Positions 1 through 64,000 of a DNA stretch of 64,000 bases are shown piece after piece. Location: the IMG/VR virus record IMGVR_UViG_3300038427_000078; one strand, 5' to 3'. Within the stretch, counting starts at the first letter, position 1. The number at the start of each line of letters is the position of its first letter. The notes beneath the pieces are model-generated. The model had not been told where the DNA came from. It was given only the letters and a program-made list of their open reading frames with translations, and searched no databases. The translations under genes were made by a program, and so were the position numbers. The DNA is from a virus.

Positions 1-346
1 CGAACTTCTCCACGAACTCGTTCTTGGTGTAGACGTGATCGCTGGCGAACTGGTACAGCCACTCGGTCGCATCCTCTTCGTCGGATGTGTCCAGGTGAGC
101 CATCGCCAGCGATAGGAGGGTGCCTCCCTCGCACACGAAGCAGTGGTACACCATCTTCTCACGGTTGATGGCGAACTTGCCGGTCGTGTCGCCGTTGGCA
201 TGCAGTCCCCAATAGTCCGGGCACTGACCGATGTCCTCGTCCTTGTACGTGCGCAGCACGTCGAAGCCGATAGCTTCCTCGAACGCATCGATGTCGATGT
301 CGTCACAGAACTGACTGTACTTAGGAATCTTCCTGGTTCTCGCCAC
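1..346 (-). CDS. DNA primase, N-terminal zinc-binding domain (runs off window edge)
   Basis: Manual translation MARTRKIPKY...QCPDYWGLH...KFAINREKMVYHCFVCEGG fits a CHC2 zinc finger; next to DnaB. Confidence 0.75.
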   Translation of the reverse strand, partial: MARTRKIPKYSQFCDDIDIDAFEEAIGFDVLRTYKDEDIGQCPDYWGLHANGDTTGKFAINREKMVYHCFVCEGGTLLSLAMAHLDTSDEEDATEWLYQFASDHVYTKNEFVEKF

Positions 347-551
347 GACGTTTACGCCTCCATCGTTCCAGGTCGGCCAACTGTTCCGGGCCGAGTTCGT
401 ATTTCAGGAAGTCGAGGCATGGCTCATGGAACCCTCGTCGTAGAGAGTGCGCTCCATTCGCCACAATCATGTTCTGCGTGGGAGGATTGCCGCAAGGACA
501 CGGAGCGATGTAGTCCGGGTCCGCTAGCCAGGGTGGAATCTGTGTACTCAT
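321..551 (-). CDS. Small Cys/His protein
   Basis: ORF abutting neighbours; CPC...HEPC. Confidence 0.5.
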   Translation of the reverse strand: MSTQIPPWLADPDYIAPCPCGNPPTQNMIVANGAHSLRRGFHEPCLDFLKYELGPEQLADLERWRRKRRGENQEDS

Positions 552-1783
552 TCGTCCTCATCTATTACCTTCTCGATTTCGAGAGAGCACTGCTTAGAAA
601 GATCGATGTTGACCTCCCATGAGCGGTAGTCGTGGTTGCGGGCGGCGAGAGTACCTAGTTCACACACTCGGGATTTACGCATCTCTTTGCTGGCCCACAG
701 TCCGAGGACGAGTGTGGCTGTCTCCTCAATGGCAGCAGATCCCTTGGCCTGATGCACGGACGGCATGGCCTCGGCGTTCATCACACTGCGGTTGAACTGA
801 TGAGCGAAGCAGATCGGAATCTCGTCGCTAAGGTTGCGGGCCTCGTCCAGCACGTCGAAGTATTGCCCTGTCTCGTTCCATGAGCCGAGGGACTTACCCT
901 TTATCTCCACGTACTGTAGCTGGTCGATGAGCACACAGTCTGCCCCGGCGTCTTTGGCACAGCCCACCAGCGAGGCGAGGTCGCGTTCGCCACGCGGAGG
1001 CTTGAGGGTACGGTAGGCACCCTGGCCGTCGAGCAGATCGGAGGCTTCGTGGATGAGCTTCCACTCATCCTTGCTGATGCAGTCGTTGATGTACTTGTGC
1101 CACGGCACACCGCTCACCATGCACCGCAGGCGCATGTCCGTTTCCTCAGCCGGAAGCTCAAGCGAGTAGAGGAACGGGTAGATGCCCTTGACGACGTTGC
1201 TGATAGTGGCGTTGACCATGAACCAGGACTTCCAGGTCTTCGGCGGGCCGAGGAAGATCGTCACACCCCGCTGGCCTGCGAAGTAGTCGTCCACCTGCTC
1301 GAAACCGAGGCTCGGACCTTTGCCTTTCTGAGTCTTCTTGTAGTACAGATCCTTGGCCCGGTCGTAGTCGCCGGTGCCGAATACTTCGCCCGTCCGATTG
1401 AGGAGAGCCTGTAGCTGCTTGCCGTGCTGATCGAGGAGTTTGCCGAGGGCGGTCGGCTGTGCCTTGTAGCCCTCCGCGATGGCCTTGAGCGCCTTGCGGC
1501 CCTCTGTCTCCGCGTAGTTCATGCGCAGTCGTTCGATCAGGTCGCCCGGTGCAGTGACCGGCTCGAAGAACTCGATGTCGAACTCGTCGGTCAGTACCTC
1601 CTGCGTCGGCGGCTGGCCGTACTCTCGCGTGTGGTTGTCTGCCCACACGTACGCCTCGCGGACGCCCTCGTCCTCGATCAACTGCGACTGCATGCCCTCT
1701 CCACGGAACACCAGCCATGACTCAGGCAGGGGCAGGTGGTTCAGAACCTCCCCGTCCAGGTCCAGGTTGACTAGCTCAGTCAT
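548..1783 (-). CDS. dnaB: DnaB-like replicative helicase
   Basis: Walker A GPPKTWKS, YSLE, Walker B VLIDQLQ, HQFNR, GSAAIEETA. Confidence 0.85.
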   Translation of the reverse strand: MTELVNLDLDGEVLNHLPLPESWLVFRGEGMQSQLIEDEGVREAYVWADNHTREYGQPPTQEVLTDEFDIEFFEPVTAPGDLIERLRMNYAETEGRKALKAIAEGYKAQPTALGKLLDQHGKQLQALLNRTGEVFGTGDYDRAKDLYYKKTQKGKGPSLGFEQVDDYFAGQRGVTIFLGPPKTWKSWFMVNATISNVVKGIYPFLYSLELPAEETDMRLRCMVSGVPWHKYINDCISKDEWKLIHEASDLLDGQGAYRTLKPPRGERDLASLVGCAKDAGADCVLIDQLQYVEIKGKSLGSWNETGQYFDVLDEARNLSDEIPICFAHQFNRSVMNAEAMPSVHQAKGSAAIEETATLVLGLWASKEMRKSRVCELGTLAARNHDYRSWEVNIDLSKQCSLEIEKVIDEDE

Positions 1784-2228
1784 CGTTGCTTGAGTCTAGC
1801 AGGGCTAGGCCGTAGCGGTCGTACTCGATCCCGCCGATGCGGTCCCGCTTCTGGATGCCAGGGATCTGCTTCGAGCGAGTGTCGTCTACCTCGCTGTGCG
1901 GCTGCATGCCCCAATCTTCAAGGAGTTCCTTGACCTTGTAGTAGTGGTTGTCGGGAGCAAGCATCACCCACAGCGCGCGTTGGTAGTCGCGCAGGTAGTT
2001 GAGCGCAGACTGCAAGTCTTGCAGGACTTTCTTTCCGTCCGGGCTGGCGTAGCGGGCTTTGCCCTCCACGTCGGCTTTGTCGTACAGGTTCTCGAATGAC
2101 TTGACCCGTATTTCGGACAGGTGTAGGTCGCTCCGCAGCGCGCTGACGCGGTGCTGTTCGCGTTCCATGTCCGTCTTGTAGGTACCTAGTGGGACTAGGT
2201 GGAGTTTGATGAGAATGCGTTCTAGCAT
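1776..2228 (-). CDS. Hypothetical protein
   Basis: ORF overlapping dnaB start. Confidence 0.55.
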   Translation of the reverse strand: MLERILIKLHLVPLGTYKTDMEREQHRVSALRSDLHLSEIRVKSFENLYDKADVEGKARYASPDGKKVLQDLQSALNYLRDYQRALWVMLAPDNHYYKVKELLEDWGMQPHSEVDDTRSKQIPGIQKRDRIGGIEYDRYGLALLDSSNDD

Positions 2229-2884
2229 ATCGCCTCCAACGGGATTGCATGAATATTGGGAGAACCACAGTCTTGACAGACCCATACCTGTCCCTCTCCA
2301 TGATCCTTACTTCGTAGCTGCAAGTTCTCGATACGATTGTCGTCCCGCATACCATTGACGTGATGAACTGTCTCATCCTTTCTCAATGGGCGTCCGAGAT
2401 GCTTTGCCATGAGCAGACGATGCTCCATGACGTAAAGGCTTTTCCAATCCTCGGGCAACCAAGAGCGCATCTCATCCGTTACACGAAGCTGTATGTATCC
2501 TTCGCTAGTAATTGATCGACCACCCGTCCATCGATGGTTGTTAGGCCCACGTCTATAACGAAGATCAGACGGATCATATCCTTCTGCACGGAGGATACAG
2601 TCGATAGCACCGGGATAGGTATCATATTCGCGGGCGATGCGACTCTTGGCAAATCCTGCTTTCCAATTCCAAACAATTCCCTTGATATCATCTGTCGTCC
2701 ACTCCTTTCTTGCAGACGGACGAGGAGCGTTTTGTCCACGTACGTCTATCCCGGCTGCCTCTAAAGCACGATAAAGTGTACCATCGGCGCACCCAAAACG
2801 GGCGCATATCTCCATGGTACCTACGCCCTGATGATATAGCTCCGCCATTGTCGCCTTTTCTTGTGGGGAATATCTTGGCATCAT
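2222..2884 (-). CDS. HNH homing endonuclease with N-terminal HTH
   Basis: EHRLLMAKHLGRPL...VHHVNGMRDDNRIENL; lower GC than flanks. Confidence 0.9.
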   Translation of the reverse strand: MMPRYSPQEKATMAELYHQGVGTMEICARFGCADGTLYRALEAAGIDVRGQNAPRPSARKEWTTDDIKGIVWNWKAGFAKSRIAREYDTYPGAIDCILRAEGYDPSDLRYRRGPNNHRWTGGRSITSEGYIQLRVTDEMRSWLPEDWKSLYVMEHRLLMAKHLGRPLRKDETVHHVNGMRDDNRIENLQLRSKDHGEGQVWVCQDCGSPNIHAIPLEAIC

Positions 2885-2916
2885 CTATTATGTGGAAGTA
2901 ATCAAGAACCTTGTAG

Positions 2917-3771
2917 CTACGTGATCGGTCTGACTTCTCCGTTCTGTAGTAGTTCGAAGTCGATGTCCCACACGCTCTCACGACGAACGTCTGAGCCGTT
3001 TACAGTGATCGGCTGTGAGTTCGATGACAGCAGGGAGTACGCCCTCGGGAAGAGCCGGTCGAGTACGTCCGGTTCCATGTTGGTTGTGTAGATGGTGACC
3101 TTGTTGAAGTTGGTACGGTGGCGGATCAGATCCTCGAAGCGCGAAGCGAAGAAGTTCTTTTGTGGATCGCTCACTGGCTCCGTGACCTCATCGAGTACGA
3201 GCACGGTGCGTGACTTGAGCCAGTCCTCGCGCTCAAGCTGTTGCTCGTTCGGCAGGCGGTAGATGTTGAGCACGTCGTTGAAGTTGGAGAACCCGACCGT
3301 CGCACCACGGCGGATCAGCGCCCGCCCGATGAATGTGGCGAGGAAGGTCTTACCTACGCCGAGGGTCTTGGCGTGAAAGCCCAAGCCCATACCGAAGTCC
3401 CGGCAGCGCTCCCACCCGTCGAGGTAGCCATGTACCTCAGCGAGCGCCTTCTGATCGCCCACCCAATCGAACTCGCTGTAGCGCATGTATTTGTACGGGA
3501 TACCTGCGGCCATGTAGTGACGCAGGAGAGTGCTCTGTTCCTCGCAGTCGCAGTCGCAGACTTCACCATTGTAGGTGTACTCTCCGGTGATCGAGCCTAG
3601 CTCAATCTCTGACAGATCGTTCTTGCAGGTGGGGCAGCGGTTAGGATCCAGTCCGCATTCGCGGATCAGAGCCTCAACTTGGATCAGTTGGCTGTCCGTT
3701 AGCCACGGCAGACGCTTCGGCCTCCCGCTCGGAGAGGAACTGTTCGTATTCGGTTGCGATGTTGAAGGCAT
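2917..3771 (-). CDS. DnaC/IstB-like AAA+ helicase loader
   Basis: Zn-Cys N-terminus, GVGKT, VLVLDE, IYTTN. Confidence 0.85.
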   Translation of the reverse strand: MPSTSQPNTNSSSPSGRPKRLPWLTDSQLIQVEALIRECGLDPNRCPTCKNDLSEIELGSITGEYTYNGEVCDCDCEEQSTLLRHYMAAGIPYKYMRYSEFDWVGDQKALAEVHGYLDGWERCRDFGMGLGFHAKTLGVGKTFLATFIGRALIRRGATVGFSNFNDVLNIYRLPNEQQLEREDWLKSRTVLVLDEVTEPVSDPQKNFFASRFEDLIRHRTNFNKVTIYTTNMEPDVLDRLFPRAYSLLSSNSQPITVNGSDVRRESVWDIDFELLQNGEVRPIT

Positions 3772-4324
3772 ACTCTACTTTCTTGGCTCGGTTGCCATCG
3801 ACTGTGACGTACGGACGCTGTAGCGAGAGTATAGCCTCCGGGATCATTTTGTCAAGAGCAATCTCGTAGCTCTTGCCTAGCTTCTCCTTCTGCCTCTCGC
3901 TCAATGGGAGGTAGAGCAGCAACTCTTGCGGGTCAGTGACGGATGCGACGATCACACCGAGTCCCATCGACGCTCCCTCGCCTATGGTTTTCAGGGTTTC
4001 CTGAACGTCCTGATCCTCCTTGTTCCAGAAGATGTCACGGTTCACACGCAGCCCGTTGTAGACGAGCGATTCGATGGTTGACCCGGCGACGATGAGGTTG
4101 TCAGTCTTCTTCGCAGCCGCCACCTTTTCGGCGGTCATCCTGATCGCTGCGGCCTGTAGGTTCATGCCGTAGTTGGCGATGACCCCGTAGTCCTCGTTCG
4201 TTTCCTTGCTGAGCTTGTTGATGTACCCGTCCACGACGGCTGTCGTGCCGGGGAGTTTCTTGGCGAGCGCTTTCGCCAGGGCGGTCTTGCCTGCGCCTGG
4301 TGCGCCGAGTAGGACGAGCCTCAT
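3674..4324 (-). CDS. P-loop nucleotide kinase-like protein
   Basis: MRLVLLGAPGAGKT. Confidence 0.65.
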   Translation of the reverse strand: MRLVLLGAPGAGKTALAKALAKKLPGTTAVVDGYINKLSKETNEDYGVIANYGMNLQAAAIRMTAEKVAAAKKTDNLIVAGSTIESLVYNGLRVNRDIFWNKEDQDVQETLKTIGEGASMGLGVIVASVTDPQELLLYLPLSERQKEKLGKSYEIALDKMIPEAILSLQRPYVTVDGNRAKKVEYAFNIATEYEQFLSEREAEASAVANGQPTDPS

Positions 4325-4493
4325 GGTAGCGTCCACGCTCCGTTCTCGTCTACGTAGCCGAGGATGCGTAGCGCCTCGACCGATTCCTTCTCCAAGTTGC
4401 TGACGCGCTCTCCGTGTACTTGGTGGCGTACGACCTGAGCCTGTACCCACCTGACCAGGAGGTTCGCCAACTCGTTGACTTGATCCTCTGGCA

Positions 4494-4787
4494 TCATCGT
4501 TTCACTTTCCGGTTGTTGGATCCTTCTATCTCTTCAAGTAGTGTCATGGTAGCACAAACAAGATGGTATCGCGAGGCACTGATGCGTCCGTGATTACGCG
4601 CAGCCCCAGCAATTCGTCGCACCCCGTCCGTCGTGGTCTGTCGATCAAGACTTCCAGGCACGCGACCGAAGCTGACGATACCCTTCTCGTCCCACTGCCG
4701 AAGAGTGACAGGACTCTTGCCAAGAAGCTGTCCGACGACACTGACGCTAAACGTAAAACGCCAATTCTCTCGGGTCGTAGTCCGCAT
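4494..4787 (-). CDS. MerR-like HTH DNA-binding protein
   Basis: VGQLLGKSPVTLRQWDEKG. Confidence 0.6.
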   Translation of the reverse strand: MRTTTRENWRFTFSVSVVGQLLGKSPVTLRQWDEKGIVSFGRVPGSLDRQTTTDGVRRIAGAARNHGRISASRYHLVCATMTLLEEIEGSNNRKVKR

Positions 4788-4799
4788 CTATCCATTCTA

Positions 4800-4994
4800 T
4801 CAGGGTTCGACCTTGAAGTAGCCGTCCTTGCAGAGTGTGTCTTGTTTTTCACCTGGGTATCCTTGGTAGTGGACTTGTACTTCCTGCACGCCACCATGAT
4901 GTTCGCAGACGAAGCTCGGCGGACGGATCTGTCCAGCGCCACAGCCTGCAAGCATTACCAGGCAGATCACGCCTATGATTGCGAGCCACTTCAT
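4800..4994 (-). CDS. Small lipoprotein
   Basis: Signal peptide with lipobox LAGC. Confidence 0.65.
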   Translation of the reverse strand: MKWLAIIGVICLVMLAGCGAGQIRPPSFVCEHHGGVQEVQVHYQGYPGEKQDTLCKDGYFKVEP

Positions 4995-5281
4995 CGTCCG
5001 TCTAGTTCCAGACGCTCGCGTACGTATTCGGATAGCTCTTCCTCGGGCAGCGAGGCCAACCATTCATCATTGATCCGGTGAGCAAGGCGGGTACGCATGC
5101 GGCGGATGCTGATGATGTCCTCCTCGTAGATGTGGTAGCCCTCGCGCAGCTTGTGCATCAGGTGGACCAGCCCGGTCGCCCGAATCAACAAAGCGGCTTC
5201 GGTCTGTTCCTCCACGTCCTCAAGGTCGTGGTGACGAGGCGCGACCACGATGTAGCTCTTGGGTGTGCCTGTGACTCTCAT
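4991..5281 (-). CDS. Hypothetical protein
   Basis: 4-nt overlaps with both neighbours. Confidence 0.55.
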   Translation of the reverse strand: MRVTGTPKSYIVVAPRHHDLEDVEEQTEAALLIRATGLVHLMHKLREGYHIYEEDIISIRRMRTRLAHRINDEWLASLPEEELSEYVRERLELDGR

Positions 5282-5949
5282 TCAAGCTCCTCCGGTTTGG
5301 GTTTACGTGGAGACTCTAGCCGGTAGCTGAGCTTGCCCGGTAGGATGTACTCCTGCACCTTCTGATAGTCCTCCTCACGCAAGTCCTCGAAGGGGCGGAG
5401 CAAGCGGACGAACTCGTCGCGGTTGTCTGTGCAGAATTTCCTCACCTGATACGCGATGCCCTCGCCACCAATCTCCTTGGCGAGTCTCCATAGAAGCTGT
5501 TCCTCGGGCGAGGTAGTGATGCGCAGCCAGAGAAGCGGGTCATCCTCCTTGAGCGAGGCGTCGTCAAGGTAGGGTGAACCCTGGACCACGTTGCGCTGGA
5601 AGATGGTCTTGCGATCCTTGCTGATGTAGGTGTACTTCATCCACGCAGGATCCTCTTCGACAAGAACCTGGAAGGGTTCGTCCTCAATCTTGACGATCTT
5701 CCATTCCGGGTGGAAGCGATGGACGTAGGTTTCAACCTCTTCGTTCGTGGCGATGATACCCATGCCCGGAGCTTCGGTCGGGATCATGATCGTCCTGGTG
5801 GCTCGGGACTGGACTTCTAGTCGCTCGGTAGCCGCCGCGAAGAACTCGATGCGTGCGTCCTCTAGCTCTTTGGCCTCTTCCTTCTGCCCGGAGTGGTGCT
5901 TCTTCACCGCTTTGGTGACCTTCTCGATGTCGAAGTCGAACTCAGTCAA
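5278..5949 (-). CDS. Hypothetical protein
   Basis: TTG start preceded by AAGGAG. Confidence 0.6.
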   Translation of the reverse strand: MTEFDFDIEKVTKAVKKHHSGQKEEAKELEDARIEFFAAATERLEVQSRATRTIMIPTEAPGMGIIATNEEVETYVHRFHPEWKIVKIEDEPFQVLVEEDPAWMKYTYISKDRKTIFQRNVVQGSPYLDDASLKEDDPLLWLRITTSPEEQLLWRLAKEIGGEGIAYQVRKFCTDNRDEFVRLLRPFEDLREEDYQKVQEYILPGKLSYRLESPRKPKPEELE

Positions 5950-6259
5950 CGTACTCTGTCTCCTTGATTGTCTCGTCCCCACACCGAGGACAGATGTGAT
6001 GCTCAGCCTGGTCCGGGGTCTGTTGCTCCGGTCCATCAAGCTGATGCCATCGGCAGAGTATATCAAACGCCTGTTGCTGGTGTTTGCAGTGGCCTCGGAA
6101 GAGGAACGACTCGCACTCGCAGATCAACTCGTCCACGGTGTCATCAGGCCAGGCTACTTTGACGCGGTAGACGACACCGGGTTTGGACCCGGAGGGAATG
6201 TCGATTTCGAACCACGGCTCAGCGCTGACGCAGTGTTGAACCTGCACCAAATCACTCAT
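5942..6259 (-). CDS. SWIM zinc-finger protein
   Basis: YRV...ICECESFLFRGHCKH plus a CxxC; TGCTATAGT lies just upstream of the ATG. Confidence 0.75.
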   Translation of the reverse strand: MSDLVQVQHCVSAEPWFEIDIPSGSKPGVVYRVKVAWPDDTVDELICECESFLFRGHCKHQQQAFDILCRWHQLDGPEQQTPDQAEHHICPRCGDETIKETEYVD

Positions 6260-6544
6260 GACTCCGCACTATAGCAGGGTCGCTTGCCACTCCAATCCTC
6301 GGTTACACGCCCGCGATGTGCGCAAGTCTTAGTCTCTTGTCTTCTCTTCCAGCAAAAGGGCAAGTTTAGTCCCAAGTATACACTGTGTTTTCTCTAGGTT
6401 CTCCAAGGGGTTCTGGAAGTTTGGTGTCAGTACCTATACCAATCTTGCCCTCATGCGCCATGCTAGCACACGCGCGAGGATCCTTCAACCCCTCGGACCC
6501 AGCAAGGTCGTTGGGCACTCTCTGCTATGCTGAAACGCAGCGTA

Positions 6545-8263
6545 ATGACCACTGATTTCGACGCACGGAAGGAAACAATGGAGCTTGTAGAACAGGCCCA
6601 GGATCGCTGGCAGCTTGACGCTGACGACGTGATGGGTACGTGGGCATTTACGCAGTACCTTGACAAGTACGCATGGAAGGACGAGGACGGAGAACCGACA
6701 GAGGTATGGCCCGACACCGCCTACCGCGTGGTGAGGCACGTCCTTGGAGCACTCGGCTACACCGACCGCGACCCTGAGTTCCAAGCTCTCGTCGGCCTCA
6801 TAGCCAGCCGCAAGTTCATCCCCGGAGGCAGGTACCTAGCCAGCGCAGGCAAGCGCAAGCATCAGGTCAACAACTGCTTCCTCTACCGCTGCCCGGACTC
6901 GCTCGAAGGGTGGGCGGACACTGTGTGGAAGGGCATCATGGGCCTTGGCTCAGGCGGAGGCATCGGCGTGGTCTATTCAGACGTGCGCGCGTACGGGGAA
7001 CCGATCAAGACCACCGGAGGCATCGGCACCGGCCCTCTATCACCCGCGCGTATGGTGAACGAGATTGCACGCGAGGTCATCAGCGGGGGCAACCGCCGCT
7101 CCGCCATTTGGGGTGGCCTCCACTGGAACCACGGCGACATCTTCAACTGGATCCATGCGAAGGACTGGTCCGACGAGGTATGCAAGGCGAAGGCAGCCGA
7201 CTACAACTTCGCCGCCCCGCTGGACATGACCAACATCAGTGTCATCCTTGACGACGAGTTCTTCGATGCGTTTGAGAACGTGGACCACCCGCAGCACTCA
7301 CTCGCCTGCCGCGTCTACTACGAGGCAACGGCGAACATGGTGAAGAACGGTGAGCCAGGGTTCAGCATCGACGTGGGAGACAACCGCTACGAAAATCTGC
7401 GCAACGCATGCACGGAGATTACGAGTGGCGATGACAGCGACGTATGTAACCTCGGCAGCATCAACCTCGCACGCATCGAGTCACCGGAGGAGTTCGAGGA
7501 GGTAGTAAACCTCGCGACCCTCTTCCTGATGGCGGGTACAGTCTACTCGGACATCCCTCACCACCACGTCAAGGGTGTACGAGAGAAGAACCGTCGCCTC
7601 GGACTCGGCCTCATGGGGATCCATGAGTGGCTGCTGGTCAGAGGTCACAAGTACGAGATGGTACCGGAGCTTGAAAGCTGGCTGGACCGCTACACCAAGT
7701 CCACGGAGTATGCGAATATGTGGGCAGACGCACACAACCTCAGCCGTCCAGTCAAGACGAGGGCCATCGCCCCGAATGGCACCATCGGCATCCTCGCTGA
7801 GACTACTACGTCAGCGGAGCCGATCTTCTGCCTCGCGTACAAGCGGAGGTTCCTCGGCAAAGACAACATCTGGTACCACCAGTACGTCATCGACGCGACG
7901 GCCCGCCATCTCATCGAGGAGATGGGCATCAAGCCAGAGGACATCGAAGACGCCTACACCCTGAGCTACAACGTCGAGCGCCGCATCCGCTTCCAGGCCG
8001 AACTCCAACGCTACGTAGACCACGGCATCAGCAGCACGATCAACCTGCCGTACCAGATCGTAGAACCGGAGGAGGTCATGGGCTTCGCGAACACCCTGTA
8101 CCCGTACCTCCGCAAGCTGCGTGGCATCACCTGCTACCCGGACGGTGCCCGCGCAGGGCAGCCGTTCGAGGCTGTGCCCTACGAGTACGCGGTCACGCGC
8201 ACGGGCGTAACGTTCGAGGACAACAGGGACAACGCCTGCAAGAGCGGGGTCTGCGGCGTCTGA
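6545..8263 (+). CDS. nrdJ: Class II (B12-dependent) ribonucleotide reductase
   Basis: PGGR, NCF, NACTEI, CNLGSINL, IAPNGT, ISSTIN, C-terminal CKSGVC. Confidence 0.9.
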   Translation: MTTDFDARKETMELVEQAQDRWQLDADDVMGTWAFTQYLDKYAWKDEDGEPTEVWPDTAYRVVRHVLGALGYTDRDPEFQALVGLIASRKFIPGGRYLASAGKRKHQVNNCFLYRCPDSLEGWADTVWKGIMGLGSGGGIGVVYSDVRAYGEPIKTTGGIGTGPLSPARMVNEIAREVISGGNRRSAIWGGLHWNHGDIFNWIHAKDWSDEVCKAKAADYNFAAPLDMTNISVILDDEFFDAFENVDHPQHSLACRVYYEATANMVKNGEPGFSIDVGDNRYENLRNACTEITSGDDSDVCNLGSINLARIESPEEFEEVVNLATLFLMAGTVYSDIPHHHVKGVREKNRRLGLGLMGIHEWLLVRGHKYEMVPELESWLDRYTKSTEYANMWADAHNLSRPVKTRAIAPNGTIGILAETTTSAEPIFCLAYKRRFLGKDNIWYHQYVIDATARHLIEEMGIKPEDIEDAYTLSYNVERRIRFQAELQRYVDHGISSTINLPYQIVEPEEVMGFANTLYPYLRKLRGITCYPDGARAGQPFEAVPYEYAVTRTGVTFEDNRDNACKSGVCGV

Positions 8264-8265
8264 CC

Positions 8266-8300
8266 TTGACAGGCTCGCGAGGGCGTGCTACTATCTCGGT
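8266..8300 (+). promoter_or_regulatory. SigA-type promoter, leaderless
   Basis: TTGACA-17-TACTAT with extended TG; ATG 6 nt downstream. Confidence 0.75.
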
Positions 8301-8726
8301 ATGCCCACCAACGAGACAGTCACCAGGAAGTGCATCGGCTCGGTCGGAGTTGACTCCGGTCAGCTAATCGTCACCGACCCGTGCTACATCAAGGACTTCG
8401 AGAGCGACGACGCATTCAGCGTCCGCCAGAACCTCAACGACGACACCGTGCTCGCGGAGGGCGAGGTACTGCCCTACAGCTACGGCGGTGCGTGCGCAGC
8501 GACCTCTCTCCCCAACCAGGGCGGGCCACTGGCCTACTCGCGTGGGCATGAAGGCGCAGGCGTAGCCGTACGCACCGGATTCGGTGACGGCTTCTACCCC
8601 GTGTTCGTGGAGTACGAGGACACCGGCTTCGCAGGCGTCCGGGTCAAGCGAGTGGTCATCGAGTTCTGGTCCGACGAGGACGAGGACGACGCCGCAGAAG
8701 ATTGGGACGCACCCGATGGGGAGTGA
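8301..8726 (+). CDS. Acidic protein, DUF4241-like
   Basis: VDSGQLIVTDPCY and TGFGDGFYPV motifs. Confidence 0.6.
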   Translation: MPTNETVTRKCIGSVGVDSGQLIVTDPCYIKDFESDDAFSVRQNLNDDTVLAEGEVLPYSYGGACAATSLPNQGGPLAYSRGHEGAGVAVRTGFGDGFYPVFVEYEDTGFAGVRVKRVVIEFWSDEDEDDAAEDWDAPDGE

Positions 8727-8970
8727 CCTCGCTCTCAACCCGCCGCCTCCGCCGCCGATCCATGAGCAGGTGAAGGCGCTCGTTGACTACAACGAAGAGC
8801 TACGTAGCACAGTTCAGCGTCAGCAAGAGCAGATTCGAGCAGCCGAGCGTCTGCATGAGGCGGACACCGCACTTATCGCCCAACTGTCGAGGGAACTCAG
8901 CGAGGCGAATGAGTTGGTCGGCTGGCAGAGGTCGAGGGCACAGCAAGCACTGGACGAGATTGATGCCTAG
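8716..8970 (+). CDS. Coiled-coil hypothetical protein
   Basis: ORF in tightly packed operon. Confidence 0.55.
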   Translation: MGSDLALNPPPPPPIHEQVKALVDYNEELRSTVQRQQEQIRAAERLHEADTALIAQLSRELSEANELVGWQRSRAQQALDEIDA

Positions 8971-9202
8971 AGCGAGAGTACATCGAGGACTGACCTTCAA
9001 CATTGGTCCGATCCGTATTCTGGTGACAGACGTGCGTAACGAGACTGCCTCGGTGCATGTGATCTTCAACAACGAGACAACCCTCGGGGCTGGTCAGGCA
9101 TGTCCGGTTGAGAGCATCGAACGTCTGCTCAACTGGTACGAGAAACTACAGATCGCCATGGTGAATGATGGCATCGACCTAGCGACGGTGGTGTCAGAAT
9201 GA
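8963..9202 (+). CDS. Hypothetical protein
   Basis: ORF in operon. Confidence 0.5.
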   Translation: MPRARVHRGLTFNIGPIRILVTDVRNETASVHVIFNNETTLGAGQACPVESIERLLNWYEKLQIAMVNDGIDLATVVSE

Positions 9203-9332
9203 CTTTCCTCTGGCTCGTCGTGTGGCTGCTCAGCAGCACCCCGGACGTGAGCTTCGCTCACGGTAACGGGTGGGCTATCTCACTCGGCATCTGTGCCTTC
9301 CTTGACATCGTGGGAAGTCGCGAGGCCACCAA

Positions 9333-9659
9333 GTGAAACCCAAAGTTCTTCCCACCATGCCCAAGATCGGGGACATCATCCTGTGGGTGAACAGTCAGCG
9401 CGAGCAGCGCAACCTGCCCGCTCTCAAGGACTTGCCGAAGGGCGTGCGCTCGAAGTTGGGCCTGTGCCCTATCGCTGTGTCACTCTCGACTGACGAGCAG
9501 CCGGTCCACGTAGCATCGTGGGGCTGGACTGAACCGCAGCCGAAGGACACACCGAAGGACGAGCTACTGCCGCAGGTGTGGCATGAGCTTCCCTCCTTCG
9601 TCGCAGACTTCATCCGGAAATTCGATGAGGGCATCGCCTTTCAGGAGTACCATGTCTAG
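9333..9659 (+). CDS. Hypothetical protein
   Basis: ORF in operon. Confidence 0.55.
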   Translation: MKPKVLPTMPKIGDIILWVNSQREQRNLPALKDLPKGVRSKLGLCPIAVSLSTDEQPVHVASWGWTEPQPKDTPKDELLPQVWHELPSFVADFIRKFDEGIAFQEYHV

Positions 9660-9972
9660 GCACACGCACAAGCCTCTCCGTGCCAAGAACCGCGTCATCG
9701 AGGGAGCCTCGGGGCGCAACTCAGGCCAACATCTGTCTCGGGTCACGGAGCCACGCTTCGACAAGGCTACGTGCAAGAGGCTCCCGGTTCTTCGTGGGTT
9801 CAAAGAGAAGCTGCGCCAGGGTAAGAGTCCGATCAAGCCAGAGGCGTTCGAGGTCACGGAAGCCAAGCGAGAGACACGTCACGCGCGGCGCAAAGCCAAG
9901 CGCGATAAGGCACGGGCCATCGGCATCGCAACCCGCCGTCCGAAACGGAAGCAGGTGGCGTGGTGGCGATAG
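9652..9972 (+). CDS. Highly basic hypothetical protein
   Basis: K/R-rich ORF. Confidence 0.5.
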   Translation: MSRHTHKPLRAKNRVIEGASGRNSGQHLSRVTEPRFDKATCKRLPVLRGFKEKLRQGKSPIKPEAFEVTEAKRETRHARRKAKRDKARAIGIATRRPKRKQVAWWR

Positions 9973-10139
9973 CCAACCGTGATCCCATCGAGGTTCCCGT
10001 GACGGCACCCGCTCCTGTACGAGTTCCGCTACCTGAGCCGACGCCTGTCCCGGCGAACCCTCTGCCGACTCCCGACCCGGAGCCAGCCCCCGCACCAGTT
10101 CCGGTCGAGGATCCTGACCGCGAACTGACTCCTGCCTGA
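9963..10139 (+). CDS. Proline-rich small protein (58 aa)
   Basis: Manual translation ...EVPVTAPAPVRVPLPEPTPVPANPLPTPDPEPAP... Confidence 0.5.
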   Translation: MAIANRDPIEVPVTAPAPVRVPLPEPTPVPANPLPTPDPEPAPAPVPVEDPDRELTPA

Positions 10140-10231
10140 ATCTTTCTCTCCAAAGGGTTGAAACCTACTCAACCCCTGCTATAGTACCGGACATGAGCAG
10201 TGCAACCACTACCTAACAGGGAGAAGGAGCC

Positions 10232-10930
10232 ATGTCGGACAAACCGGACCGCAGTGCCAGGGAGATTGAGCTTACTGAGCAACTTCTCGCTGTGAAGATC
10301 GAGCGTGAGGAACGCGAGAGCCGCAAGGTTCAGGTCGAAACAGACCTCGCGGGCTACGAGGTACAGGAATACGAGCGCCAGGAGCGCAACGCGAAATCGA
10401 AGCACTCCGAGGCCCGCATCTACAACTTCGTGGATCAGGTCACACCGCAGTCCGTCAAGTCAGCCATCGGTACGCTGACCGAATGGACCCGCCGAGGCAG
10501 TGACCCGATCACACTGATCGTCAACACCCCAGGCGGCAACGTCTTCTCTGGATTGGCTCTCTTCGACGCCATCAAGTACATCCAGAAAGGTGACGAGGAA
10601 GCAGGGCTTCCTCCGATCACGATCAACACGGTGGCACGCGGCATGGCTGCCAGCATGGGAGGCATCATCTTCCAGGCCGGTAACGAGCGCCGCATCGAGG
10701 ACAACGCTTACATTCTCATCCATGAGATAAGCGACATCGCCATCGGCTCAACCTCCGAGCTTGAAGATGAGGTCAAGTTGACGAAGCGCTTGCAGAAAAA
10801 GCTCGTCAACATCCTCGCGGAGCGCTCAACGTTGAGCACGAAACAGATCGACGCCAACTGGAAACGCAAAGACTGGTGGCTGGACGCTGAGGAAGCGGTC
10901 GCCAAAGGCTTCGCGGACACAATCGTCTGA
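10232..10930 (+). CDS. clpP: ClpP-family protease
   Basis: NTPGGNV, AASMG (catalytic Ser), ILIHE, DWWLDAEEAVAKGFAD. Confidence 0.9.
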   Translation: MSDKPDRSAREIELTEQLLAVKIEREERESRKVQVETDLAGYEVQEYERQERNAKSKHSEARIYNFVDQVTPQSVKSAIGTLTEWTRRGSDPITLIVNTPGGNVFSGLALFDAIKYIQKGDEEAGLPPITINTVARGMAASMGGIIFQAGNERRIEDNAYILIHEISDIAIGSTSELEDEVKLTKRLQKKLVNILAERSTLSTKQIDANWKRKDWWLDAEEAVAKGFADTIV

Positions 10931-10958
10931 GCAAACCCACCACAACAAGGAGAACAGC

Positions 10959-11171
10959 ATGGCATCATCACCATTCAGTACACCAAGCGAGCGGGAGCAG
11001 ATCGCTGCCCTTCGCGCTCATCAGAAGAGCGTGAAAGGACACAAGGCTGCGAAAACGCGCGTCACTTCTGCGGCGGAGGCACTTGCCATCGCTGAGGAGG
11101 ACCACCGCGTAGCTGTGGCCGAGCGTGCAGCCAACAAGGACGCTCTACTAGCAGCACTGGCCGACGCCTGA
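10959..11171 (+). CDS. Small helical protein
   Basis: SD AAGGAG then ORF. Confidence 0.55.
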   Translation: MASSPFSTPSEREQIAALRAHQKSVKGHKAAKTRVTSAAEALAIAEEDHRVAVAERAANKDALLAALADA

Positions 11172-11176
11172 TCGAC

Positions 11177-11506
11177 ATGCCCGCCCCAGGAACATACGGA
11201 GGTCCGGTCAAGACCCCGCCCGACGAACGTACGTATGACAACGCGGACGATTGGGCGGACCTCCTGAACGAAGCGGGCATCTACAAAACGGAGCTTGAGG
11301 GCGACAACGCCTTCGCAGAGTTGCGTGTGGGACGCATGGACGGACCTTGTATCGTGCAGGTTGTGGGTTCGACGCCGGGAAGGAACGGCGTGGACAGGTA
11401 CGAGGTCTACCCGCTGCTCCTCTTGCCACCGGGATTCGATTGGCCTCTCCTTGAGAGTCCTGACCCGGTGGCAGCGGAGCTTCGGAAGCGTTTCTACCTC
11501 GACTGA
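11177..11506 (+). CDS. Hypothetical protein
   Basis: ORF. Confidence 0.55.
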   Translation: MPAPGTYGGPVKTPPDERTYDNADDWADLLNEAGIYKTELEGDNAFAELRVGRMDGPCIVQVVGSTPGRNGVDRYEVYPLLLLPPGFDWPLLESPDPVAAELRKRFYLD

Positions 11507-11537
11507 GATTGATCCTCTTCTCTGATACCATGGGTCC

Positions 11538-12533
11538 ATGGAGTATCAGAAGTATCTAAGGTCTGCTCACTGGCATGATCTTCAACGAGTGTTTTGGGAG
11601 AGGCATGAGCATCGCTGCGTAGTGTGTGGCGCAGAAGAGTCGCTGCATATCCATCACCGAACCTACGAGCATCTTGGGCATGAGGAGTGGGAGGATCTTA
11701 TCCCGTTGTGCGAAGATTGTCACACGCTAGTTCATCGGCTAGTGGACAATGGGCAAGCCTCTTTGTCTGACGCTCATCTCAAGTTGAATCCTTCGCTAGA
11801 GTGTCCTTCTCCGGAAGGACGAATCACTATTCCTCAGCGCCTTGGGCATGGACGCAAACATTTTGATGTTGGATCTGTGCCGTTGTACGTTGAGGGACAG
11901 GAGTACACCCCGGAGCAGTTGGACATGATGGCGACCTATTGGCTATGGACTCGAAGGGAGAACGGCCAGGGTGACATTCTGTTGAGTGCGAGTCAATGGA
12001 AGGGGCGCTACGAGCGTGAGATATACACAGCGGATGGGAAACCACCGGACCCCGCTAATACGACCGACCGCTTTGGCAACTACATCGATGGCATGTACTG
12101 GCGTACATGTCCTGGGGGTCGAAAGTGGGTGACCGAGGGAGTTCGTCGTACGATGGGATGTGGATTCTACTCGCATGCTATCGCAGAGGGCAAGAAGATT
12201 GTTCCTCCGAGAGAAGTCGAGGAGCAGGTCCAATGCCCCGGTCCTGGCTGTGATCGACCGGCTAAGACCGGAGGTCTTTGTCCCGCCCACTACCAGCAGC
12301 AGAGGCAGGGCCGACCTTTGGCCCCCATCCGTGTGCATGACGGACTCGGGTACGACCGCTCTCGAAAAAGGAAGAGCCTCAAGGAAAAAGAGAGGCGGCG
12401 CGTCGAGAAAGAGGAGCGCCAAGAACGTCCGAAGAAACCCAGGAAGAACGGGCGTCTAGTGGTCGTCGGGCGGGATGAGGATGGTCAGCCGATCACAATC
12501 CGAGAAGATTCGTCAGAGCATGCTACAATTTAG
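11538..12533 (+). CDS. HNH-domain multidomain protein
   Basis: CVVC...LHIHHRTY...LCEDCH; later GLCPAHY Zn motif. Confidence 0.75.
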   Translation: MEYQKYLRSAHWHDLQRVFWERHEHRCVVCGAEESLHIHHRTYEHLGHEEWEDLIPLCEDCHTLVHRLVDNGQASLSDAHLKLNPSLECPSPEGRITIPQRLGHGRKHFDVGSVPLYVEGQEYTPEQLDMMATYWLWTRRENGQGDILLSASQWKGRYEREIYTADGKPPDPANTTDRFGNYIDGMYWRTCPGGRKWVTEGVRRTMGCGFYSHAIAEGKKIVPPREVEEQVQCPGPGCDRPAKTGGLCPAHYQQQRQGRPLAPIRVHDGLGYDRSRKRKSLKEKERRRVEKEERQERPKKPRKNGRLVVVGRDEDGQPITIREDSSEHATI

Positions 12534-12737
12534 TCATGACCCGTGCTAGAATAGATGAGATGGATCACTACACCGAACCCATTCTAGTCAAAGGAAACGC
12601 CAAGCAGGGCGGTTCCATCTGACCCTAGACGCATCCGCATAGGACGAGTCTAGGGGCTTCCGAGAGGAAGCCCTTGATGTTTCCGGAGTAGTGTGGTAGG
12701 ATCCAGAAGTACAGCAGCAAGACATAGAACAAAGCCT

Positions 12738-12812
12738 CTCCTCGTAGCTCAGTCAGGACAGAGCAGCCGCCTTCTAAGCGGTCGGTCGAGGGTTCGAATC
12801 CTTTCGGGGGGA
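12738..12812 (+). tRNA. tRNA-Arg(TCT)
   Basis: Cloverleaf, loop CTTCTAA. Confidence 0.9.
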
Positions 12813-13043
12813 CTTGACAGACGCAGATTCGTCTGCTACTCTGTCGAAACGGTAAGGTCCACCGTACATATCCAACGGACCGGCTGGTCAGCCGTAACCA
12901 TACGGCGAGTAGCTTGACGGACAGCGCCCAGGTGGGTGCGAGTCCAGCGCGAATAGCGGTTGAGCGATGTTGACACTTCTGCCTCTCAGAGTAAGCAGCG
13001 GGTACAGAGTTCAGGGTTCGCGCCCGGAGCCAGCCAAATCTTC

Positions 13044-13124
13044 GCCAAGGTATGCAAGTGGACAAAGCACGCTGTCTGTAAAACAGTTCTCTCGGGTTCG
13101 TAGGTTCGACTCCTACCCTTGGCA
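13044..13124 (+). tRNA. tRNA-Tyr(GTA)
   Basis: Cloverleaf, loop CTGTAAA. Confidence 0.9.
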
Positions 13125-13191
13125 TAAAATCGAGTCCCCTCGCGGAAAATTTTTGCGGGGAATGCTCAGGCGAGATTAGCATAATCTTCAC

Positions 13192-13224
13192 GCGCTGGTG
13201 ATGGAACGGTAGACTTGCTTTGTT
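13192..13224 (+). pseudogene. 5' half of split tRNA-Leu(TAG)
   Basis: GCGCTGG-TG-ATGGAACGGTAGAC; acceptor pairs with the 3' half at 13830-13879. Confidence 0.7.
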
Positions 13225-13262
13225 TTCCATTCGCATCTGTGCTATAAGTAATAGAAGCATAC

Positions 13263-13347
13263 GTCCGCATGCTGGAACTCGGTAGACGGGCACGGTTGAG
13301 AGCCGTGTGGCCGAAAGGTCGTGTGGGTTCGACTCCCACTGTGGACA
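13263..13347 (+). tRNA. tRNA-Leu(GAG)
   Basis: Cloverleaf with long variable arm. Confidence 0.9.
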
Positions 13348-13349
13348 TC

Positions 13350-13832
13350 ATGGCATTTATCCATCGCTACACATTGGAGATGTTGGAAGAGGCAGCGGAG
13401 CACAGCACTTCGGTCGCTGGTGTCTGTCGTTATCTCAACATCAACAACCCTGGCGGTAGTTCGCAGACGAACATCCGCAATCGTCTTCGTGACTTCGGCA
13501 TCGATACCTCACACTTCTTGGGTAAAGCTGCTCGCAAAGGAACACAAGCGAGCAATCGAAAGACGGCGGCAGAGATACTTGTACGCCTTCCTTCTGGTGC
13601 CTACCGACCAGAAGCAAAGAAACTTCGACGGGCCTTGATCGAACAGGGACGAGAGTATGTCTGTGAGGGTTGCGGCAACAAAGCGTGGTGGAAAGAAGGC
13701 CCATTGACACTTGAAGTAGATCACATCGACGGCGATTGGCACAACAACGAAGAGGACAACCTTCGTTTCTTGTGTCCTAATTGTCATAGCGTTTACACGT
13801 TGCCCGGTGTACCATGTGGTACGGCGGACTAG
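13350..13832 (+). CDS. HNH homing endonuclease
   Basis: CEGC...LEVDHIDGDWHNNEEDNLRFLCPNCH. Confidence 0.9.
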   Translation: MAFIHRYTLEMLEEAAEHSTSVAGVCRYLNINNPGGSSQTNIRNRLRDFGIDTSHFLGKAARKGTQASNRKTAAEILVRLPSGAYRPEAKKLRRALIEQGREYVCEGCGNKAWWKEGPLTLEVDHIDGDWHNNEEDNLRFLCPNCHSVYTLPGVPCGTAD

Positions 13833-13879
13833 GACGTGGTGCCCTTCGGGGCGTGTGGGTTCGAATCCCACTCAGCGCA
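13830..13879 (+). pseudogene. 3' half of split tRNA-Leu(TAG)
   Basis: TAG-GA-CGTGG, variable arm, T arm, TCAGCGC-A. Confidence 0.75.
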
Positions 13880-14152
13880 TAGGGCCGGTGGTCAGGCGAC
13901 GGGGTAAGCTCCTGTCGAATGCAGCCGAGTAGGTCGGGGATCCAGGCGCGTCTGGTGAAAGACCCGTATCCCTCTTGAGGGGTGCCCATCTCAAGCACTT
14001 GGTTGCGGAGCGGTCAAGTGGGTAGAGGGCGGAAGCCAGCCTTGAAAGGTTGAGCCGAAAGCTCTAGCTCCAATGTTTCAACTCCCGTGTAGTGGTGGAA
14101 GTCCACGTCGCGCAAGCGATTGTTACTGATGTGTGTCATGCACGGGAGCCAT

Positions 14153-14228
14153 GCCGCTGTGAAGGGAATTTGGCATACCTCTCACGCTTAGAACGTGAGG
14201 CTTGTGGGTTCGAGTCCCACTGGCGGCA
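14153..14228 (+). tRNA. tRNA-Leu(TAG), short variable loop
   Basis: Loop CTTAGAA; no long variable arm. Confidence 0.85.
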
Positions 14229-14246
14229 CTCAGTAGTGAAGTACCT

Positions 14247-14318
14247 GCCTCCGTATGGTTAGTGGTAGACCCTCCGACTTTTAATCGGGAAGCTGGGGTT
14301 CGATTCCCCACGGGGGTA
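14247..14318 (+). tRNA. tRNA-Lys(TTT)
   Basis: Loop CTTTTAA. Confidence 0.85.
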
Positions 14319-14469
14319 CTTTTGTGGTGATCGGCTGGGCTTGATCGGCCCGCTGTCCGATGGAAGGTGGTCGTGTGTCCACTCTTCGACCCGCGTCAAG
14401 TAGGGCCACAACGAAGGGCAAGATACCTCCGTACCGCAGCGCGCCGGGACGATAGGTAACACACAACAT

Positions 14470-14542
14470 GGGCCTGTAGCTCAAATGGGAGAGCGCCTGC
14501 CTTGCAAGCAGGAGGTTGAGGGTTCGATTCCCTCTAGGTCCA
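14470..14542 (+). tRNA. tRNA-Ala(TGC)
   Basis: Loop CTTGCAA, G3-U70. Confidence 0.92.
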
Positions 14543-14711
14543 CTGACTGTGGTGATCAGTCAAGCGGTAGCGGCCCCGGTAAAGGGTGCAGCCCGCACGA
14601 ACTCACCACCGCCTCTGCGTTCACGGGCAGAGCAAATGGAAGTGTCGTGAGCTTCCCGTACAATTCTCTCTCCCCGATTTCAGTGCGTGGGATGGAGGGC
14701 GGTCGAATCAA

Positions 14712-14785
14712 CAGGGAGTAGCGCAGTCTGGTAGCGCACTTGGTTTGGAACCAAGGGGTCGCGGGTTCGAATCCCGCCTTCCTGA
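14712..14785 (+). tRNA. tRNA-Pro(TGG)
   Basis: Loop TTTGGAA. Confidence 0.92.
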
Positions 14786-14826
14786 TAGCAGAGGGACGGC
14801 TGCTTCGTAAACCGTCCCGCACTTAC

Positions 14827-14922
14827 GCGCCTGTAGCTCAGTGGTCAACGGTTCTCTTCGGGGAGCCAAAGAGTTGCCGCCTTTCAAGCGGTAGGTCCGG
14901 GGTTCGATTCCCCGTAGGCGCA
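14827..14922 (+). tRNA. tRNA-Glu(TTC) with extra hairpin in D-loop
   Basis: Loop CTTTCAA; GGTTCTC-TTCG-GGGAGCC inside the D-loop. Confidence 0.8.
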
Positions 14923-14979
14923 TAACTCGTACCGCACCCCGGATTAGGGAGTACGAAGGCGGTGCAACGCCGCCACCAG

Positions 14980-15053
14980 CAGGGTATAGCGCAGTCTGGT
15001 AGCGCGCTCCCCTCGGACGGGAGAGGTCGTAGGTTCGAATCCTATTACCCTGA
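14980..15053 (+). tRNA. tRNA-Pro(CGG)
   Basis: Loop CTCGGAC. Confidence 0.9.
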
Positions 15054-15135
15054 TAGCGGCAGGCCATGGCCTGTCTCGAAGATCCTCGGTTGAACCGTGA
15101 AGCCATAGTTACCACGGGCCGGTACGGATCGAGTT

Positions 15136-15208
15136 GCCGGTCTAGCTCTAATGGTAGAGCGCTTCCGTGGTAAGGAAGAGGTTCCGAGTTCGAATCTCGG
15201 GATCGGCT
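15136..15208 (+). tRNA. tRNA-Thr(GGT)
   Basis: Loop GTGGTAA. Confidence 0.9.
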
Positions 15209-15470
15209 TAGCGGGGTAGACTCCATGCGCAGGGGTCGATGTCGAGGGAGTCATGACCCAAGGCACGCGGGTACCGACAGGCAAAGCGCCTGCTCGGTCC
15301 GTGCCGCACACTCATACCGTGCGCCGGGAAACCGCTAGACTGGCGGGTGTTACCGGATAAGGAGAGGCTAGTCACCGATCCGAAAAGGGATTGCTCGCAC
15401 GGTTTTCTAGATTGATCGGTCGGCCTCCGGTAGAGGAGTAGCGGACGGGTCGCCCCTCCACGGAGGGCTT

Positions 15471-15542
15471 GCCAGCAAAGCGGAAGTGGTGCCGCACCCG
15501 TTTCGTAAGCGGGGGAATCGGGTTCAATTCCCGATGCTGGCT
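15471..15542 (+). tRNA. tRNA-Thr(CGT)
   Basis: Loop TTCGTAA; A at position 8. Confidence 0.85.
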
Positions 15543-15693
15543 TTGAGGCCGTGACCTCCGGGTAAGAAGCGCGGGGAGCGTCAGTCTTAGGTTGTCCAGG
15601 GTCTAAATTTGCGCCTGGCTGAGCAGCGGAGACTACATAACCGGCTCGCCTCACTTTCGTACTTTTCTTTCGGGTACGACAAGGTAATGTGTA

Positions 15694-16101
15694 ATGGTAT
15701 GTGCTACCTGTAAAGAAGAGAAGGACTTGGACGAGTTCCATGCTGGTGCTCGCGTGTGTAAAGGCTGCAAGAAGGATGCCGATGCTCGCTCGTTTCAGAA
15801 GCATCGGGAGGCTCGTCTAGAAAAGCGCCGACAGGATCGCCTCGCAGCACGCGAATGGTTTGAGTCCTTGAAGGCAGGAAAGAAGTGTGCCGACTGTGAT
15901 CTGGATCATCCTCCGTGGAGGATGGATTGGGATCACCTTCCAGGCACAGAAAAGCTCTTTGAGATAGCCGATGTCAGCCACATGGCAACGGGAGAGAAGG
16001 GCAAGCGGAAGATACTGGACGAGATTGCCAAGTGCGAGCTTGTCTGTGCCAACTGTCATCGAGACAGAACGCACGACCGCCGACGGGGAGTGGCCCTGTA
16101 A
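15694..16101 (+). CDS. HNH endonuclease
   Basis: CADC...MDWDH...EIAKCELVCANCHR. Confidence 0.85.
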   Translation: MVCATCKEEKDLDEFHAGARVCKGCKKDADARSFQKHREARLEKRRQDRLAAREWFESLKAGKKCADCDLDHPPWRMDWDHLPGTEKLFEIADVSHMATGEKGKRKILDEIAKCELVCANCHRDRTHDRRRGVAL

Positions 16102-16126
16102 CTCGGTTCGACTCCGAGTGTTGGCT
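16102..16126 (+). pseudogene. Orphan tRNA-Thr 3' end
   Basis: CTCGG-TTCGACT-CCGAG-TGTTGGC-T. Confidence 0.7.
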
Positions 16127-16171
16127 TCCATGGCAGACGAGGAGGCAAGCCCTCTCTTGACTCTGCCGCCA

Positions 16172-16244
16172 GGGGGATTGGTGTAAACGGCAATCATGAT
16201 CGGCTCCAACCCGATTGATCAGGGTTCGAATCCTTGATCCCCCG
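16172..16244 (+). tRNA. tRNA-Trp(CCA)
   Basis: Loop CTCCAAC. Confidence 0.85.
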
Positions 16245-16342
16245 CTGTAGCAGACGTGCTACCCGGCCAGGGGATCTACCTGGTGCAGGCCAATGCTGCC
16301 AGCCCACGCCAGTCGAAACGCTGTCCTGTGGCTGGCCTACCT

Positions 16343-16379
16343 GGTGTCTTAGCTCAGATGGTTAGAGCGCTGCCCTGTC
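16343..16379 (+). pseudogene. 5' half of a tRNA-Asp ending at the GTC anticodon
   Basis: GGTGTCT-TAGCTCAGATGGTTAGAGC-G-CTGCC-CT-GTC, then unrelated sequence. Confidence 0.8.
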
Positions 16380-16429
16380 TAGTAGACCACTGGCCTTCAA
16401 GGGCGGTGGTATCGGCTAGGTAATAGCTG

Positions 16430-16846
16430 ATGGCAACTACCAAGGACAAGGGCGACCTCGCTGAGCTACGCATCGCATCAGACTTGATGCGGCAAGGATA
16501 CAAGGTAGCTATTCCCTTCGGTGACAATTGGGACTTCGACCTGATCCTGTACCGCGATGGGTTCGAGAGGGTCCAGGTCAAGTACGCTCAGTCAGACGGT
16601 GAGAAGGTCGAGGTCAAGGCGGTAAGCTACTCGACCAACAAAGGTCTGACCATCTCAGCGAAACAGTACACCGCTGCTGAGATTGACTGGCTTGCGGTGT
16701 ACGATGTGACCACCGACGAATGCTTCTACGTGCCAGCTAGCGAGCTTGGCGACGGGATGAGGATGGTGACGCTCAGGTATAAGCCTGCGCGTAACAACCA
16801 GACCAAGGGCATCCGGTGGACGAAGGACTATGGGTCCGTAGCGTAG
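16430..16846 (+). CDS. PD-(D/E)XK homing endonuclease, I-Ssp6803I-like
   Basis: TKDKGDLAE...PFGDNWDFDLI...RVQVK...YTAAEIDWLAVY. Confidence 0.85.
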   Translation: MATTKDKGDLAELRIASDLMRQGYKVAIPFGDNWDFDLILYRDGFERVQVKYAQSDGEKVEVKAVSYSTNKGLTISAKQYTAAEIDWLAVYDVTTDECFYVPASELGDGMRMVTLRYKPARNNQTKGIRWTKDYGSVA

Positions 16847-16905
16847 TGGTCTAACGCGCCTCCCTGTCAAGGAGGAGAACGGGGGTTCGAATCCCCTCGG
16901 TCCCG
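16832..16905 (+). tRNA. tRNA-Asp(GTC)
   Basis: Complete cloverleaf overlapping the nuclease 3' end. Confidence 0.9.
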
Positions 16906-17118
16906 CTCAACAACGAAGCGGAGAATCATGAAGCTCAGTAAGCTCAGTAAGCTAAGTCGTACATCCGAATTGCTCCCGTATCTTGAATCCGTTGAGCATT
17001 ACGCCAACGCTGCCGTATACCACGGCACCTTCGAGGGCGAACAGTTCACGTTGACCTTTACCTTCGGCCCTTGACTCGTCGCTTGACTTCTAGTCGTGGA
17101 CCGTGTAGACTACGGTCC

Positions 17119-17586
17119 ATGAACCTACTAAAGACACTTCCTGTCGTGCTGCTCGTAGCCCTTGCTGGATGCGGAGCAGTTACCAAAGCACCTGCCAAAG
17201 CACCTGCCCCGCACCCTAGTCTCCCCAAGGTGGTCAAGGTCACGGCGCAACCGACCACGACGACACCGGAACCCAGGCCCAGGCCCAAGCCTAGACCTGC
17301 GGTGGTAGTTCCTGTGCCTACTCCTACGCCTACATACCCGACATGCGATGGCGGACCCGTTGAATGCGGGAAGGCATCGGCAGCACCGACACGGGAAGAA
17401 AGTCTGCAACAGCACTACCGCGAAACCGGAGGCTGCGGTGGGGAAGGAGAGGCTGAATGTCCCGCCCACGGAGAAGGCAGCGGAGAAAATAGCGTCAACA
17501 GCACGGGTGAATCGCGTGCCTGTGCAGAAGAACGTAGTGAATACACAAGTGGCGAGAGGTCTAGTCTCCGCGTTGGCTGTCGATAA
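17119..17586 (+). CDS. Lipoprotein, Pro-rich with Cys-containing C-terminus
   Basis: MNLLKTLPVVLLVALAGC lipobox; leaderless promoter upstream. Confidence 0.75.
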   Translation: MNLLKTLPVVLLVALAGCGAVTKAPAKAPAPHPSLPKVVKVTAQPTTTTPEPRPRPKPRPAVVVPVPTPTPTYPTCDGGPVECGKASAAPTREESLQQHYRETGGCGGEGEAECPAHGEGSGENSVNSTGESRACAEERSEYTSGERSSLRVGCR

Positions 17587-17626
17587 GTCAAGGCGGAGGT
17601 CGCGGGTTCGAGTCCCGTCGTTGTCG
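17587..17626 (+). pseudogene. 3' half of a tRNA-Asp starting at GTC
   Basis: GTC-AA-GGCGG-AGGTC-GCGGG-TTCGAGT-CCCGT... Confidence 0.75.
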
Positions 17627-17639
17627 CTCGCAGTACAAC

Positions 17640-17711
17640 GCGCTGGTAGCTCATTGGCAGAGCAATCGGTTTACACCCGATGTGTATGGGGTTCGATTCC
17701 CTGGTGGCGCA
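17640..17711 (+). tRNA. tRNA-Val(TAC), weak acceptor and T stems
   Basis: Loop TTTACAC. Confidence 0.7.
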
Positions 17712-17758
17712 TAGATGTCAAGTAGCTCTGTAGGCGCAGGGGGGTGCGACATCTTTGA

Positions 17759-17831
17759 GGGCGATTAGCTCAGTTGGGAGAGCGCCGTCGCGACATGGCG
17801 GAAGTCACTGGTTCGAGTCCAGTATTGCCCA
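17759..17831 (+). tRNA. tRNA-Val(GAC)
   Basis: Loop GCGACAT (C33). Confidence 0.85.
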
Positions 17832-18020
17832 CTCTCCTGTCACCTAATTGGTGGCAGGGAATGCAAACCCACGACCAGCGTAAGAAAGGATGGTGATCCA
17901 GAAATCTACCTTGTAGACAGATGGTCGCCGTCCACAGTTGGTCGGCACTAAGTCGTTGGGGGAGGGTGAGGGCCGCTGGCTCTTAGCCCTCCCTCCGAGG
18001 TTCTTCGGAGCCTCACCCAT

Positions 18021-18417
18021 GGGCCTTTCCCGGTAATCGATTGGGTAGGTTCGGCAGTATGTCATGCAGCGGTCGTCACACCTACCTGACAAAAGCCATA
18101 ACTGGCAACGCAACAGACACGCTCGCAATCCCCGCATCTCTCTTCGAGGTTCGGGCTAGCGACGTACTCGCTGTAGCCTAAGAAGCTACAAGCCGGGACC
18201 AGCCGAGTATCCTGGGAACAGAAACCTCGGAGGGCAGTGAGCGCCATGCCCTTGACGTGCAGAGTACCGTTGTAGTTACACCGCAAGGTGTTGGTAGCAC
18301 CCCGCGCGTTCCCGGACGTATAACCGGGTGGTGGAGGCGGGCCATGCCTGTCCCAAAGCTGCTAGAAGTGACGCCTGTACGAGACTCAAGACGGCAGTTC
18401 GACTCTGCCAAGGTCCA
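18021..18417 (+). ncRNA. ssrA: tmRNA; tag (A)GNATDTLAIPASLFEVRASDVLAVA at 18104-18181
   Basis: Acceptor GGGCCTT/AAGGTCC-A with G3-U70; T arm GGCAG-TTCGACT-CTGCC; ATAACT-GGC resume context. Confidence 0.9.
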
Positions 18418-18451
18418 CTAAAACAAGGTCCATCCGTGCTAGAATAGATGG

Positions 18452-18889
18452 ATGGGCAGAGAGCAAAGACGAGCAAAGCAATTGGGTATGCCGCATGGCA
18501 CAGCCATGCACCGCTTGCGTAAACGAGTGATGTTTTCACTAGCTCAGGAGTTGCACTTGGATCAGTGCATCGTGTGTAAGAGGATGATCGAAGATGCTGA
18601 CGACCTTAGCATCGAGCACATCCAGCCGTGGGAGGGCCGAGACACGTCCCTGTTTTGGGACATCACTAACATCGCTTTCTCTCATCGCTGGTGCAACCAA
18701 CCTCATACGCGACCGGGCAAGCCTCCGGTTCATGACCTCAAGCCCGACATGTGGTGGTGCTCCCACTGCGAACAAGAACTTCCGCTTGATCGATTCGGCC
18801 TCAAGACAGTGACAAGTGGAGCTAAACGACCACGAAACTACTGCAACAAATGCCGTACCGAACGTAAAGCAATGGGCCTCTCGGCCTAG
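18452..18889 (+). CDS. HNH endonuclease
   Basis: CIVC...SIEHIQPW...NIAFSHRWCN plus C-terminal Zn motif. Confidence 0.8.
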   Translation: MGREQRRAKQLGMPHGTAMHRLRKRVMFSLAQELHLDQCIVCKRMIEDADDLSIEHIQPWEGRDTSLFWDITNIAFSHRWCNQPHTRPGKPPVHDLKPDMWWCSHCEQELPLDRFGLKTVTSGAKRPRNYCNKCRTERKAMGLSA

Positions 18890-19056
18890 TCCACTTGACA
18901 AGCCGGAGAAGACGTGCTAAGCTCCCGGCATGGAACAAGACAAAAACGGAAACCTGATCTGCAACGTCTGTGGACAGGATTGGGCAAGCCAACACACCAT
19001 CGGGGCAACTGCCTCCAACCTCCCAGGAAGCCAAGTCAACCAAAGGAAGGCAAGTG

Positions 19057-19359
19057 ATGGGCTACTACATCGAGACACCCCTCCCGCTCGCGAAGGCACT
19101 TCAACTCGAAGAGCTTCACGGTGCGGAGCCGTACTCGGGTACGTTCGAGGACGTACCGGAGGGCAAGGTCGTAGTCGCAGTGGTACAGAACGGTCTGTTC
19201 GACGCCGCTGGCATCTGCTACGACGAGAACGAGTTCAAGGCATTCACCGCTGACCCAAGCGACACCAGGCCGAAAGACCTGTTGACGCTGGACAAGGACA
19301 CCGCCCTACGGCTGTGCCCGCACGCAGCGGAGGTACTTGGAGAGGACGTGGCTACCTGA
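19057..19359 (+). CDS. Hypothetical protein
   Basis: SD plus ORF. Confidence 0.6.
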   Translation: MGYYIETPLPLAKALQLEELHGAEPYSGTFEDVPEGKVVVAVVQNGLFDAAGICYDENEFKAFTADPSDTRPKDLLTLDKDTALRLCPHAAEVLGEDVAT

Positions 19360-19565
19360 TGCCCGTCCTTTTCTTCATCATCGCAGGCATCATCCTGATC
19401 GCCAACTCGGGCTGGTTCCACGGAGCAGACATCGTTGGCATCGTCCTGCTCGTCTTTGGCGGGCTTGGACTTGTCCTCTGGCTCGTCGCTGCGAAATTCG
19501 CACGGAGCATCATCAAAGAGGTCAAAGGACCAGGGACACCCCGGCATCCCCGGAGGTTCCGCTAA
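19359..19565 (+). CDS. Small two-TM membrane protein
   Basis: Two hydrophobic segments. Confidence 0.6.
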   Translation: MPVLFFIIAGIILIANSGWFHGADIVGIVLLVFGGLGLVLWLVAAKFARSIIKEVKGPGTPRHPRRFR

Positions 19566-19572
19566 GTTGTTC

Positions 19573-19645
19573 GCCCTTGTAGCTCAGAGGATAGAGCATC
19601 GGTTTCCTAAACCGTGTGTCGCGGGTTCGATTCCCTCCGGTGCCA
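19573..19645 (+). pseudogene. tRNA-Arg(CCT) with non-pairing 3' acceptor strand
   Basis: Loop TTCCTAA intact; GCCCTTG pairs poorly with CGGTGCC. Confidence 0.65.
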
Positions 19646-19661
19646 TGGTATACTGTTGGGT

Positions 19662-20003
19662 ATGAGTGATCAAGACCTAACAGAGCAGCAAGTAGTGGCT
19701 GCGGAGGCCGGTGTCGGAGACAGCATACAGGCCATCGCGGACCGCGCAGTCAAGGCCGTCGAGGTACTGGACTTGAGCGAGGGCGATGTTCTCGTAGTCA
19801 AGCTCGGCATCGATGACATGGGTGACGGACTCCCACCGTGGATTCCGGGACCAGCGGAGCTAGAGCAGGTGTCAGATGCCTTGACCGCGACAGTGCCAGA
19901 GGGCGTACGGGTGCTAGTTCACCACCTGGGAATCAACTTCCAGATCGTACGCGGCCTCGACACCAGTAACCCGGTCGTAGTCGAATCGCTGCCAACAGAG
20001 TAA
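19662..20003 (+). CDS. Stand-alone paralog of an internal portal segment
   Basis: KLGIDDMGDGLPPWIPGPAELEQV vs portal KLGIMDMGDGLPPWLPGPEELESV. Confidence 0.8.
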   Translation: MSDQDLTEQQVVAAEAGVGDSIQAIADRAVKAVEVLDLSEGDVLVVKLGIDDMGDGLPPWIPGPAELEQVSDALTATVPEGVRVLVHHLGINFQIVRGLDTSNPVVVESLPTE

Positions 20004-20006
20004 CAC

Positions 20007-20081
20007 GCGGGAATAGCTCAGCCAGGTTAGAGCACTTCTCTGATAAGGAAGGGGTCAGAGGTTCAAATCCTCTTTTCCGCA
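20007..20081 (+). tRNA. tRNA-Ile(GAT)
   Basis: Loop CTGATAA. Confidence 0.88.
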
Positions 20082-20166
20082 TCGCAGGAAAATCGGTCCT
20101 GAAAAATTAGGGTCGGCGCTCAGAAAAATTTTGCGCCAACTTCTCAGGCGAGATTAGCCTAATTAC

Positions 20167-20241
20167 GCCCAAGTGACGGGAATTGGCATACCTGGCAAGC
20201 TCAAACCTTGTCGTTTGTGGGTTCGACTCCCACTTTGGGCA
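20167..20241 (+). tRNA. tRNA-Leu(CAA), short variable loop
   Basis: Loop CTCAAAC; no long variable arm. Confidence 0.85.
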
Positions 20242-20273
20242 CTTTTTGTCGAACCTTCTGACACGTAATATAC

Positions 20274-20606
20274 GTGGCATACAAGGATCCTCAGAAGCAG
20301 AAAGAAGCACAGCATCGGTCATATCTGCGTAACAAAGAGATAATCCTCAGGCGCAGTTCTGATCGCATCAAAGAGCTTCGACGCAAAGTGCGAGAGTACA
20401 AGGAGGAGCGTGGTTGTAGCGCGTGCGGGTACAACAAATACGGTGGGGCTATCGATGCTCATCACCCAAACGGCAAGGATAACCAAGAACAGTGCATTGC
20501 CCGTTTGTGCAAACGGGCCTTTCCGTGGGAGACAATCCTTGCGGAGCTTGAGAAGTGCATTCTTCTCTGTTCCAACTGTCATCGCGAGCACCATCGCGGT
20601 GAGTAG
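20274..20606 (+). CDS. HNH endonuclease
   Basis: CSAC...IDAHH...ELEKCILLCSNCHR. Confidence 0.85.
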   Translation: MAYKDPQKQKEAQHRSYLRNKEIILRRSSDRIKELRRKVREYKEERGCSACGYNKYGGAIDAHHPNGKDNQEQCIARLCKRAFPWETILAELEKCILLCSNCHREHHRGE

Positions 20607-20784
20607 CATAACGCGCTATACTGGAAATATGGGACCAGACAAATGTGGCGCAGAAGTCGGACTTTTGGCAAGATGCCAAAGACCGGCGAATCACGACGGA
20701 GAGCACTCAGGGCCGATTTTCGTCCCTCAGTGGATTACCTATTTGGGCGAGGGTGACGAGATTCCTCGCAGTCAGTACCAATCG

Positions 20785-20856
20785 TGCGGAGTGGAGCAAC
20801 GGTAGCTCGCAAGGCCCATAACCTTGAGGTAGGAAGTTCGACTCTTCCCTCCGCTA
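20785..20856 (+). tRNA. tRNA-Met(CAT), initiator-like
   Basis: 1-72 mismatch; loop CCCATAA. Confidence 0.85.
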
Positions 20857-20868
20857 TAGCAGTACAAT

Positions 20869-20940
20869 TCCGGGTTCGTCTAATCGGCAGGATGTCTGGT
20901 TCTGAGCCAGATGGTCAGGGTTCGAATCCTTGACCCGGAG
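20869..20940 (+). tRNA. tRNA-Gln(CTG)
   Basis: Loop TTCTGAG. Confidence 0.9.
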
Positions 20941-21002
20941 CTTTGGCAGTAGAAGGCGAACAGCGCTTAGAGCGGGTTCGTGGGATCCCGCGCTGTCAAC
21001 AT

Positions 21003-21073
21003 TGGGGGTTCGTTCAACGGCAGGACAGCGGGCCTTGAACCCGCGAATCGGGGTTCGAATCCCTGACCCCCAG
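21003..21073 (+). tRNA. tRNA-Gln(TTG)
   Basis: Loop CCTTGAA. Confidence 0.88.
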
Positions 21074-21155
21074 CTAGCAAGGCAAGGAGCCGGTAGGCGT
21101 GTGCTACCGGACCAGAACGAGGCGTCACTGCACGCCTACCTTGCCGCAATCTTTC

Positions 21156-21239
21156 GCCTCTCTGGTTGGAATGGTAGACACAGCGGGCCTAAACCCCGCC
21201 GATCTTCGGATCGTCCGAGTTCGACTCTCGGGAGAGGCA
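21156..21239 (+). tRNA. tRNA-Leu(TAA)
   Basis: Loop CCTAAAC; long variable arm. Confidence 0.88.
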
Positions 21240-21241
21240 TC

Positions 21242-21316
21242 GCGTCGGAAGCTCAAGTGCGAGCGCCGCCCATTTGGGGGCGGAGGTCGAGGGCGATTAG
21301 CTCCCCTCTCGGCGCA
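21242..21316 (+). ncRNA. tRNA-like RNA with atypical loops
   Basis: All four stems pair; anticodon loop CATTTGG; 10-nt T-loop. Confidence 0.65.
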
Positions 21317-21320
21317 ACAT

Positions 21321-21394
21321 GGTGGTCGTCATCTAATGGACTAGGATTCGAGGTTGTGAACCTCGCCATGCGGGTTCGATTCCCGTCGATCACC
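21321..21394 (+). tRNA. tRNA-His(GTG)
   Basis: G-1:C73; loop TTGTGAA. Confidence 0.9.
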
Positions 21395-21406
21395 CTGGCA
21401 GCACAA

Positions 21407-21481
21407 GCGCCACTAGCTCAGTCTGGTTAGAGCAACTGTCTTATCAACAGCGTGTCCGGGGTTCAAATCCTCGGTGGCGCA
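21407..21481 (+). tRNA. tRNA-Ile(TAT)
   Basis: Loop CTTATCA. Confidence 0.8.
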
Positions 21482-21487
21482 CTTCAT

Positions 21488-21561
21488 GGCCCGTGGGTCT
21501 TATGGCAAGGATTCCGCGTTCTCAGCGCGTGAGATGATGGGTTCGAATCCCATACGGGCTA
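21488..21561 (+). tRNA. tRNA-Glu(CTC)
   Basis: Loop TTCTCAG. Confidence 0.85.
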
Positions 21562-21636
21562 CTCTGTAGGTACCATTCGAATGGCTCTGCCTGCGGAACG
21601 CTTGACTTCATCGCACCCGTGCGATATGATGTCGCT

Positions 21637-22290
21637 ATGTCGAGAGCAAGAGACTGGACCCACCCAATCACCGGCGAGCTACACTGGTTCGACGTACACG
21701 GCATGGCTGGGGTCCGGGAACTCGAAGTTCTCGCAGACGCCGAAGACATCGACTTGGACGACCTGTTCGACGCGAACCTCTCTTCTAAGGAGGTTCTGTT
21801 CCGGCTCAACAAGCTCAGTGAGCTAATCCCGGAGGCGGGCCTCAACAAGCTCAAGAAACGTCAGACACAGGGCGAGCCTGAGACTTGCCGCATCTGCCCG
21901 CTACTCGGTCGGGAGTGCGAAGGTCGAATGACCAAACATCACTTCGTGCCGCGTTGGATCATGTTGGAACTGGCAGACTACGAGGTCTATGCACCGCGTA
22001 GGCTCTGCACAGTCCCGGCGTGCGCCGGGAGCCACCGTTGGCTCCACATGCGGACCGAGGAGGGATCGAAATCCATCGCTCCTTACCTCGACAAGAATGA
22101 GAAGGCACTAGCGCACCATCTCATCGGGACACTCCGTCAGGAGCGCCCCAGGATCTACGCCCTCCTCGCGGGCGGGGACAAGAACAGCTACGAGTGGCAA
22201 CTTGTTCAGGATTGGCGGCGAGGACTGTTTGATGTCAGGGGGGAAGGGAAAGATCCCTTCCCTCGCTGGCAGCTACGAAACTCTCTGTAG
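21637..22290 (+). CDS. Hypothetical protein with HNH-like Cys/His cluster
   Basis: CRIC...TKHHFVP...VPACAGSHRWLH. Confidence 0.6.
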   Translation: MSRARDWTHPITGELHWFDVHGMAGVRELEVLADAEDIDLDDLFDANLSSKEVLFRLNKLSELIPEAGLNKLKKRQTQGEPETCRICPLLGRECEGRMTKHHFVPRWIMLELADYEVYAPRRLCTVPACAGSHRWLHMRTEEGSKSIAPYLDKNEKALAHHLIGTLRQERPRIYALLAGGDKNSYEWQLVQDWRRGLFDVRGEGKDPFPRWQLRNSL

Positions 22291-22353
22291 CTCAGTGGAT
22301 AGAGCGTCCGGTTGCGATCCGGGAGGTCGGCGGTTCGAGTCCGTCCAGGGAGG
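22281..22353 (+). tRNA. tRNA-Arg(GCG)
   Basis: Loop TTGCGAT. Confidence 0.85.
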
Positions 22354-22381
22354 TACGTTAGAACCCTGCTAAGGTGTAGAT

Positions 22382-22561
22382 ATGCCTTACGCAGATAGAG
22401 AGAAACAGGCGGCGTATCAACGCGATTGGTACCGACGCCACAAAGAGCAACATATCAACCGTATTCGTAACGAACGTCGTAAGAGGCGTGAAGTGGTCAA
22501 CGAATACAAGCTCTCAAGAGGGTGTAACCGATCGCGGGTTCGATTCCCGCATAGTGCTTAG
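22382..22561 (+). pseudogene. Truncated HNH gene fused to a tRNA 3' fragment
   Basis: MPYADREKQAAYQRDWY...YKLSRGC resembles the N-termini of 20274 and 23901; runs into GCGGG-TTCGATT-CCCGC. Confidence 0.7.
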
Positions 22562-22568
22562 ATCAAAC

Positions 22569-23155
22569 TTCGTATCAGGCGGTTGCTGCGCTTGAAAGAC
22601 AGCGTAGAGGAAGTTCGGGGCATGCTGGCAGGGGAAACCTTGTCATCGGCTCAACTACACCGAGTGACACCGGCCCAAAGGAGGTACGCCCTCGTTGGTG
22701 TTCCGGCGCATGCAACTCCAAGTAGAGAACCCTACGGCGAAAGCTATGGGCATATCGGGTTGGAGGCTTAGATGGATGATCGCCACCAGTTACGACTCAG
22801 AGGAGAGACATGAACTACTGTGAAGCGATGGCCTACGTCGCGGGGCTGTTGGAGGGCGAGGGATGCTTCGATTTCGTAGCTCCCGGCCATCCAAGGATCC
22901 GCATGGAGACAACAGATGAAGATGTGGCATACTGGCTTCAACACTTGGTTGAAGGTGGGACAATCACTAATCGTCAGGGCAAACGCAGTAATCACAGCGA
23001 TTCGTTTGTGTGGCAAACGAGCAGGGCTGATGTGGTCAAGAAGGTCTTGACGGCAATCTATCCTTGGACAAGTGCTCGCAGGCGAGTAAAGATTGATGAA
23101 CTCATGTCTGCTCTCTGAGCCGTAGTTGGTACAGAACCCCGGCTATCGATACGAA
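22569..23155 (+). ncRNA. rnpB: RNase P RNA (minimal) interrupted in P19 by an ORF
   Basis: P1 TTCGTATC/GATACGAA; P2 GGCGGTT/GATCGCC; GAGGAAGTTCGGGGC (22607) pairs with ACAGAACCCCGGCT (23131) as P4 with bulged U; AGATGGAT. Confidence 0.88.
22810..23118 (+). CDS. Single-motif LAGLIDADG homing endonuclease
   Basis: AYVAGLLEGEGCF; SD AGGAG. Confidence 0.85.
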   Translation: MNYCEAMAYVAGLLEGEGCFDFVAPGHPRIRMETTDEDVAYWLQHLVEGGTITNRQGKRSNHSDSFVWQTSRADVVKKVLTAIYPWTSARRRVKIDELMSAL

Positions 23156-23196
23156 TATGCCCCTCGGCTCTGTTCAGAACGGCTTGGGGGCACCAA

Positions 23197-23270
23197 GCCT
23201 GTGATGCAGAAATGGTGCTGCGCTCGCCTTGTAAGCGAGAATAGACTCGGTTCGATTCCGAGCATAGGCT
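23197..23270 (+). tRNA. tRNA-Thr(TGT)
   Basis: Loop CTTGTAA. Confidence 0.85.
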
Positions 23271-23434
23271 CTGACTGCGCTCTTGCAAGCACCGGGAACC
23301 GGCGTGCGGCAGAGCGGCGCGCTGGTCACCCGTGGCTAGTCCTCATTTGCTCAACGCACCCCGGATTAGGGATTGGGCAGGCTAGTCTAGTGTGAGTACC
23401 CACTGATCGCGATGAGCGTGAGGGGAAATCCAAT

Positions 23435-23505
23435 GCGGATGTGGCGTAATGGTAACGTATTTGCCTTCCAAGCAAAGGTTGCGGGTTCGACTCCCGTCTT
23501 CCGCT
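23435..23505 (+). tRNA. tRNA-Gly(TCC)
   Basis: Loop CTTCCAA; U73. Confidence 0.9.
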
Positions 23506-23571
23506 TCAACCCACGACACAAAGGAGGTACCCCATGCGGTTAGGCACTGTCTAATCGAAAGGAGGTACTAA

Positions 23572-23742
23572 GTGAACGGCAACCTCGCAGCCAAGGCTGC
23601 GAAGCTCATGCAGAAGAACGGGAACCGCGACAAAGGAGGCGGATCCCACAAGTACGGACGCAACCGCAACAAGTGCGCCCGCTACCGCGCCCGCGTGGGG
23701 AAGCCCCGTGGTCCTGGTGTCGATGGAAACAAGAAACACTAG
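23572..23742 (+). CDS. Small basic Gly/Lys/Arg-rich protein (56 aa)
   Basis: SD AAAGGAGGT; MNGNLAAKAAKLMQKNGNRDKGGGSHKYGRNRNKCARYRARVGKPRG... Confidence 0.65.
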   Translation: MNGNLAAKAAKLMQKNGNRDKGGGSHKYGRNRNKCARYRARVGKPRGPGVDGNKKH

Positions 23743-23779
23743 AGGGTGGCCGACCGGCCCACTGGAACGGTCGGATTAG

Positions 23780-23850
23780 TGCTGTGTAGCTCAACGGTAG
23801 AGCAACTGGCTCATAACCAGAAGACGGCGGTTCGACCCCGCTCGCAGCGA
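23780..23850 (+). tRNA. tRNA-Met(CAT)
   Basis: Loop CTCATAA. Confidence 0.85.
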
Positions 23851-23900
23851 CTCATAACTCACAGGCTCCTTTCGAGCCATTTCCGGGCGCATAATGCTTG

Positions 23901-24245
23901 ATGGCATACAAGAACAAGGTCGATCAAGCAGCCTCTTCTCGTCGTCATTACCTTCGTAACCAGAAGGCGATGAAGGAGAGGGCTGAACTCAAGAACCGCG
24001 AACGTCATGCAGAATACGCGGAGAAGATCAAGGTTGCGAAGGCTAGACCTTGCGCCGATTGCAACATCGAATACCCTCACTACGTCATGGACTTCGATCA
24101 TGTGCGTGGCAAGAAGGTCGGGAACGTATCGACCATGGCTCATGCCTTGCGACCTTGGAAGCTGATCGAACAAGAGATTGCGAAGTGCGATGTCGTCTGT
24201 TCTAATTGTCATCGAGAGCGTACGTATGTTCGACTCTCCGCATAG
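23901..24245 (+). CDS. HNH endonuclease
   Basis: CADC...MDFDHVRG...EIAKCDVVCSNCHR. Confidence 0.88.
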   Translation: MAYKNKVDQAASSRRHYLRNQKAMKERAELKNRERHAEYAEKIKVAKARPCADCNIEYPHYVMDFDHVRGKKVGNVSTMAHALRPWKLIEQEIAKCDVVCSNCHRERTYVRLSA

Positions 24246-24328
24246 CGATTTCATCATCCGGGCGCGAAACCTGCTATCATCGGTAGAGTAATGGTTGGAG
24301 ACAGACACATGGACAACGGTGGCTATCA

Positions 24329-24466
24329 ATGCTCGACTTCATCTTCCGATACCTGTGTCGGCGCTTCGGCCATCGCTGGATTGCCGAGGAAACCTACGCT
24401 GGCGAGTGGTGGGACATCTGCGCCCGCTGCCACGCTGTGCGCAAACACCAACCGGGGAGAAATTGA
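24329..24466 (+). CDS. Small Cys/His protein
   Basis: LCRRFGHRW...ICARC. Confidence 0.55.
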   Translation: MLDFIFRYLCRRFGHRWIAEETYAGEWWDICARCHAVRKHQPGRN

Positions 24467-24472
24467 AGGTCC

Positions 24473-25237
24473 ATGAGCGAGACAGACGCACAGAAGATCG
24501 CGCAGTTGAAGCATCTCATCGATGAGACACACAAACACGGTGAGAGGATCCAGGTCGAAATCCAGAAACTACAGGCGGCACACGCCTCTCATGTTCAGAT
24601 CGACATCAAGAAGGGTCTGTTGAAGGGGCTAGAGCTTCTGAACGCACACCGTCGTAGGGAACTAGAGGAGCTTGAACATCCGGCTCCGAAACCTGCACCT
24701 GAGCCTCCGAAACCTGCTCCGAAACCGAAACCAGCGCCGAAACCCAAGCCGAAACCGAAGCCGAAGCCACCGGCTCCGCAGCGGTTCCACATGCTCGACT
24801 CCACGAACGCCGACAGTCTCCCGGAGGAGGGAGAGGCAGCGGTCGCCGGTTACGTCAACGGGATCTTCAACGACTTCGACAACATCGTCAAGCGCTTCCC
24901 GCACCTGAAACACCTGTCGATCAGCGTGTTCTCTGGCGAGGACGCCGACGCTCTCGACGTAGAGAACGGGGACGCGACACCGGGCGAGGCACCAGGCTGG
25001 GTACGCAAACAGCACGCACGCGGAAAGGCCCGCCCTGTGGTCTACGCCAATGCGAGCACGATGCCCCAGGTTGTGCAAGCCTTGACAGACGACGGCATCA
25101 AGAGGGACGAATATCTCCTATGGGTGGCCGACTATGACGGGAAGGCCGACATCCCGGAGGGCTTCGATGCCAAGCAGTACGAAGACCACAATGAAGAGTA
25201 CGACATCTCGATCTGTGAGCCTTGGTTCTTGGACTGA
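24473..25237 (+). CDS. Endolysin, GH25-like catalytic domain after a coiled coil and Pro-Lys linker
   Basis: AGYVNG, ALDVENGD, PVVY, WVADY, AKQY; holin-like gene follows. Confidence 0.7.
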   Translation: MSETDAQKIAQLKHLIDETHKHGERIQVEIQKLQAAHASHVQIDIKKGLLKGLELLNAHRRRELEELEHPAPKPAPEPPKPAPKPKPAPKPKPKPKPKPPAPQRFHMLDSTNADSLPEEGEAAVAGYVNGIFNDFDNIVKRFPHLKHLSISVFSGEDADALDVENGDATPGEAPGWVRKQHARGKARPVVYANASTMPQVVQALTDDGIKRDEYLLWVADYDGKADIPEGFDAKQYEDHNEEYDISICEPWFLD

Positions 25238-25289
25238 GCCGTCGCGTAAAGGGTGCTAGCAGCAACAACCTCTAGAGAAAGAAGGGATC

Positions 25290-25535
25290 ATGTCAGCAAC
25301 AGCTAACGCAGTCACGAAGGCAACCTCAACGGTCACGACCGTTGTGGACAACCTCTTGGCTGACCTAGTGTCGTTGGACAACCCGGTTACGGCATCAGCC
25401 GTCGTCGCGTTCGTCCTCTCGGTCACTGGCGGCGGAGCAGACATAGGCTTGAGCGGGACTACGCTCTTGGCGATTGTCGGTGGTATCGGCACCGTGTCGC
25501 TCGTCGTCAAGCGCTTGTTCAGCAAGTCCAGCTAA
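25290..25535 (+). CDS. Putative holin
   Basis: Two TM segments, downstream of lysin. Confidence 0.6.
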   Translation: MSATANAVTKATSTVTTVVDNLLADLVSLDNPVTASAVVAFVLSVTGGGADIGLSGTTLLAIVGGIGTVSLVVKRLFSKSS

Positions 25536-25556
25536 GCGCCAAACAACAACCAGACT

Positions 25557-25584
25557 AAGGCCCGTCTTGAAAAGCGGGCCTTTC
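25557..25584 (+). terminator. Intrinsic terminator
   Basis: AAGGCCCG...CGGGCCTT-TC hairpin after holin. Confidence 0.65.
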
Positions 25585-25600
25585 TCGTATGTAATGGCTG

Positions 25601-25918
25601 ATGGGTAAGTGGGTTCACCGGCTTTCGGAGATAGATGAGGTAAATCGCACAGCGGTATGCGCTAACTGCGGTCCAGTGGCGATCCGGAAACGGTCAAGTA
25701 ATCGTGGATGGAGATGCTCTCCTGGTAACCCGAATACGAAACAACTTCATTATCGTGCTCCTCCGGGCAGCGTATGCGAACGCTGTGACTTCGTGCCCGA
25801 GCACATCTGTCAGATCGACGTTCATCACAGGGACGGCAACAAAGAGAACAACGATCCTTCCAATCATTCGATTCTGTGCGCTAACTGTCATCGGCTCACG
25901 GTGCTCGGCCTGGTCTAG
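25601..25918 (+). CDS. HNH endonuclease
   Basis: CERC...DVHHRDGNKENNDPSN...LCANCH. Confidence 0.88.
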   Translation: MGKWVHRLSEIDEVNRTAVCANCGPVAIRKRSSNRGWRCSPGNPNTKQLHYRAPPGSVCERCDFVPEHICQIDVHHRDGNKENNDPSNHSILCANCHRLTVLGLV

Positions 25919-25956
25919 CCTTTTTCGTACCCGAAAGCGGCTCCGTAAAGACTGAG

Positions 25957-26436
25957 ATGAAAACCACGAACAAGATGAGCCTCCGCGTCTGGACGAATCT
26001 GGATGACGACTTCGCCCACGAACAGCTAGCGGACAATTGGGCCAAGCTCGATGCTCACGATCACACCAACGGGCGTGGTGTTCAGATCCCGACCGAAGGT
26101 ATCTCCGATGAAGCGATCACCTTCGAACTTCTGGCCGAGGAATTGCGGGAACGCCTGTTCGCGGCGACCGAGGAATGGTCCCTCGCCTTCACCGAACTCA
26201 AACCGGGCAAACCAGTCACCGCTACGGCTAGGACAAACGTTCTGGCGACGATAGACCTGACTGCCGAAGTCGAACTCGTAATCTTCGTGGGAGGCAACGA
26301 ACTCACCCGGTTGGCCCAGCCTTCGGGCGTCTTCCCGATCAGTTTCTTCGTGCCGAAAGGTGTGGCATGGGAATGGGGCATTGTCTCTGGCGAAGAAGAA
26401 CACGTCAAATTCACCTACAAGCAGGTTGAACTATGA
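25957..26436 (+). CDS. Minor tail protein
   Basis: LADNWAKLDAHDH, paralogous to the N-terminus of the next gene. Confidence 0.6.
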   Translation: MKTTNKMSLRVWTNLDDDFAHEQLADNWAKLDAHDHTNGRGVQIPTEGISDEAITFELLAEELRERLFAATEEWSLAFTELKPGKPVTATARTNVLATIDLTAEVELVIFVGGNELTRLAQPSGVFPISFFVPKGVAWEWGIVSGEEEHVKFTYKQVEL

Positions 26437-27587
26437 TCACGACCGAACACATGGGCCTAGTGCTGTGGGACTTGGAGAAGGACGACTTCGAACATTCCAA
26501 GCTCGCGGACAACTTCGTCAAAATCGACCAGCACAACCACGCGGGCCTAGTCCTCGAAGGCAAATACAAGAACGAAGACACGGAAGAAGCCGAAAAAGAA
26601 ACTCCGGGTCCATCTTCTGACATCCTCAACTACGCCGAAGACAACGCCGATGTCGCCAAGTGGGAAGCGGTAGGCGACGGCGAGGCCATCCGCACGCCAG
26701 AGGTCGCATCCCCGACCGACACGGCCATCAAGCCGGAAAGCATCTGGCGCTACCTCCTAGCCCTGCGCTCAGTCGGTCATCGTCAGCTTGATGTCAACGG
26801 CGTGTGGCCGGAAAACATCAAGGACGAAGCGGTCGAACGTCGTCACATCAAGAAAAAAGCCATCTGCACGCCGCAGATCGAAGAAGGCTGCATCACTGGT
26901 CCGCTGCTTGAGCAAGGACTCCTGCCGTTGGGCATGGTAGTGGCCTGGTACAAATCACCTGCCGAACCGACACCGGGATCCAAATGGGCTGTCTGCGAAG
27001 GACAGGAATGGAAAACGGTTGCCAACGAACTCGGTGCATCTTACGCCAAGCTCGAAGCGGGCAACATCCCGAACTTGGTTGACAAGTTCATCCGTGGATC
27101 CAAAACGTCGGGCATCGGTGAAACGGGCGGTCAGAGCACTCTCGACCTAGAACACTCGCACACCGTGGATGGGCATGTTCACACGATCAACGGCCACTCT
27201 CACACAGTCGAAGCTCACACGCACACGATTTCGAGCTACACGCACAAACACAACTTCCACGGAGCCAGCATCACATCCCGCGAAAACGCCTTCACCGATG
27301 GGCGTAGGTTCTCTGACTTCAAGGACAACGGTATTCCGATTGGAGAAGGTGCTCCGACTGAAAACACCCTACAGTCTCTCTACGTAGGCGGACAGACCAA
27401 CGAAGAACTTCCGATGTCTGAAAACACCCACAACCACGGAGGCGCTACGGGATCCGCATCACCGGGCACCAGCACTGTCGGGCTGACCTCGAACGTCACG
27501 GCTCCGGGCACGAACAACGCGCTCGAAACGTACAACATCGAACCGCCGTGGTACGGCCTTTGCTACATCATCAAGGTCAAGCGGTAA
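26433..27587 (+). CDS. Tail fibre with collar domain
   Basis: LPLGMVVAW, IPNLVDKFIRG, HxH repeats, PPWYGLCYIIKV. Confidence 0.8.
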   Translation: MITTEHMGLVLWDLEKDDFEHSKLADNFVKIDQHNHAGLVLEGKYKNEDTEEAEKETPGPSSDILNYAEDNADVAKWEAVGDGEAIRTPEVASPTDTAIKPESIWRYLLALRSVGHRQLDVNGVWPENIKDEAVERRHIKKKAICTPQIEEGCITGPLLEQGLLPLGMVVAWYKSPAEPTPGSKWAVCEGQEWKTVANELGASYAKLEAGNIPNLVDKFIRGSKTSGIGETGGQSTLDLEHSHTVDGHVHTINGHSHTVEAHTHTISSYTHKHNFHGASITSRENAFTDGRRFSDFKDNGIPIGEGAPTENTLQSLYVGGQTNEELPMSENTHNHGGATGSASPGTSTVGLTSNVTAPGTNNALETYNIEPPWYGLCYIIKVKR

Positions 27588-27706
27588 AATGGCCTTCTCC
27601 CGTACGTGAATAAGTGGACCGAACGTAGTTAGTAGGGCGTCGGTAGACAGCCCGAAACCCAAGCTAGTAGGCCCATCAACCATCGAATCACAAAGGAACT
27701 ACCAAC

Positions 27707-28378
27707 ATGCCAGGACCATACGTAGGCGTTCGAGCGATTTCTCGCTCACAGAACGTCAGAATCGCAGGACAGAAGGTCACCGAGAACGTCACCACGTACG
27801 TTGACCTCAACCCGGAAACCACCGGAACCTACCCTCGCGCTTACCCGCCAGTCAAAGAGCTTCGCTCCCACTTGGCAATCGGCGCGATCATCGTCGTTGA
27901 GCCGCTAACCTGGACAACCTCAGATTGGGCGGTTCAGAGTGGGCTTGTCGTCACATCTAGCGCACTTGCTGCCAAAAAAACCAAAGTCGTCGTTTCGCCA
28001 GGTGACGTTGAGCAGCGCAGCACGGGGCTAGTCGCCGCAAGCACGGGCAAAGCGTCAACGGAATACACAACCGTAGTCGAAGGCAAAGAACGCATCGACA
28101 TCTTCACGGTTGCTTACACCAACGACGAATCTGGTGCTTCGAAAGAGAAAGAAGGCACCGCTGCCGTAACGGGTAAAGCTGTTCAGCCGGAAACGGAAGA
28201 AGAGGAAAAACTCGTCACATACGCGAAAGAACTCGAAAAAGCGGAAATCACTCAGAAAGAATACAACGAAAAAGTTGCTGTTCTTCCGAAGGAACTGGTC
28301 ATCGCCACCATCACGTACAGCTACCCGACTGGTGGATCCGAAGAACGACCTGTGGTAACTCCGCAGAACCGCGCCTGA
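27707..28378 (+). CDS. Putative virion structural protein
   Basis: SD; T/V/E-rich; context. Confidence 0.55.
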   Translation: MPGPYVGVRAISRSQNVRIAGQKVTENVTTYVDLNPETTGTYPRAYPPVKELRSHLAIGAIIVVEPLTWTTSDWAVQSGLVVTSSALAAKKTKVVVSPGDVEQRSTGLVAASTGKASTEYTTVVEGKERIDIFTVAYTNDESGASKEKEGTAAVTGKAVQPETEEEEKLVTYAKELEKAEITQKEYNEKVAVLPKELVIATITYSYPTGGSEERPVVTPQNRA

Positions 28379-28439
28379 TTCACCGCCGCATTCAAGGGGA
28401 GCGTCCATATTGGGCGCTCCTCTGCTATAATCAGTAGAT

Positions 28440-28925
28440 ATGACTACACCTACCTCACCCGATCTTCCGACCGACGATCTGGTCAAGTCGAAGCAGGAGT
28501 ACGCCGATCTGCTTACCCAGGACATGACGGACGACGAAATCAGCAAATCGTTCGACATCATGCTCCCGATCATCAAGAAGTGGCAAGAGCGATTCATCCG
28601 TCGCGCTGAGAGTTACGCGAACGTCGAAGCTGCGATGGAAGACGTGAACAGGTTCGAGGACGAGTTGAAGTATGAACTTGCCACGAAGCTCAAGATTTAC
28701 GCCACCGTCGATGTGCTACCTTTGCTCGAAGGCAAGCCTCCGGTGATCGTGATCCAGGGTCCACTAGAGGACCACATCATCCACAAGTACGGCTTTGACC
28801 ATGAGAAGAAGGGTTACGAGGTAACCCACGCAACACGCAACGACGAAGCCTATCTTGGGGAGAAGCCGAAACACAAACGGAAGAAGAATGAAGCTCCTCG
28901 ACCAAGTAGAAAACCTGCTACTTGA
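28440..28925 (+). CDS. Hypothetical protein upstream of TerL
   Basis: ORF; TATAAT just upstream. Confidence 0.6.
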   Translation: MTTPTSPDLPTDDLVKSKQEYADLLTQDMTDDEISKSFDIMLPIIKKWQERFIRRAESYANVEAAMEDVNRFEDELKYELATKLKIYATVDVLPLLEGKPPVIVIQGPLEDHIIHKYGFDHEKKGYEVTHATRNDEAYLGEKPKHKRKKNEAPRPSRKPAT

Positions 28926-28968
28926 TCAGCAGCTAGAAAAGTAGCTTCTCCTCCGTCGTAATGGACGG

Positions 28969-29481
28969 ATGCCCCGTGATCGTATCAGACAAGAGTATTG
29001 CGCCAAGGGACATCTGCTTTCCGAGACAGCCCATGTCCGCGAGAACGGCAAGCGTAGCTGTAGCGTATGTCAGAAAGAACGACGAGAGGAACTAAAGGAA
29101 CGTCCCAAGATTTTCCTAGCAGAAAAGCGATGCGGTCGTTGCGAGGTTCCGAAGCCCCTGAACGAGTTCTATCGTGATGCTTCCAAGCCTGACGGCGTTG
29201 GTTATTACTGCAAGGTGTGTGAACGATGGATCAAACTGCTCTACAACTACGGTGTGACCGAGGAGGAATACAACGCCCTTTACGCGAAACAAGGTGGGTG
29301 TTGCGCCATCTGTGGGCACTGTCCTGTCCCGCCAGAACCGTTCTTGGTAGTGGATCACGTTCACGATACCGAGGTCGTGCGCGGACTGCTATGCGGAACC
29401 TGCAACACAGGACTTGGGATGTTGAAAGAGAACCCCGAGATTGTCGAGAAGGCATTGGAGTATCTGTATGAAGCTGCTTGA
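28969..29481 (+). CDS. Endonuclease VII-like homing endonuclease
   Basis: YGVTEEEY...QGGCCAIC...VDHVH...VRGLLCGTCNTGLG. Confidence 0.9.
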   Translation: MPRDRIRQEYCAKGHLLSETAHVRENGKRSCSVCQKERREELKERPKIFLAEKRCGRCEVPKPLNEFYRDASKPDGVGYYCKVCERWIKLLYNYGVTEEEYNALYAKQGGCCAICGHCPVPPEPFLVVDHVHDTEVVRGLLCGTCNTGLGMLKENPEIVEKALEYLYEAA

Positions 29482-31609
29482 CCAGGTGGAAAATTCCCTA
29501 GCGCCTAAGCACATCAGCATCATTGAGTTCGCTGAATCGTCAGACTACTGCGGCAAGACCCTCTATCCTCGGCAGGCCGTTCTTCTCAAGCTGCTCAACC
29601 TTGAGGAGCTAACAGGCGAGGAGGAGGACGTACTCGACTACTGGCTCAAGGGCGGGCGTAACGGTACCGAGATTGAGATTTCGCCCAATGTGCGCGAGCG
29701 TGTCGAATGGCTCCGCGAGAACGACTACCCGCACTTCCGCGAGGCTATCCTCGTCGGGGGTCGCCGTAGCTCCAAGGGATTCTGCACCGGCATCCAGATG
29801 GCGTACGTCATGTGGAACTGCTTGCAGTTGCAGGATCCTGGCGCGTACTACGGCATCGACCCGGAGAAGGAAATCTACTTCTCCTGTGTCGCCGGTTCCG
29901 AGGAACAGGCGAAGGAGTTCCAGTACGCCGACTTTTCGTCAACCGTGACGACGTGCAAGTCCTTCGACCCGTACATCATCAAGTCCCTAGAGACTGAGCT
30001 TCGCATCGCCACCGAGACTGACCTCCGTCGCATTCACACGGAGAAGGCCAAGGGGAACCGCATCCAGAAGGACATCGCTCGACTTCGAGGCAAGGCTCTT
30101 GCCGCGAACGCCGGTACGCTGCGTGGATCAGCTACCATGGCTATCTGCATAGACGAGATGGCGCACATGATCCCCGGTGAGTCGAAGGCTGCCGCTGATC
30201 AGGTCTACAACGCCGCCGACCCGTCCCTCGACCAGTTCGGCGTAGACGGCATGATGTTCTGCAACTCAAGCCCGTACTCCAAGGTGGGTATGTTCTTCGA
30301 CCGCTTCGAAGCGGCAAAGGTGAAGTTCGATCCTGACCGTCCGCTAGATGACGTTGTAGTCGTGGGTGAGGAGGGTGACATCGATATTCATGAACTCAAT
30401 GGCGACCCGCGTATCTTCACCTTGCAGTTCGCGTCATGGTCGCTCTTCGAGGGTTACCAGAAGTCGAAGCACGCCAAGCGCCTCAAATGGACCCTCATGG
30501 CTTGCCCGGAGTGGGACGAGGACGAGAAGAACGAGGACGGCACTCCGTACTGGAACGACAAAGACATCACCGCGATCAAGGCCGCACGTTCCAAGGAGAA
30601 ACAGAACCCGGAGACATACAAAGTCGAGCGTCGTGGCAAATTCGCAGAGGTCACCGAAGCGTACATCCCAGGTGGCGTCGTGGACAAAATGTTCGCGGGC
30701 CTCCCTATCGAATGGGTATCGAAGATGAACCCACGCACGCATGAGCAGGGACCGCTCGAACCTGTGTACGCGGAGTTGGCAACGAATGACATGGGCCGCG
30801 TGGGTGAGTACGGCAGGCACAAGTTCCACATCGATCCGTCATCCACCACCGCTGGATTCGGCTTCGCCATCGCGCATCCGGAGAACATCGTCAACGGGGC
30901 CACAATGGTCGAGGAGGAACACGTTGTCTTCGATGTCATCCAGCGCTGGCAGCCGCAGCACTTCGCGGGCAAAGTCATCGACTGGCACATCGTGCTCCCT
31001 GAACTCGTAGGCTTCGCGGAACTCTTCCGCCCGTTCGAGATTACCTTCGGCCAGCATGAGTCGCTACAGGCGATGCAGGAACTCGATGAAAAACTCCGCC
31101 AGAAAAACTACGGCACGCGCATCTTCCAGTCCAAAGAGACAGCGGAGCTAAACTGGAAGCGTTGGGAGGTCACCAAGACCTCGATGTACTCTGGCTACGT
31201 CCACGCGCCGAAAGACACCGAGGATGCCAAGTTCGCTGCTCTTGAGTTGAAGTTCTTGCAGAAGCAGGCAGGCGCAGGGCGCTGGCCTCGCATCGACAAG
31301 CAGGAAATGGGTCCGGTCCAGACGAAGGATATGGCGGACTGTATAGCCGAGTGTGTGTCCACATTGATAGGCAATCAGATAGCGAACCGCACCCGTGACC
31401 GATTGACCCACTCGGCCCTATTGGGCGGCTCTCCGGGCGGCTACCAGATCGGCCTCGGCAGCAACCCAGCAGTGGGCGGAGCCGGTCCTCCGAACATCTC
31501 CGAGTATTACTCCCGCCGTGATGAGAAGATCGGCGGCGGAGGCAATCCGGCCCGAGGAGTGCTGGGAGGCGGCAGGAACCGCCGCAACCGGAACAAGGCA
31601 AGATGGTAA
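29468..31609 (+). CDS. terL: Terminase large subunit
   Basis: YPRQ, GRRSSKG, ICIDE, NSSP, HIDPS nuclease motif, KDMAD. Confidence 0.85.
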   Translation: MKLLDQVENSLAPKHISIIEFAESSDYCGKTLYPRQAVLLKLLNLEELTGEEEDVLDYWLKGGRNGTEIEISPNVRERVEWLRENDYPHFREAILVGGRRSSKGFCTGIQMAYVMWNCLQLQDPGAYYGIDPEKEIYFSCVAGSEEQAKEFQYADFSSTVTTCKSFDPYIIKSLETELRIATETDLRRIHTEKAKGNRIQKDIARLRGKALAANAGTLRGSATMAICIDEMAHMIPGESKAAADQVYNAADPSLDQFGVDGMMFCNSSPYSKVGMFFDRFEAAKVKFDPDRPLDDVVVVGEEGDIDIHELNGDPRIFTLQFASWSLFEGYQKSKHAKRLKWTLMACPEWDEDEKNEDGTPYWNDKDITAIKAARSKEKQNPETYKVERRGKFAEVTEAYIPGGVVDKMFAGLPIEWVSKMNPRTHEQGPLEPVYAELATNDMGRVGEYGRHKFHIDPSSTTAGFGFAIAHPENIVNGATMVEEEHVVFDVIQRWQPQHFAGKVIDWHIVLPELVGFAELFRPFEITFGQHESLQAMQELDEKLRQKNYGTRIFQSKETAELNWKRWEVTKTSMYSGYVHAPKDTEDAKFAALELKFLQKQAGAGRWPRIDKQEMGPVQTKDMADCIAECVSTLIGNQIANRTRDRLTHSALLGGSPGGYQIGLGSNPAVGGAGPPNISEYYSRRDEKIGGGGNPARGVLGGGRNRRNRNKARW

Positions 31610-31648
31610 GACACGTACTTTAGAGTTGGATCGGGCCGATAACAACTG

Positions 31649-32665
31649 ATGAGACTTTCCGCCACCTACGTATATGAGGGTGACACGATCTTTGCCTTTC
31701 ACGGCAACACCCTGATCACGCACGGAACAGAACACAGCGCAGTCGAGCAGACGGCTGTTGACTACCTCAACAACCTTGTCAAGAAGGACAAGGAGGACGA
31801 CAACGCAACCGAGGTCAAGAGTGCCCGCTTCATCGAAACCCCGAATGGGCTGAAAGGCGAAATCCTTGGCAACGTCAAGGGCCTTTGGGATGACGAGATT
31901 ACGGTGCGTTGGGAGAACGGTCGTATCGCCAAGTACGATACACGTCTTGAGGGCAAGTACACCAAGACCGCAGGCACCGGCGAGCCGGAAAGCGCTCTCG
32001 ACTACCTCACCAAGACTCTCGACGCCGACTACGGTCGCGACAAGACCTCGCTATCTGCTAGGCTCCATGATCTAGACGGCGTTGTCGCCAAGGTCGCCGC
32101 TATCGTGGGCACCGATGAGCTACCGGCAGCCGACGCAAGGCGGCTTGACGGCATCGCTCTCGCAGCAGAGCATGAGCAGAACGAAATCCGCGAGGCGCTT
32201 GCCCACTTGGAGCAGGCGGACTACGAATCCTTCATCCCGGTCGAGCCGTTCAAGGCTTCGGCTGTCGAGCAGGCTTCTCTCGGCCAGGGCGCTTACAACG
32301 AGCGCGTGGGTCGTGGTGGTAGCTGGCTGGACGAGACAATCGATGACATGATCCGCGAAGCAGACTCCACAGACTTCGACCGTCTACTCCTAGAGGGTCC
32401 GGGACAGTTCGTGGTGGACGTTGACACGGCGGCACTTGCCGACCAGGGCGTCACTGCACAGCTAGCACAGACCTTCATCGAGAGCAAGACCGCTGGTCTT
32501 GTTGGTGAGGCTGTCGAAGACTATCGCAAGCAGTTCCTCGCCAAAGCGGAGATTGCTCGTCGCCAAGAGCTACTAGAGCGCCAGCGCACAGCCCGTGTCG
32601 CAGCAGAGAAGCAAGTAGAGCAGGAGAAGAGCGACAACCTCCCCGACGAGTCGCTGTTCATGTGA
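31649..32665 (+). CDS. Putative head protein
   Basis: Between TerL and portal. Confidence 0.55.
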   Translation: MRLSATYVYEGDTIFAFHGNTLITHGTEHSAVEQTAVDYLNNLVKKDKEDDNATEVKSARFIETPNGLKGEILGNVKGLWDDEITVRWENGRIAKYDTRLEGKYTKTAGTGEPESALDYLTKTLDADYGRDKTSLSARLHDLDGVVAKVAAIVGTDELPAADARRLDGIALAAEHEQNEIREALAHLEQADYESFIPVEPFKASAVEQASLGQGAYNERVGRGGSWLDETIDDMIREADSTDFDRLLLEGPGQFVVDVDTAALADQGVTAQLAQTFIESKTAGLVGEAVEDYRKQFLAKAEIARRQELLERQRTARVAAEKQVEQEKSDNLPDESLFM

Positions 32666-34419
32666 TGAGTGACTTTGACTACAACGGATACGGACTCTTC
32701 GAGTCACTAGCCTCAGATCAGCAGGAGGAGCGTCGAGCACAGCGCAAGGCGCTTGTCACTGCGTCTGCCCGAGTTGAGAACACCCTCGGATCCTGGCTCA
32801 AGGCAGCCTCTAGCGGTCCCGAATTCGATGAGCGTTACTCGCTCGTCCAGCAGGAGTTCATCTCAACGATCCGCGAGGCCGCTGAGGAGTTCGGCGTTCC
32901 ACATGCCCCCGTCGCCAACACCATCTTCTCTCACTACCGCACCGCAGCTTACAAGCTAGCTGACAAGGACGAGGACGAGGAGGACGAGAAGTCACTCAAG
33001 GAGGCTCCTGAGCCTGTCGAGAGCGAGAAAGACGAGGAGGACGACGATGACGACATGTCAGATTGGCACTCCGAGTCATCTGTCAAGACCGCTGGTCACT
33101 GCAAGGAGTGCGCTGGTAAGGGCTGTTGCCCAGCCGATTGCGACTGCACCGATTGCTCTTGCTGCGGGGGTAAGCAGAGTTCTTTTTTAGCTGAGGCTGA
33201 TACCCGGACCGCCGATGGTGGCGAGAAGGGACAGTGCTCAGAGTGCGAGAACGAGGGCTTCCTCAAGGGAGGCGTCTGCGGACCGTGCCGTGGCAAGAAA
33301 CTAGAGGAGCGTGAGTCCAAGGACAAGGAGCACTGGATCCAGGATGCAGTGAAGAAGCCTGGTGACCTCCATCGCAAGCTCCACGTACCCGAGGGCGAGA
33401 AGATCCCTGAGTCGGAGATTGAGCACGCCGAGGAGACTGGCGACAAGGATCTGAAAGAGAAAGCGCAGTTCGCAGAGAACGTGCGCAAAGGCCACATCCG
33501 TTGGGCAGCCAAGGAGAGCTTCTACCCAGGCGGCTACGGCAACTCTGACCAGGAACTCGCGTACCTTGACTCCGAGCAGCCGATCAACTACGACGACGGC
33601 TCAATGGAGGGCGACCACCTATCGGGTCGTCACTACGAGAGCGGTCCCGTTCCGGGTTGCCCATGGTGCGAGAACCCTGGACCGGCATGGCACAGCCAGG
33701 AGGCAGAACGCTATGACCCGCACGGTGACTACGACCCGCACGAAGGTCGCGTTGCTGCCGAGGGCGCTGACGCCGACGATTCGTACGAGAAACCAGATCA
33801 GTCACTAGGCGAGGGATCAGAAGCCGAGGGCAATTCCGGTCTATCTGACAAAGCATCGCCGGTTATCGACAAGGGCGAGGCCCGCAAAGACGGTGACACA
33901 GGTTGGAGCCTAGAGTCCGTTGACCCGCCGAGCAAGAAGCACCCGACCGTCCACATGGACCCGACCGTGGTCCTCCCGCGCGAGAACATCAAAACGACAG
34001 TGAAGGATCAGGTCAAGGGCATCGGTGAGTCAGTCACCGAGAGTCAGGAGCTACCGACCTCAACGAACTTCGATGACGCAGGCTTCGCAGGCCCGAACCA
34101 GGAGCAGGCTCCGCACACAGACCAGTGGGGCAACGACGGCCAGGTCGAGCCGGTCACCAACACAGCGCTAGCTAAGCAGCGCTGGGCAGCCGCCTTTCCT
34201 TTGGACCCCAACGCCCCGAGCGGGCGTGACCCTCGCGCACCGCGAGTGGATCCTGCGGCTCCGCCCCGCCCCGAGGATTGCCCGAACTGCCGAGGCGCAG
34301 GATGCGAGTGGTGCCACGGCATCGGAGCCGCTACTCTAGAGCGCGACCTGCCTCCGGGCATTCGTGCCCAGGACGCTACTCCGGGCGGCGTGACTTTCCC
34401 CGCTGAGTGGGTGCAGTAA
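32665..34419 (+). CDS. Acidic modular head-associated protein
   Basis: WIQDAVKKPGDLHRKLHVPEGEKIP module; several CxxC. Confidence 0.6.
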   Translation: MSDFDYNGYGLFESLASDQQEERRAQRKALVTASARVENTLGSWLKAASSGPEFDERYSLVQQEFISTIREAAEEFGVPHAPVANTIFSHYRTAAYKLADKDEDEEDEKSLKEAPEPVESEKDEEDDDDDMSDWHSESSVKTAGHCKECAGKGCCPADCDCTDCSCCGGKQSSFLAEADTRTADGGEKGQCSECENEGFLKGGVCGPCRGKKLEERESKDKEHWIQDAVKKPGDLHRKLHVPEGEKIPESEIEHAEETGDKDLKEKAQFAENVRKGHIRWAAKESFYPGGYGNSDQELAYLDSEQPINYDDGSMEGDHLSGRHYESGPVPGCPWCENPGPAWHSQEAERYDPHGDYDPHEGRVAAEGADADDSYEKPDQSLGEGSEAEGNSGLSDKASPVIDKGEARKDGDTGWSLESVDPPSKKHPTVHMDPTVVLPRENIKTTVKDQVKGIGESVTESQELPTSTNFDDAGFAGPNQEQAPHTDQWGNDGQVEPVTNTALAKQRWAAAFPLDPNAPSGRDPRAPRVDPAAPPRPEDCPNCRGAGCEWCHGIGAATLERDLPPGIRAQDATPGGVTFPAEWVQ

Positions 34420-35489
34420 TGCCTCGCCGCTTCGTGAAGGAGGCGGCTCCGGTCTTCCCTACCGGGTACGCACCACATGAACTAGAGGAACAGCGCCAGG
34501 GTGTTCCACCTGGCGGTGCTCTACCTGCTAAGGAGGATAACCCATGGGGCCAGGTCTACCCGTGCCCCGACTGTGGACAGCCGGTGCGTCATGACTTCCA
34601 GCAGTGCCCGAACTGCGGTAAGGAATCTGTACCTCCCGCTCAGCCAGGAGGACTACCTTCGATTTGGGGTGGTAAGCGCAAGGACGAGACTGAGGAGGAG
34701 GCAGAGGTCGAGAAGGACCAGGATCCGCAGGACAGCGTTCTCGACGCGCTCGAAAAGGGTAACGATCCTTCGTACGAGAAGAAGAGCTACGGAGAGCTTC
34801 CAGAACGCGGACCCGAACGTCGCGTGGAACCCGAGCGTCGTGTTCCTTGGACAGACGAGGACGAGGCCAACCATCAGCGCGAGCTAGAAGAACGCAAGAA
34901 CATGGGCTACAGCACCACGGAGATTCAGCGCGTCCTTCGCGCCGAGCAGGACCGTCGCCAGCAGCAGGACCGCCGACTCAACGACATGTCTCCGATTCAG
35001 TGCCCCGAGTGTCGAGCGGGCACGCTACAGGGACCGGCCTGCAACAACTGCGGCATCACCACTGAGGAAATTCTGAGCAAACCAACCTCCCGCGAAGCCG
35101 ATGTGTCAACCCCGCCTGGTACCACTGTACCGCCCGCCGAAGGTGGTCCGTCAACGCCTCCGAACGCGGTAGAGGGTGAGGGATTGGTACCACAGCATCC
35201 AGTTGCGGAACCCTTCGTGGGCTATCAGGGAGCCGAGACAGGCAACCCGGCCATTGACGAACAGTTGCAGTACGCGGTGCAGCAGGGTGCAACACCAGAA
35301 GAGGTTCGGCAGAAAGCTGCGGAGCAGGGTCAGCAGGCTCTACAGCAGCAGCATCAGCAGGGCTGGACTCCACAGAACATGTATCAGCTAGCCAGCGCCG
35401 AGAATCCGCTAGCTGACATCCTCACACAGTACACCCACGGCTTCGTTTCACAGGCCCGTGTGGACCAAGTACGTAAGCTGCTATCCTAA
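34419..35489 (+). CDS. Modular protein with Zn ribbons
   Basis: CPDC/CPNC and CPEC/CNNC. Confidence 0.55.
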   Translation: MPRRFVKEAAPVFPTGYAPHELEEQRQGVPPGGALPAKEDNPWGQVYPCPDCGQPVRHDFQQCPNCGKESVPPAQPGGLPSIWGGKRKDETEEEAEVEKDQDPQDSVLDALEKGNDPSYEKKSYGELPERGPERRVEPERRVPWTDEDEANHQRELEERKNMGYSTTEIQRVLRAEQDRRQQQDRRLNDMSPIQCPECRAGTLQGPACNNCGITTEEILSKPTSREADVSTPPGTTVPPAEGGPSTPPNAVEGEGLVPQHPVAEPFVGYQGAETGNPAIDEQLQYAVQQGATPEEVRQKAAEQGQQALQQQHQQGWTPQNMYQLASAENPLADILTQYTHGFVSQARVDQVRKLLS

Positions 35490-35533
35490 TAGGGAAGGCT
35501 CCAAGTGGGGTCAAATCAACGACGTAAGTATTG

Positions 35534-38254
35534 ATGGCTGACGAGAACCAACTACTACGGGCAGAGCTAGACAAACTCCGTAGACACGGGATGACTCTTC
35601 CGCGTCACAGCGGACGCGCTGCTCAGTCTTACGGCGAGGCAGTTCACACGAATCACGCGCTTCTACAGGCGGCAGGGCATGACCTAGACCGCCTCGGAGT
35701 CAGGCTTGGGCGCAGCATCACGCAGGACAACTACGATTCGTCAGTCAAGAACATGCTGGGCGAGAACCAGGCCAAGATGCAGGCCATGCAGAGCAAACGC
35801 AGCATGAGCTATCGCAGCCAGGGAGCTAGCCCGCACCTGGGCGCAAGCCGTCGTGAGCACTACCGCATGTCAGCGGTTGACCACCAATCCAACTTCGGTG
35901 GAAACCCCGGCGTCGGAACCTCGACAGGAGGCGATGCCTACAACGCCATCCCGCGTTTCTACGATCCGCTTGAGTATTGGGACATCAGCGGCCTGCCGTG
36001 GAATGTTGCGGACGAAGGCCATCGTCACAAGCTCCACAAGTGGCTGCGCTTGTACTACGCCACCCACTACCTCGTCCCGATCCTGATCGACATCTTCACC
36101 CGCTTCCCGCTCGTCGGCATGGAGCTTGAGTGCAAGGATCCGAAGCTCAAAGAAGTGTACGAGTCGATCTTCCTCGACAACCTCAAATACGAAGACTTCC
36201 TCGTTGGCCTCGGTCGCGAGTATTGGGTCGTCGGAGAGGCGTTCCCTCTCGCGTCCTTTGATGAGGACTTGGGCGTGTGGGAGCATGAGGAGTTGATCAA
36301 CCCCGAGGACATCGTGATCAACAACTTCCCGTTCCTCAACTCCAAGCAGTTGAAGATCGCTCCGCCCGACTACCTCAAGCGCATCGCACAGACCAAGCTC
36401 CCGGCTCGCGAGTATTACCTCCTGCGCGAGAACTTCGAGGACTTGATCCCGTACTTGCTCAAGGGTGAACACATCCCGATCAGCCCGGTGATGATGCGCC
36501 ACGTCGCCAACAAGATGAACAATTGGGACGACCACGGCACCCCGATTCTTCTACGCGGCATGCGAACCTTGCTCCATGAGGAAAAGCTCATGGCCTCGCA
36601 GGAAGCCATCGCTGAGCGTCTGTACTCGCCGTTGATCCTCGCCAAGCTAGGGATCATGGACATGGGCGACGGCCTCCCGCCGTGGCTCCCCGGCCCGGAA
36701 GAGCTTGAGTCCGTCCGTGACGACCTCGACATCGCGCTGTCATCTGACTTCCGCGTCATGGTCCACCACTTCGGCCTTGAGATTTCCAACGTGTTCGGGC
36801 GCGAGCAGATGCCTCGCCTGGGCGACGACTTCGACCGCATCGAGCGCAGGCTCATGCAGGTGTTCGGCGTGAACCCGTCACTGCTCTCAGCGGGCAGCAA
36901 CACACAGCCGTACGCCTCTAGCGCGCTACAAGCCGAGTTCATGAACCAGATCCTCCGCACGTTCCAGGGCATGCTCAAGGAGCACTACCGCGAGCGTGCT
37001 CTCGTCGTGGCTGAGGCGCAGGGCCACTACGACTACGAGACAAAGGGTGACACACGCATCCCGATTTGGGAAAAAGTCGCCATCACCGACGAGGAGACAG
37101 GTGAGCGTCACATCGAGGAGGTACAGAAGCTCCTGGTCCCGGACCTCAAGTTCGCGACCTTCGACATGCGCGACCAGGCTACCGAGCGTCAGTTCCTCAT
37201 GGCCCTCCGTCAGATGGGCGTCCCGATCCCGAACGAGGATCTGCTCATCGGCATCGACTGGAACTACCGCGAAAAGGTCTTGCAGTACAACCGCGAGTTG
37301 AAGGAGCAGACCATCGCTCAGCAGCGCGCGAAGCTCGACACCTACATCGCTCTCGCCACGCAGGGACTCCCGATCCCGCTCGACCTCAAGGCCGAGGTTG
37401 AGTCCGTGCTAGTCCACGGAGCAGGCGCAGGTGGGGGTATGCCCGAAGGCGGCGGTGGAGGCATGGCAGGAGCACAGCAGCAGAAACCAGGCGGCATGCC
37501 CGGATCAGTTGGTCCTGCCGGTGGCCCGCCTGAACTTGGACCTCCTGGCGGCGGTGGTGGAGGCATCAACATGCCGCCTCCGCCTCCTGGCCTTGGCTCA
37601 GGACCGGGCACCGCGCCTCCTGGCGGCGGAGCACCGGCAGCTAGCCCGATGGCTCCTGGTCCCGCAGGCACCGTCCCGCAGGTGAGCAACGAGCGTCGTC
37701 CTGGCCTGAAATACAACACGTCGAACCAGGGCCACCCGATCATCGGTGCTCGCGAGGGCAGCGACTTCGATCAGTTCATGGCCGACTACCCCGACCTGGG
37801 CCTCCCGTTCGTGGACTACGTGGCCGACAACACAGAGGACGAGCTAGACAAGATCGACCGTGGTACCCTGCTATCGTTGAGCAAGGCATGGCCGAAGAAT
37901 GCAGCAGCATACCAGCACAAGGTTGCAGAGGAGGTCGCGGTATATCTCGCGAACACCCCGGATTCAGAGCCGGAGCCTGCTAAAGTAGAGCCACCAGTTG
38001 AGTTCACACTCAAGGCGAATCAGGAGCTACGGAAAGTAAAGGGTGAGCCAGATCGCATCATCGAGACACCTTCCAAGAAACGGATCAAGCACAAGGTCGC
38101 GACTGACAAGAAGTACACTGTCGTTGACCCGGTGGAAAAGCCGCTTCGTGTAACACCCGAGGAAGAAGCCAAGCTCCGCAAGGCGTATTTCAAGGCCAAC
38201 AAGATACCACTACCAAAGGATGAGAATGAGTCAACCGAGCCAAAGTCCTCTTGA
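35534..38254 (+). CDS. Portal protein with Gly/Pro-rich C-terminal extension
   Basis: Size and context after TerL; REYWVVGEAF, HGTPILLR, VFGVNPSLL. Confidence 0.8.
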   Translation: MADENQLLRAELDKLRRHGMTLPRHSGRAAQSYGEAVHTNHALLQAAGHDLDRLGVRLGRSITQDNYDSSVKNMLGENQAKMQAMQSKRSMSYRSQGASPHLGASRREHYRMSAVDHQSNFGGNPGVGTSTGGDAYNAIPRFYDPLEYWDISGLPWNVADEGHRHKLHKWLRLYYATHYLVPILIDIFTRFPLVGMELECKDPKLKEVYESIFLDNLKYEDFLVGLGREYWVVGEAFPLASFDEDLGVWEHEELINPEDIVINNFPFLNSKQLKIAPPDYLKRIAQTKLPAREYYLLRENFEDLIPYLLKGEHIPISPVMMRHVANKMNNWDDHGTPILLRGMRTLLHEEKLMASQEAIAERLYSPLILAKLGIMDMGDGLPPWLPGPEELESVRDDLDIALSSDFRVMVHHFGLEISNVFGREQMPRLGDDFDRIERRLMQVFGVNPSLLSAGSNTQPYASSALQAEFMNQILRTFQGMLKEHYRERALVVAEAQGHYDYETKGDTRIPIWEKVAITDEETGERHIEEVQKLLVPDLKFATFDMRDQATERQFLMALRQMGVPIPNEDLLIGIDWNYREKVLQYNRELKEQTIAQQRAKLDTYIALATQGLPIPLDLKAEVESVLVHGAGAGGGMPEGGGGGMAGAQQQKPGGMPGSVGPAGGPPELGPPGGGGGGINMPPPPPGLGSGPGTAPPGGGAPAASPMAPGPAGTVPQVSNERRPGLKYNTSNQGHPIIGAREGSDFDQFMADYPDLGLPFVDYVADNTEDELDKIDRGTLLSLSKAWPKNAAAYQHKVAEEVAVYLANTPDSEPEPAKVEPPVEFTLKANQELRKVKGEPDRIIETPSKKRIKHKVATDKKYTVVDPVEKPLRVTPEEEAKLRKAYFKANKIPLPKDENESTEPKSS

Positions 38255-39539
38255 CGACCCGAAAGTTCATAGGCTAGTCCGAGAGTACATCGCCGCAGGT
38301 AAGACCAACAGCAGCATCGTTTCATCACTCAGCACCCAAGGTGTTCTCACCACCAAGGACTCCATCCGGAGGTTCCGCAAGCGTAACGGCCTAGCCCCGC
38401 CGTCTAACTCCCCACTCCGACCGGGCGTGAAGGTAGAGAAGGGCACAGCAGAGGTCACGACTCCCCGCCAGGTCGGGGTCAAGCTCGATGACCCGGACAC
38501 CATGCTTGAAGAACGTGGCCTTGATCCCGCCGAGTGGGACATCGAGGGCGCAGTCATCAACGAGTGGGATGGCCCGAGCCAAGAGGGTCCGGTCACGTAC
38601 CACCAGGCGAAGCTCCGCCTCAAGCGCAACGTGGACTCGTTCATCTTCCCGGCCCGTAGCGATGGGTGGAAAGCGCCGCAGCGCAGTCTCCCGACAGAGG
38701 GATCACACCTTGTCGCCATCATAGGCGACCAGCAGGAGCCGTTCGCGGACGAGAACCTGCACTACCTACTCTGCGGCTGGCTCGAACAGAACCAGCCCGA
38801 CGAGATTGTCAGCCTCGGTGACACTGTGGACTTTCCGGACATCAGCCGTCACAGGCTAGACCCGGAGAACGGAGCCACGGTCAACGAGTGTATCCAGACC
38901 GGCTACGACAACCTACGCGGCGTACGTCAGGCTGCCCCGAATGCGCGCATCCGCAAACTTGCAGGCAACCACGATGAGCGCATGCGCAACATCCTGCTCG
39001 ACAAGCCAGCAGTGCGGTCGCTCTACGGCGTCAAGCAGGCGGACACCCCGGACGAGGATGGCCCGCCCGTGCTCTCGATCCCTCACTTGCTTCGCTTGGA
39101 CGAGTTGGGCATCGAGTACGTAGATCCTTCGGGTCCGTATGACATGGCGCAGATCAACCTCAGCGACCACTTGGCTGTGCGCCACGGCTGGATCGCCCGA
39201 CAGGGATCAGGCGTGTCGGCTCTCGCTACGCTCGACTACCTCGGTTACTCCTGCATCGTGGGTCACACCCACCGTCAGTCACTCATCTACAAAACTCGCC
39301 ACGACATCGACGGCGGCACGACGACACTGACGGCTGCCGAGGCAGGCTGCCTCTGCAAAATCGATCAGAAGCCGTACAAGGGCAGGCAGTGGCCGAACTA
39401 CACGGTCGCTCCCGACTGGCAACAGGGCTTCTCCACGGCGGTCGTTCACGCCGATGGCACGTTCAGGATCGAGAACGCAACCTACGTCAAGACGAAGGGC
39501 AAGGGCGTTCTTCTGTGGAGGGACGAACAGTACCGCTGA
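38226..39539 (+). CDS. Calcineurin-like metallophosphoesterase with N-terminal HTH
   Basis: GDQQ, LGDTVD, GNHD, RHG, GHTH. Confidence 0.85.
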   Translation: MSQPSQSPLDDPKVHRLVREYIAAGKTNSSIVSSLSTQGVLTTKDSIRRFRKRNGLAPPSNSPLRPGVKVEKGTAEVTTPRQVGVKLDDPDTMLEERGLDPAEWDIEGAVINEWDGPSQEGPVTYHQAKLRLKRNVDSFIFPARSDGWKAPQRSLPTEGSHLVAIIGDQQEPFADENLHYLLCGWLEQNQPDEIVSLGDTVDFPDISRHRLDPENGATVNECIQTGYDNLRGVRQAAPNARIRKLAGNHDERMRNILLDKPAVRSLYGVKQADTPDEDGPPVLSIPHLLRLDELGIEYVDPSGPYDMAQINLSDHLAVRHGWIARQGSGVSALATLDYLGYSCIVGHTHRQSLIYKTRHDIDGGTTTLTAAEAGCLCKIDQKPYKGRQWPNYTVAPDWQQGFSTAVVHADGTFRIENATYVKTKGKGVLLWRDEQYR

Positions 39540-40000
39540 GCACTTGACAAGGGTGCTATAGTGTAGTTCATCGGGTGGCTGGAAGGCCACAAAGCGTAGT
39601 AGAGTCGAAAGGGCGTCATGGGCGCTAGAGCAAAGAAGAGGAAGGCTGACGAGCAGACGTACCAGCAGAAGAAGAACGCCGTCTGCATCGTCCTGTATGA
39701 CACGACTGGTGAGACTCTGAGTCCCGTCGCGCGTGAGGAGTTTGAGGAAGCGGCTCTCCGAGTCGCGCAGCATCATCCGAACGTCCTGCTAAGCATCTCG
39801 GATACCTGAGATGGGCATCAAGCCAGCAGGTGACTTCGAGGTCACGCCTGTCACCATGGAGGGCAAGAAACCCCGTGGCGTTGCCTGGTGCAAACGCTGC
39901 GGGCGCAAGCATGCCAGGAAGTCAGAGTGCGATCTGGTAGAATACGAGCCAGGTCGTTTCATGGGCCGTCAATCCTACGAGAAGAGAAAGGCAGAAGAGA

Positions 40001-40429
40001 ATGGCGAGTGATCAAGTACGCGGGGTAGACCCCGACACAGGAGGGGAAAAGGGACTCAAGCTCGCATCGATAGGCGATGCTTGTCCGAAAGCCCTCATGG
40101 AGATTGCCAAGGTCTATGGACATGGACGCAAGAAGTACAGTCGGGGCAACTACCTCAGCGGCTATACGTGGAGTTCGTCATACGACGCTCTACAGCGGCA
40201 CCTACTGCTCTTTTGGGCCGGGGAGGAACGCGACGGCGAAGGCGTAGTCAACGAGTTGGTCGAGCAGGGCGCGGACCCCAACGATGCGTGGCAGCAAGTG
40301 ATCGACTCGACGGACGACGAGGGACACTCGCTCTACTCAGGGCTGCATCACATGGCCCACGCCGGATGGCACTGCATCTGCCTCCTGGCGTTCACCATTC
40401 GGAAAATCGGAACGGATGATCGACTATGA
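40001..40429 (+). CDS. dATP/dGTP diphosphohydrolase-like (DUF5664 type)
   Basis: GRKKYSRGNY...YDALQRHL...SGLHHMAHA. Confidence 0.75.
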   Translation: MASDQVRGVDPDTGGEKGLKLASIGDACPKALMEIAKVYGHGRKKYSRGNYLSGYTWSSSYDALQRHLLLFWAGEERDGEGVVNELVEQGADPNDAWQQVIDSTDDEGHSLYSGLHHMAHAGWHCICLLAFTIRKIGTDDRL

Positions 40430-40782
40430 ACCTCAACGAGTATCAGCGCAAGGCTGAGGAGACTGCCACATGGGGCACCTTCTCACAGGGCGACGGCAAG
40501 GGCGTAGGCGAGCCGGGAGGCATTCCTGGCGTGGTCTACTGCGCTCTCGGACTCACAGGCGAGGCCGGGGAGGTTGCGGACGACTTGAAGAAGGCGTACC
40601 GCAACGATGGGATCATCACGTTCGAGCGGCGGGAGAAGATCCTTGAGGAGCTTGGCGACGTGCAGTGGTACCTCGCTCTGCTCACGACGGAACTTGGTGC
40701 TACACTAGACGACGTAGCGCAAAGGAACCTCACGAAGCTCGCGAAGCGGAAGAGGAAAAACGAACTCAAGGAGCACGCATGA
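40426..40782 (+). CDS. mazG: MazG-like NTP pyrophosphatase
   Basis: LGLTGEAGEVAD...EELGDVQWY...NLTKL. Confidence 0.88.
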   Translation: MNLNEYQRKAEETATWGTFSQGDGKGVGEPGGIPGVVYCALGLTGEAGEVADDLKKAYRNDGIITFERREKILEELGDVQWYLALLTTELGATLDDVAQRNLTKLAKRKRKNELKEHA

Positions 40783-41339
40783 GCACCCAGGCGGAGCACG
40801 ACCTATTCATGAGGTTCCCCGGAATGACGCGGGAGCAGATTGAGCGCCAGTTGAGCGAGAGGCTTGAGGACGACCTACGGGACTTCCAGTTCCAAGTGCT
40901 ACCCTCAGACGTGCCGCACCTACAGGCCGTAGCAGCCGATCCTAGACCAACCGTCTATCTCGCAGGACACATTTCAGCGGACAACTACCGCAAGGTGGCA
41001 ACAACCTACCTGGACGACTACGGATGGGAGGTTCTGGACCCGTTCGTGCGGGCCGACTTCCGTGACCGAGACAACCTCGACATGGCTGCTCTCTCAGAGG
41101 AGATTGTCGAAGGCGACCTCAACGACATCAAACGGTCGCAGGCTGTCTTGGCCGACTGCACCATCGGCAGCCCCGGTACATCGATGGAGATTTGGTACGC
41201 GAACTCGATTGGGCGTCCAGTGTACGCCTTCGTGGAGCGTGGCAATCGCATCAGCCCATGGGTTCACTACGTGGCCCATGAGAAAGTGGAGGAGACTCTA
41301 TCTGATGCGCTCGTAAGACTTGTAGGTGACTACCAGTGA
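40779..41339 (+). CDS. Nucleoside 2-deoxyribosyltransferase-like
   Basis: VYLAGHI...DLNDIKRS...GTSMEIWYA. Confidence 0.8.
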   Translation: MSTQAEHDLFMRFPGMTREQIERQLSERLEDDLRDFQFQVLPSDVPHLQAVAADPRPTVYLAGHISADNYRKVATTYLDDYGWEVLDPFVRADFRDRDNLDMAALSEEIVEGDLNDIKRSQAVLADCTIGSPGTSMEIWYANSIGRPVYAFVERGNRISPWVHYVAHEKVEETLSDALVRLVGDYQ

Positions 41340-41479
41340 GGATCGCACTCACGTACATCGCGGTGGTAGCGTTCGCCGGGATCGGAGTGGTGGCCTTCAC
41401 GGAAGCCAACTACAAGGTAGGCGTTGCAACAATCATGCTGGCGTGCGCTAACGCACTCCTGCTACTATAGGAGGTAGTC

Positions 41480-41899
41480 ATGAAAGCAAACATACTGTAC
41501 GTCGCAGGGCCAATGAGTCACATTCCGCAGTACAACGTTCCAGCGTTCCTAGACGCTGAGAAGGACTTGCTCGCAAGGGGCAAGAAGGTTGTGCTGCCGG
41601 TAGACCTCAACCGGCCCGAGGAGGTCGCGAAACTGATGGCGTGCCCGTTGGGTACTGAGTCAGCGACCGGACGGACCTGGGAGGAACTTCTCTCAGAAGA
41701 CTTGCTCCTGATCCACAAGGAGGGCGTCGAAGCAATCTGCGTCCTACCCGGATGGCAGCGTTCACGCGGTGCGAGGTTGGAGACATTCTACGGTCGCTTG
41801 CGCAACCTAGAGATTGTCCACTACCCGAGCCTGCGCGCAGTCGCAGCCAAAGACATTCAGGTGGCGCACGGCGTCCCTTTAGGAGTGACTAACTACTGA
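41480..41899 (+). CDS. DUF4406 / NDT-fold protein
   Basis: YVAGPMS...LPGWQRSRGARLE. Confidence 0.8.
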   Translation: MKANILYVAGPMSHIPQYNVPAFLDAEKDLLARGKKVVLPVDLNRPEEVAKLMACPLGTESATGRTWEELLSEDLLLIHKEGVEAICVLPGWQRSRGARLETFYGRLRNLEIVHYPSLRAVAAKDIQVAHGVPLGVTNY

Positions 41900-42204
41900 T
41901 GCCAGAGACAGCTTCCCAAAGACGATGGATGAAGGCTAACCCTGAGAAGGTAGCCGAGTATATGCGAAACACTAGGAAGCGTTTCCCTGAGAGGGAGCGC
42001 GCTAGGGTGATACTGAATCGCGCTATTCGCAGAGGGGAGATAGTTCGTCCAACAGTCTGTGAAGATTGTGGTCGTTACGAGGGCTGGAATAATGAACCCC
42101 TTCCTGGCAAGGGCGTCATCGAGGGTCATCATACGGACTATACGCAACCCCTGATCGTTGAATGGCTTTGTCGGTTATGTCATAACGAGATGAGGTTGGT
42201 CTGA
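41899..42204 (+). CDS. HNH endonuclease
   Basis: CEDC...EGHHTDY...WLCRLCH. Confidence 0.8.
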   Translation: MPETASQRRWMKANPEKVAEYMRNTRKRFPERERARVILNRAIRRGEIVRPTVCEDCGRYEGWNNEPLPGKGVIEGHHTDYTQPLIVEWLCRLCHNEMRLV

Positions 42205-42509
42205 TGCCCTACGTAGCCCCGGAGATAAAGGAGGAGTTGGTAGACGGTCGCATCCCTGAGAATGTGGGAGAGCTTACCTTCTGCGTCACTAGCCAGCTAG
42301 CGATGTACCTGGACGAAAAGCTCTCCCGCACGGGAGGGATTCACTACCAGGATCTTGCCGAGTGCAAAGCTGCACTGGTGGGTGCCCTGCGCGACTTCAA
42401 TGAGCGCGTTGAGGCTCCCTACGAGAAGAAGAAGGCCGAAGAGAACGGCGACGTGTGGGGAAGAGGGGTGATCGAGTATGTCGGAGGCGACTTCTACGGA
42501 TACCTTTGA
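42204..42509 (+). CDS. Conserved phage protein
   Basis: MPY...GELTF...APYEKKKAEENGDV. Confidence 0.65.
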   Translation: MPYVAPEIKEELVDGRIPENVGELTFCVTSQLAMYLDEKLSRTGGIHYQDLAECKAALVGALRDFNERVEAPYEKKKAEENGDVWGRGVIEYVGGDFYGYL

Positions 42510-42574
42510 TGACAGCGATCTACCGGATCCGACCGAACCTTTAGGTTTCACTTCGGTTCTACGGCGTAATATAT

Positions 42575-42985
42575 GTGGAGTGTTCATTTCCAGGATGCGA
42601 TCACCCCGTTCGTTGCAAGGGACTGTGTAGTGGTCACTACTATCAGAAGATCAAGGGCCGTAAGCGGCGTCCTCTCCATCGCGGGCGAGAACCGATTACA
42701 GACGGTTCGGGAGGATGGAGCACTAAAGACGGATACCGAGAAGTCAAGGCTCATGGTCATCCCAATGCGGATTCTAAGGGTCAGATTCTTGAGCATCGGC
42801 TGGTCATGGCAGAACATCTTGGTCGCGCACTTCTTCCGGACGAGACAGTACATCACAAGAAGGGTAATCGGTCTGACAACCGCATCGAGAATCTTGAGTT
42901 GTGGACGACCAATCATCCCAAGGGTCAACGGGTCGAGGATCTGCTACAGTGGGCTGATGAACTCATTGAGCGGTATCGAGGGTGA
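42575..42985 (+). CDS. HNH homing endonuclease
   Basis: EHRLVMAEHLGR...VHHKKGNRSDNRIENL. Confidence 0.9.
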   Translation: MECSFPGCDHPVRCKGLCSGHYYQKIKGRKRRPLHRGREPITDGSGGWSTKDGYREVKAHGHPNADSKGQILEHRLVMAEHLGRALLPDETVHHKKGNRSDNRIENLELWTTNHPKGQRVEDLLQWADELIERYRG

Positions 42986-43188
42986 GTCATGAGAACTTGT
43001 TGGTGCGGAGAACCGTTGTCGCATCTCAACCGGATATGTCCTGAGAAACCTATCCTTGTACGTGACGAGGGTGGCGAGTACATAGCGACAGGCAGAGAGG
43101 CAAGAATTGAGCGTCACCGCTTGGCTGAGCAACGGGATAACGAACATGCACAACATCAGGCTGAACGCTGGCCGGAGAATGTGATGCC

Positions 43189-43455
43189 ATGAGCGAAACA
43201 GAGGACAATCTTCCCGACCCTACGGAACCAATAGCGGTCATCCGTCACCACTTGCATGAGGCGCTGCTGGTGATCGCGGACTCGCACGTCAAGTCGCAGG
43301 CAGAGGACTTGATCGAAGCGTTCCGTCACAGCACGCCTACGTCGAGGGAGTCGGCGTTGTCTCGTCGGCTCAATCGCTCGAAGATCATGCTCGCGGGCTA
43401 CCTGGGTCTGCTTGACGACGAGGACGAGGATGGAATCGAGCTAGAGAATGAGTGA
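43189..43455 (+). CDS. Hypothetical protein (N-terminus duplicated at 42478)
   Basis: MSETEDNLPDPTEP. Confidence 0.6.
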   Translation: MSETEDNLPDPTEPIAVIRHHLHEALLVIADSHVKSQAEDLIEAFRHSTPTSRESALSRRLNRSKIMLAGYLGLLDDEDEDGIELENE

Positions 43456-43736
43456 CCACATCCCGCACAGGCACGCGGGAAGTCCCTTCTACAACCCGCC
43501 AGTGCCGATAGGCGACCCGGTTCCACCGCGCGTCAGCCTACCCGAGCCAGCGACGGCGTTCCCTCAGAAGCAGGCCGTGTACGACGGACCCTCCGAACGT
43601 GAGCTTGAGGCGTGGTACAATGTCCTCAACGACATCGTGCAGTCACCACCCTTCGAGCATCGAAGCTCACTGTGGGACGAACTCTCAGACCTTCGAGACT
43701 CCATCTACAGATACCTACGAGGATAGAAAGGCAGAC

Positions 43737-44096
43737 ATGAACGAGAACGAACCATCAGTCGGAGACATCATCAAGGGCTTTCCGGCCTTCTTCACGCAGT
43801 ACCTACTTGGCTTCGTGTGGGGCGGGCTGTGTGACGTGACCCTCGCGAGCCTTTGGCTTGGAAGCATCGCCCTTGGCTTGGCTACCTCATGGGAGCTAGG
43901 CGCAGCGGCGTTCTTCTTCGGCCACTTCTCCATCCGCACCACGAACGCGCTTGGACAGGCCGCAGTGCGTGCAGGGCGTGAAGTCAGGATGCCGTTGGGA
44001 CGCATTGGCAACCTACTCACACCACCACCTCCGGTTGAGGCTGAGGCAGAGGAGACAGCACCAGAGCCAGATAAGGATCAAACTTCCGAGACATAA
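43737..44096 (+). CDS. Membrane protein
   Basis: Hydrophobic segments. Confidence 0.55.
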   Translation: MNENEPSVGDIIKGFPAFFTQYLLGFVWGGLCDVTLASLWLGSIALGLATSWELGAAAFFFGHFSIRTTNALGQAAVRAGREVRMPLGRIGNLLTPPPPVEAEAEETAPEPDKDQTSET

Positions 44097-44099
44097 TGG

Positions 44100-44756
44100 T
44101 TGATGGACACAACGTACAGAATCCCGATCAACTCGCGCGTCAGGCTCAGGGACGGGATCGATCCCGCTCTCTACAAGGGCTTCTCATGCACGGGCAACGA
44201 GGGATGGGTCCGCAACCATCGTGCCGACGAGCACGGGTACCCGCAAGTTCTGATAGAGTGGGATCATGACCACTGGTCCTACAACGGAGCACAGAACTGC
44301 TGGACCTGGGAGGAGCACTTCGATCTAGTGGAGGGAGCAGACATGCCAGAGAAAGATCCAGACAAGGTGAATAGACTGAAAGGCTTGGCGGATGCGTTCA
44401 TCCAAGAGGTCTTGGGTCAAGAAACGGCGCAGCCCGAGGCGGCTAAGGTCGTCCCTGTGCCTACCCCGACAGGAGTCGAGGTTCCCGCAGAGCCAGAGGA
44501 GGACACGCCGGTCAACATCACCGCCGAGGCTATCGAGGCTCTTGGTAAGGCGAAAGCCTTCGTCGTCATCACGGTGCAGGAGGATGAGAAAGATGGGCAG
44601 AGACTCATTTACCCGGCCATTTATCAGCAGTCCGAGGACGAAAAGTGGGCGCTGATCTGTCAGGGCCACATCGGTCACCTACTCACACTTCTCCACGACT
44701 CGCTTCTCCAAGAGAAGCTAATCAAGAACCAGATGGACAACCAGAATGCCGAGTGA
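44100..44756 (+). CDS. Hypothetical protein, SH3-like N-terminus
   Basis: ORF in operon. Confidence 0.55.
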   Translation: MMDTTYRIPINSRVRLRDGIDPALYKGFSCTGNEGWVRNHRADEHGYPQVLIEWDHDHWSYNGAQNCWTWEEHFDLVEGADMPEKDPDKVNRLKGLADAFIQEVLGQETAQPEAAKVVPVPTPTGVEVPAEPEEDTPVNITAEAIEALGKAKAFVVITVQEDEKDGQRLIYPAIYQQSEDEKWALICQGHIGHLLTLLHDSLLQEKLIKNQMDNQNAE

Positions 44757-44920
44757 CGTAGGCGCAGTCTGCGAGTGCTGTGAGGCCAGTCAGAAGAAGA
44801 AAGAGCAGCCAGTCCGCCATCTGGTAGCTCTTCCTGCTGTGCGCCAAGGTCCAGCCTTGGCTGTATGTGAGTGGTGCGACGAGCCTGTGATTCGTACGGC
44901 AGAAGCGACAGTCGCCCGCC

Positions 44921-45742
44921 ATGCTACTTGAACCGGGATCCGGCGTCAAAGCTCAGACGCCCGAAGAAGCCGAAGCGCTTGTCAACGGCGGGTACAAGAA
45001 GTGCTACAACCCGCAGTGCAACTTTCACCTGTCACCCGAGACACAGCAGACCGTAGTCGCGAACGGTGGCGGCTACTACACCTGCCCGAATGCGAAGTGC
45101 AAACAGTCACACGACCTGATGGAAGACCTTCCGTGGCATGGTGCCAGTGATGAGCAGGCTCAGTACAACGAGGACAAATTTCAGCAGGAACGCTACGAAC
45201 CGACCGAAGAGACTTACAAGCCGGGATTCAGTCCAGGCGGCACCACGCGCATCGGCTTGAGCTTGCAGGAGCAGGCTCAGATTGGGGAGGATGTCATCGA
45301 GCACCTGGGAAGCCTGCCAGGGTACGGACCTATCGTGTGGTGGCACCAGGGCGGCGCTACCGAAGCCTCACCGCTTGACGGCGCGACGAAGGAATGGGGT
45401 CTAGAGGTCAAGACCATCGGCTATGACGCTACCCACCACCGCTTCATTCCAGGCCGCACGTACGAGAAGGAAGCCAAGAACAAGCAGGCCGAGGAAATGG
45501 GCCTCAAGGGTATCCTGGGCATCCTGGTGCTGCTCAACTATCGCACCAGCGAGGCCGACGTGTACGTCAAAGAGATGCCCCTCACGCCGTGGCAGAACTC
45601 CAAGGGTCGCGAACTTCGCGGGGTGGCCTCATTCCGCTCGCAGGGCAGCACCCACTTGCTTGAGAGGGTCAAGTTCAACAACCCGTTCATGAACCCGACA
45701 AGCAACACGCCTGCTGTGGCTGAGGACGACCTACCGTTCTGA
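44921..45742 (+). CDS. Zn-ribbon plus PD-(D/E)XK-like nuclease domain
   Basis: IGEDVIE...PLDG...GLEVKT. Confidence 0.5.
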   Translation: MLLEPGSGVKAQTPEEAEALVNGGYKKCYNPQCNFHLSPETQQTVVANGGGYYTCPNAKCKQSHDLMEDLPWHGASDEQAQYNEDKFQQERYEPTEETYKPGFSPGGTTRIGLSLQEQAQIGEDVIEHLGSLPGYGPIVWWHQGGATEASPLDGATKEWGLEVKTIGYDATHHRFIPGRTYEKEAKNKQAEEMGLKGILGILVLLNYRTSEADVYVKEMPLTPWQNSKGRELRGVASFRSQGSTHLLERVKFNNPFMNPTSNTPAVAEDDLPF

Positions 45743-45756
45743 GGGGTAATAGATGG

Positions 45757-47154
45757 ATGAGCGTATTCGACCCACACAGCGTCAGCCAAGAGAAACTACA
45801 GCACTTCCGCAACGCCGCAGAGCAGGCGTGGGCGGACGACACGCGGCACCCTGACTTTCAGGGCCACCCGTGCTCTGCTGCGGGTCAGTGCTACGTCACA
45901 TCCAAGTGGCTACAGGGCAAGCTAGGCGGACACGTCGGGCAGAAGGGAGGCCACTACTTTTGGGCCTCACCGGACAAGCAGTACATCATCGACCTCACCG
46001 GGGACCAGTACGCTTACGAGCCTACTGACAAGCGGGCGCAGATCCCGCAGGACGGCGAGGACGAACCGTGGGAGCCACCACAGGATCACCAAGAACACCG
46101 GCCTGGGCCGGTCGTTTACACACGCGCAGATCACCCGCTCTACAAGGGCTTCCGGGTGAAAGAAGATCCGGAAAATCCGCGTGCGACACTCTTCGGTAAG
46201 AGGGCGGATCTGGCCCTTGAGCAGAAGCTCCCACCACGAACGGCTGACGCGGCAGGTGGTGGCGCAGGACTAGGAGGGGACGCCTACCCCGGAGACACGC
46301 CGCAGAAGGAGGAGGACTACAGCCAGAAGTATTTCCATGACGCACTCAATGATCTACTACTAACCCAGGAGGCTCCCGACGAACATGAGTACAGATGGTT
46401 CTTTGGAAACGGACAGCTACATGTATCACCTTTTCATAATCACGACGAACTCCGAGAGCATTCCGGTGTCGCTGCGGACGACGGTGGGCCTAGCGCCGCT
46501 GGTGTCGTCAACGTTGCGGGAGGGACAGCGATTTGGCGTGCTGAGAGTAACATCGCAATACGCGGACTCGCCAAGCGACTCGAAGAATACGGCAAGAGTG
46601 TGGGTTGGGGATGGGGAGGACTGGTGCGAGGAAACGGAGAATCCTTCGGTGATGACTTTGGCCCTAAGAAGTCTTACTGGTTTGGATGGAAAGCCGGGGT
46701 CCAGATTGGTGAGCATCCGTTCTTTCACGCGCTTGGCCGATTTACTACTAGAGGACGTGAGGTCTTCCTTCCGCGCACTAGCTCCCGAGTCCGAGAAGGA
46801 CTTGAGGAATGGGCAAGGGACTTTGGCTACCGTATAGCCGAGTTCCCTGGCGGCGGGAACATGATGGACAAGCTCAAGAACAAAGAGACTCTGGACATCT
46901 ACGACAAGGGCAACCCTGACAAGGGTGAAGTTCCATCACAGTACGAAGGCACTCCGCAGGGTGAGTTGACATGCCCGCACTGCGGAGAGCACCTACCCGA
47001 CTACATGCAGTGGGTCATGCACATGGACTCACACGACGACGAGCACGATCATGGTGAACTGGACGATGGTCACTTCCCGACAATCGAAGGGCTGGACGAG
47101 CCGCTACAGCTACGCCCGATGAACAGTGAACCTTCAAGTTCTCCGTTGGAGTAA
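45757..47154 (+). CDS. Multidomain protein; N-terminus may be papain/transglutaminase-like
   Basis: GQCYVTS...HYFW...IIDLTGDQY (possible C-H-D triad). Confidence 0.55.
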   Translation: MSVFDPHSVSQEKLQHFRNAAEQAWADDTRHPDFQGHPCSAAGQCYVTSKWLQGKLGGHVGQKGGHYFWASPDKQYIIDLTGDQYAYEPTDKRAQIPQDGEDEPWEPPQDHQEHRPGPVVYTRADHPLYKGFRVKEDPENPRATLFGKRADLALEQKLPPRTADAAGGGAGLGGDAYPGDTPQKEEDYSQKYFHDALNDLLLTQEAPDEHEYRWFFGNGQLHVSPFHNHDELREHSGVAADDGGPSAAGVVNVAGGTAIWRAESNIAIRGLAKRLEEYGKSVGWGWGGLVRGNGESFGDDFGPKKSYWFGWKAGVQIGEHPFFHALGRFTTRGREVFLPRTSSRVREGLEEWARDFGYRIAEFPGGGNMMDKLKNKETLDIYDKGNPDKGEVPSQYEGTPQGELTCPHCGEHLPDYMQWVMHMDSHDDEHDHGELDDGHFPTIEGLDEPLQLRPMNSEPSSSPLE

Positions 47155-47196
47155 GCAACCGGCTATATTATGACACGAAACTCATCGGTAATTACT

Positions 47197-47715
47197 ATGG
47201 ATAGCTTATGTGAGTGTGGTTGTGGGAAAATGGCTCCTATCGCAACCAAGACAAACGTTTCAAGGGGTCATGTCAAAGGACAACCTGTGCGATTCATTCG
47301 CGGACATTACAAAGGCGGTAGTCCAGGCCGTCGTGTGCCAATTTGGGATATTAGCGAAGATGGGCGTATGGCGACGGGGGAATGTAAGCGGCATGGCATT
47401 GGAAAGTTCGTTCTTCGAGGCGATGGGACAATGCGTTATCGTTGCCAATCTTGCGCTAGCATGCACGCTCGCAATTGGAATAAACGACGTAAGGAAACGC
47501 TTGTCAAGGAGCATGGGGGCAAGTGTGTTATTTGCGGATACGATAGATACCTGGGCGCTTTTCATTTCCACCATCGGGATCGTACGACAAAGGAGTTTCA
47601 TGTGAATCAACATGGACCTGGAATTGAGGCAGCGCGGGTAGAGGCAAAGAAGTGTATTCTGCTCTGTGGCAACTGTCATTCCGAGGTTGAGGGTGGGTTC
47701 AGTGAGCTTCCGTAA
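47197..47715 (+). CDS. HNH endonuclease
   Basis: CECGCG...CVICGY...FHHRD...KCILLCGNCH. Confidence 0.88.
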   Translation: MDSLCECGCGKMAPIATKTNVSRGHVKGQPVRFIRGHYKGGSPGRRVPIWDISEDGRMATGECKRHGIGKFVLRGDGTMRYRCQSCASMHARNWNKRRKETLVKEHGGKCVICGYDRYLGAFHFHHRDRTTKEFHVNQHGPGIEAARVEAKKCILLCGNCHSEVEGGFSELP

Positions 47716-47722
47716 GGACTCT

Positions 47723-49828
47723 ATGACCGTGCAGCCGCTCGCCAGTGTCAAGGAGGCTGCTCGCGCACCAGACTACGCCGAATACGGTGGCTGGTGGGGC
47801 TTCAACGACAAGCAGTTCCGGGTCTACGGCGGCTATCTCAACGGACAGCTTGTCGGCTTCGGCGTGGTCAAGCTCGACAGCGACGTGCCGAGAGTCATCG
47901 TGGTTCACTCAGCGGTTCGTGAGGACGCCATGAACGAGGCCATGCTCCGTCGCATCGCGCTCCACTTCCCGAGCCTCAAAGCCGGTGCTGACAGCCCGGA
48001 GGAGGAACGCCTCCTATCCCGAGTGGGACTGCTTGAGGCACAGCCGGGACTATGGCTCAAGATCGCTGGTCAGGAAGGCAAGGACATCTTGCAAGCGCCG
48101 ATCCCGTTCGTCTACGATGTCGAAAAAGACGAAATCGAAGTCGGGCACCCCGGCCAGAAAACAGCGGACGTGCAAGGCGAGTTCACGCCGGGTGGTATAG
48201 TGGAGGGCTACTATGAACCTGGCGGCAAGATGGTCATCACGACCAAAACATCGATCCCCTACACGAACTACCACATGGTACAATTGTGGTATTGGAGTCA
48301 TCCAACGTTGGAGGTAACAGGAGTGGACTATGAAAACACAGGACAGAAGAAGGTCAAGCTCGCATCGGAGGATGTCGGGCAGTACATCCGCACACTCGCG
48401 TCTGCTGACCCTGCGGCGTGGAAGGCGTATCAAGCTCTTGGTGCTGCTGGCGGTCACGTATATGTGGTGGGCGGTGCGGTCCGCGATGCCCTCCTACAAC
48501 GTCAACCCAAGGACATTGACTTGCTGGTTGGTGGTCTACCTAGCGAGGAGGTTCACCGAATCCTTACGTCACTCCCTGGACAGGTTGACATGCGCGGTTC
48601 GAGGTTCGGCATCTACGTCTACCACACGCACGGCAAAGAGGTAGAGATTGCGCTTCCACGCAAAGACGACTACGAGGGTGGCAAACGCGCTGATGTGAAA
48701 ATCAGCGCCGACCCGAACCTACCTATCGAGAAGGATCTGGAACGCCGTGACTTCACCGCGAACAGCATGGCCGTGGACCTCAACAGCGGTCAACTCATTG
48801 ACCCATTCGACGGCTCAGGCGACATCAGCCGTGGCGTGCTTCGCACCACTCACCCGAAGTCATTCAAGGAGGATCCGACGAGGCTTATGCGTGCGCTCAC
48901 CGCTACCTCGCGCTTCGGCCTAGAGCCGGATGAGAAGACGAGGGCCGAGATGGGTGAATCCGCGCACATGCTCGACCATGAGTCACCGGACGCCCTACGG
49001 GTCCAGCTAGAGAAACTGATGGTGAGCGCAAACCCGGCACGGGCGGTACGACTCGCGCAGGAAACTGGCGTGCTTCACCACCTATTCCCGGAGCTTGCGG
49101 AGAACTACGACTTCGACCAGCACAATCCACACCACAACTACTCCCTTGGCGACCACTCACTACAGGTGCTCGACAACATGGCGCGAATCACACCTAACCC
49201 TGACATGCGCCTCGCTGCGTTGCTTCACGACATCGGCAAGCCGGGGTCGCAGTGGTTCGACGGTCACGGTGTGGCTCACTACTACCCACGTCCGCAGCAC
49301 CTAGACGCAGAACTCGCTCCTGGGGGTAAGTGGCAGCGTGCCGAGAATTGGGGCGCGGACCACGCAGCCTTGGGCGCGAACATGGCCGAGGCCCGCCTGC
49401 GTCAGACCTTCAACTACCCGGTGGAGAACATGCGCCGCATTCACTCACTCATCAACGCCCACATGTTCGGCAACTTCGAGAAACCGAAGGGGGCACGCAA
49501 GTTCCTACAGCAGAACGGCCAGCACGCCGACGACCTACTCACACTGCGTGAATGCGATGGGGAGGGCAAGGGCACCGAGAGCACAGACAATGTGGAACAG
49601 ATGCGCCAACTCATCGAAAACGAGCGACAGCAGGGTGCTCCCACCACTCAGTCCGCGCTAGCTGTCAACGGTAACGACATTATGGGCCTTGGCATAAAGG
49701 CAGGCCCGCAGATCGGCACCATTCTGCGCCAGCTAACAGATGACGTGGTAGACGATCCGAAACTCAATGACCGCGAAGCTCTCCTACAGCGCGCTCAGGA
49801 ATACGCCGATGCTCAGCCAGGTAGCTAA
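47723..49828 (+). CDS. cca: Class II tRNA nucleotidyltransferase (CCA-adding) with HD domain and extra N-terminal domains
   Basis: VGGAVRD...KDIDL, DLERRDFTANSMA, EDPTRLMRA, LLHDIGK, VNGNDIM...GPQIG. Confidence 0.88.
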   Translation: MTVQPLASVKEAARAPDYAEYGGWWGFNDKQFRVYGGYLNGQLVGFGVVKLDSDVPRVIVVHSAVREDAMNEAMLRRIALHFPSLKAGADSPEEERLLSRVGLLEAQPGLWLKIAGQEGKDILQAPIPFVYDVEKDEIEVGHPGQKTADVQGEFTPGGIVEGYYEPGGKMVITTKTSIPYTNYHMVQLWYWSHPTLEVTGVDYENTGQKKVKLASEDVGQYIRTLASADPAAWKAYQALGAAGGHVYVVGGAVRDALLQRQPKDIDLLVGGLPSEEVHRILTSLPGQVDMRGSRFGIYVYHTHGKEVEIALPRKDDYEGGKRADVKISADPNLPIEKDLERRDFTANSMAVDLNSGQLIDPFDGSGDISRGVLRTTHPKSFKEDPTRLMRALTATSRFGLEPDEKTRAEMGESAHMLDHESPDALRVQLEKLMVSANPARAVRLAQETGVLHHLFPELAENYDFDQHNPHHNYSLGDHSLQVLDNMARITPNPDMRLAALLHDIGKPGSQWFDGHGVAHYYPRPQHLDAELAPGGKWQRAENWGADHAALGANMAEARLRQTFNYPVENMRRIHSLINAHMFGNFEKPKGARKFLQQNGQHADDLLTLRECDGEGKGTESTDNVEQMRQLIENERQQGAPTTQSALAVNGNDIMGLGIKAGPQIGTILRQLTDDVVDDPKLNDREALLQRAQEYADAQPGS

Positions 49829-51893
49829 CGTCCTAGACCCGATCCACGACACGCTTGATCCCCGCGTGTGGGAGAAAGCTGGTTCAGGGCACCCGGTGCT
49901 CAAGCCGAAGCACGCCCACTGGATCAAGAAGTCGATCTACTCGACGCTGGATCAGGCAGGTTACACCAACCCGGAGCAGTGGCTCACACTCTGTTTCACT
50001 GGCTCGCTCACCACTTACCAGTACAGCGACGACAGTGACGCGGATGTCAGCCTGTTCGTAGACAGTGAGAAGTTCCCCGAGTGGAGCAGGGCTGAGATGA
50101 TCGGCCTCATGGTGTCACAGCTTGACGAGCACTACATGCCGGGTACCCCGTACCCTCTACAGGCGTTCGTGATCCCCGAGGGTGTCAAGCCGCATGACAT
50201 CTACCGACCAGGGCTGCGCAGCGCATACGACATTGACAACAACAAATGGATCGTGGCTCCCGAGAAGCAGCGTATCCACGACATCGAGTCAGAAGAGAAT
50301 GGCTTCTACTCCTGGGCGTTGCAGATGGCTGACAAGATGGAGCGACTGCTGCGCTATGAGCCGAAAAAGGCGGTGGACTTCTGGCACGCCATTCACCGTC
50401 GTCGCAGGCGTGACATGCAGGCGGGGAAGGGTGACACCGCCGAGAGCAACATCGTCTACAAGTTCCTCGCACAGCGTGGCCTCCTGCCACAGATCGCACA
50501 GGAGAGCGGTGAGTACATCGCCTCTACCAAGACCTCTGCTCATCGCCTGGAATACGACCGGGCTATTCACCCGGAAGGCAAGGGTCTGCTATTCACAGAC
50601 GGCTCAATGTGGACGTGGCCGACCAAGGACTTGAAGCCTCCGCACATGCGCTACAACATGGAGGCAAAATCGCAGGGACTACAGACAGTACCAGGCAGCG
50701 CCTTCGCGATCAAAGAGGGCAAAGTGTGGCAGTTCGGCGCAGGGCGCAGCCTCAACCCACAGCAGCAAGCTCAGATTCAGAGCATCGACCCTCGCCTCGA
50801 AATGGCACCTTCGCGTCGGCAGGAAGAACTCAACACCGCAGAGCCAGGGTTCGGCCACGGGCAGAACGTGCTCGACATTCTCGAACGCCAGGATAAGCAG
50901 GCGGGCTACGGCGGGCATGCACGCGATCTAAGGCCAAGGGATGAACTTGAAATCCTGCTCCGCGAATACCGCGAAATGGCACAGATGAGTAACAAGCACG
51001 CCCTGCCTCTGAAAATGGCGATCAAATCCCTGGAAGAAGAGCTAGGCGAGCACGACCGCGTGCTCAGCACATGGCAGGTTGTGGCGATGCCGTACGACGA
51101 GCAGTTCATCAACGAACTCAAACCCGAACACACCATGGAGAAGGGTGACGATAGTGGTGAGTTCTTGGTGCCGACACTTCACGCCATACACCCCACTCAG
51201 GGCGAGGTAGGCCACCTACAGTACACTACGGGTGATGAAGAAAACCCGTTCCCTCCGGGTGTGCTGATGCTACGCACGCATGAGCCATACAAGCGCAAAG
51301 GGATCGCTACCTGGATGATGGACAAGCTACAGGAGCACTACCCTGACCAGCCTATCGACATGGGTGGGTATTCAGACTCCGGGCGAGAATGGGCGCGGGC
51401 CTACCAGGGTGACGAAGGTTACAATCCTGCCACGTTTGTAAAGGATCTCAAGCCACTTACTGAATACGAGTTCTATCACATGGGGTCTACCTCACTGCAC
51501 GAACTGGTGGAGCGCATCTTTACCGGCGTCATGGAAGGTGGTATTACCCTCAACCTCGCAGGCGAAGAGCCGACAGCCCGTTACGGGTTTGCGCCCGACA
51601 AGAGTAGCGAGGAACGCATCTCGTTGCAGACGGTGACACCGCACGACATCGAAGCGTACATCCAGCACCACCTGCGCGAGCTATCTCAGCCTGGGAAATA
51701 CGTGGGCGCTTGGATAGCAGAGGGCGATGTGTGGCTGGATGTGACGGAAAGCCATGAAGATTTGAATGAGGCATACAAGCGTGCTTGGAATGGAAATCAG
51801 CGCGCTCTCTACGATAGTGTAGCCGAAGAAGATATTCCAGTGAGGGATTCGGGCATTCCTCCGATAGAACCGGAATCCAATGAACCACGGTGA
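49809..51893 (+). CDS. Multidomain protein: pol-beta-type nucleotidyltransferase plus GNAT
   Basis: TGSLTTYQYSDDSDADV; EPYKRKGIATWMM...SDSGREW. Confidence 0.75.
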   Translation: MLSQVANVLDPIHDTLDPRVWEKAGSGHPVLKPKHAHWIKKSIYSTLDQAGYTNPEQWLTLCFTGSLTTYQYSDDSDADVSLFVDSEKFPEWSRAEMIGLMVSQLDEHYMPGTPYPLQAFVIPEGVKPHDIYRPGLRSAYDIDNNKWIVAPEKQRIHDIESEENGFYSWALQMADKMERLLRYEPKKAVDFWHAIHRRRRRDMQAGKGDTAESNIVYKFLAQRGLLPQIAQESGEYIASTKTSAHRLEYDRAIHPEGKGLLFTDGSMWTWPTKDLKPPHMRYNMEAKSQGLQTVPGSAFAIKEGKVWQFGAGRSLNPQQQAQIQSIDPRLEMAPSRRQEELNTAEPGFGHGQNVLDILERQDKQAGYGGHARDLRPRDELEILLREYREMAQMSNKHALPLKMAIKSLEEELGEHDRVLSTWQVVAMPYDEQFINELKPEHTMEKGDDSGEFLVPTLHAIHPTQGEVGHLQYTTGDEENPFPPGVLMLRTHEPYKRKGIATWMMDKLQEHYPDQPIDMGGYSDSGREWARAYQGDEGYNPATFVKDLKPLTEYEFYHMGSTSLHELVERIFTGVMEGGITLNLAGEEPTARYGFAPDKSSEERISLQTVTPHDIEAYIQHHLRELSQPGKYVGAWIAEGDVWLDVTESHEDLNEAYKRAWNGNQRALYDSVAEEDIPVRDSGIPPIEPESNEPR

Positions 51894-52425
51894 ATACAGA
51901 ACCTACGTAAGTGGATGTCGTTGCGACGAGTGTCGAGAGGCAAATCGTGTGTATAAGTGTGATTGGCAACGTAAAAATCGTACCAAGGCGAGGGCGTCCT
52001 CTAAGCGTTGGGAAACCAACCATCGCAAAAGAAGGAACGAAGTCAAAAAACGCTATTGTGACAAAAACCGTGAACGCATCCGTGAGCAGAATCTAAAGGC
52101 TAAACGAAAATGGGCAACTAACAACCCGGAGAAGGCTCGCGCTGACAATCATAGAAGCAGCAATACTCGTCGTGCTCGCGAACACAATGCGTTTATTGAG
52201 CAGGTAGAACGGGATACGGTCTACGAGATGCACGGCGGCATGTGCGGAATCTGCGAGCAGTTCATCGACAAGAACGCACCCGAAGCGCTAGAACGCATAG
52301 CGAAAGGCGAAGCGTGGTTTCACGTAGACCATGTGATACCCTTGAGCAAGGAAGGTTTGCACTGCTACGCCAATGTGCAGCCTGCTCATCCTTCATGTAA
52401 TAGACGGAAGAGCAACAAATGCTAG
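51880..52425 (+). CDS. HNH endonuclease
   Basis: CGIC...HVDHVIPLSKEGLH...NVQPAHPSCN. Confidence 0.9.
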   Translation: MNHGEYRTYVSGCRCDECREANRVYKCDWQRKNRTKARASSKRWETNHRKRRNEVKKRYCDKNRERIREQNLKAKRKWATNNPEKARADNHRSSNTRRAREHNAFIEQVERDTVYEMHGGMCGICEQFIDKNAPEALERIAKGEAWFHVDHVIPLSKEGLHCYANVQPAHPSCNRRKSNKC

Positions 52426-53633
52426 ATTGGAAGATCACTATGACCCAGGATGATGAGGTCTGGTTCGAGGACTACGTTCGCTCGTACATCGGGTCGGACT
52501 TGCCTCACCTGCCTCCGCACACCACCAAGGTAGGTGCGACCACGGCTACCTGGGTCGAACCTCAGCCGGGGTTCTACACGCTTCAACTGGTGGGTGGCTC
52601 CCACGACGATCAGTGGTTTGCTGAACAGTACGTGAGCGGCATGCTTGAGGAGCACGGCCTAGAGCGCCAGATGTTCACTTTCACCCATGAACACAAGACC
52701 GCCGACTACTCAGACGTTGAGTCCAAGGCGGTTCGGTTGATCCAGTCGGGCAAAGTTCACGTTCAGGCCAATCACGCCGACGAGATTCAGGGCATCGTGG
52801 AAGGCGACCACGGCACTTACGAGGTCAACATCAAGAAGGACGCCAACCCGGAATCGGAATCCATCTCGCGGTGGAACTGCGAATGCGATTGGGGTCAGTT
52901 CGCGTGGGGACGCACCCGTCAGTGGAAGCGCTTCGAGGGTCGCCCGTGCGCGCACGTACTCGCGCTCTATTGGGCGGCTCGATCAGTGCCGCAGGAGATG
53001 GAACAGATACCGGAAGGGTGGACCGAACAGCCAGCTACCGCCGAAGGCACGCCAGAAGGCCCAGCGGCCCAGCGCATCCAGCAGGGTGAATACCCCGGCG
53101 CAGGAGGGATGGTCCCGCCAGGGGCGTCACCGATGCTCATGCAGCCTCCACAGGTACCGCAGGCCGTGGGCCAGGGTATGCCTCCGGGCCAAGCTCCCGA
53201 ACCGAGTCCCGCACTGCCACCGTACCCGGCCAATCCTGAGAACATGCCCGCCATGAACCCGGTATCAGTGCCCGGTCAGAAGCCGCAGTCGCCCCTCAAC
53301 CCGATCCAGAACGCCGGGGGTACCTTCTCGCACGTAGCGGCGGAGAAGTCCCCGTTCAATGAAGGCGACATGGTGCAACTCAAGCAGGACGACATCGGCC
53401 AATGGGTCGGCCTCAACGGAGGCGATCCCAAGGCGGTACCAGCCAACAGCATCGGCCAGGTCGAAGGCACCCACCCGAGCACGGGGTTGGTCGAAGTCTA
53501 CTACCCCGGTCCTGCCGCCAACAATGGGCCGAACGAACCGCACGGGGTCAAGGCGTGGCACTGGCCCGCCGACCTCATCGCTCGCCCGGACATCCCACCT
53601 TACGGATCAGCCACCACGACACGAAGGACTTGA
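52419..53633 (+). CDS. SWIM zinc-finger multidomain protein
   Basis: WNCECDW...PCAHVLA. Confidence 0.7.
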   Translation: MLDWKITMTQDDEVWFEDYVRSYIGSDLPHLPPHTTKVGATTATWVEPQPGFYTLQLVGGSHDDQWFAEQYVSGMLEEHGLERQMFTFTHEHKTADYSDVESKAVRLIQSGKVHVQANHADEIQGIVEGDHGTYEVNIKKDANPESESISRWNCECDWGQFAWGRTRQWKRFEGRPCAHVLALYWAARSVPQEMEQIPEGWTEQPATAEGTPEGPAAQRIQQGEYPGAGGMVPPGASPMLMQPPQVPQAVGQGMPPGQAPEPSPALPPYPANPENMPAMNPVSVPGQKPQSPLNPIQNAGGTFSHVAAEKSPFNEGDMVQLKQDDIGQWVGLNGGDPKAVPANSIGQVEGTHPSTGLVEVYYPGPAANNGPNEPHGVKAWHWPADLIARPDIPPYGSATTTRRT

Positions 53634-53664
53634 CAACCTGCACAGAGCTTGATACTCTGTGCGG

Positions 53665-54054
53665 ATGCTTGTGAAGCTCATCGCCACAGTCGCGTTCGCG
53701 CCGTTCTTCCACCACGCGCCCAAACCGCGTCGTCATCACCACCGGAGTCAGCCCTCTTTCGAGGTAGCCGGGGCGACATCGACGTTCGGCTACCCCGCCG
53801 AAGGCCCAGGACAGACCGCAGATGGAGGGACCACCGAGCGGCCCTGCATCGCCATCCGCGACGACCGTACTCTAGGCCACTGGTTCAAGGTCACGGTCGA
53901 TGGGCGCACTGCCCGCCTGCTTCACTGCGATTGGGGACCGGCTAGCTGGACAGGACGGGCCATTGACATCACGGGCGAAGGCGTACGCGCGTTGGGGTTC
54001 AGCCAAGCGGGATACCCGACCGGCGCAGTAGGAGTTGCGAGGGAGTTGGGATAA
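53665..54054 (+). CDS. RlpA-like double-psi beta-barrel protein, probably secreted
   Basis: TADG...DWGP...RAIDIT. Confidence 0.65.
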   Translation: MLVKLIATVAFAPFFHHAPKPRRHHHRSQPSFEVAGATSTFGYPAEGPGQTADGGTTERPCIAIRDDRTLGHWFKVTVDGRTARLLHCDWGPASWTGRAIDITGEGVRALGFSQAGYPTGAVGVARELG

Positions 54055-54629
54055 TGCGTTCTGGCTTTCGAGGCGTTACGTGGAGTAAGACTCACGGCAA
54101 GTGGCTCGCGAGCGTCAAAGTCGATGGCAAGCACGTCTACTTGGGTGTGTACGAGGACGCAGCCGACGCCGGGATAGCCGCCAGTGACTTCCGTCTACAG
54201 ATGGCGATCCCGCGCAAGGTCATTCAGCGTCGGGCGAACGCGGATCGTTCACGCGGAGTCAAACGGCACAAGGAAAAGCTCGACCCCGTGGTAGCGCGAG
54301 CTATCGCTCTCAAGGGCCACGCCGTGCGCAAACAGTCGGGATGCCTTCACCCCGACAACAAGAGCGGCATCACGGGTATCAGTTGGAACAGCAAGCGTAA
54401 CCGATGGTTCGTCCAGGTGCGCGACAAGGATGGTGTCAAGAAACGGCTTGGCTCGTACAAGGACTTGGACGAGGCGAAGCGCATGGCAGAAGCGTTCTAC
54501 GAGACAGGCGAAGATCCTCGCTTGACATCTGCGGGCATGAGACAGGGTTGGCTCCCAAGGACTCCTGCGAACACGTCTGCGGCGATTGCGAGGGCACGCG
54601 CAACGAGCTTGACGGCCACCCATGCCTGA
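54054..54629 (+). CDS. Two-AP2-domain DNA-binding protein
   Basis: SGFRGVTW...KW...YLG; NKSGITGISW...RW...LG. Confidence 0.8.
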   Translation: MRSGFRGVTWSKTHGKWLASVKVDGKHVYLGVYEDAADAGIAASDFRLQMAIPRKVIQRRANADRSRGVKRHKEKLDPVVARAIALKGHAVRKQSGCLHPDNKSGITGISWNSKRNRWFVQVRDKDGVKKRLGSYKDLDEAKRMAEAFYETGEDPRLTSAGMRQGWLPRTPANTSAAIARARATSLTATHA

Positions 54630-54936
54630 CGTGTGGAGGCACCGGCCTCCGCTCGCGGTTCTTCAACGAGTTGGTGGCGGAGTCTAGCTGATGGAGGATC
54701 GACGCTATGAGTTCTCGCCCACAGGTGGTCGGGCCGATGCTATCGCCAAGGTCATCGCGACCATCGAGGCGGCGAGCCATCTGAACCTCCCATTCACGGT
54801 CACGACCGAGAAGGGCGAACACTTCCGCAACGGCGGCAACGTCAACAAGGCCACGATCCTCAGCTATCACGTCGTGGTCGGCAACAAGATGTCGCCTGAG
54901 CTTGACAAGCACGGGAACCCCTGCTAAGGTACAGCT

Positions 54937-55419
54937 ATGACCGCTATCCAAGACATCAAAACCACCCTTGAGAACCGTCTAGAGCTTCTAGACTATGCCT
55001 GCGAACAGGAGAGGCCCGGTACCGCTGCGTTCGATGAACTGTGCGGTCGCCACGAAGAGAGCAAGACCATGTTGGAGCTAGTCAACTACTTCGCCACGAC
55101 TCGCGAGGACGTTGAAGATGAGGCTCCCGCCTACTGCGACTGCGACGAGTGCGCCTGCGAGTACGACGAGGACGACTTGGACATCAGTCTCACCATCGAC
55201 GGCTCCGAGGTAGTCTCCCTGGACGAGTTCCAAGAGATTCGTGCCTACAACTACGAGCTTGCCATTCGCACTCTTGTCCAGCAGGAGGCGAAGCTGTCAA
55301 CCTATTGGGCGCTCAAAGAGCTAGGTCTACCGATCCCGTACGACCTACGCAACGAGTGCTGGCCGCTCGACCCGGACAATCCTGACAACCAGCCTCGCGG
55401 CACGTCCTGGCAGCCCTAG
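54937..55419 (+). CDS. Protein with a copy of a portal C-terminal segment
   Basis: YNYELAIRTLVQQEAKLSTYWALKELGLPIPYDL vs portal YNRELKEQTIAQQRAKLDTYIALATQGLPIPLDL. Confidence 0.75.
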   Translation: MTAIQDIKTTLENRLELLDYACEQERPGTAAFDELCGRHEESKTMLELVNYFATTREDVEDEAPAYCDCDECACEYDEDDLDISLTIDGSEVVSLDEFQEIRAYNYELAIRTLVQQEAKLSTYWALKELGLPIPYDLRNECWPLDPDNPDNQPRGTSWQP

Positions 55420-55822
55420 AGTGTATCTAGTAGAAGTCGCCCCTCAACGGTGGACCGTCCGCGAGCAGAAGCCCAAAGCGGGCAAACACTCTGCGCACAC
55501 CAAGATCCTTGGGACCATCGAGTTCCATGAGTTCTGGACGTACAAGAACGGTGTGAGGGTGCAATCTGGCTTCTGGATCGCACGGCCACCTGACCACGGC
55601 TGGAAGGAAACCGGCTGGAAGAAGGTCGAGAGCAAGGACGCTGCTCTCAAGTTCCTCAAGGACCGAGCGAAGAAGTGAAGCGGGTTGCCATTACTGGCAC
55701 CCGTGTCCACAAGGACGCCAAGACGCTTGAAGATGACATCCGAGACTGTAGGTACGCTTGTCATAGTGACCTAGCTTTATACGCCACTTGAGCTTTGTAC
55801 GTCGAGCGCACAATAATAGACG

Positions 55823-56173
55823 ATGAGTGAGTCAAACGTAGCGGATGTTGCAACACAACTTGAGCTTGAGCGGGTCGAACGAGCACGGGTATTAGCTGCC
55901 GGAGAGCGCGATAGAGAAATCGTGGCGGCTGAAAAGCGGGCGAGATATGAAGCCCTTGTTGAGGCACGTCTCGATGGATATGACGAGCATTTCAAGATCA
56001 TCAATGGCTCCATCGGTCGTACGGCTGATGCGCTAGAAGCGCTCAAGATCAGCCTCAATGCCGCGACAGCAGAGAAAAAAGCCATTGTTGGACTACAGAC
56101 ACGACAGATCGCAGCGCTTGCGACCATAGCCACACTCTTGTATGTGGTCCTCAGCTTGATAGGACACGCATGA
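55823..56173 (+). CDS. Coiled-coil protein with C-terminal TM
   Basis: Hydrophobic C-terminus. Confidence 0.6.
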   Translation: MSESNVADVATQLELERVERARVLAAGERDREIVAAEKRARYEALVEARLDGYDEHFKIINGSIGRTADALEALKISLNAATAEKKAIVGLQTRQIAALATIATLLYVVLSLIGHA

Positions 56174-56319
56174 GTTACTCAGAGAATTCCTCTCACTGAC
56201 TGTAACGCCACTCGGACTCGCTGTATTCAACGGCGTGACCATGCTGGTAGCAGCCGACCTATGGCATCGCAAACATCACTGAGGGATCAAATCACCGGGG
56301 TTCTCGGACGTAATAGACG

Positions 56320-56922
56320 ATGAGTGCATCTCGCGTCCAAATCCCTATAGTCGTCCAGTCGCTCGTTGAAGTCGAAACGGTCGAAAAAGTCGCGGTCAAG
56401 GTCGTTGTCCCTGTCCATGAAGCCAAAGTCGAAATCAAACGACGCGATGGCAACCCGATCAAAGTCTACGAAACGGAGTCCGGGGCGGAAATCTCGAACA
56501 AACTGCTCACGGACACTAACGGACAGGTCAAAGCATGGGTCGAAGAAGGCCCATATCTCATCACCGCAGAAGGCGGCGAACCAAACATCGCCCTCACCAA
56601 CTACACCTTCGACGCCATCACGGGTCGGGGTGTTGAACACGTTGCGGATGAAGTCGTTGCCCTCACCGACCTCGTATTGGCCCAGCAGAGCTTCTTTGTC
56701 CCCATCGGCACTGTGTTGCTCTACGGTGGAGAAGCCGCAGCGCCTCCTACGGGGTTCCTGACGTGCTCCGGGCAGGAAGTGGCGCAGGCGACCTACCCCG
56801 TCCTGTATGGTAAACTGAAAGCTAAATATGGATCAGCTTCCGCAGGTAACTTCCGCCTCCCTACTGGCCTCATCGAAAACGTCGCGAAACAGACGTTCGT
56901 TTCCATCATACGTCACGACTGA
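56320..56922 (+). CDS. Tail-collar domain protein
   Basis: VPIGTVLLY...PTGFLTCSGQ...YPVLY...FRLP. Confidence 0.8.
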   Translation: MSASRVQIPIVVQSLVEVETVEKVAVKVVVPVHEAKVEIKRRDGNPIKVYETESGAEISNKLLTDTNGQVKAWVEEGPYLITAEGGEPNIALTNYTFDAITGRGVEHVADEVVALTDLVLAQQSFFVPIGTVLLYGGEAAAPPTGFLTCSGQEVAQATYPVLYGKLKAKYGSASAGNFRLPTGLIENVAKQTFVSIIRHD

Positions 56923-56928
56923 AACCCT

Positions 56929-59900
56929 ATGCTGACTCTCGAAGCTAAGGCGGCGGCTTGGGATAAGAGCGACATCGAGATGACTCCATCCGAGAGGGCG
57001 TACACACTCAATCCAACGGAACAAAGGGTGAAGGCCATTCAGAATGAGCGCATCGACCAGTGGAGACTCAAGAAGCTTAGCCCCGAGCCCACGCAGACTA
57101 AGATGGCGACAGAAACTCGAACTCAGCAGCTACGTCGAGCGGAAGGGTTAGAGCAAGAACACGGTCAGCCAGATATGTCGGTGCCCGTACATGACTTTGG
57201 CAACGGGTGGACTATCCGCGAACCTCAGACTCTAGGCGACCTCCGTCGCGAGGGTGAGTTGATGGGAAACTGCTTTAGGCCCGAGTGTCACGAAGGAATT
57301 GCTGAAACCATAAATCCTGAGTATCAACCTTATGCAAAGTTTGTGACCATGGGTGGTCAACCGATGAAATTTGGTGAAAGAACTGAACGTGCGTCGGGTC
57401 AACCTGTTCTAGTTGGTAACCTACATGAGATTCCATGGAATGCACCGATACGAGAGAAGGGTCGGTACTTTTCATTGCGCGATCCCGACAACCTACCTCA
57501 CGTTAGCATTGATCATACAGATGATTACAACGGTGTATTGGGCAAGCATAACGTTGAGCCAAAGCCCGAGCATCGGGAAATGGTAGATGATTGGGAAACG
57601 AAAGAGTTTGGGGAACCCCTTGGAGGATTCCGTGAGAGTAGTTTCAAGAAAGATGAGATGCACATTGGTGCAGGTGTTCCTAGCCAAGCCGGGGTTGAGA
57701 TAAACCAATGGGTACACGATCAGAAGTGGCCCGAAGGCACGGAGCTTGAGGATGTGGATGAGTATCACATCACCATGTTGTTCTTGCAGGGAGAAGGTGC
57801 TGGTGAGCATCGAGATGATGACTGGACTCATGAGCGTCATGCGGTCACCGTCAAGGGCATCAAGGAGTTTCCTCCGAGCAAAGAAAAGAGCAAAGAAGGG
57901 TTGCACCCTATCGTGCTGCTCGTAGAGGGTGAGTCTCTACAGGACCACCATGAAGCGCTAGTGGACAAGGCCGAGGATAGGGGTCTAGAGGTCGGGGAGT
58001 ACACTCGCGACAAATACTCACCGCACATCACCATCGCCTACGGCCCGAGCCTGCCAGATGGTATCTCGCCGCCCACCATCACATTCGAGACAGAAGAGTC
58101 CAGCGTGAGCGATGCTCGCGAGGATCGCACGCTCGATGACATCTTCGGTGACGCGGATGGCAGCTACGGTGATATGTGGGTGAACAAGACCGAGAAAAAG
58201 GTCTACTGGTCGTTCGGGGATTGGGAGCCAGAGCTAAGCGACGAGGCCAAGCCTCTCATTGAAAAGGAGTACCCCGGCTTCAAGTACGACGGCGAATCCG
58301 AGCAGGGCGATCCGGGCGAGCACACTGAGTACAACCGTGACACGAAAGAGATGGACCGTACCAAGGTACCGGGGTGGAAAACGATCTACCAGAGGGGTGA
58401 GAAGGTCAGCAAGGTTGCTCGCAGTGAATGGGTCTGCCCCGAGTGTAACCATTCGGAGTTCGATGGTGGAGAAAACTCAGACGCGATGCTCTGCCCGAAC
58501 TGCGAGAGCGAGATGTACCCTTACCCACGCGAGGACTTCTACGACACGCTCAGGTCTGAGGACTTGCCCGAGGGTGGGTTGTGGCACATGGCACCCACAG
58601 AGGAACGAGCACGCATCCAGCAGCACGGCCTACAGCCTGCGCATCCGAAGGACAACCCTCAGTGGCAGAACGTGTTCGGTATCGAGTTCCAGCCCGAGGG
58701 AGTGTACGGCACTCCCTACGAGGAGGGTACCTCCTATTGGGGATTCCCCACCGAGAAGGACAAGTGGTTCGTCCCGGCTGACCAGATCAAAGAGATGAAC
58801 CGTGACCCGCTCACGCGGGCTATGTCTGTCCCTCACGCAGTGCAGCCACAACTTCACACACCAGCCGAGGAGCATTGGGATTGGAAGAACAAGACGATCC
58901 CACAGCCGCATGACTACTATGAGTCAATGGTGAAGGTGGCATCCGAGTACCCGATAGTGGACTGGCCCAGGCTCGCAGCCGACATCTTGGACAAAGGGCT
59001 AGCTCCGAAGGGTATGCCTCGCCCGCTAGGGGAGCACCCGACGCTAGGGTTGCGCCCGGTGCCGTGGACACAGAAGAACCTCAACGAGCCAGAGCAGGGT
59101 TCAGGGTGGGGTATGGTACACGCCGACCGTTCCAAAAAAGCGAGGGAGAACAGCTTGTGCCTACTGTGCGGTGAGCCGGTGGACCAGGGCAAAGTGTTCG
59201 TAGATGTGAAAGCCCGCAAGGAGTTCGCAGACGAGTACGGTCACGATGACCTACTCCCGTGGGCGCGTGCGGATCAGTCGTCACCTATCGTGGACAGGGG
59301 TGCTATGCACGACCGATGCGCCGAGCTAACAGCGGCTCACTGCCCGCATATCAAGGACGCGATCAACAACGGAGGGGTACTCCAAGCACCTTATCGCAAG
59401 GACGCTCCGGGTAGCCCGCTTTCACAGTCACTCAAGCAGCGATGGGAACAGCAGATGGCACCAGCCACCGGGTTCCCCGATCCCAACTACATCACGCCGG
59501 AAGAGTGGATGCGGATGAAGAGTGAATCCTCAGACTCATGGAGGCCCAAGACACTCTGGCCTCCGGGTGAGTCAGAAGGGGAGGGTACCACTCCCGATCA
59601 TGGTGACGTGAGCGCACCTTACACACCACGCAACCCTCTAGAGCGCACAGACGACGAATGTCACTGTGGGGAGGGTACCCATTGTGAGGTTCACAACCCG
59701 TTCGTCCCCAAGGGTAACGAGGGTGACGGTTCACGCTCATGGCGAACCGCTAGTGAACAACCGATGTCAGAATGCCCTGATTGTGAACAAGACTGGCGCG
59801 AGATAGAACTAGATCGTGACCGCCTATGCCCTATGTGTGGAGGACAGGTAGTACCGCTGGAACCAACAGCGCCGAAGATTCATACACCGCAATCTGACTG

Positions 59901-60201
59901 GCACACCGACGCCGGGTGGAGTGGTATTCCGCAGGCATTCGGTAGGGTAGGTGCGGATGAGTATGACAGCCGTGAGTACCAGGACTCACACATGCTCGCG
60001 CCCAACCTTCCCAACGAGAAGTCATTCGCCATGGACGCGGATGGTAACTACCGGGGTTGCACTTGTGAGTGGGATAAGCTGAAATGCCCGATTCACGGTA
60101 TGAACCCGGAGAAGGAAGATCCCGGCATGGAGTGGAGCATCGCGCAGGGTTCACCCGTGGGATGGCATGAGGAAAACTACACCAAACACAATGACACCTA
60201 A
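56929..60201 (+). CDS. Polyvalent protein: PcfJ-like, 2H phosphoesterase, ART-like and Zn-ribbon modules
   Basis: LRREGELMGNC...SLRD...PHV; YHITM and PHITI; LWH...RIQQHGLQP...GVY. Confidence 0.7.
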   Translation: MLTLEAKAAAWDKSDIEMTPSERAYTLNPTEQRVKAIQNERIDQWRLKKLSPEPTQTKMATETRTQQLRRAEGLEQEHGQPDMSVPVHDFGNGWTIREPQTLGDLRREGELMGNCFRPECHEGIAETINPEYQPYAKFVTMGGQPMKFGERTERASGQPVLVGNLHEIPWNAPIREKGRYFSLRDPDNLPHVSIDHTDDYNGVLGKHNVEPKPEHREMVDDWETKEFGEPLGGFRESSFKKDEMHIGAGVPSQAGVEINQWVHDQKWPEGTELEDVDEYHITMLFLQGEGAGEHRDDDWTHERHAVTVKGIKEFPPSKEKSKEGLHPIVLLVEGESLQDHHEALVDKAEDRGLEVGEYTRDKYSPHITIAYGPSLPDGISPPTITFETEESSVSDAREDRTLDDIFGDADGSYGDMWVNKTEKKVYWSFGDWEPELSDEAKPLIEKEYPGFKYDGESEQGDPGEHTEYNRDTKEMDRTKVPGWKTIYQRGEKVSKVARSEWVCPECNHSEFDGGENSDAMLCPNCESEMYPYPREDFYDTLRSEDLPEGGLWHMAPTEERARIQQHGLQPAHPKDNPQWQNVFGIEFQPEGVYGTPYEEGTSYWGFPTEKDKWFVPADQIKEMNRDPLTRAMSVPHAVQPQLHTPAEEHWDWKNKTIPQPHDYYESMVKVASEYPIVDWPRLAADILDKGLAPKGMPRPLGEHPTLGLRPVPWTQKNLNEPEQGSGWGMVHADRSKKARENSLCLLCGEPVDQGKVFVDVKARKEFADEYGHDDLLPWARADQSSPIVDRGAMHDRCAELTAAHCPHIKDAINNGGVLQAPYRKDAPGSPLSQSLKQRWEQQMAPATGFPDPNYITPEEWMRMKSESSDSWRPKTLWPPGESEGEGTTPDHGDVSAPYTPRNPLERTDDECHCGEGTHCEVHNPFVPKGNEGDGSRSWRTASEQPMSECPDCEQDWREIELDRDRLCPMCGGQVVPLEPTAPKIHTPQSDWHTDAGWSGIPQAFGRVGADEYDSREYQDSHMLAPNLPNEKSFAMDADGNYRGCTCEWDKLKCPIHGMNPEKEDPGMEWSIAQGSPVGWHEENYTKHNDT

Positions 60202-60712
60202 GATCAAACATGGCACGCAAGGTGCCTACTGCAATCACAAATGTCGATGTGAGCTTTGCCGACAGGCTCATCGTGAATATCAATACGAGTGGAATCGACG
60301 GAATCCAACACGGATAAAACGAGAAAAACGAGAATCGTATCAACGCCATAAAGCGAAAAGACTTGAGGCAATGGCTGAGTATCATAGAACTCAAATAGGT
60401 ATGGATACTATGAAACGTGCCGATGTCAAACGTCGTGCTCTCAAGAGGAGCGCGTACGTTGAAAAGGTTGATCGTTTAGAGCTATACATTCGTGACGTAG
60501 GTGTCTGTCAAAAATGTCTTGAGCCAATTTCTGAGCAAAAGTTGGTACTTGATTGGCTCAACGGCAAATCAGAGTCGGTAGTGCAGCGACCCTCCGAGGA
60601 TCATATCGTCCCTCTTAGCAAAGGTGGCGAGCATAGCTATGCCAATGTGCAGCTTATGCACTTTGGTTGCAATAGCAGTAAGAACAGTCACTTAGGCGGT
60701 CACGAAGCCTAA
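60191..60712 (+). CDS. HNH endonuclease
   Basis: CQKC...EDHIVPLSKGGEH...HFGCN. Confidence 0.9.
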   Translation: MTPKIKHGTQGAYCNHKCRCELCRQAHREYQYEWNRRNPTRIKREKRESYQRHKAKRLEAMAEYHRTQIGMDTMKRADVKRRALKRSAYVEKVDRLELYIRDVGVCQKCLEPISEQKLVLDWLNGKSESVVQRPSEDHIVPLSKGGEHSYANVQLMHFGCNSSKNSHLGGHEA

Positions 60713-60741
60713 GCCCTTGACAAGCATGCTATAGTGTAGGC

Positions 60742-63197
60742 ATGAGGGCCAGAAGGCAGAAGCAGTTCTACGTTGAGGCCGACGTGGTGATGCTACACTC
60801 TGACGAGGACGGTCATCTCAAGAGGGTCGAACGCGAGCGTGGTCAGTTGGTCTACGCGAGGGGTCCGATAGAGGCCCAAGAGCGAGCGGTGGAGTCTTGG
60901 CCGAGTGAAGCCATCACAGTCAAGACCGTCCTCCCGGTACGGAACATACGCCTCGCGCGTAGGATGGTCGAGGGAGACAGCTACAACCCCGAGTGGGACT
61001 ACAACCAAGGTATGATCGAGGAAGCTGTAGAAGCTATGGAGCCAGAAGAGTGAGACAGATCAAGGGCAAGCGCAGCCACCGGCGCACAAAGGTCTACGTC
61101 ATCGAGGCTACGATCAAAGACTTCGATCTTGAGTTCGAGTTCGATGAAGATGGCGAAATGGACGTGGACGTAGTAGCTGTCGAAAGGCATGTCCTCGCGC
61201 CGGTCCTCGCGCACGGTCCCGAACAAGCCGTGAGGCGCGTGATCGGCATCCGGCAAGAGAACGTCGAGGGCATCCGAAGGATTCGCTCGAAGGGGCTGCT
61301 ACGTGCTATACTCACGCCTGACAATGAAATCTTCGATCTACATAGAGGCGAACTGGAAGAACAGGCGGGGCTGTGAGTAGGATCAAGCGATACCACCTGC
61401 GGTCATTCGATGACCGCATCCAGCCACCACCGCCAACGGACGACTTGGACTTGGCTCTCGCGGCCACGGCGACCTACCCGGTGGACGTGTGGGACACGCA
61501 GTACGAGCGATTCATCCAGCCCATCGAAGATGACCTCCAATACCGCGAACTGCTCTATCGCCTCTACGCGAAACGGGCCAAGCTCAAACCCCGGTGGGGC
61601 AACATCGCCCTCGCCTGCTTCATCGTCATCACTCTAGGGTACTGCACCTATGTCATCACGCGCTAACCTCACCCCCGGCAAGGACGCCCTCAAGCTGGCC
61701 GAGATAATCGGCAGGGAACAGGGCATCCGCGTGCTCCACGGGAGGACCAACGGGAGGGACTGCCTCCACCTATACAAGACTGAGCGGATGGACAAACCCG
61801 TGCGGCTGTCGTACACGATCTACGAGCAGGCCGAATGGGATCACCACCCGTGGAACTACACGGTACGCAAAAAGGACAAGCGAGAGAACGCCGACATCAT
61901 CGCGGCGGTCAAGAACAGGGAGGCAGTGTAATGGATCAGTCGGGACAGGTCTACTTTCTCAGCACCGAGGCACCCGAGCAGACGGTCGAGGACGTGGCCC
62001 GCTACAAGCAGGCGTTGGCGGCTGAGCTACTTGGACAGTCTGTCCCGGTGGACACAAATCCGCCCGCAGACGAGCCGAGAATCCTCGCCCAAACGTGTGA
62101 CGATTGCGGCGATAACGTCGTTGAGCAGGGGCAGGGTACCACTTGCGGATCATGCCTCGCGGAAAGGCCGTGATGGAGGTCGATTGGGAGGCTCAGCGTG
62201 TCCGTAAACGCGAAATCGAAGCACAGAACATCAAGGACACCAAGTTTCAGACACGGCCTGCGGGGAAGGCTCCGGTCATCCCCATAGACCAGGACAAGGT
62301 GAAGCCGTTCACGCGCGAGGAGATTGAGGCGAAAGCCAAAGACCCTGCGCACCAAGTCAACGTCTACACCCGGCCCTCGCACAAGCGCTATGACTTCGAT
62401 GGCCGAGGCTAGAGCGTGGAACAAGCTAGAGTGCCTAGTGCGCTTCGCCATGCCTGAACGCATCGTGACCATCGAAGAAGCCGCAAGGCTCGCCCGGTGC
62501 GAGGTTGAGTGGACGGACATCGAGGACCGCCCCGGCTACGCCGTAGTTGAGTGCGTGCGTAGCGTATAGAACAAACGTCCATCGCCCTTGACATCGCTTA
62601 CGCTATGCTGTAGGCTACCGATCATGGAAACACGACTCCACCCCGAGCAGCAGGCCAAGGTCGTCGCAGACTTCCAGTCTGAGGACACCGACCTACAGCG
62701 GGATGCCATCGCGGTGTTCTGCGAGCACGACATGACCATCCACGACGTTGCGGCGATGGTGCAGTCGGTGGAGCGTGACGAGGACGCGCTAGGGTACAAC
62801 TGATGCAGAGCTTGCGCAAGGCACTCGCCACGCAGTACGGCATCACCGTCAACGGCAAGTATCGATGGTGGACCGTCAGCGAGCTTCTGAGCATCGCACG
62901 CAAGGCTGTCGAAGCGGGCGTGATCGAGTGATCGTCGCCCTCTACATCGTCATCGGCCTCTGGCTGCTCACGTCGTGGGTGCTCTACCTTCGTCTACGCG
63001 GCGCGTACAAGAGCGGACGCGGCAAGGTGTGGGCGACCATCATCGGCTTTGGCCGGGTGGAGCTTCACGCGCCTCTGGCGCAGTATGCAGTCTGCGCATG
63101 GGTGGTCGGGTTCATGTGGGCGTCCTTCGTCCCGCATCTGATCTTCCGTCTGTTCGGTCGCCGTGGCTTCTACAACAAGGCTCTTGACATACGCTAA
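60742..63197 (+). other. Run of small hypothetical early-type genes
   Basis: Tightly packed ORFs (60742, 61050, 61373, 61650 and others) behind SigA-like promoters. Confidence 0.55.
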
Positions 63198-63218
63198 TCA
63201 CCTGATATACTGCCTAGC

Positions 63219-64000
63219 ATGATCCCGACCAAAGACGAATCCAAGACGCTCAGCAACATCGACGGACAGAAGATCGCCATGGGCATCGACCAGAAGTCAC
63301 TGCCCCACCTGATGAACCTTCTGAGCAAACCGTACAACGACCCCGAAGCTGCGGTGGTCCGCGAGTACAGCACCAACGCGCTCGACTCCCACGTCGAGGC
63401 AGGACAGACGCGACCCATCGAGGTCACGACCCCCACCGCGCTCGACCCCAAGTTCATCGTGCGTGACTTCGGCGTCGGCCTCAACCGCGTGGACATCGAA
63501 GAGACTTTCTCGCAGTACGGCGCGAGCACGAAGCGCGAAACGAACGAGCAGGTTGGCTCGCTTGGCATCGGCTCCAAGAGCGCATTCGCCTACACGTCAC
63601 AGTTTACGGTCGTTGGGATCAAGGACGGAATCAAGACGATCATCGACGTGGCGAAGGACGACGAGGGCGGAGGCGTGATGACCGTGGTGGACGAGATACC
63701 GACCGACGAGGGCAACGGCGTCACGATCATGGTCCCTGTGCAGCGTCACAACGACTTCGAGGACAAGGCCAAGGCTCTGTTCCGCTACTGGCAGCCCGGA
63801 ACCGTGCTGCTCAACGGCAAGGAACCCGAGCACATCGAGGGCTTGCCTCTCACCGACAGCATCATGCTGGTGGACAAGGGCCACTACCGCGACCAGTCAG
63901 TCGTGGTCATGGGCAACGTGCCCTATGAGATTCCGCCCGAGATTGAGCCGCTGAAAGGCGCACTCAATAACCGCCGCGTGGTCGCGACCGTGCCTATCGG
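63219..64000 (+). CDS. rIIA-like GHKL ATPase (partial)
   Basis: Manual translation YNDPEAAVVREYSTNALDSH...RDFGVGL...GASTKR...GSLGIGSKSAFAY. Confidence 0.85.
   Translation, partial: MIPTKDESKTLSNIDGQKIAMGIDQKSLPHLMNLLSKPYNDPEAAVVREYSTNALDSHVEAGQTRPIEVTTPTALDPKFIVRDFGVGLNRVDIEETFSQYGASTKRETNEQVGSLGIGSKSAFAYTSQFTVVGIKDGIKTIIDVAKDDEGGGVMTVVDEIPTDEGNGVTIMVPVQRHNDFEDKAKALFRYWQPGTVLLNGKEPEHIEGLPLTDSIMLVDKGHYRDQSVVVMGNVPYEIPPEIEPLKGALNNRRVVATVPI

What the first reader, a model, noticed from the sequence alone, without database searches (positions are those of the whole stretch)
13192..13879. tRNA-Leu(UAG) split near the anticodon by a cassette of another tRNA-Leu plus an HNH gene
Seen: the 5' half acceptor GCGCTGG pairs fully with TCAGCGC of the 3' half ~600 nt downstream. 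Between them lie a -10-like element, an intact tRNA-Leu(GAG) and an HNH ORF whose TAG stop is the old anticodon. The insert does not end in G and has no intron core. The rebuilt anticodon stem is weak, so the exact left junction is uncertain. Inference: intronless homing into a tRNA gene, with a tRNA carried as cargo.
Basis: partly seen in the sequence, partly recalled or inferred. Interest (0 to 1): 0.72.

Follow-up and report, generated by a model that had tools for sequence, protein, structure and literature searches.

The report
Homing cassette splits phage tRNA-Leu gene
A selfish DNA-cutting-enzyme gene sits in the middle of a phage's leucine tRNA gene with no intron around it and carries a working copy of the same tRNA, while related phages hold either this broken-plus-spare version or the intact gene at exactly the same spot.

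Summary
Window 13192-13222 and 13830-13879 are the two ends of one type-II tRNA-Leu gene. Between them lie 607 nt holding an intact tRNA-Leu(GAG) (13263-13347) and an intact HNH endonuclease gene (13350-13832).

The layout is not a one-off. Four further diverged phage lineages from metagenomes have it (HNH 64-75% identical). Three related phages carry an uninterrupted tRNA-Leu at the same locus, one of them from the same sample as a split relative with about 90% identical flanks.

All uninterrupted alleles read GAG, and a separate Leu(UAG) gene lies downstream in every genome with sequence there. So the split gene is the Leu(GAG) gene, and the cargo replaces the same isoacceptor.

No intron model matches, and in one lineage only 10 nt separate the 5' piece from the cargo tRNA. 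In the pieces, acceptor, D and T stems still pair (74 of 75 pairs), but the rebuilt anticodon stem does not (17 of 25).

Best reading: intronless homing of a nuclease-plus-rescue-tRNA cassette. Cleavage and transfer are inferred, not shown. The scan had already noted the same design at tRNA-Asp in this genome. It is a new variant of the known link between homing endonucleases and phage tRNA arrays.

The parts
13147..13191 (+). Conserved promoter-like block upstream of the tRNA-Leu locus. It is resident DNA, not part of the insert.
   Evidence: The same block precedes both split alleles (window, L005, L006, L012) and uninterrupted alleles (L002, L009). It is absent in L007. The sigma-70 scan does not call it at its thresholds, so its promoter function is inferred.
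13192..13222 (+). 5' piece of the resident tRNA-Leu(GAG) gene: acceptor 5' strand, D arm, and a degraded 5' strand of the anticodon stem.
   Evidence: 93% identical to nt 1-28 of the uninterrupted L002 allele, E 4e-6. Parsed.
13223..13262 (+). Variable spacer at the left end of the insert.
   Evidence: Length and content differ among lineages: 10 nt in L012, and about 200 nt with a 62-aa ORF in L006.
13263..13347 (+). Intact cargo tRNA-Leu(GAG), type II, discriminator A.
   Evidence: ARAGORN; Rfam RF00005 39.9 bits. Present directly upstream of the HNH gene in all five lineages, with compensatory changes in the acceptor and T stems.
13350..13832 (+). HNH endonuclease gene, 160 aa, a distant homologue of phage T5 F-TflIV. 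A GTG at 13341 gives the 163-aa form held in databases.
   Evidence: Pfam PF01844. Homologues 64-75% identical sit in the same position in L005, L006, L007 and L012. tblastn to T5 hegA/TflIV: 34.5% over 71% of the query, E 8e-9.
13830..13879 (+). 3' piece of the resident tRNA-Leu gene: 3' part of the anticodon loop, 3' strand of the anticodon stem, variable arm, T arm, acceptor 3' strand and discriminator.
   Evidence: The last 28 nt are 100% identical to the L002 allele, E 6e-11. Parsed.

Best explanation
A mobile cassette has replaced the anticodon arm of the phage's resident tRNA-Leu(GAG) gene. The cassette is an intact tRNA-Leu(GAG) followed directly by a free-standing HNH homing endonuclease gene. 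The resident gene is left as two dead pieces.

The cargo tRNA has a different anticodon-stem sequence and supplies the lost decoding function, so the insertion costs the phage little although nothing is spliced.

Inferred steps:
- In mixed infections the HNH enzyme cuts the uninterrupted allele of related phages, probably in or near the anticodon arm.
- Repair copies the cassette from the donor, using the tRNA pieces and their flanks as homology.
- Transcription comes from the resident promoter-like block upstream of the 5' piece, and tRNA processing releases the cargo.
- The outer parts of the pieces still look like a good tRNA because recombination with working alleles in the phage population keeps renewing them. 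The junction-proximal anticodon stem always travels with the cassette and has decayed.
For: Shown:
1. The two pieces are the best matches in the window to the two ends of an uninterrupted allele.
2. The same order (5' piece, cargo Leu(GAG), HNH, 3' piece) occurs after Arg(UCU)-Tyr in five lineages: the window (= L004), L005, L006 (= L008, L010, L011), L007 and L012 (= L013). Their HNH proteins are 64-75% identical.
3. Uninterrupted alleles occupy the same locus in L002, L009 and L024. A homologue of this HNH is absent from the complete 170-kb L002 record and from the 52-kb L024 fragment, and is found in the L008 control.
4. L024 (empty) and L006/L008 (filled) come from one sample and are about 90% identical in their flanks. 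They differ by 14 nt of anticodon arm against 751 nt of insert.
5. In the five split alleles the acceptor, D and T stems pair at 74 of 75 positions, but the anticodon stem at only 17 of 25. It pairs 5 of 5 in L002 and L009. Fisher p = 4e-5.
6. L007's pieces carry a different acceptor pair that is still complementary. The T-stem variants in the pieces mirror those in uninterrupted alleles. Both point to more than one invaded allele.
7. The window's pieces are about 90% identical to the L002 allele, while orthologous working tRNAs of the two phages have a median near 69%.
8. No intron family matches at E up to 10. ARAGORN's intron mode finds nothing. L012 has only 10 nt between the 5' piece and the cargo.
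9. The enzyme family lives in tRNA arrays of cultured phages and is homologous to T5 F-TflIV. A T4 endonuclease in a tRNA cluster is a proven homing enzyme that recognises tRNA-gene sequence (PMC2330249).
10. L009 is a chimera: resident-type acceptor and T arm with cargo-type interior (89% over 57 nt, E 7e-14). This is as expected if a break was repaired from the cargo copy.
Against: - No cleavage, transfer or expression data exist. The target site is unknown and could lie away from the insertion point, as for some free-standing endonucleases.
- The distal parts of the pieces are as conserved among lineages (84% and 72%) as working tRNAs (67-83%), although the HNH DNA has diverged to 66%. 'Renewal by recombination' explains this but is an inference. 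Co-conversion tracts in known homing systems are often longer than these pieces.
- Three to four split alleles share T at position 34, where uninterrupted alleles have G. So the exact junction and the history of that base are unresolved.
- Empty sites could in principle be secondary losses.
Confidence: 0.7

Rival explanations
1. The pieces are not relics. The transcript is processed so that the two halves are joined, or held together by the acceptor helix, into a working tRNA. That would be a protein-dependent or otherwise unknown kind of intron or split tRNA in a phage.
For: Acceptor complementarity is 7 of 7 in all five lineages, including a fully covarying pair in L007. The T, D and variable stems are kept with compensatory changes. 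The distal pieces are as conserved as working tRNAs. An RNA ligase gene lies next to the array in L005 and L006. An earlier scan note reports a phage RNase P RNA in this genome.
Against: The rebuilt anticodon stem pairs at only 17 of 25 positions, and 2 of 5 in L012. No single junction gives a good tRNA. No intron model matches, and L012 has no room for a ribozyme core. Insert content is not conserved: extra ORFs in L005 and L006. No homologue of the L005 RNA ligase was found in this 64-kb window. Bacteria have no known tRNA splicing endonuclease (established knowledge).
Confidence: 0.07
2. The pieces are kept for an RNA or DNA role other than decoding. Examples: a tRNA-like closure or 3' hairpins that direct processing and stabilise the HNH mRNA, or a leader needed for expression of the cargo tRNA from the resident promoter.
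For: Conservation of the distal pieces. The promoter-like block is conserved upstream of the 5' piece, so the piece is probably transcribed as a leader. The variable-arm and T-arm hairpins follow the ORF directly.
Against: Nothing requires acceptor complementarity between the pieces for a hairpin or leader role. The long-range acceptor helix is predicted only when the RNA is cut exactly at the tRNA ends; with 60-nt flanks it survives in the window alone. L007 lacks the conserved upstream block.
Confidence: 0.1
3. A single old rearrangement, not an active element. An illegitimate recombination among neighbouring tRNA-Leu genes trapped a Leu(GAG)-HNH pair inside another Leu gene. The layout was then inherited vertically and lost in some lineages, and the HNH enzyme has some other role.
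For: A more distant phage (L028) has intact Leu(GAG) - HNH - Leu(UAG) with no pieces. The tRNA-HNH pair therefore exists as an ordinary intergenic arrangement from which a rearrangement could start. Three to four split alleles share the junction motif with T at position 34.
Against: The empty alleles L002 and L024 have perfect anticodon arms that are unlike both the junction remnants and the cargo, so they are not simple deletions. Empty and filled sites occur in about 90% identical phages from one sample. L007's pieces come from a different allele. The pieces are closer to a foreign intact allele than the genome average.
Confidence: 0.12

Closest known systems
[quoted passage not shown]
   Same: Homologous enzyme: tblastn to T5 TflIV gives 34.5% identity over 71% of the query, E 8e-9. 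It is free-standing, with no intron, and sits among phage tRNA genes.
   Different: By the annotation of related cultured phages, family members sit between intact tRNA genes. Here the gene lies inside a tRNA gene and is coupled to a replacement copy. Identity is low, so target specificity cannot be transferred.
Phage T4 SegB, a GIY-YIG homing endonuclease in the T4 tRNA cluster (PMC2330249; PMC13096335)
   Same: A free-standing homing endonuclease that recognises tRNA-gene sequence and drives inheritance of its own gene together with neighbouring tRNA genes. It shows that tRNA genes can be both target and hitch-hiking cargo.
   Different: A different nuclease fold. SegB lies between tRNA genes and cuts at their 3' ends. 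It does not split a gene and does not carry a like-for-like replacement of its target.
Group I introns in bacterial tRNA anticodon loops, for example tRNA-Leu(UAA), and the tRNA-fMet intron with I-Ssp6803I (PMC3984707)
   Same: Insertion in the anticodon arm of a tRNA gene, and association with a homing endonuclease.
   Different: There is no ribozyme: no Rfam match, no conserved core and no room for one in L012. Function is rescued at the DNA level by a second gene copy, not by RNA splicing.
Synthetic 'home-and-rescue' and 'cleave-and-rescue' gene drives (from my own knowledge; not checked in the library)
   Same: The design logic matches: a nuclease that destroys the resident copy of a useful gene, linked to a recoded copy of that gene that is presumed resistant.
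   Different: Those drives are engineered, Cas9-based and in animals. Here resistance of the cargo to the enzyme is only inferred from its different anticodon-stem sequence.
Integrating elements that insert into tRNA genes and carry a duplicate of the displaced end (established knowledge)
   Same: A tRNA gene is the target, a partial tRNA copy is left at the border, and function is preserved by sequence the element brings.
   Different: Those elements use integrases and rebuild the same gene across the junction. Here there is no integrase, both ends are left as pieces and a whole separate tRNA is carried.

Membership tests
HNH endonuclease (Pfam PF01844) | Match to the HNH profile above the curated cutoff | tested here: met
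   27.2 bits against a cutoff of 21.4, residues 105-147.
HNH endonuclease (Pfam PF01844) | Catalytic His and Asn residues and two Cys pairs of the zinc site are present | tested here: met
   C105, C108, H125, D127, N132/N133, N137, C142, C145 and H146 are invariant in the seven-sequence alignment A2.
Free-standing homing endonuclease gene (SegB / F-Tfl type) | The ORF is not inside a self-splicing intron or an intein | tested here: met
   No intron family at E up to 10. It is a separate ORF with its own start next to the cargo tRNA. L012 has only 10 nt between the 5' piece and the cargo.
Free-standing homing endonuclease gene (SegB / F-Tfl type) | Presence/absence polymorphism at one homologous site among close relatives | tested here: met
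   Filled in five lineages and empty in L002, L009 and L024. L024 against L006 shows clean boundaries in about 90% identical flanks.
Free-standing homing endonuclease gene (SegB / F-Tfl type) | The enzyme cleaves the allele that lacks it, at or near the insertion site | not testable with these tools
   Needs a nuclease assay on the L002 or L024 type allele.
Free-standing homing endonuclease gene (SegB / F-Tfl type) | Biased, nuclease-dependent inheritance in mixed infection | not testable with these tools
   The phages are uncultured. A plasmid-based donor-recipient assay would be needed.
T5 F-TflIV-like HNH family | Sequence homology to T5 hegA/TflIV | tested here: met
   tblastn 34.5% identity, residues 36-148, E 8e-9. 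This is distant, so membership is at the family level only.
Group I intron in a tRNA anticodon loop | Conserved ribozyme core (Rfam Intron_gpI) | tested here: not met
   No match at E up to 10 in 13150-13900. Insert content between the pieces is not conserved among lineages.
Group I intron in a tRNA anticodon loop | Exons that join into a tRNA with an intact anticodon stem | tested here: not met
   17 of 25 pairs across five lineages, against 5 of 5 in L002 and L009. No junction gives a high-scoring tRNA.
Split or intron-bearing tRNA genes of archaeal type (bulge-helix-bulge) | Conserved helix with two 3-nt bulges at the junctions, and a splicing endonuclease | tested here: inconclusive
   No conserved pairing around the junctions was seen in the five lineages. 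The motif was not searched with a dedicated model. tmRNA and bacterial-type tRNAs point to a bacterial host.
tRNA (the cargo gene, Rfam RF00005) | Cloverleaf above the gathering score, with Leu-type long variable arm and discriminator A | tested here: met
   39.9 bits against 29. ARAGORN Leu(GAG), 85 nt, score 117. Compensatory changes among the five cargo copies.

The most novel reading that the evidence does not exclude
The two tRNA pieces are kept by selection. The long transcript closes through the acceptor helix into a tRNA-like body whose anticodon arm is replaced by the cargo tRNA and the nuclease mRNA. This body is recognised by tRNA-processing enzymes or rejoined by a phage or host ligase. 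That would be a new, ribozyme-free way of carrying a gene inside a bacterial-type tRNA.
Probability: 0.07. Interest if true: 0.9.

Novelty: new variant of a known kind. Interest (0 to 1): 0.62.

Why it matters
Homing endonucleases are thought to survive in useful genes only inside introns or inteins that splice themselves out, or else to stay between genes. This locus shows a third solution: break the gene and bring a spare.

The spare here is the same isoacceptor with a different anticodon-stem sequence. That is the logic of engineered 'home-and-rescue' gene drives, found in nature.

The design recurs in five diverged phage lineages. That suggests a general force shaping phage tRNA arrays: turnover of tRNA alleles, chimeric tRNAs such as L009, and orphan tRNA pieces that annotation pipelines miss.

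The locus also gives a directly testable enzyme-target pair, because natural cut-candidate alleles (L002, L024 type) and presumed immune alleles (cargo, L009 type) are both in hand.

Tried and rejected
- ARAGORN with introns up to 1000 nt allowed finds only the cargo tRNA.
- Joining the halves at 1001 junction combinations gives many borderline tRNA calls. The best score is 110.6, with assorted anticodons, so there is no preferred junction.
- Rfam at E up to 1 and up to 10 gives no intron or other family. A weak tRNA-Sec hit at 13801-13879 (21 bits) rests on the variable and T arms only and has three acceptor mismatches.
- Megablast and blastn against cultured phages find no close relative, only scattered tRNA matches.
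- Thermodynamic folding predicts the long-range acceptor helix when the RNA is cut at the tRNA ends. With 60-nt flanks it is lost in four of five lineages, so this says nothing either way.
- The sigma-70 consensus scan finds no promoter in 13100-13950.
- MAFFT aligned window 13816-13829 to a D arm (11 of 16 positions). I considered a relic of a second tRNA 5' half inside the end of the ORF but could not support it.
- A tblastn for the RNA ligase seen next to the array in L005 and L006 finds none in this window.
- Pope et al. 2014 on cluster M tRNA arrays could not be opened. I know it only through PMC5966550.
- Four literature searches found no description of a nuclease-plus-replacement-tRNA cassette inside a tRNA gene. 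This is absence in the held library, not proof of novelty.

Full report
**What is in the window**

The window is part of a large uncultured phage, about 57% G+C, with no close relative among cultured phages. From 12738 to 23851 it carries 28 tRNA genes and a tmRNA on the + strand. Ribonucleotide reductase, ClpP and another HNH gene lie just upstream.

After tRNA-Arg(UCU) and tRNA-Tyr come four features:
- a 31-nt stretch (13192-13222) that looks like the first third of a type-II tRNA-Leu;
- an intact 85-nt tRNA-Leu(GAG) (13263-13347);
- an ORF of 160 codons (13350-13832) with a Pfam HNH domain;
- a 50-nt stretch (13830-13879), overlapping the ORF's stop codon, that looks like the last part of a tRNA-Leu from the anticodon loop onward.

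The acceptor strands of the two stretches pair at 7 of 7 positions.

**Is it more than chance?**

Pattern searches with the two stretches led to a related 170-kb phage contig, L002. Its tRNA array has the same gene order (Arg, Tyr, Leu..., Val, Val, tmRNA), and it holds an uninterrupted 83-nt tRNA-Leu at this position.

I BLASTed that gene against the whole window. Its two best hits are the two stretches: nt 56-83 at 100% (E 6e-11) and nt 1-28 at 93% (E 4e-6).

**Relatives**

The HNH protein has homologues of 64-75% identity on metagenome contigs. Every one whose DNA could be read has the same layout after Arg(UCU)-Tyr: 5' piece, intact Leu(GAG), HNH, 3' piece, then a tRNA(UAG). The independent lineages are:
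- the window (= L004);
- L005;
- L006 (= L008, L010, L011);
- L007;
- L012 (= L013).

The insert varies in content:
- L012 has 10 nt between the 5' piece and the cargo.
- L006 has a 62-codon ORF there.
- L005 has a 120-codon ORF between the HNH gene and the 3' piece.
- In the window, the HNH ORF runs about ten codons past the point where its relatives stop, until it meets the TAG at the anticodon position.

Uninterrupted alleles at the same locus occur in L002, L009 and L024. The conserved promoter-like block seen upstream of most split alleles was read directly upstream of L002 and L009. For L024 the matching stretch aligns at 90% with L006.

The complete L002 record and the L024 fragment contain no homologue of this HNH. 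The same search finds it in the L008 control.

L024 and L008 come from one sample. L024 and L006 are 90-92% identical upstream of the junction and 85-100% identical over the first 200 nt downstream. They differ by 14 nt of anticodon arm in L024 against 751 nt in L006. That is a clean empty-site versus filled-site pair.

**Which tRNA was split?**

All three uninterrupted alleles read GAG. A separate tRNA(UAG) gene lies further downstream in the window and in L002, L005, L006, L007, L012 and L024. The L009 contig is too short to show this.

By position and by sequence, the split gene is therefore the Leu(GAG) gene. Uninterrupted alleles have G at position 34.
- L005 and L012 share the T. In L005 the TAG ends a different ORF.
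- L006 reads CAG after what looks like a 2-nt deletion.
- L007 is degenerate at this point.

I cannot tell whether the T is a substitution or the last base of the insert. Either way, the cargo is a like-for-like replacement of the gene it interrupts.

**Not an intron**

No Rfam family other than tRNA matches at E up to 10. ARAGORN's intron mode finds nothing. Nothing between the pieces is conserved except the cargo tRNA and the HNH gene, and L012 leaves no room for a ribozyme core.

Joining the halves gives no preferred junction.

**State of the pieces**

I parsed all five split alleles.
- The acceptor (7 of 7), the T stem (5 of 5) and the D stem (3 of 3, but 2 of 3 in the window) are kept. 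That is 74 of 75 pairs.
- The anticodon stem pairs at only 17 of 25 positions, seven of them wobble.
- It pairs 5 of 5 with Watson-Crick pairs in L002 and L009.
- Fisher p = 4e-5.

Decay is therefore confined to the junction.

Away from the junction the pieces are well kept:
- Mean pairwise identity among lineages is 84% for the 5' piece and 72% for the 3' piece.
- Working tRNAs of the same arrays score 67% (Arg), 67% (Tyr) and 83% (cargo).
- The HNH DNA scores 66%, and the junction-proximal DNA 46-50%.
- The window's pieces are about 90% identical to the L002 allele, while orthologous working tRNAs of these two phages have a median near 69%.
- L007's pieces have a different, still complementary acceptor pair.
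- The two T-stem variants in the pieces are the same two seen in uninterrupted alleles.

The simplest reading is that the outer parts of the pieces keep being drawn from working alleles in the phage population. This could happen by repeated invasion or by recombination. The junction-proximal part travels with the cassette. This is an inference, and it is the weakest link, because co-conversion in known systems often extends further than 30-50 nt.

**L009**

This uninterrupted allele has a resident-type acceptor and T arm. Its D arm, anticodon arm and variable arm are of cargo type: 89% identity over 57 nt to the window's cargo, E 7e-14.

It is what one would expect if a broken resident gene were repaired from the nearby cargo copy, giving an allele without the nuclease gene but with the cargo's anticodon arm. 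It could equally be the ancestral source of the cargo.

**The enzyme family**

All catalytic and zinc-binding residues are invariant. The protein is a distant homologue of T5 F-TflIV.

In cultured phages, family members sit inside tRNA arrays, directly after one tRNA and abutting or overlapping the next. Examples are Gordonia phages Norvs and GodonK and Escherichia phage mistaenkt.

A more distant, low-G+C phage (L028) has intact Leu(GAG) - HNH - Leu(UAG). A bacterial contig (L031) has the HNH gene just upstream of a Leu(UAG) gene. The link between this clade and tRNA-Leu genes is therefore older than the split layout.

T4 SegB shows experimentally that an endonuclease in a tRNA cluster can recognise tRNA-gene sequence and drive inheritance of itself and its neighbouring tRNA genes (PMC2330249; see also PMC13096335). 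HNH genes are the commonest protein genes in mycobacterial tRNA arrays and have been linked to tRNA repertoire diversity (PMC5966550).

**Mechanism proposed**

Shown: the insertion, its boundaries, its recurrence, the existence of empty sites, an intact nuclease and cargo, and decay limited to the anticodon stem.

Inferred:
- The enzyme cuts the resident-type allele.
- The cargo's different anticodon-stem sequence makes it immune.
- Double-strand-break repair copies the cassette.
- The resident promoter-like block drives the cargo and the nuclease.

**Rivals**

I considered three rivals: a functional split tRNA or a new kind of intron, another RNA-level role for the pieces, and a single old rearrangement with losses. 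The evidence for and against each is set out in the Rival explanations section. None is excluded outright.

**Novelty**

Free-standing homing endonucleases in phage tRNA clusters are known. I found no paper describing one that sits inside a tRNA gene without an intron and carries a replacement of that same tRNA.

I checked only that the 5' piece, the nuclease ORF overlapping an intact tRNA-Asp, and a downstream T-arm relic are there.

I rate this a new variant of a known kind, of moderate to good interest.

Noticed in passing
window 14827-14922: A tRNA with anticodon loop reading UUC (Glu) carries a 25-nt insertion in its D loop. Rfam scores it 57.5 bits with the insertion looped out. ARAGORN cannot name it.
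   Followed up: no
window 14156-14229; also L012 3233-3307 and L007 4312-4385: The tRNA with the Leu anticodon UAG is only 74-75 nt and lacks the long variable arm. Its positional counterparts in L002, L005, L006 and L024 are normal 84-85-nt type-II tRNA-Leu genes.
   Followed up: partly
L007 3809-4385: A second case in one relative. The 5' part of a type-II tRNA-Leu(UAG), up to the anticodon, is followed by a second HNH gene (3874-4347, Pfam HNH_3). The end of that gene overlaps the 74-nt tRNA(UAG).
   Followed up: partly
window 16343-17626: A parallel design at tRNA-Asp, also noted earlier by the scan. There is a 5' tRNA-Asp piece up to the GTC anticodon (about 16343-16378), a 138-aa ORF (16430-16846) whose end overlaps an intact tRNA-Asp (16832-16906), and a T-arm relic near 17595-17620.
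   Followed up: partly
L009 400-1080 and L012 1798-2160: The neighbouring tRNA-Tyr locus is also invaded in relatives. L009 has an ORF (516-915) between tRNA-Tyr-like sequences, with duplicated T-arm and acceptor ends. L012 has a small HNH-like ORF whose end runs into a T-arm and acceptor relic.
   Followed up: no
window 13880-14155: A 276-nt stretch between the 3' piece and the tRNA(UAG) has no ORF of 60 codons or more and no tRNA call. L012 has a spacer of similar length in the same place. I did not test it for structure.
   Followed up: no
window 11538-12533: Another HNH-domain ORF (331 aa, Pfam PF01844 at the N terminus) lies directly upstream of the tRNA array. It is unrelated in length to the one studied here.
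   Followed up: no
L005 1232-1921 and L006 1085-1807: An RNA ligase gene (PF09414) lies immediately upstream of the tRNA array in these relatives. The window has ClpP (10232-10930) in the corresponding region, and tblastn finds no homologue of this ligase in the 64 kb.
   Followed up: partly
L028 1400-2047 and L031 1501-2113: More distant homologues of the HNH protein (52-55% identity) also sit next to tRNA-Leu genes. One is in a low-G+C phage, between intact Leu(GAG) and Leu(UAG). The other is on a bacterial contig, just upstream of Leu(UAG) and next to cox1 and groES-like genes.
   Followed up: partly

Follow-up and report, generated by a model that had tools for sequence, protein, structure and literature searches.

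A candidate anticodon-arm homing cassette in a phage tRNA array: an intron-free I-Ssp6803I-like nuclease and a complete tRNA-Asp between the halves of a split tRNA-Asp gene

To our knowledge, homing endonucleases are thought to persist in essential genes only by way of self-splicing introns or inteins, or by residing beside their target. The integrative elements that target tRNA genes insert within the gene and rebuild the 3' end of the tRNA from attP, with its function kept. I-Ssp6803I, the enzyme encoded in the group I intron of Synechocystis tRNA-fMet, cleaves to either side of the anticodon triplet and leaves 3-nt 3' overhangs, a cleavage pattern that is given here as background and is not used as evidence. 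It is reported to read a 23-bp pseudo-palindrome, that is, the anticodon arm, and its family is described as mainly cyanobacterial (PMC3384342). The T4 endonuclease SegB cleaves the naive phage within a tRNA gene and so promotes, with co-conversion, the inheritance of the tRNA region to which it belongs (PMC2330249). In fungal mitochondria, at atp6 and cob, a mobile endonuclease ORF lies beside a duplicate, partial or whole, of the gene that it has invaded, and the part of the original that was displaced persists as a remnant (PMC6279837).

The locus described here lies in a 64,000-nt stretch of viral DNA (IMG/VR record IMGVR_UViG_3300038427_000078; hereafter the window), where two halves of a tRNA-Asp gene are separated by an insert of ∼1.2 kb that carries a nuclease gene, a complete tRNA-Asp, a 48-codon ORF and a lipoprotein-like ORF. 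The reading that we favour, and consider probable, is that of an anticodon-arm-specific homing endonuclease that is free-standing and travels with a tRNA allele immune to it. The anatomy of the locus, its synteny, the lack of an intron, the nuclease family and the linkage across that family to intact tRNA genes with fast-changing anticodon stems are shown here; we infer the specificity of cleavage, how the cassette homes and that the new allele is immune. The nuclease shares with I-Ssp6803I its PDDEXK_5 family, a tRNA host gene and the anticodon position. Unlike I-Ssp6803I, however, it is free-standing rather than intron-encoded, its cassette includes a full tRNA gene and two further ORFs, its candidate target is tRNA-Asp rather than tRNA-fMet, and the two sequences are only ∼25% identical. 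The clade to which it belongs is found in Thermoleophilia and their likely phages, whereas the I-Ssp6803I family was described as mainly cyanobacterial.

As for SegB and other free-standing phage homing endonucleases, the gene sits amid the tRNA genes of a phage cluster and is missing in otherwise syntenic relatives. SegB differs in being a GIY-YIG enzyme that reads the conserved T-psi-C arm with relaxed specificity, and it neither splits a tRNA nor leaves halves behind, nor does it bring a dedicated immune copy of its target. The fungal mitochondrial ORFs are alike in that the endonuclease adjoins a duplicate of the invaded gene and a remnant is kept, but their targets are protein-coding, their enzymes are of the LAGLIDADG or GIY-YIG type and only the C-terminal part is duplicated; the window cassette supplies a whole RNA gene, and the break is at the anticodon. 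Integrative elements also carry a replacement sequence by which the tRNA stays functional. They depend on an integrase and a reversible site-specific reaction, and carry an identical copy of the 3' part only, whereas the window cassette has no integrase and its replacement tRNA is strongly divergent.

The 5' half of the split gene (16343..16379, plus strand; tRNA positions 1-36) runs from an acceptor strand through a perfect D arm and the strand CTGCC of the anticodon stem to CT-GTC, with the anticodon as its 3' end. The 3' half (17587..17626, plus strand; positions 34-73) starts with GTC-AA and continues through the stem strand GGCGG, a perfect T arm and an acceptor strand to the discriminator G. 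All of the elements on which an earlier note, written from the sequence alone, had based its description of a tRNA-Asp broken at the anticodon are present at the stated coordinates, and ARAGORN calls the halves, when rejoined, as tRNA-Asp(gtc). A 28-mer of the 5' half is an exact match to genuine tRNA-Asp genes of two unrelated phages (L026, L027), and in the related phages G004 and G005 the half is matched at 97% identity, contiguous with the match to the 3' half. The T arm of the 3' half is identical to that of G005, with which it also has the trailer GCTyGCAGTAC in common. The anticodon triplet is duplicated, with copies at 16377..16379 and 17587-17589 on the plus strand; such a 3-bp repeat would arise by accident about once in 64 cases and is only suggestive of a staggered cut or of a 3-bp crossover core.

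In four syntenic relatives (G001, G003, G004 and G005) the halves adjoin as one intact tRNA-Asp between tRNA-Trp and tRNA-Val, in arrays of the order Thr-Thr-Trp-Asp-(Lys)-Val-Val(-tmRNA), the intact gene being equal to the 5' half plus the 3' half. A fifth relative (L126) has an intact tRNA-Asp between Trp and Val(tac). The comparison with relatives that the earlier note had proposed thus finds a single intact tRNA-Asp, a candidate target, in the matching slot of five related contigs, between Trp and Val or Lys. Because the halves adjoin as an intact gene in four syntenic relatives, the match is more than chance, and the comparison shows that the split slot ancestrally held a single tRNA-Asp. 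The PF11645 profile of the nuclease family has no match in the five related phage records G001-G005, a weak negative, since control genomes were likewise without a match.

Does the split gene record a single insertion? The earlier note had allowed for two events or decay. The most parsimonious account is one insertion. The anticodon-stem strands of the halves (CTGCC/GGCGG) pair, with one G-U. In the acceptor strands only five of seven positions pair, three of them G-U, leaving two mismatches, and the stem strands look to be of different types, CTGCC being as in G005 and GGCGG, with its loop, as in G001. Since the acceptor strands pair poorly and the stem strands appear to belong to different allele types, the history is more complex than one clean event; these features suggest that the halves may be of mosaic origin or may have decayed later, so that this part of the caveat stands. 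Neither half, taken together with its own acceptor sequence, has an exact match in IMG/VR.

The left end of the cassette, which includes the nuclease leader (16380..16429, plus strand), begins TAG TAG, and its last ∼28 nt resemble the nuclease leader in the related phage contig L126; no promoter or terminator was called in this segment. The intact nuclease gene that follows (16430..16846, plus strand) encodes a PD-(D/E)XK protein of 138 aa. Its residues 3-135 match positions 2-136 of the 138 in PF11645 (PDDEXK_5; E 2e-33, 115.8 bits against a cut-off of 26.1), and it matches I-Ssp6803I (2OST) directly at E 5.6e-4 with the D...QVK motif aligned, in agreement with the family assignment first made from the sequence alone. 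We take the conserved catalytic core of PDDEXK_5 to be an acidic residue in the DxDL strand and then (E/Q)xK. Asp37 and Gln49-Val50-Lys51 (D37 and Q49-V50-K51), which do not vary among 26 homologues and which the window protein has too, align with YDL and VQVK of 2OST, and all 35 of the 35 columns that are invariant in these homologues are kept. In a quick tree the window nuclease groups with that of L126 (SH-aLRT 88).

The complete tRNA-Asp(GTC) lies at 16832..16906 on the plus strand, its first 15 nt being also the 3' end of the nuclease ORF, stop codon included. ARAGORN calls it and the Rfam tRNA model scores it at 68.4 bits, as expected of the complete, divergent copy that had been noticed inside the insert; it is the sole intact tRNA-Asp that ARAGORN finds in the array of the window. 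Alignment with the alleles of the relatives places its divergence in the D arm, the anticodon stem (CCTCC/GGAGG) and the T stem, and both strands of the anticodon stem differ from those alleles. An origin in Thermoleophilia hosts was considered and rejected, the best matches in five genomes being 72-79% identical at most. In the phage database the matches are to further tRNA-Asp genes of phages and extend over only part of the length, at 77-88%; no source emerged from either comparison.

How would such a cassette move, and how would the phage survive its arrival? Most likely, the nuclease would read, in double-stranded DNA, the anticodon arm of the common tRNA-Asp gene and, by analogy with I-Ssp6803I acting on tRNA-fMet genes, would cut at the anticodon, with the cassette entering the gene at the break so made. 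Because the cassette cannot be spliced from RNA, it carries its own complete tRNA-Asp, through which the phage would keep its supply of this tRNA; the different anticodon stem of this copy should confer immunity to the nuclease. As far as the cut site, the dead halves correspond to the intact gene that naive relatives have, and could therefore act as homology arms in a co-infection, during which the whole cassette would be copied into the cut tRNA-Asp gene by homing with co-conversion, taking the 48-codon ORF and the lipoprotein gene along as cargo.

Homologues of the nuclease elsewhere, in soil bacteria and in other phages, have a similar context. The 3' end of the gene abuts or overlaps an intact tRNA-Ala(TGC) in 79 of 80 loci from Thermoleophilia genomes, on the opposite strand in 58 and on the same strand in 21. 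Other homologues from phages and metagenomes abut tRNA-Val(GAC) (the related phage L126), tRNA-Thr (L128 and L130-L133) or tRNA-Met (L127). This linkage of the nuclease to an intact tRNA is a new finding and is a rule across the family. Two loci retain pieces of an older tRNA: in L126 a fragment from the 5' part of the old tRNA-Val precedes the nuclease gene, and L120 has the 3' half of an old tRNA-Ala that starts in the anticodon loop (nhmmer E 7e-6). Searches of the bacterial loci by BLAST and nhmmer gave clear remnant halves only in L120 and a weak case in L075, and no remnants were seen alongside the copies linked to tRNA-Thr. That most bacterial loci are without remnant halves counts against the favoured reading; the nuclease there may lie beside rather than inside a tRNA, or the events may be old.

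The linked tRNA-Ala(TGC) genes vary specifically in the anticodon stem, where the mean entropy is 1.30 bits compared with 0.21 outside it (n=72). In the neighbouring tRNA-Ala(CGC), which does not vary, the values are 0.00 in the stem and 0.03 elsewhere (n=16). Of 26 unlinked tRNA-Ala(TGC) genes, 16 have the stem CCTGC/GCAGG and ten have variant stems; among 82 linked genes, which avoid this common stem, it is present in 3 (Fisher p 7e-10); like the other bacterial stem statistics, this value is uncorrected for shared ancestry. In the phages, anticodon stems vary also among relatives that lack the nuclease, so that the stem difference of the window tRNA-Asp taken alone proves little. The earlier proposal that this copy restores the lost function by being resistant to cleavage gains indirect support from the single ancestral tRNA-Asp, from the change in both stem strands and from the linked tRNA-Ala, with its stem variation and its avoidance of the stem usual in unlinked genes; resistance itself is predicted from these patterns.

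The foremost rival, although an unlikely one, makes the nuclease a passenger. The tRNA-Asp would have been broken by illegitimate or tRNA-to-tRNA recombination, in an array prone to recombination, or by an HNH enzyme of the array, and the nuclease and the second tRNA-Asp would have come in on the inserted fragment. Other endonuclease genes and tRNA remnants are indeed present in the array (HNH ORFs at 13351-13832, 15694-16101 and 18452-18889), the halves look mosaic, and no second copy or donor of the cassette was found in INPHARED, IMG/VR or the JGI metagenomes. What such an account leaves to coincidence is that the break falls exactly at the anticodon, the site of action of the one characterised member of the family, and that its position is matched in L120. 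The near-universal linkage of nuclease and tRNA in the family and the concentration of variation in the anticodon stem of the linked tRNAs also argue against it.

Slightly less probable again is that the family is not selfish at all, but a domesticated factor kept beside tRNA genes for some cellular or phage purpose, for example defence or control of tRNA genes, the phage case being a rearrangement of such a pair. Many Thermoleophilia have a conserved gene order here, with glutamate dehydrogenase downstream, and most copies of the nuclease are intact. Yet the distribution of the family is patchy: 39 of the 201 Thermoleophilia genomes have it, and some copies are frameshifted or fragmentary; the genes lie in both orientations, tandem and convergent double copies exist, and the identity of the linked tRNA differs between genomes. 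Presence of the endonuclease in some genomes and its absence from others, within otherwise conserved synteny, is a trait of the Seg/Mob type. In L094, moreover, the nuclease is almost the same as that of L088, but its tRNA has given way to a second module of nuclease and tRNA; replacement of a whole module, like the mosaic appearance of the window halves, may reflect co-conversion. We regard the patchiness, the fragmented copies and the module replacement in L094 as signs of a selfish life cycle.

There is very little to recommend a third possibility, in which the insert is removed from RNA, whether as a group I intron that is cryptic or degenerate or by some other splicing or processing route, or in which the halves form a split tRNA, so that the old tRNA-Asp is functional. 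I-Ssp6803I itself resides in a tRNA group I intron (PMC1995217), and the anticodon-stem strands of the two halves can pair. A permissive Rfam scan of 12000-24500, however, gave no group I intron match at E<=1, and three ORFs and a tRNA occupy all but ∼115 nt of the insert, in keeping with the earlier view that there is no intron. Inspection of the GTC repeat by eye shows that no boundary gives both a 5' exon ending in U and an intron ending in G, and together with the scan these splice-site rules led us to reject group I splicing. The two mismatches and three G-U pairs of the acceptor strands and the complete tRNA-Asp inside the insert also weigh against a functional old gene. Least credible of all is an assembly chimera, in which the halves and the cassette would be contiguous in no real genome, for although tRNA arrays are rich in repeats and several contigs end in this region (one, L136, starts at 16415), an 8-kb contig from a different sample is 100% identical to window positions 12119-20196 across both junctions, and the cassette is overlapped in part by three shorter contigs, two of them spanning the right junction, giving the same layout in four independent assemblies.

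We conclude that the favoured reading, in which an anticodon-arm endonuclease spreads with an immune tRNA allele, would add a third solution for an RNA gene: the target is destroyed and a replacement is supplied that the enzyme should not cut. The odds are somewhat better than even that the family as a whole comprises previously undescribed selfish elements, namely intron-free PD-(D/E)XK homing endonucleases that are directed at anticodon arms and accompanied by an immune tRNA copy or half-copy, and that move between phages and Thermoleophilia chromosomes, switch tRNA targets (Ala, Asp, Val, Thr, Met) and engage in an arms race that rewrites the anticodon stems of tRNA genes that are frozen in other respects. 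If the mechanism holds, these elements would explain the abundance of endonuclease genes and tRNA fragments in the tRNA arrays of large actinophages, and would make escape from a nuclease a selective force on tRNA anticodon stems across a bacterial class. They would also provide natural PD-(D/E)XK enzymes with different, predictable targets of 20-odd bp, each with a sensitive and a resistant site, and such pairs would be useful for the study of how specificity evolves. Bonocora and Shub, as cited in PMC6279837, proposed that free-standing endonucleases precede mobile introns; with a family of the intron type present here without an intron, the idea in the form quoted there could be tested from the other direction.

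Finally, the two cargo ORFs both lie on the plus strand, downstream of the replacement tRNA-Asp. The 48-codon ORF (16928..17074), which was absent from the earlier account of the locus, is preceded by GGAG and has no match in a Pfam search. A scan of the cassette for promoters and terminators gave a single weak promoter-like site (17083-17111), and sites in shuffled controls are at least as good. The lipoprotein-like ORF (17119..17586) is an orphan, without a Pfam match and matched only by itself among 5.8 billion proteins; that it might be a displaced homologue of the membrane ORFs found between Trp and Asp in G004 and G005 was considered and rejected, as there is no similarity. It has a signal peptide with the lipobox LAGC, a Pro-rich linker and a Cys-rich tail. 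Its TAA stop codon abuts the 3' half of the split tRNA-Asp, and an alternative TTG start at 17071 overlaps the stop codon of the 48-codon ORF.

The tRNA-Asp gene of this phage is present as two separated halves, with a GTC triplet at both junctions with the cassette, exactly the layout that the earlier note had described. The 5′ half (16343-16379) carries the first 36 tRNA positions, comprising the acceptor strand, a fully paired D arm, the stem strand CTGCC and CT-GTC, and the 3′ half (17587-17626) carries the last 40 positions from GTC on, including a perfect T arm. Between them lie the nuclease ORF of 138 codons (16430-16846), a complete, divergent tRNA-Asp(GTC) (16832-16906) that overlaps its final 15 nt, a 48-codon ORF, and an ORF of 155 codons whose product has a lipoprotein signal (lipobox LAGC) and whose TAA stop touches the GTC at 17587. 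The tRNA-Asp inside the insert is the only intact one of the phage. When the halves are rejoined ARAGORN calls them tRNA-Asp(gtc), with three G-U pairs and two mismatches in the acceptor stem, and a 28-nt stretch of the 5′ half exactly matches real tRNA-Asp genes of two unrelated viral contigs. An 8-kb contig from another sample reproduces 12119-20196 of the window without any difference, and parts of the cassette are also present in three shorter contigs, so the arrangement is a natural one.

The ancestral state of this locus was a single tRNA-Asp gene. In a comparison with five related phage records (G001-G005), the matches to the two halves directly adjoin in G004 and G005. In G001, G003, G004 and G005 the order Thr-Thr-Trp-Asp-(Lys)-Val-Val is conserved and ARAGORN places an intact tRNA-Asp in the same slot; in L126, another related phage contig, it places one between Trp and Val(tac). 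This is the synteny comparison that the earlier note had proposed. On alignment, the halves are near-identical to the tRNA-Asp genes of the relatives in the D arm, anticodon arm, T arm and 3′ trailer.

The likeness of the nuclease to I-Ssp6803I, claimed on inspection, is borne out by a match to Pfam PDDEXK_5 across the whole profile (E 2e-33) and by a direct match to I-Ssp6803I itself (PDB 2OST, E 5.6e-4). The two enzymes belong to the same family, but the intron context that defines I-Ssp6803I is lacking here. A permissive Rfam scan of 12000-24500 found only tRNAs and chance matches and no group I intron, in agreement with the earlier claim. Only ~115 nt of the insert lie outside the ORFs and the tRNA, too short for a ribozyme core, and no choice of boundary within the GTC repeat satisfies the group I splice-site rule (U then G). 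Splicing out of the insert is thus very unlikely.

Linkage of the nuclease to intact tRNAs extends beyond this phage, a comparative pattern absent from the earlier note. Homologues number in the hundreds, at 53-63% identity, and 80 loci were taken from species-representative genomes, nearly all of them Thermoleophilia (Solirubrobacterales and Thermoleophilaceae), with one MAG labelled Acidobacteriota. An intact tRNA-Ala(TGC) starts ~40 nt or less from the point where the conserved part of the nuclease ends, or overlaps its ORF, in 79 of the 80, on the opposite strand in 58 and the same strand in 21. The C-terminal tails of many annotated homologues are mere read-through into the tRNA, and the window ORF likewise terminates within tRNA-Asp. 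Other members of the family adjoin other tRNAs: tRNA-Thr(GGT or CGT) in metagenome contigs L128 and L130-L133, tRNA-Met in L127, and tRNA-Val(GAC) in L126.

The nuclease of L126 (IMGVR_UViG_3300046382_000018, region 1437-1992) is 51% identical to that of the window and occupies a tRNA-Val(GAC) slot, not a tRNA-Asp slot. Just upstream is a piece of the old tRNA-Val that runs from the acceptor strand through the D arm into the beginning of the anticodon stem; downstream, the intact tRNA-Val combines the T arm usual in the family with a new D arm and a new anticodon stem. The ~25 nt ahead of the L126 start codon resemble the window leader, and include a TATAAT box in L126. In L120, from Solirubrobacterales, the intact tRNA-Ala and the 3′ half of an old one flank the nuclease on opposite sides; the old half begins within the anticodon loop (nhmmer E 7e-6, profile positions 31-72). 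The remnants in L120 and L126 thus show that the break at the anticodon arm recurs. In a quick tree the window nuclease groups with that of L126 (SH-aLRT 88), beside the bacterial clade.

The linked tRNA-Ala genes vary mainly in the anticodon stem, the presumed target. Mean entropy over its ten positions is 1.30 bits in 72 standard linked tRNA-Ala(TGC) genes, compared with 0.21 elsewhere in the molecule; the changes are compensatory, and 31 distinct stems occur among 79 linked genes. At 16 of the same loci the stem of the neighbouring tRNA-Ala(CGC) is invariant (0.00 bits), whereas that of the linked TGC gene has 1.05. The stem CCTGC/GCAGG is found in 16 of 26 unlinked tRNA-Ala(TGC) genes of the class sample, compared with 3 of 82 linked ones (Fisher p 7e-10, uncorrected for shared ancestry). 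This pattern fits recognition of the anticodon arm by the enzyme, the widespread allele being sensitive and the linked alleles escaping. The ten unlinked genes with variant stems could be survivors of past invasions. Seven linked tRNA-Ala(TGC) genes directly downstream of the nuclease (L066, L069, L077, L086, L092, L109 and L117) share an atypical body, with a different acceptor stem that retains G3:U70, an unusual D arm (GTGGTGCTAACGGGAACAC) and a G-rich T stem, and may represent a lineage of replacement tRNAs travelling with the nuclease.

How might such a locus have arisen? It is established how the locus is built, that it goes back to one gene, that the insert has no intron, which family the nuclease belongs to, that this family is linked to intact tRNAs and that their stems vary; beyond this, we infer that the nuclease would cut the common tRNA-Asp gene in its anticodon arm, and that the cassette would be captured at the break or copied from a donor already having the halves. 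The replacement tRNA-Asp, with the stem CCTCC/GGAGG where relatives have CTGCC/GGCAG or CCGCC/GGCGG, would be immune, and the flanking halves would act as homology arms in further homing. The duplicated GTC would be consistent with a staggered cut of 3 nt around the anticodon, such as I-Ssp6803I reportedly makes; alternatively, a 3-bp crossover core would give an identical repeat. The stem strand of the 5′ half is G005-like, and the stem strand and loop of the 3′ half are G001-like. These mixed stem types, together with the acceptor mismatches, suggest that each half derives from a different allele, the outcome expected of uneven co-conversion; alternatively, the halves may have decayed. As far as sequence evidence reaches, the interpretation of the earlier note, that function was restored by a cleavage-resistant copy rather than by splicing, is supported.

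Functionally, the cassette is nearest to free-standing phage endonucleases such as T4 SegB, which lies in a tRNA cluster and cuts a tRNA gene in naive phages (PMC2330249). By contrast, SegB is a GIY-YIG enzyme, reads the T arm and has no replacement gene. In fungal mitochondrial atp6 and cob, an endonuclease ORF brings a duplicate of the displaced gene part (PMC6279837). A full-text search of open-access papers found no description of tRNA-linked, free-standing I-Ssp6803I/PDDEXK_5 members or of a replacement tRNA; stand-alone PDDEXK_5 genes have been counted in jumbo gut phages, with no mention of tRNAs (PMC12880540). Intronless homing is already known, and the comparative pattern reaches well past this phage.

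The distribution of the family, with patchy, fragmented, tandem and replaced copies, shows signs of a selfish life cycle. Among 201 genomes sampled from the class, 39 carry it; several copies are split or partial, and in G006 two tandem nuclease copies lie beside the tRNA. The nuclease and flanks of L094 are nearly identical to those of L088, but in L094 an inverted module, consisting of another tRNA-Ala and a second intact nuclease (68% identical), has taken the place of the tRNA and the 52 nt beyond it; two intact PDDEXK_5 genes thus converge on one tRNA-Ala(TGC) at L094:1465-2576 (Solirubrobacterales MAG JANWHD010000018.1).

A second split tRNA of like design, checked by eye, occupies 13193-13879 of the window. 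It begins with a 5′ remnant of an old tRNA-Leu (acceptor strand GCGCTGG); then come an intact tRNA-Leu(GAG) (13263-13347), an HNH ORF ending at 13832 with TAG, and the old 3′ part, the acceptor strand of which (TCAGCGC) pairs with the 5′ fragment. With at least one such analogous cassette in the same phage, the pairing of an endonuclease with a replacement tRNA would seem to be a general strategy of tRNA arrays of this kind. Between tRNA-Thr(CGT) and tRNA-Trp, an ORF at 15694-16101 has HNH-like Cys/His motifs and no significant Pfam match, and is followed by a lone T arm and acceptor strand (about 16103-16140); the homologous ORF in this slot in G004 and G005 extends into tRNA-Trp.

The phage itself is large and tailed, with a high GC content. 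Its portal protein shares 40% identity with its counterparts in cluster C mycobacteriophages, and its nearer relatives by portal (57-73% identity) are uncultured IMG/VR contigs of 144-170 kb. The tRNA array, at 12.7-23.9 kb, contains about 29 tRNA genes and a tmRNA gene, with endonuclease ORFs interspersed. A 96-nt tRNA at 14827-14922 (Rfam, 57.5 bits), unnamed by ARAGORN, has an extra hairpin with a UUCG loop in its D loop. A further tRNA, at 19573-19645 (44 bits, anticodon CCT, Arg), is called by Rfam but not by ARAGORN; it has two acceptor-stem mismatches and may be a decaying or chimeric tRNA-Arg, and in relatives a tRNA-Arg(CCT) directly follows the tmRNA gene. A 720-aa ORF at 47666-49828 has the head domain of a poly(A) polymerase/CCA-adding enzyme, the RNA-binding domain that goes with it, and an HD domain; it looks like a phage CCA-adding enzyme accompanying the tRNA array.

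Follow-up and report, generated by a model that had tools for sequence, protein, structure and literature searches.

A free-standing paralogue of a portal sub-domain in a large uncultured phage belongs to a widespread accessory family

The window analyzed here, a stretch of 64,000 nt from IMG/VR virus record IMGVR_UViG_3300038427_000078, derives from a large uncultured phage in which the interval 12.7-23.9 kb holds about 29 tRNAs and a tmRNA. Among cultured phages, the closest to it are Bixzunavirus (cluster C) mycobacteriophages together with some phages of Gordonia and Rhodococcus, a kinship that is visible at the protein level only (about 30% identity in the region of interest), and a megablast search of cultured phages with the locus described below gave no match. 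The window DNA recurs in many peat and wetland metagenome runs (24), and one of its proteins is also present on a contig of 172,635 bp. The phage encodes a large terminase (29441-31609, +; phrog_2, E 1.9e-12) and a portal protein of 907 aa (35531-38254, +; phrog_2833, E 5.7e-149), the homologs of which in cultured relatives are annotated as portal protein. Metagenomic portals that are 72-89% identical to it in the core are very common (799 at E<=1e-10). Many portals of this clade measure 980-1560 aa and contain intein or homing-endonuclease domains (P0095, P0123, P0125, P0127, P0039, P0169, P0188, P0198), and the large-terminase homolog on contig L005 (1-2558) shows a faint LAGLIDADG match.

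Within the tRNA island, a small ORF (19662-20003, +) encodes an acidic protein of 113 aa (net charge -15, pI 4.05). Directly 5' of it lies a tRNA-like gene with a CCT (Arg) anticodon loop (19573-19645, +; Rfam RF00005, 44.2 bits; no ARAGORN call), which may be a degenerate tRNA-Arg in view of two mismatches in the acceptor stem. On the 3' side, tRNA-Ile(GAT) (20007-20081, +) starts 3 nt past the stop of the small ORF. There is no terminator-like site between the ORF and this tRNA, and RNase P processing at tRNA-Ile would set the 3' end of the mRNA. Further out, the locus is flanked by an HNH/endonuclease VII-like gene upstream (18452-18889, +; phrog_23251, E 1.5e-13) and an HNH endonuclease gene downstream (20274-20606, +; phrog_2255, E 3e-20). 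Elsewhere in the island, the phage-encoded tmRNA (18021-18418) specifies a tag peptide ending in ...VLAVA, and at 14827-14922 ARAGORN predicts a 96-nt tRNA with a two-base anticodon and no definite identity (Rfam tRNA score 57.5 bits), which may have an insert or intron inside.

The interval between the tRNA-like gene and the small ORF is occupied by an extended -10 promoter-like element, TGgTATACT (19646-19654, +), recognized from the sequence, in which TG lies at 19646-19647 and TATACT at 19649-19654; a 7-nt spacer (19655-19661) separates the hexamer from the ATG at 19662. A TATACT promoter inside the tRNA island had been proposed in a preliminary description of this DNA, and the predicted element is indeed kept in four orthologs, as TGnTATA[C/A]T located 6-7 nt 5' of the ATG: it reads TGcTATACT-6 nt-ATG in L001, TGcTATAAT-7 nt-ATG in L002, where it lies within the last codons of the upstream gene, and TGcTATACT-7 nt-ATG in L019, which encodes a 45% identical protein. 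Upstream of the TG, alignment shows the sequences of the window, L001 and L002 to be unrelated. Retention of the element despite unrelated flanks suggests that the conserved unit consists of promoter plus ORF. A generic -35/-10 scanner reports no pair at the small ORF, as can be understood from an extended -10 that has no -35. Judged by the established architecture of actinobacterial promoters, the element fits a leaderless transcript made by the host polymerase; an independent promoter, as expected for a moron-like gene, is present at the level of the motif. More distant members of the family overlap or closely trail the upstream gene, some with Shine-Dalgarno-like sequences.

The preliminary description had matched the small protein to an internal part of the portal at about 36644-36785, coordinates that prove right to within about 15 nt. 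Residues 43-98 of the small protein align without gaps to portal residues 368-423 (36632-36799, +), with 30 of 56 positions identical (54%; BLASTP, E 2e-18), and the phrog_2833 portal profile matches the small ORF independently (E 8.1e-09; residues 43-99 against profile positions 332-387 of 874). With tblastn the homology stretches to portal residues 325-423 (37% over 116 columns, E 1e-13), the weaker part beginning at residue 325 (nt 36503), and the Bxz1 portal aligns with residues 6-101 of the small protein. Relative to the Bxz1 portal, the small protein has a 10-residue insertion, AVEVLDLSEG, before its first strand. In a six-frame HMM scan of the window the domain turns up only twice, once in the small ORF and once in the portal. 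The full portal architecture (wing, two stem helices, clip, crown) is absent from the small protein, the 113 aa of which cover about 56-95 of some 500 core positions. From its sequence, therefore, we regard the small ORF as a paralog of one portal sub-domain and not as a portal. Pfam gave no match for the small protein, for 63 family members or for longer and fused members.

At the nucleotide level the small ORF and the portal segment are 58% identical, with 61, 77 and 37.5% identity at the first, second and third codon positions. Synonymous divergence is saturated (pS 0.71) and the longest exact run is 8 nt; these values, together with the low identity at third positions, indicate that the paralogy is old. 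Recent duplication, an assembly artifact and gene conversion with the phage's own portal were set aside as the divergence is too old, and gene conversion is also contradicted by the finding that small proteins are no nearer to their own portal than to the portals of other phages.

An AF2 model of the small protein, based on a 63-row family alignment, has a pLDDT of 90-95 over residues 40-100. The N-terminal helix (residues 12-31; 19695-19754, +; pLDDT 58-69) corresponds in the alignments to the last part of the portal helix just before the clip. It is followed by a clip-like core, delimited by BLASTP and AF2 (residues 43-98; 19788-19955, +), composed of a strand, the conserved loop DMGDGLPPWIPGP, a helix and two strands. 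In the model the strands span residues 43-48, 83-88 and 92-96 and the helix residues 64-77, all at pLDDT above 90. The loop, with the pattern GI.DMGDG.PPW.PGP.EL, is the most invariant one of the portal and is retained in the small protein.

For T4 gp20, the clip (residues 279-358) has been described as three strands and one helix linking two stem helices, exposed outside the capsid, where terminase and neck attach (PMC4493910). In the portal of the window, the segment copied in the small ORF lies between a long helix (338-364) and helices 430-444 and 449-453, after which the AF2 model has a 37-residue helix (461-497), a beta-sheet and terminal helices. In the small-protein model a first helix is followed by just one further helix and three strands, the set that defines the T4 clip, and on this ground we accept the clip as the best reading of the copied segment, inferred from the order of secondary-structure elements rather than from a confident three-dimensional model. 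The preliminary description had placed the segment where the clip is expected. The element order agrees with that placement and with the T4 definition, whereas the AF2 model of the portal core (residues 120-640, 25-row alignment) is poor, with a mean pLDDT of 55 and values below 50 at 321-471, which makes it impossible to map the copied segment in three dimensions. Of the two structure predictions that had been suggested, that of the small-protein core is thus confident and that of the portal core is not. A Foldseek search with the poor portal model returned portals as top matches (HFTV1, P74-26, G20c, SPP1, T4) that align along nearly their whole length, at non-significant values (E about 0.1), and sequence searches of the PDB with the portal alone and with its profile matched no solved portal. 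For the small-protein model, Foldseek against the PDB gave nothing at E<=0.001, a wide VIA-align search retrieved no portal chain (best Z 4.7, for DinI, rmsd 6.6 Å), and the nearest folds in the ESM Atlas are unnamed viral clusters of 78-100 aa. A complex prediction of portal residues 325-455 with the small protein scored 0.17 (mark 0.32) and carries no weight either way.

The small ORF had initially been treated as a one-off, and the surveys place it instead in a large family of about 65 clusters. Independent metagenome contigs carry free-standing homologs of 98-104 aa with 71-79% identity. An exhaustive search without a profile, run over 1.84 billion representatives, yielded 84 matches, about 65 of which are distinct small-protein clusters (50% identity) of 67-220 aa with a Met start and the same core pattern; the remainder are about a dozen full-length portals and a few portal fragments. 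A metagenome scan added one new small homolog (L019), all its other matches being portals, and IMG/VR yielded no relatives when scanned with the small protein or with a sub-alignment. Members of the family are strongly acidic (median pI 4.5, with 59 of 72 below pI 5). It has no name in Pfam, and in PHROGs it is represented only by the portal profile itself.

The reading frame is intact in every copy found, and pairwise Nei-Gojobori estimates among the copies of the window, L001, L004 and L002 give a dN/dS of 0.13-0.19 at dS 0.9-1.7. Selection on the amino acids, which the differing third codon positions had suggested (37.5% identical), is borne out by these ratios, and neutral decay, the alternative that a homolog survey with dN/dS was meant to address, is contradicted. 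Divergence is nevertheless faster than in the parent protein: the small proteins of three phages are 44-56% identical, versus 60-69% for their portals, and a small protein resembles the portal of its own phage no more closely than the portals of other phages. In a tree of the shared block (65 columns, inner branches mostly unresolved) the portals form one clade (SH-aLRT 98), with 69 small proteins across the branch. Small proteins and portals nevertheless separate clearly, in keeping with a single ancient origin. A third free-standing type (P0060, P0061, P0072), starting with MC.YDF..DRW, adjoins the portals on the tree.

The position of the small gene varies over at least five contexts, as would be expected of a moron-like gene. 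In the window, L001 and L004 it is located in the tRNA island, between tRNAs and HNH genes. It follows the portal in two other contigs, one gene after portal and phosphoesterase in L033 and 2 kb after the portal in L005. In L006 its start and the stop codon of recA overlap and an exonuclease follows two genes later, and in L002 it lies between the homolog of this exonuclease and a RuvC-like gene, with an endonuclease VII gene nearby. L031 has it in a long array of tiny genes, and in P0015 it stands alone on the opposite strand among baseplate and tail genes. The family HMM detects the portal only, and no free-standing copy, in Bxz1, Tonenili, Skog, RedWattleHog and Finch. The shifting position, the absence from these five cultured relatives and the divergence that is faster than that of the portal identify it, at the level of sequence comparison, as a mobile accessory gene rather than a core morphogenesis gene. 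Taken as a whole, the comparisons show a large, unnamed family of phage proteins, 70-150 aa in size, that evolves under purifying selection and behaves as a self-contained accessory (moron-like) gene.

Two of these contexts have further features. On L001, a 14-bp direct repeat (CCAGGTTAGAGCAC) is found on both sides of the small-ORF cassette (2259-2284 and 2614-2627). The cassette lies inside a broken tRNA-Ile-like gene, of which an intact acceptor and D-arm are present upstream, and the next ORF, an HNH gene, begins at the apparent anticodon-loop position; the arrangement looks like nested insertions into a tRNA gene. On L002 (1298-2032) and L006 (10609-11433), homologous proteins of 244 and 274 aa (39% identity) with a nuclease-like W.HPS..C motif are encoded next to the small gene, in company with recA or RuvC-like genes, although the two contexts differ in other respects.

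A portal fragment could have been dragged into the tRNA island by homing endonucleases and persist there as a passenger, unexpressed or useless. Such an origin would account for the HNH genes that flank the small ORF, for the L001 cassette inside a broken tRNA-Ile-like gene with its direct repeat, and for the frequency of inteins in the portals of the clade. A non-functional passenger is however difficult to reconcile with intact frames in every copy, a dN/dS of 0.13-0.19 at saturated dS, a conserved promoter element, a diverse family that clusters apart from the portals on the tree, and a confidently predicted fold. We consider this reading very improbable and close to refuted, nearly excluded by selection and conservation.

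The clip-like segment is not the only part of the portal found outside it. A second free-standing portal-fragment protein of 160 aa is encoded at 54937-55419 (+; BLASTP 51%, E 5e-10). Its residues 99-141 (nt 55231-55359) match portal residues 581-623 (37271-37399, +), where the portal core ends in its final helices (model residues 460-492 and 498-508). In this ORF the portal motif is preceded on its N-terminal side by an acidic, Cys-rich segment, and a word-index search for homologs of the ORF returned only the ORF itself. In P0021, P0030/P0092 (L005) and P0052 the 581-623 motif is joined, N-terminally, to a clip-like domain in one protein, and in P0066 it is C-terminal to the clip-like domain. 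Judged by sequence, repeated copying has thus involved two portal parts that lie apart from each other in the portal, and the copies have been joined in either order. P0083 has two clip-like domains in tandem, and P0059 combines a portal-type piece with a small-type domain.

For the small ORF the preliminary description had suggested three roles, as a decoy for portal-sensing defenses, a packaging regulator or an inhibitor of related phages, on which its changing position, its absence from cultured relatives and the fusions bear only indirectly. The overlap with recA and the nearby exonuclease in L006, and the exonuclease homolog, RuvC-like and endonuclease VII neighbors in L002, would suit a beta-alpha-beta-beta unit that was recruited long ago to a task that has nothing to do with the portal (host takeover, replication or DNA recombination, for instance), so that the resemblance to the portal is only historical. 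The ancient duplication seen in the tree agrees with such a neofunctionalization, as does the best, weak structural match, DinI bound to the RecA filament (Z 4.7, rmsd 6.6 Å). However, the most conserved residues of the small family are those of the loop that is invariant in portals, which speaks for an interaction surface that was kept and not for a scaffold put to new use. Moreover, a second, independent portal motif was also copied and fused to the clip-like domain, the recombination context is seen in only 2 of about 7 contexts, and the DinI match is within noise. We therefore regard a repurposed unit as unlikely.

Portal proteins are among the most conserved phage proteins; terminase docks and the neck attaches at them, and bacterial immune sensors are known to be triggered by them. 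One possibility for the small protein is interference with packaging or assembly. As a soluble copy of the clip it would bind a clip partner that the phage itself encodes, whether the large terminase (itself a candidate clip ligand), the adaptor that completes the head or, through the inter-subunit beta-sheet, a portal protomer, and would either time the phage's own packaging and assembly or sabotage co-infecting relatives. The clip of T4 is the docking site for terminase and neck (PMC4493910), conservation in the small family centers on the same loop as in portals, and in L033 and L005 the small gene is situated directly 3' of the terminase-portal block. Co-infection is plausible as well, as related phages are abundant in the same habitats (799 portals; 24 peat and wetland runs). 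Against interference, the gene is absent from cultured phages with the same portal family and its position varies, neither of which is expected of a core morphogenesis factor. With clip and terminase so conserved in the clade, an inhibitor of rivals would strike the phage's own machinery too, and the small proteins are as distant from the portal of their own phage as from other portals. Finally, the fusions with the crown-end motif have no terminase-docking role. Interference with packaging or assembly is accordingly a doubtful explanation in our view, which we rank second.

The reading that we rank first, and hold tentatively, is that the small protein is a portal mimic aimed at host sensors of the portal. 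The small protein would keep the most invariant loop of the portal on a stand-alone fold, and it is probably soluble, independently folding and expressed early, judging by the model and the promoter motif; the host-type extended -10 element and leaderless transcript would allow it to be made before the late portal. A soluble fold, early expression and an invariant loop together suggest competition for a factor that recognizes the clip, which a soluble clip mimic would occupy. The likeliest target would be a host immune receptor that senses the portal (an Avs4/Avs11-type STAND or similar), and the mimic could bind this receptor without the rest of the portal fold that is needed for activation. 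The ORF at 54937-55419, with the second portal motif, might work alike, and phages that fuse both portal motifs would make a two-epitope mimic.

A mimic of this kind explains the early host-type promoter, the shifting position and the patchy presence of the gene. It also explains why the sequence diverges fast while one loop stays fixed, and why two unrelated pieces of the portal are fused. There are several arguments against it. A fragment bearing the epitope could trigger the sensor rather than block it. The described STAND sensors recognize the portal and many core virion proteins via extended, fold-level interfaces (bioRxiv 10.64898/2026.01.04.697583); given such large interfaces, a 60-aa piece may bind too weakly. 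The location of the gene just after the portal in several phages also fits a morphogenetic role, and the assignment of the copied segment to the clip is topological only. We know of no precedent for a phage decoy copied from one of its own structural proteins, and the literature searched contained none.

In a broader form of the sensor-mimic reading, large soil actinophages would carry a self-mimic toolkit, that is, small early copies of the invariant surfaces of their own virion proteins, including the portal clip and the crown-end motif of the portal. By the time the real structural proteins appear, the pattern-recognition receptors of the host (Avs-type STANDs and the like) would already be saturated with these copies. 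We consider such a toolkit improbable; if true, it would represent a new class of phage anti-immunity strategy.

Comparison with known systems shows where the small protein resembles them and where it departs from them. With the portal clip, as found in T4 gp20 (279-358) and in the phrog_2833 portals of Bixzunavirus-like actinophages, it shares significant homology to the segment between the long helices, a predicted fold of one helix and three strands, and the invariant loop. In contrast to the portal clip, it is a separate protein of 113 aa that lacks a wing, a second stem helix and a crown. It also has the 10-residue insertion and its own promoter-like element, and evolves much faster than the portal. 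Like phage morons and anti-defense genes, the small gene has its own promoter-like element, is small, encodes a protein with a pI of about 4, varies in position and is missing in some relatives. Unlike morons it has no terminator of its own and is followed by a tRNA, and unlike anti-defense genes it derives from a structural gene of the phage itself and not from an unrelated fold or from mimicry of host or DNA.

Poxvirus K3L, which mimics eIF2alpha, is an example of a viral pseudosubstrate or domain mimic. If the small protein is a sensor mimic, it would resemble K3L-type mimics in that a truncated homolog offers one recognition surface as a competitor. Those mimics copy a host protein, whereas the small ORF copies a viral one, and the mechanism here is putative. 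DinI, a regulator of RecA, is likewise a small acidic alpha/beta protein, and one family member is translationally coupled to recA (L006 only). The match between DinI and the small-protein model is weak (Z 4.7, rmsd 6.6 Å over 55 residues) and in the noise range, and no sequence similarity between DinI and the small protein was found.

In the literature searched we found no description of free-standing clip paralogs, and to our knowledge a widespread, selectively maintained family of free-standing clip copies is new. We take the family to be a phage accessory protein that arose when part of a structural gene was duplicated, and give only a minority chance to the view that it embodies a new anti-immunity principle. 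Should the mimics target host sensors, that principle would be the use of self-derived decoys. Should the small proteins act on terminase or portal instead, they would constitute a new class of packaging or assembly regulators, or inter-phage weapons. Either way, the family provides a compact version of the clip domain that is predicted to fold independently, with which clip-ligand interactions are directly testable in vitro.

The promoter-like element of the small ORF has counterparts elsewhere in the window. Further -10-like hexamers are found 6-7 nt before an ATG at 17106, 18440, 20617, 21625, 60730 and 63206. The ORFs behind these six hexamers encode 58-260 aa, and some of the sites have a TTGACA or TTGACT -35 or a TGn extension. 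This distribution suggests a class of leaderless, host-type promoters that is concentrated in the tRNA island.

Follow-up and report, generated by a model that had tools for sequence, protein, structure and literature searches.

A putative LAGLIDADG endonuclease gene without an intron at the P19 position of a miniature phage RNase P RNA

The locus described here lies in a 64-kb window (the whole stretch of DNA that was analysed, from IMG/VR record IMGVR_UViG_3300038427_000078), which belongs to a tailed peat-soil phage, about 172 kb in size, with terminase, portal and tail genes. Among the large ORFs of the window, PHROG matches were identified for the terminase large subunit, the portal (E 6e-149), a tail fibre, a ribonucleotide reductase and a tRNA nucleotidyltransferase. 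Between 12.7 and 23.9 kb of the window, ARAGORN identified 28 genes for tRNAs and one for a tmRNA. Within this array, flanked by a tRNA-Gly(GCC) remnant and tRNA-Thr(UGU) (23197-23271), is a candidate RNase P RNA gene which carries a small protein-coding gene in its interior (Table 1); directly upstream is a truncated HNH gene fused to half a tRNA-Gly. The 102-aa product of the small gene is present in identical form on at least 20 assembled contigs from many samples (peat-type and other), the longest being 172,635 bp (ENA ERZ4200889, NODE_91); JGI records 3300009636, 3300018017 and 3300018023 are also from peat sites where the phage occurs. No match was found among GenBank phages by blastn, and neither the 102-aa protein nor the neighbouring 223-aa protein, each as a single query against viral_contigs, retrieved relatives.

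Table 1. Elements of the candidate RNase P RNA gene and of its insert, in window coordinates
Feature	Position	Strand	Remarks
Candidate phage RNase P RNA gene	22569..23155	+	587 nt with insert; core without insert 241 nt
P1 5' strand	22569..22576	+	pairs with 23148-23155, 8/8 Watson-Crick
P2 5' strand	22578..22584	+	pairs with 22778-22784; 7 pairs, 2 of them G-U
P3 hairpin	22586..22607	+	7 bp (22586-22592 / 22601-22607), 8-nt loop
AGGAAGUUCGGGG, end of the GAGGAAGUUCGGGGC motif	22608..22620	+	J3/4 and P4 5' strand, conserved
P4	22612-22614 and 22616-22620 / 23137-23144	+	U22615 bulged
P5	22621-22625 / 22708-22712	+	encloses reduced specificity domain (RNAfold)
P15 (CUCCAA / UUGGAG)	22716-22721 / 22760-22765	+	with inner GAAA-capped hairpin
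CGGGUUGG element	22756-22763	+	in P15 region 22716..22765; conserved across the phage family
J18/2 AGAUGGAUG and P2 3' strand	22770..22784	+	motif position and pairing
P19-position helix, 5' arm	22785..22813	+	holds Shine-Dalgarno GAGGAG (22800-22805) and ATG (22810)
Putative single-domain LAGLIDADG homing endonuclease gene	22810..23118	+	102 aa
P19-position helix, 3' arm	23102..23130	+	holds last codons and stop codon (23116-23118)
ACAGAACCCCGGCUAUC, J19/4 and P4 3' strand	23131..23147	+	conserved
P1 3' strand	23148..23155	+	pairs checked base by base

Judged by its conserved elements, the RNA is a miniaturised bacterial type-A-like RNase P RNA. All helices were checked base by base in the window sequence; P1, P2, P3, P4 with its bulged U, AGAUGGAUG and ACAGAAC, which an earlier reading made from the letters of the window (the sequence-only reading) had proposed, were each found at the proposed coordinates and with the proposed pairing. 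The motif AGATGGATG occupies 22770-22778 and ACAGAAC 23131-23137. The P4 strand at 22612-22620 is in the same register as GAGGAAAGUCCGGGC of E. coli, and a register-shifted P4 was ruled out since the window and E. coli M1 RNA do not differ in register. The specificity domain comprises only about 82 nt folded by RNAfold in three hairpins, one of them GAAA-capped, and P18 is not present in the fold; with a domain so strongly reduced, ribozyme activity cannot be assumed, the T-loop of the tRNA being read in class A RNAs by the complete domain (P7-P14). The CGGGUUGG element resembles the CCA-binding GGU region of L15/P15 in E. coli, a link to CCA which we take over from knowledge of M1 RNA.

The insert spans 22785-23130 (346 nt) and is located between the 3' strands of P2 and P4, which by comparison with other RNase P RNAs corresponds to the variable helix P19. 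The ORF, already placed between the core motifs by the sequence-only reading, occupies 309 of the 346 nt, and the other 37 nt are non-coding and part of the closing stem. The two arms of this stem form an inverted repeat of 29 nt (79% Watson-Crick) with 26 pairs, three of them G-U, in blocks of 10, 8 and 8 bp. This agrees with the earlier description of a helix of about 29 bp with three mismatches, and the Shine-Dalgarno sequence and the start codon are indeed covered by one arm and the end of the ORF by the other. The repeat ranks first of all inverted repeats in the 64-kb window, and its duplex energy is -35.4 kcal/mol as compared with -13.4 +/- 3.5 kcal/mol in 2000 shuffles (z = -6.3).

The gene in the insert is putatively a homing endonuclease gene, as suggested by profile matches and by its LAGLIDADG motif. 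The 102-aa protein matches Pfam LAGLIDADG_3 with an E value of 0.0015, below the cut-off, and the family profile matches one domain of solved enzymes, including I-HjeMI (9e-9), I-AniI (2e-8) and the bI3 maturase. The motif AGLLEGEGCF, with E15 and E17, is invariant in 7 homologues. A homodimer is predicted, with a model score of 0.85 versus 0.01 for the best of three controls, a partner pLDDT of 92, a contact agreement of at least 94% and an interface at residues 4-17. In calibration, 20 of 30 solved homo-pairs and 1 of 23 single chains attained the score mark, and the pass of this protein may come from likeness to solved LAGLIDADG dimers.

The identity of the RNA was approached with covariance models, profiles and uninterrupted relatives. 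Rfam was run on the whole window at gathering thresholds and on 22350-23440, 22560-22800 and 22565-23160 at E <= 10, and in the native sequence no RNase P match was obtained at any threshold, because Infernal cannot bridge the 346-nt insert; the RF00010 gathering threshold (100 bits) was accordingly not reached. An nhmmer profile made from 17 phage RNase P RNAs that are uninterrupted (L012 and L024 among them) matched in two collinear pieces, profile positions 15-247 at 22581-22784 (E 4e-7) and 249-275 at 23124-23150 (E 2e-4), and the break between them falls at the insert. R1, a covariance model made for this analysis from 7 uninterrupted relatives on an RNAalifold structure with 24 pairs only and likewise not able to bridge the insert, identified the 5' part at 22585-22811 (20.6 bits, E 7e-8), the 3' part being weak (3.8 bits).

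The relatives themselves were found with short conserved words. In phage contigs of IMG/VR, the 15-mer of the P4 5' strand identified about 20 distinct RNAs, located within tRNA arrays and with ACAGAAC 170-300 nt downstream, and the 3' strand 15-mer identified about 15 further phage RNAs. Five 15-mer matches (L253, L257, L262, L268 and L244) were in coding DNA and were discarded as chance. The uninterrupted relatives range from 28 to 191 bits on RF00010: two pass the threshold (L012, 191 bits; L024, 124 bits) and five are full-length matches below it (L037, 67; L029, 54; L068, 53; L082, 32; L004, 28 bits), the E values of the smaller ones being 4e-18 to 4e-5. In the Infernal alignment of L068 the S-domain is not alignable and about 140 consensus positions are assigned to local ends. 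In the same alignment the segment from the P2 3' strand to ACAGAA is an unpaired variable region, which by its position corresponds to the site of P19 in those RNAs where P19 exists. At this site the uninterrupted phage relatives have nothing or a short hairpin, the junction of the L029 and L068 types being GAUGAUCG...ACAGAACCCCGG. P1 differs in sequence and is yet complementary in L081, L068, L033, L029, L012 and L002; indeed P1 and P2 vary in nearly every member of the family with complementarity kept, also across the insert (window and L081).

Two further phage-like contigs, L069 and L081, contain an endonuclease gene at the same site, in RNAs about 50-56% identical to that of the window; both are short and L069 is without the 5' end. 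Compensatory changes were identified among the insert carriers: a P4 pair changes from G-C to A-U in L081 and another from U-G to G-C in L069 (and in the uninterrupted L082), P1 is TAGTTCC/GGAACTA in L081 and TTCGTATC/GATACGAA in the window, and P2 and P15 covary too. In the three loci the ORF fills the insert and the remainder is a closing stem adjoining P2 and P4. The stem sequences are unrelated, and the element itself may have brought in the P19 that surrounds the ORF, instead of entering one already there. The stems also differ in size, with about 8-11 bp and -9 and -12.6 kcal/mol in L081 and L069 versus 26 bp and about -36 kcal/mol in the window.

P19 is variable in length, is stacked on P2 and has been lost many times (PMC12974513), which bears out its earlier description as a dispensable peripheral helix. 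The proposal that the endonuclease is tolerated without splicing gained from the same layout in L069 and L081 and from P1, P2 and P4 covarying across the insert, and on this comparative evidence the ribozyme probably tolerates its passenger gene. The preferred reading is thus that of a homing endonuclease which has no intron and is tolerated in a dispensable helix of a miniature phage RNase P RNA, with a ribozyme that would stay active, and to it we assign a probability of roughly 0.6. The insert may be kept in the RNA or may be cut out like an rRNA intervening sequence. For the latter option the sequence-only reading had named RNase III, and a stem of 26 bp, as in the window, would be suitable for this enzyme; as a general mechanism the idea is weakened, however, because the stems of L081 and L069 are short and RNase III excision cannot be the solution in all three loci. 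Homing may also be frequent, in which case each insertion is possibly young and the intact helices are weaker evidence of long-term tolerance.

It is unlikely, in our judgement, that the insertion inactivated the phage RNase P RNA, leaving the two halves as relics and the phage dependent on the host RNase P. The missing Rfam match of the native sequence would fit such a dead gene, as would a neighbourhood battered by endonucleases (the truncated HNH gene and its half tRNA-Gly) and the location of 8 of the 11 endonucleases of the clade outside the RNA, as if the interior were disfavoured. In the window, however, all core helices and conserved nucleotides are intact, and the two other insertion-bearing lineages keep P1, P2 and P4 by compensatory changes. 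Furthermore, the closing stems are individually maintained, and the allele is widespread, being identical in the 20 or more assemblies mentioned above.

The closest endonucleases form a clade, and each of its 11 members with known context lies at the 3' end of an RNase P RNA gene of a phage. Those of the window, of L069 (49% identity) and of L081 (47%) are the three inside P19. Six are on the same strand 15-32 nt downstream of the RNA: L068 (60%), L164/L165 (54%), L278-L280 (50%), L283 (43%), L167 (42%) and L281 (42%). The other two, L080 (48%) and L082 (44%), run in the convergent direction, and their stop codon overlaps the 3' end of the RNA. Scans of viral and metagenome contigs with the family profile yielded 160 loci, and among these an RNase P-like RNA was identified nearby only at L164, L165 and L167, the remaining 157 or so being more distant relatives with no RNase P RNA nearby. 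In bacterial genomes only distant relatives of the endonuclease were found (at most 40% identity), none of them adjoining an RNase P-like RNA. To judge by its placement, this clade has apparently specialised in phage RNase P RNA genes, at their 3' end, the pattern expected of a homing lineage that would target the conserved 3' end (P2 3' strand, ACAGAACCCCGGCUA and P1 3' strand).

Signs of mobility are the linkage to this target, a change of position among syntenic loci and a repeat in L281. The order tRNA-Gly(GCC), RNase P RNA, tRNA-Thr(UGU) is common to L068, L081 and the window, and in this locus the endonuclease is within P19 in two phages (window and L081) and just outside the RNA in L068. 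In L281 a direct repeat of the RNA 3' end, 20 nt long and 95% identical, is present on both sides of the endonuclease gene, and in L165 and L167 degenerate remnants similar to the P4 3' strand were identified behind or within the end of the ORF. In the tree of the clade only the pair formed by the window and L068 was supported (85/88); the rest is unresolved and no order of events is therefore claimed. No endonuclease-free allele of the window phage was found with a gapped pattern on metagenome_contigs, so that we infer the homing site. The GGCATANCGGGTTGGRRGC pattern, used for the same allele on viral_contigs, gave a single match, a chance one in coding DNA.

The same linkage could be explained if the LAGLIDADG protein, instead of or besides being a selfish nuclease, served the phage RNase P RNA as a maturase-like cofactor that binds RNA, since the gene would then always be beside or inside the RNA gene. 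In all 11 close relatives the gene is indeed physically tied to that of an RNase P RNA, I-AniI and the bI3 maturase, both LAGLIDADG proteins which bind intron RNA, are among the best solved matches, and no RnpA-type protein motif was found within the 64-kb window. Nevertheless a cofactor role appears very improbable to us, given that most of the about 30 phage RNase P RNAs seen have no such neighbour, that the orientation is convergent in two cases, that the direct repeat of the target flanking the gene in L281 is a mark of mobility, and that the acidic residues of the motif are invariant, as expected of an active nuclease. That the insert is spliced out as an intron of some unrecognised type, with religation of the RNA, is scarcely credible even though homing endonuclease genes found within structured RNA genes usually reside in group I or archaeal introns (compare the CPR rRNA insertions, PMC11270868), as no group I or group II intron family of Rfam matched the native sequence at E <= 10, the 37 non-coding bases, which form the closing stem here as the remainder does in L081 and L069, leave no room for an intron, and no bulge-helix-bulge geometry is present at the insert of this phage of a bacterial host, the absence of both kinds of intron feature being what the sequence-only reading had reported.

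Under the preferred reading of a tolerated homing endonuclease, the enzyme would act on co-infecting relatives whose RNase P RNA gene carries no endonuclease, cutting that gene near the conserved P2-3'/ACAGAACCCCGGCUA region, and its own gene would be copied into the cut allele by repair. P19 stacks on P2/P3 and would point away from the catalytic core, where the insert would be harmless and the ribozyme would stay active. The ORF might then be kept as a giant extension of P19, or be clipped in the loop to give two pieces joined by P1 (8 bp), P4 (8 bp) and the P19 stem. The stem would hide the Shine-Dalgarno sequence, the start and the stop, and translation would be possible only from transcripts not yet folded; the sequestration can be read from the sequence, and its regulatory effect is presumed. 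As a tentative extension, of which we are less than convinced, the 587-nt transcript could be both an endonuclease mRNA and an active trans-acting ribozyme, the folding of the P19 stem switching it from the first role to the second. If this is true, it would be a natural ribozyme that functions while one of its helices contains a translated gene, and that is maintained by a specialised homing lineage.

Full-text searches of the literature revealed neither an RNase P RNA of a phage nor an endonuclease within the gene of any RNase P RNA, and in fungal mitochondrial papers rnpB and LAGLIDADG are present only as separate features; phage-encoded RNase P RNAs appear to be unpublished. To our knowledge, endonuclease genes are thought to survive in essential genes only by means of self-splicing introns or inteins. 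A naked endonuclease gene in the gene of a catalytic RNA, apparently protected only by a dispensable helix, would be a third harmless route. The locus would also be a natural insertion experiment on the amount of foreign RNA that RNase P's catalytic domain accepts at P19, and the window RNA may be a natural two-piece or mRNA-carrying ribozyme. Apparently phage RNase P RNAs are common and conserved enough to have a specialised parasite of their own, and endonucleases that recognise a short, nearly universal segment of a ribozyme gene could serve as tools.

The closest known system is the class A RNase P RNA (E. coli M1 RNA, rnpB; RF00010). The window RNA shares with it P1-P5 and P15, the bulged-U register of P4, a P4 formed by GAGGAAAGUCCGGGC-like and ACAGAACCCGGCUUA-like strands, the GAGGAA...GG and ACAGAAC...GGCU strands, the J18/2 AGAUGRAUG (AGAUGAAUG-like) and the CGGGU(A/U)GG element, and its uninterrupted phage relatives match RF00010 in full length. 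It differs in being phage-encoded and below Rfam detection, in its specificity domain of about 82 nt without P18 and in the gene inside the P19 site. The core of 241 nt compares with 377 nt in E. coli and 276 nt in the small RNA of Mycoplasma fermentans (PMC3001073). Very large peripheral additions are present in the nuclear RNase P RNA of Candida glabrata, which has 1149 nt and is reportedly functional (Kachouri et al. 2005, cited in PMC3001073). Unlike that of the window, the Candida RNA is eukaryotic, and its insertions are non-coding and not mobile elements.

With respect to the endonuclease, SegB of phage T4 is a free-standing homing endonuclease of a phage tRNA cluster and belongs to the GIY-YIG family. 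The clade described here is similar as a selfish nuclease among tRNA genes whose target would be an adjoining conserved RNA gene, and 8 of its 11 members are free-standing; it differs in family (LAGLIDADG) and in target, and the window gene is inside the RNA gene. In 1990 Burgin et al. reportedly described long-stem intervening sequences of Salmonella 23S rRNA that are cut by RNase III without religation. The CPR rRNA insertions (I-ShaI; PMC11270868) share with the window a peripheral site and a single-domain LAGLIDADG protein of about 100 aa that is homodimeric, as predicted for the window protein. More than half of these insertions have group-I-like cores (PMC11270868), whereas the window insert has none. 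Compared with both kinds of rRNA insertion, the host gene in the window is that of an RNase P RNA and is in a phage, and the long stem is absent in the sister cases L069 and L081.

Endonuclease ORFs looped out of peripheral helices are known in group I introns, for instance those of I-CreI, I-AniI and I-TevI of phage T4 (see also PMC3943268). Their arrangement is similar to that of the window, with a LAGLIDADG ORF in the terminal loop of a peripheral helix of a ribozyme, ORF ends within the closing stem, a sequestered ribosome-binding site and a highly conserved target. The difference is in the host, which in those cases is an intron that removes itself by self-splicing and in the window would be a trans-acting enzyme that works with the ORF aboard or loses it without religation. 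The new element is this host, a trans-acting ribozyme that is unable to splice its passenger out.

At the 5' end, phage RNase P RNA genes are invaded by a second endonuclease family, HNH, with provision of a replacement end, because in L024 and L026, two loci of relatives on phage or phage-like contigs, an HNH endonuclease gene is flanked by a duplicated partial 5' RNase P RNA and by the complete RNA. The duplication covers P1, P2, P3 and the 5' strand of P4. The complete RNA passes the Rfam model RF00010. As judged by eye, the pairing of P1 and P2 with the 3' end is better for the upstream partial copy than for the Rfam-aligned one.

In another relative, L281, a 20-nt direct repeat of the 3' end of the RNase P RNA (95% identical) brackets a free-standing member of the clade of the window's LAGLIDADG endonuclease. 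This repeat looks like the footprint of an endonuclease that inserted and duplicated the end of the gene. The specificity domain carries an insert in L033, whose RNA ranks among the closer relatives, in IMG/VR, of the RNase P RNA in the window. This insert, of about 190 nt and containing an ORF of 66-70 codons, is bridged by the Rfam model RF00011 (38.5 bits).

Within the window, a 59-codon ORF extends into the 3' half of a tRNA-Gly(GCC) gene, and 8 nt separate the whole unit from the RNase P RNA downstream of it; in the relatives L068 and L081 the tRNA-Gly(GCC) at the corresponding position is intact. The first 49 residues of the ORF share 39% identity with the N-terminus of a 110-aa ORF of the same window, and the unit is interpreted as half a tRNA to which a truncated endonuclease gene has become fused. 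The 110-aa ORF and another of 115 aa are both full-length, have their N-termini in common and are located amid tRNA genes. Both are read by eye as putative HNH endonuclease genes; no HNH match was found for them in Pfam. Apparent homing endonucleases are dense in the tRNA array of the window.

A tmRNA was called in the window by ARAGORN, but no tmRNA family was found there at the Rfam gathering score. One of the tRNAs, of 96 nt, possibly includes an intron or a long insertion. The RnpA-type RNR motif was not found in the six-frame translation of the whole window.

Features identified in the window and in related loci
Feature	Locus	Position	Strand	Remarks
HNH endonuclease gene with RNase P RNA copies	L024	1506-2388	-	identical in L026
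Direct repeat	L281	491-510 and 871-890		
RNase P RNA with specificity-domain insert	L033	11969-12445	-	
tRNA, 96 nt	window	14827-14922		ARAGORN, anticodon undetermined; Rfam 57.5 bits
tmRNA call	window	18021-18418		ARAGORN; 25-residue tag peptide
HNH-like ORF, 110 aa	window	20274-20606		by-eye reading
59-codon ORF	window	22382-22561		
tRNA-Gly(GCC), 3' half	window	about 22510-22560		
HNH-like ORF, 115 aa	window	23898-24245		by-eye reading
720-aa protein	window	47666-49828		C-terminal part similar to PHROG tRNA nucleotidyltransferase, E 4e-62

In L273 and L274, proteins distantly related to the window's LAGLIDADG endonuclease (27-30% identity) are encoded beside dense tRNA arrays of 12-15 genes. 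These loci are on MAG contigs, one of them from a palsa, binned with the peat bacteria Eremiobacterota / Vulcanimicrobiota, and are possibly a hint of the host or mis-binned phage.
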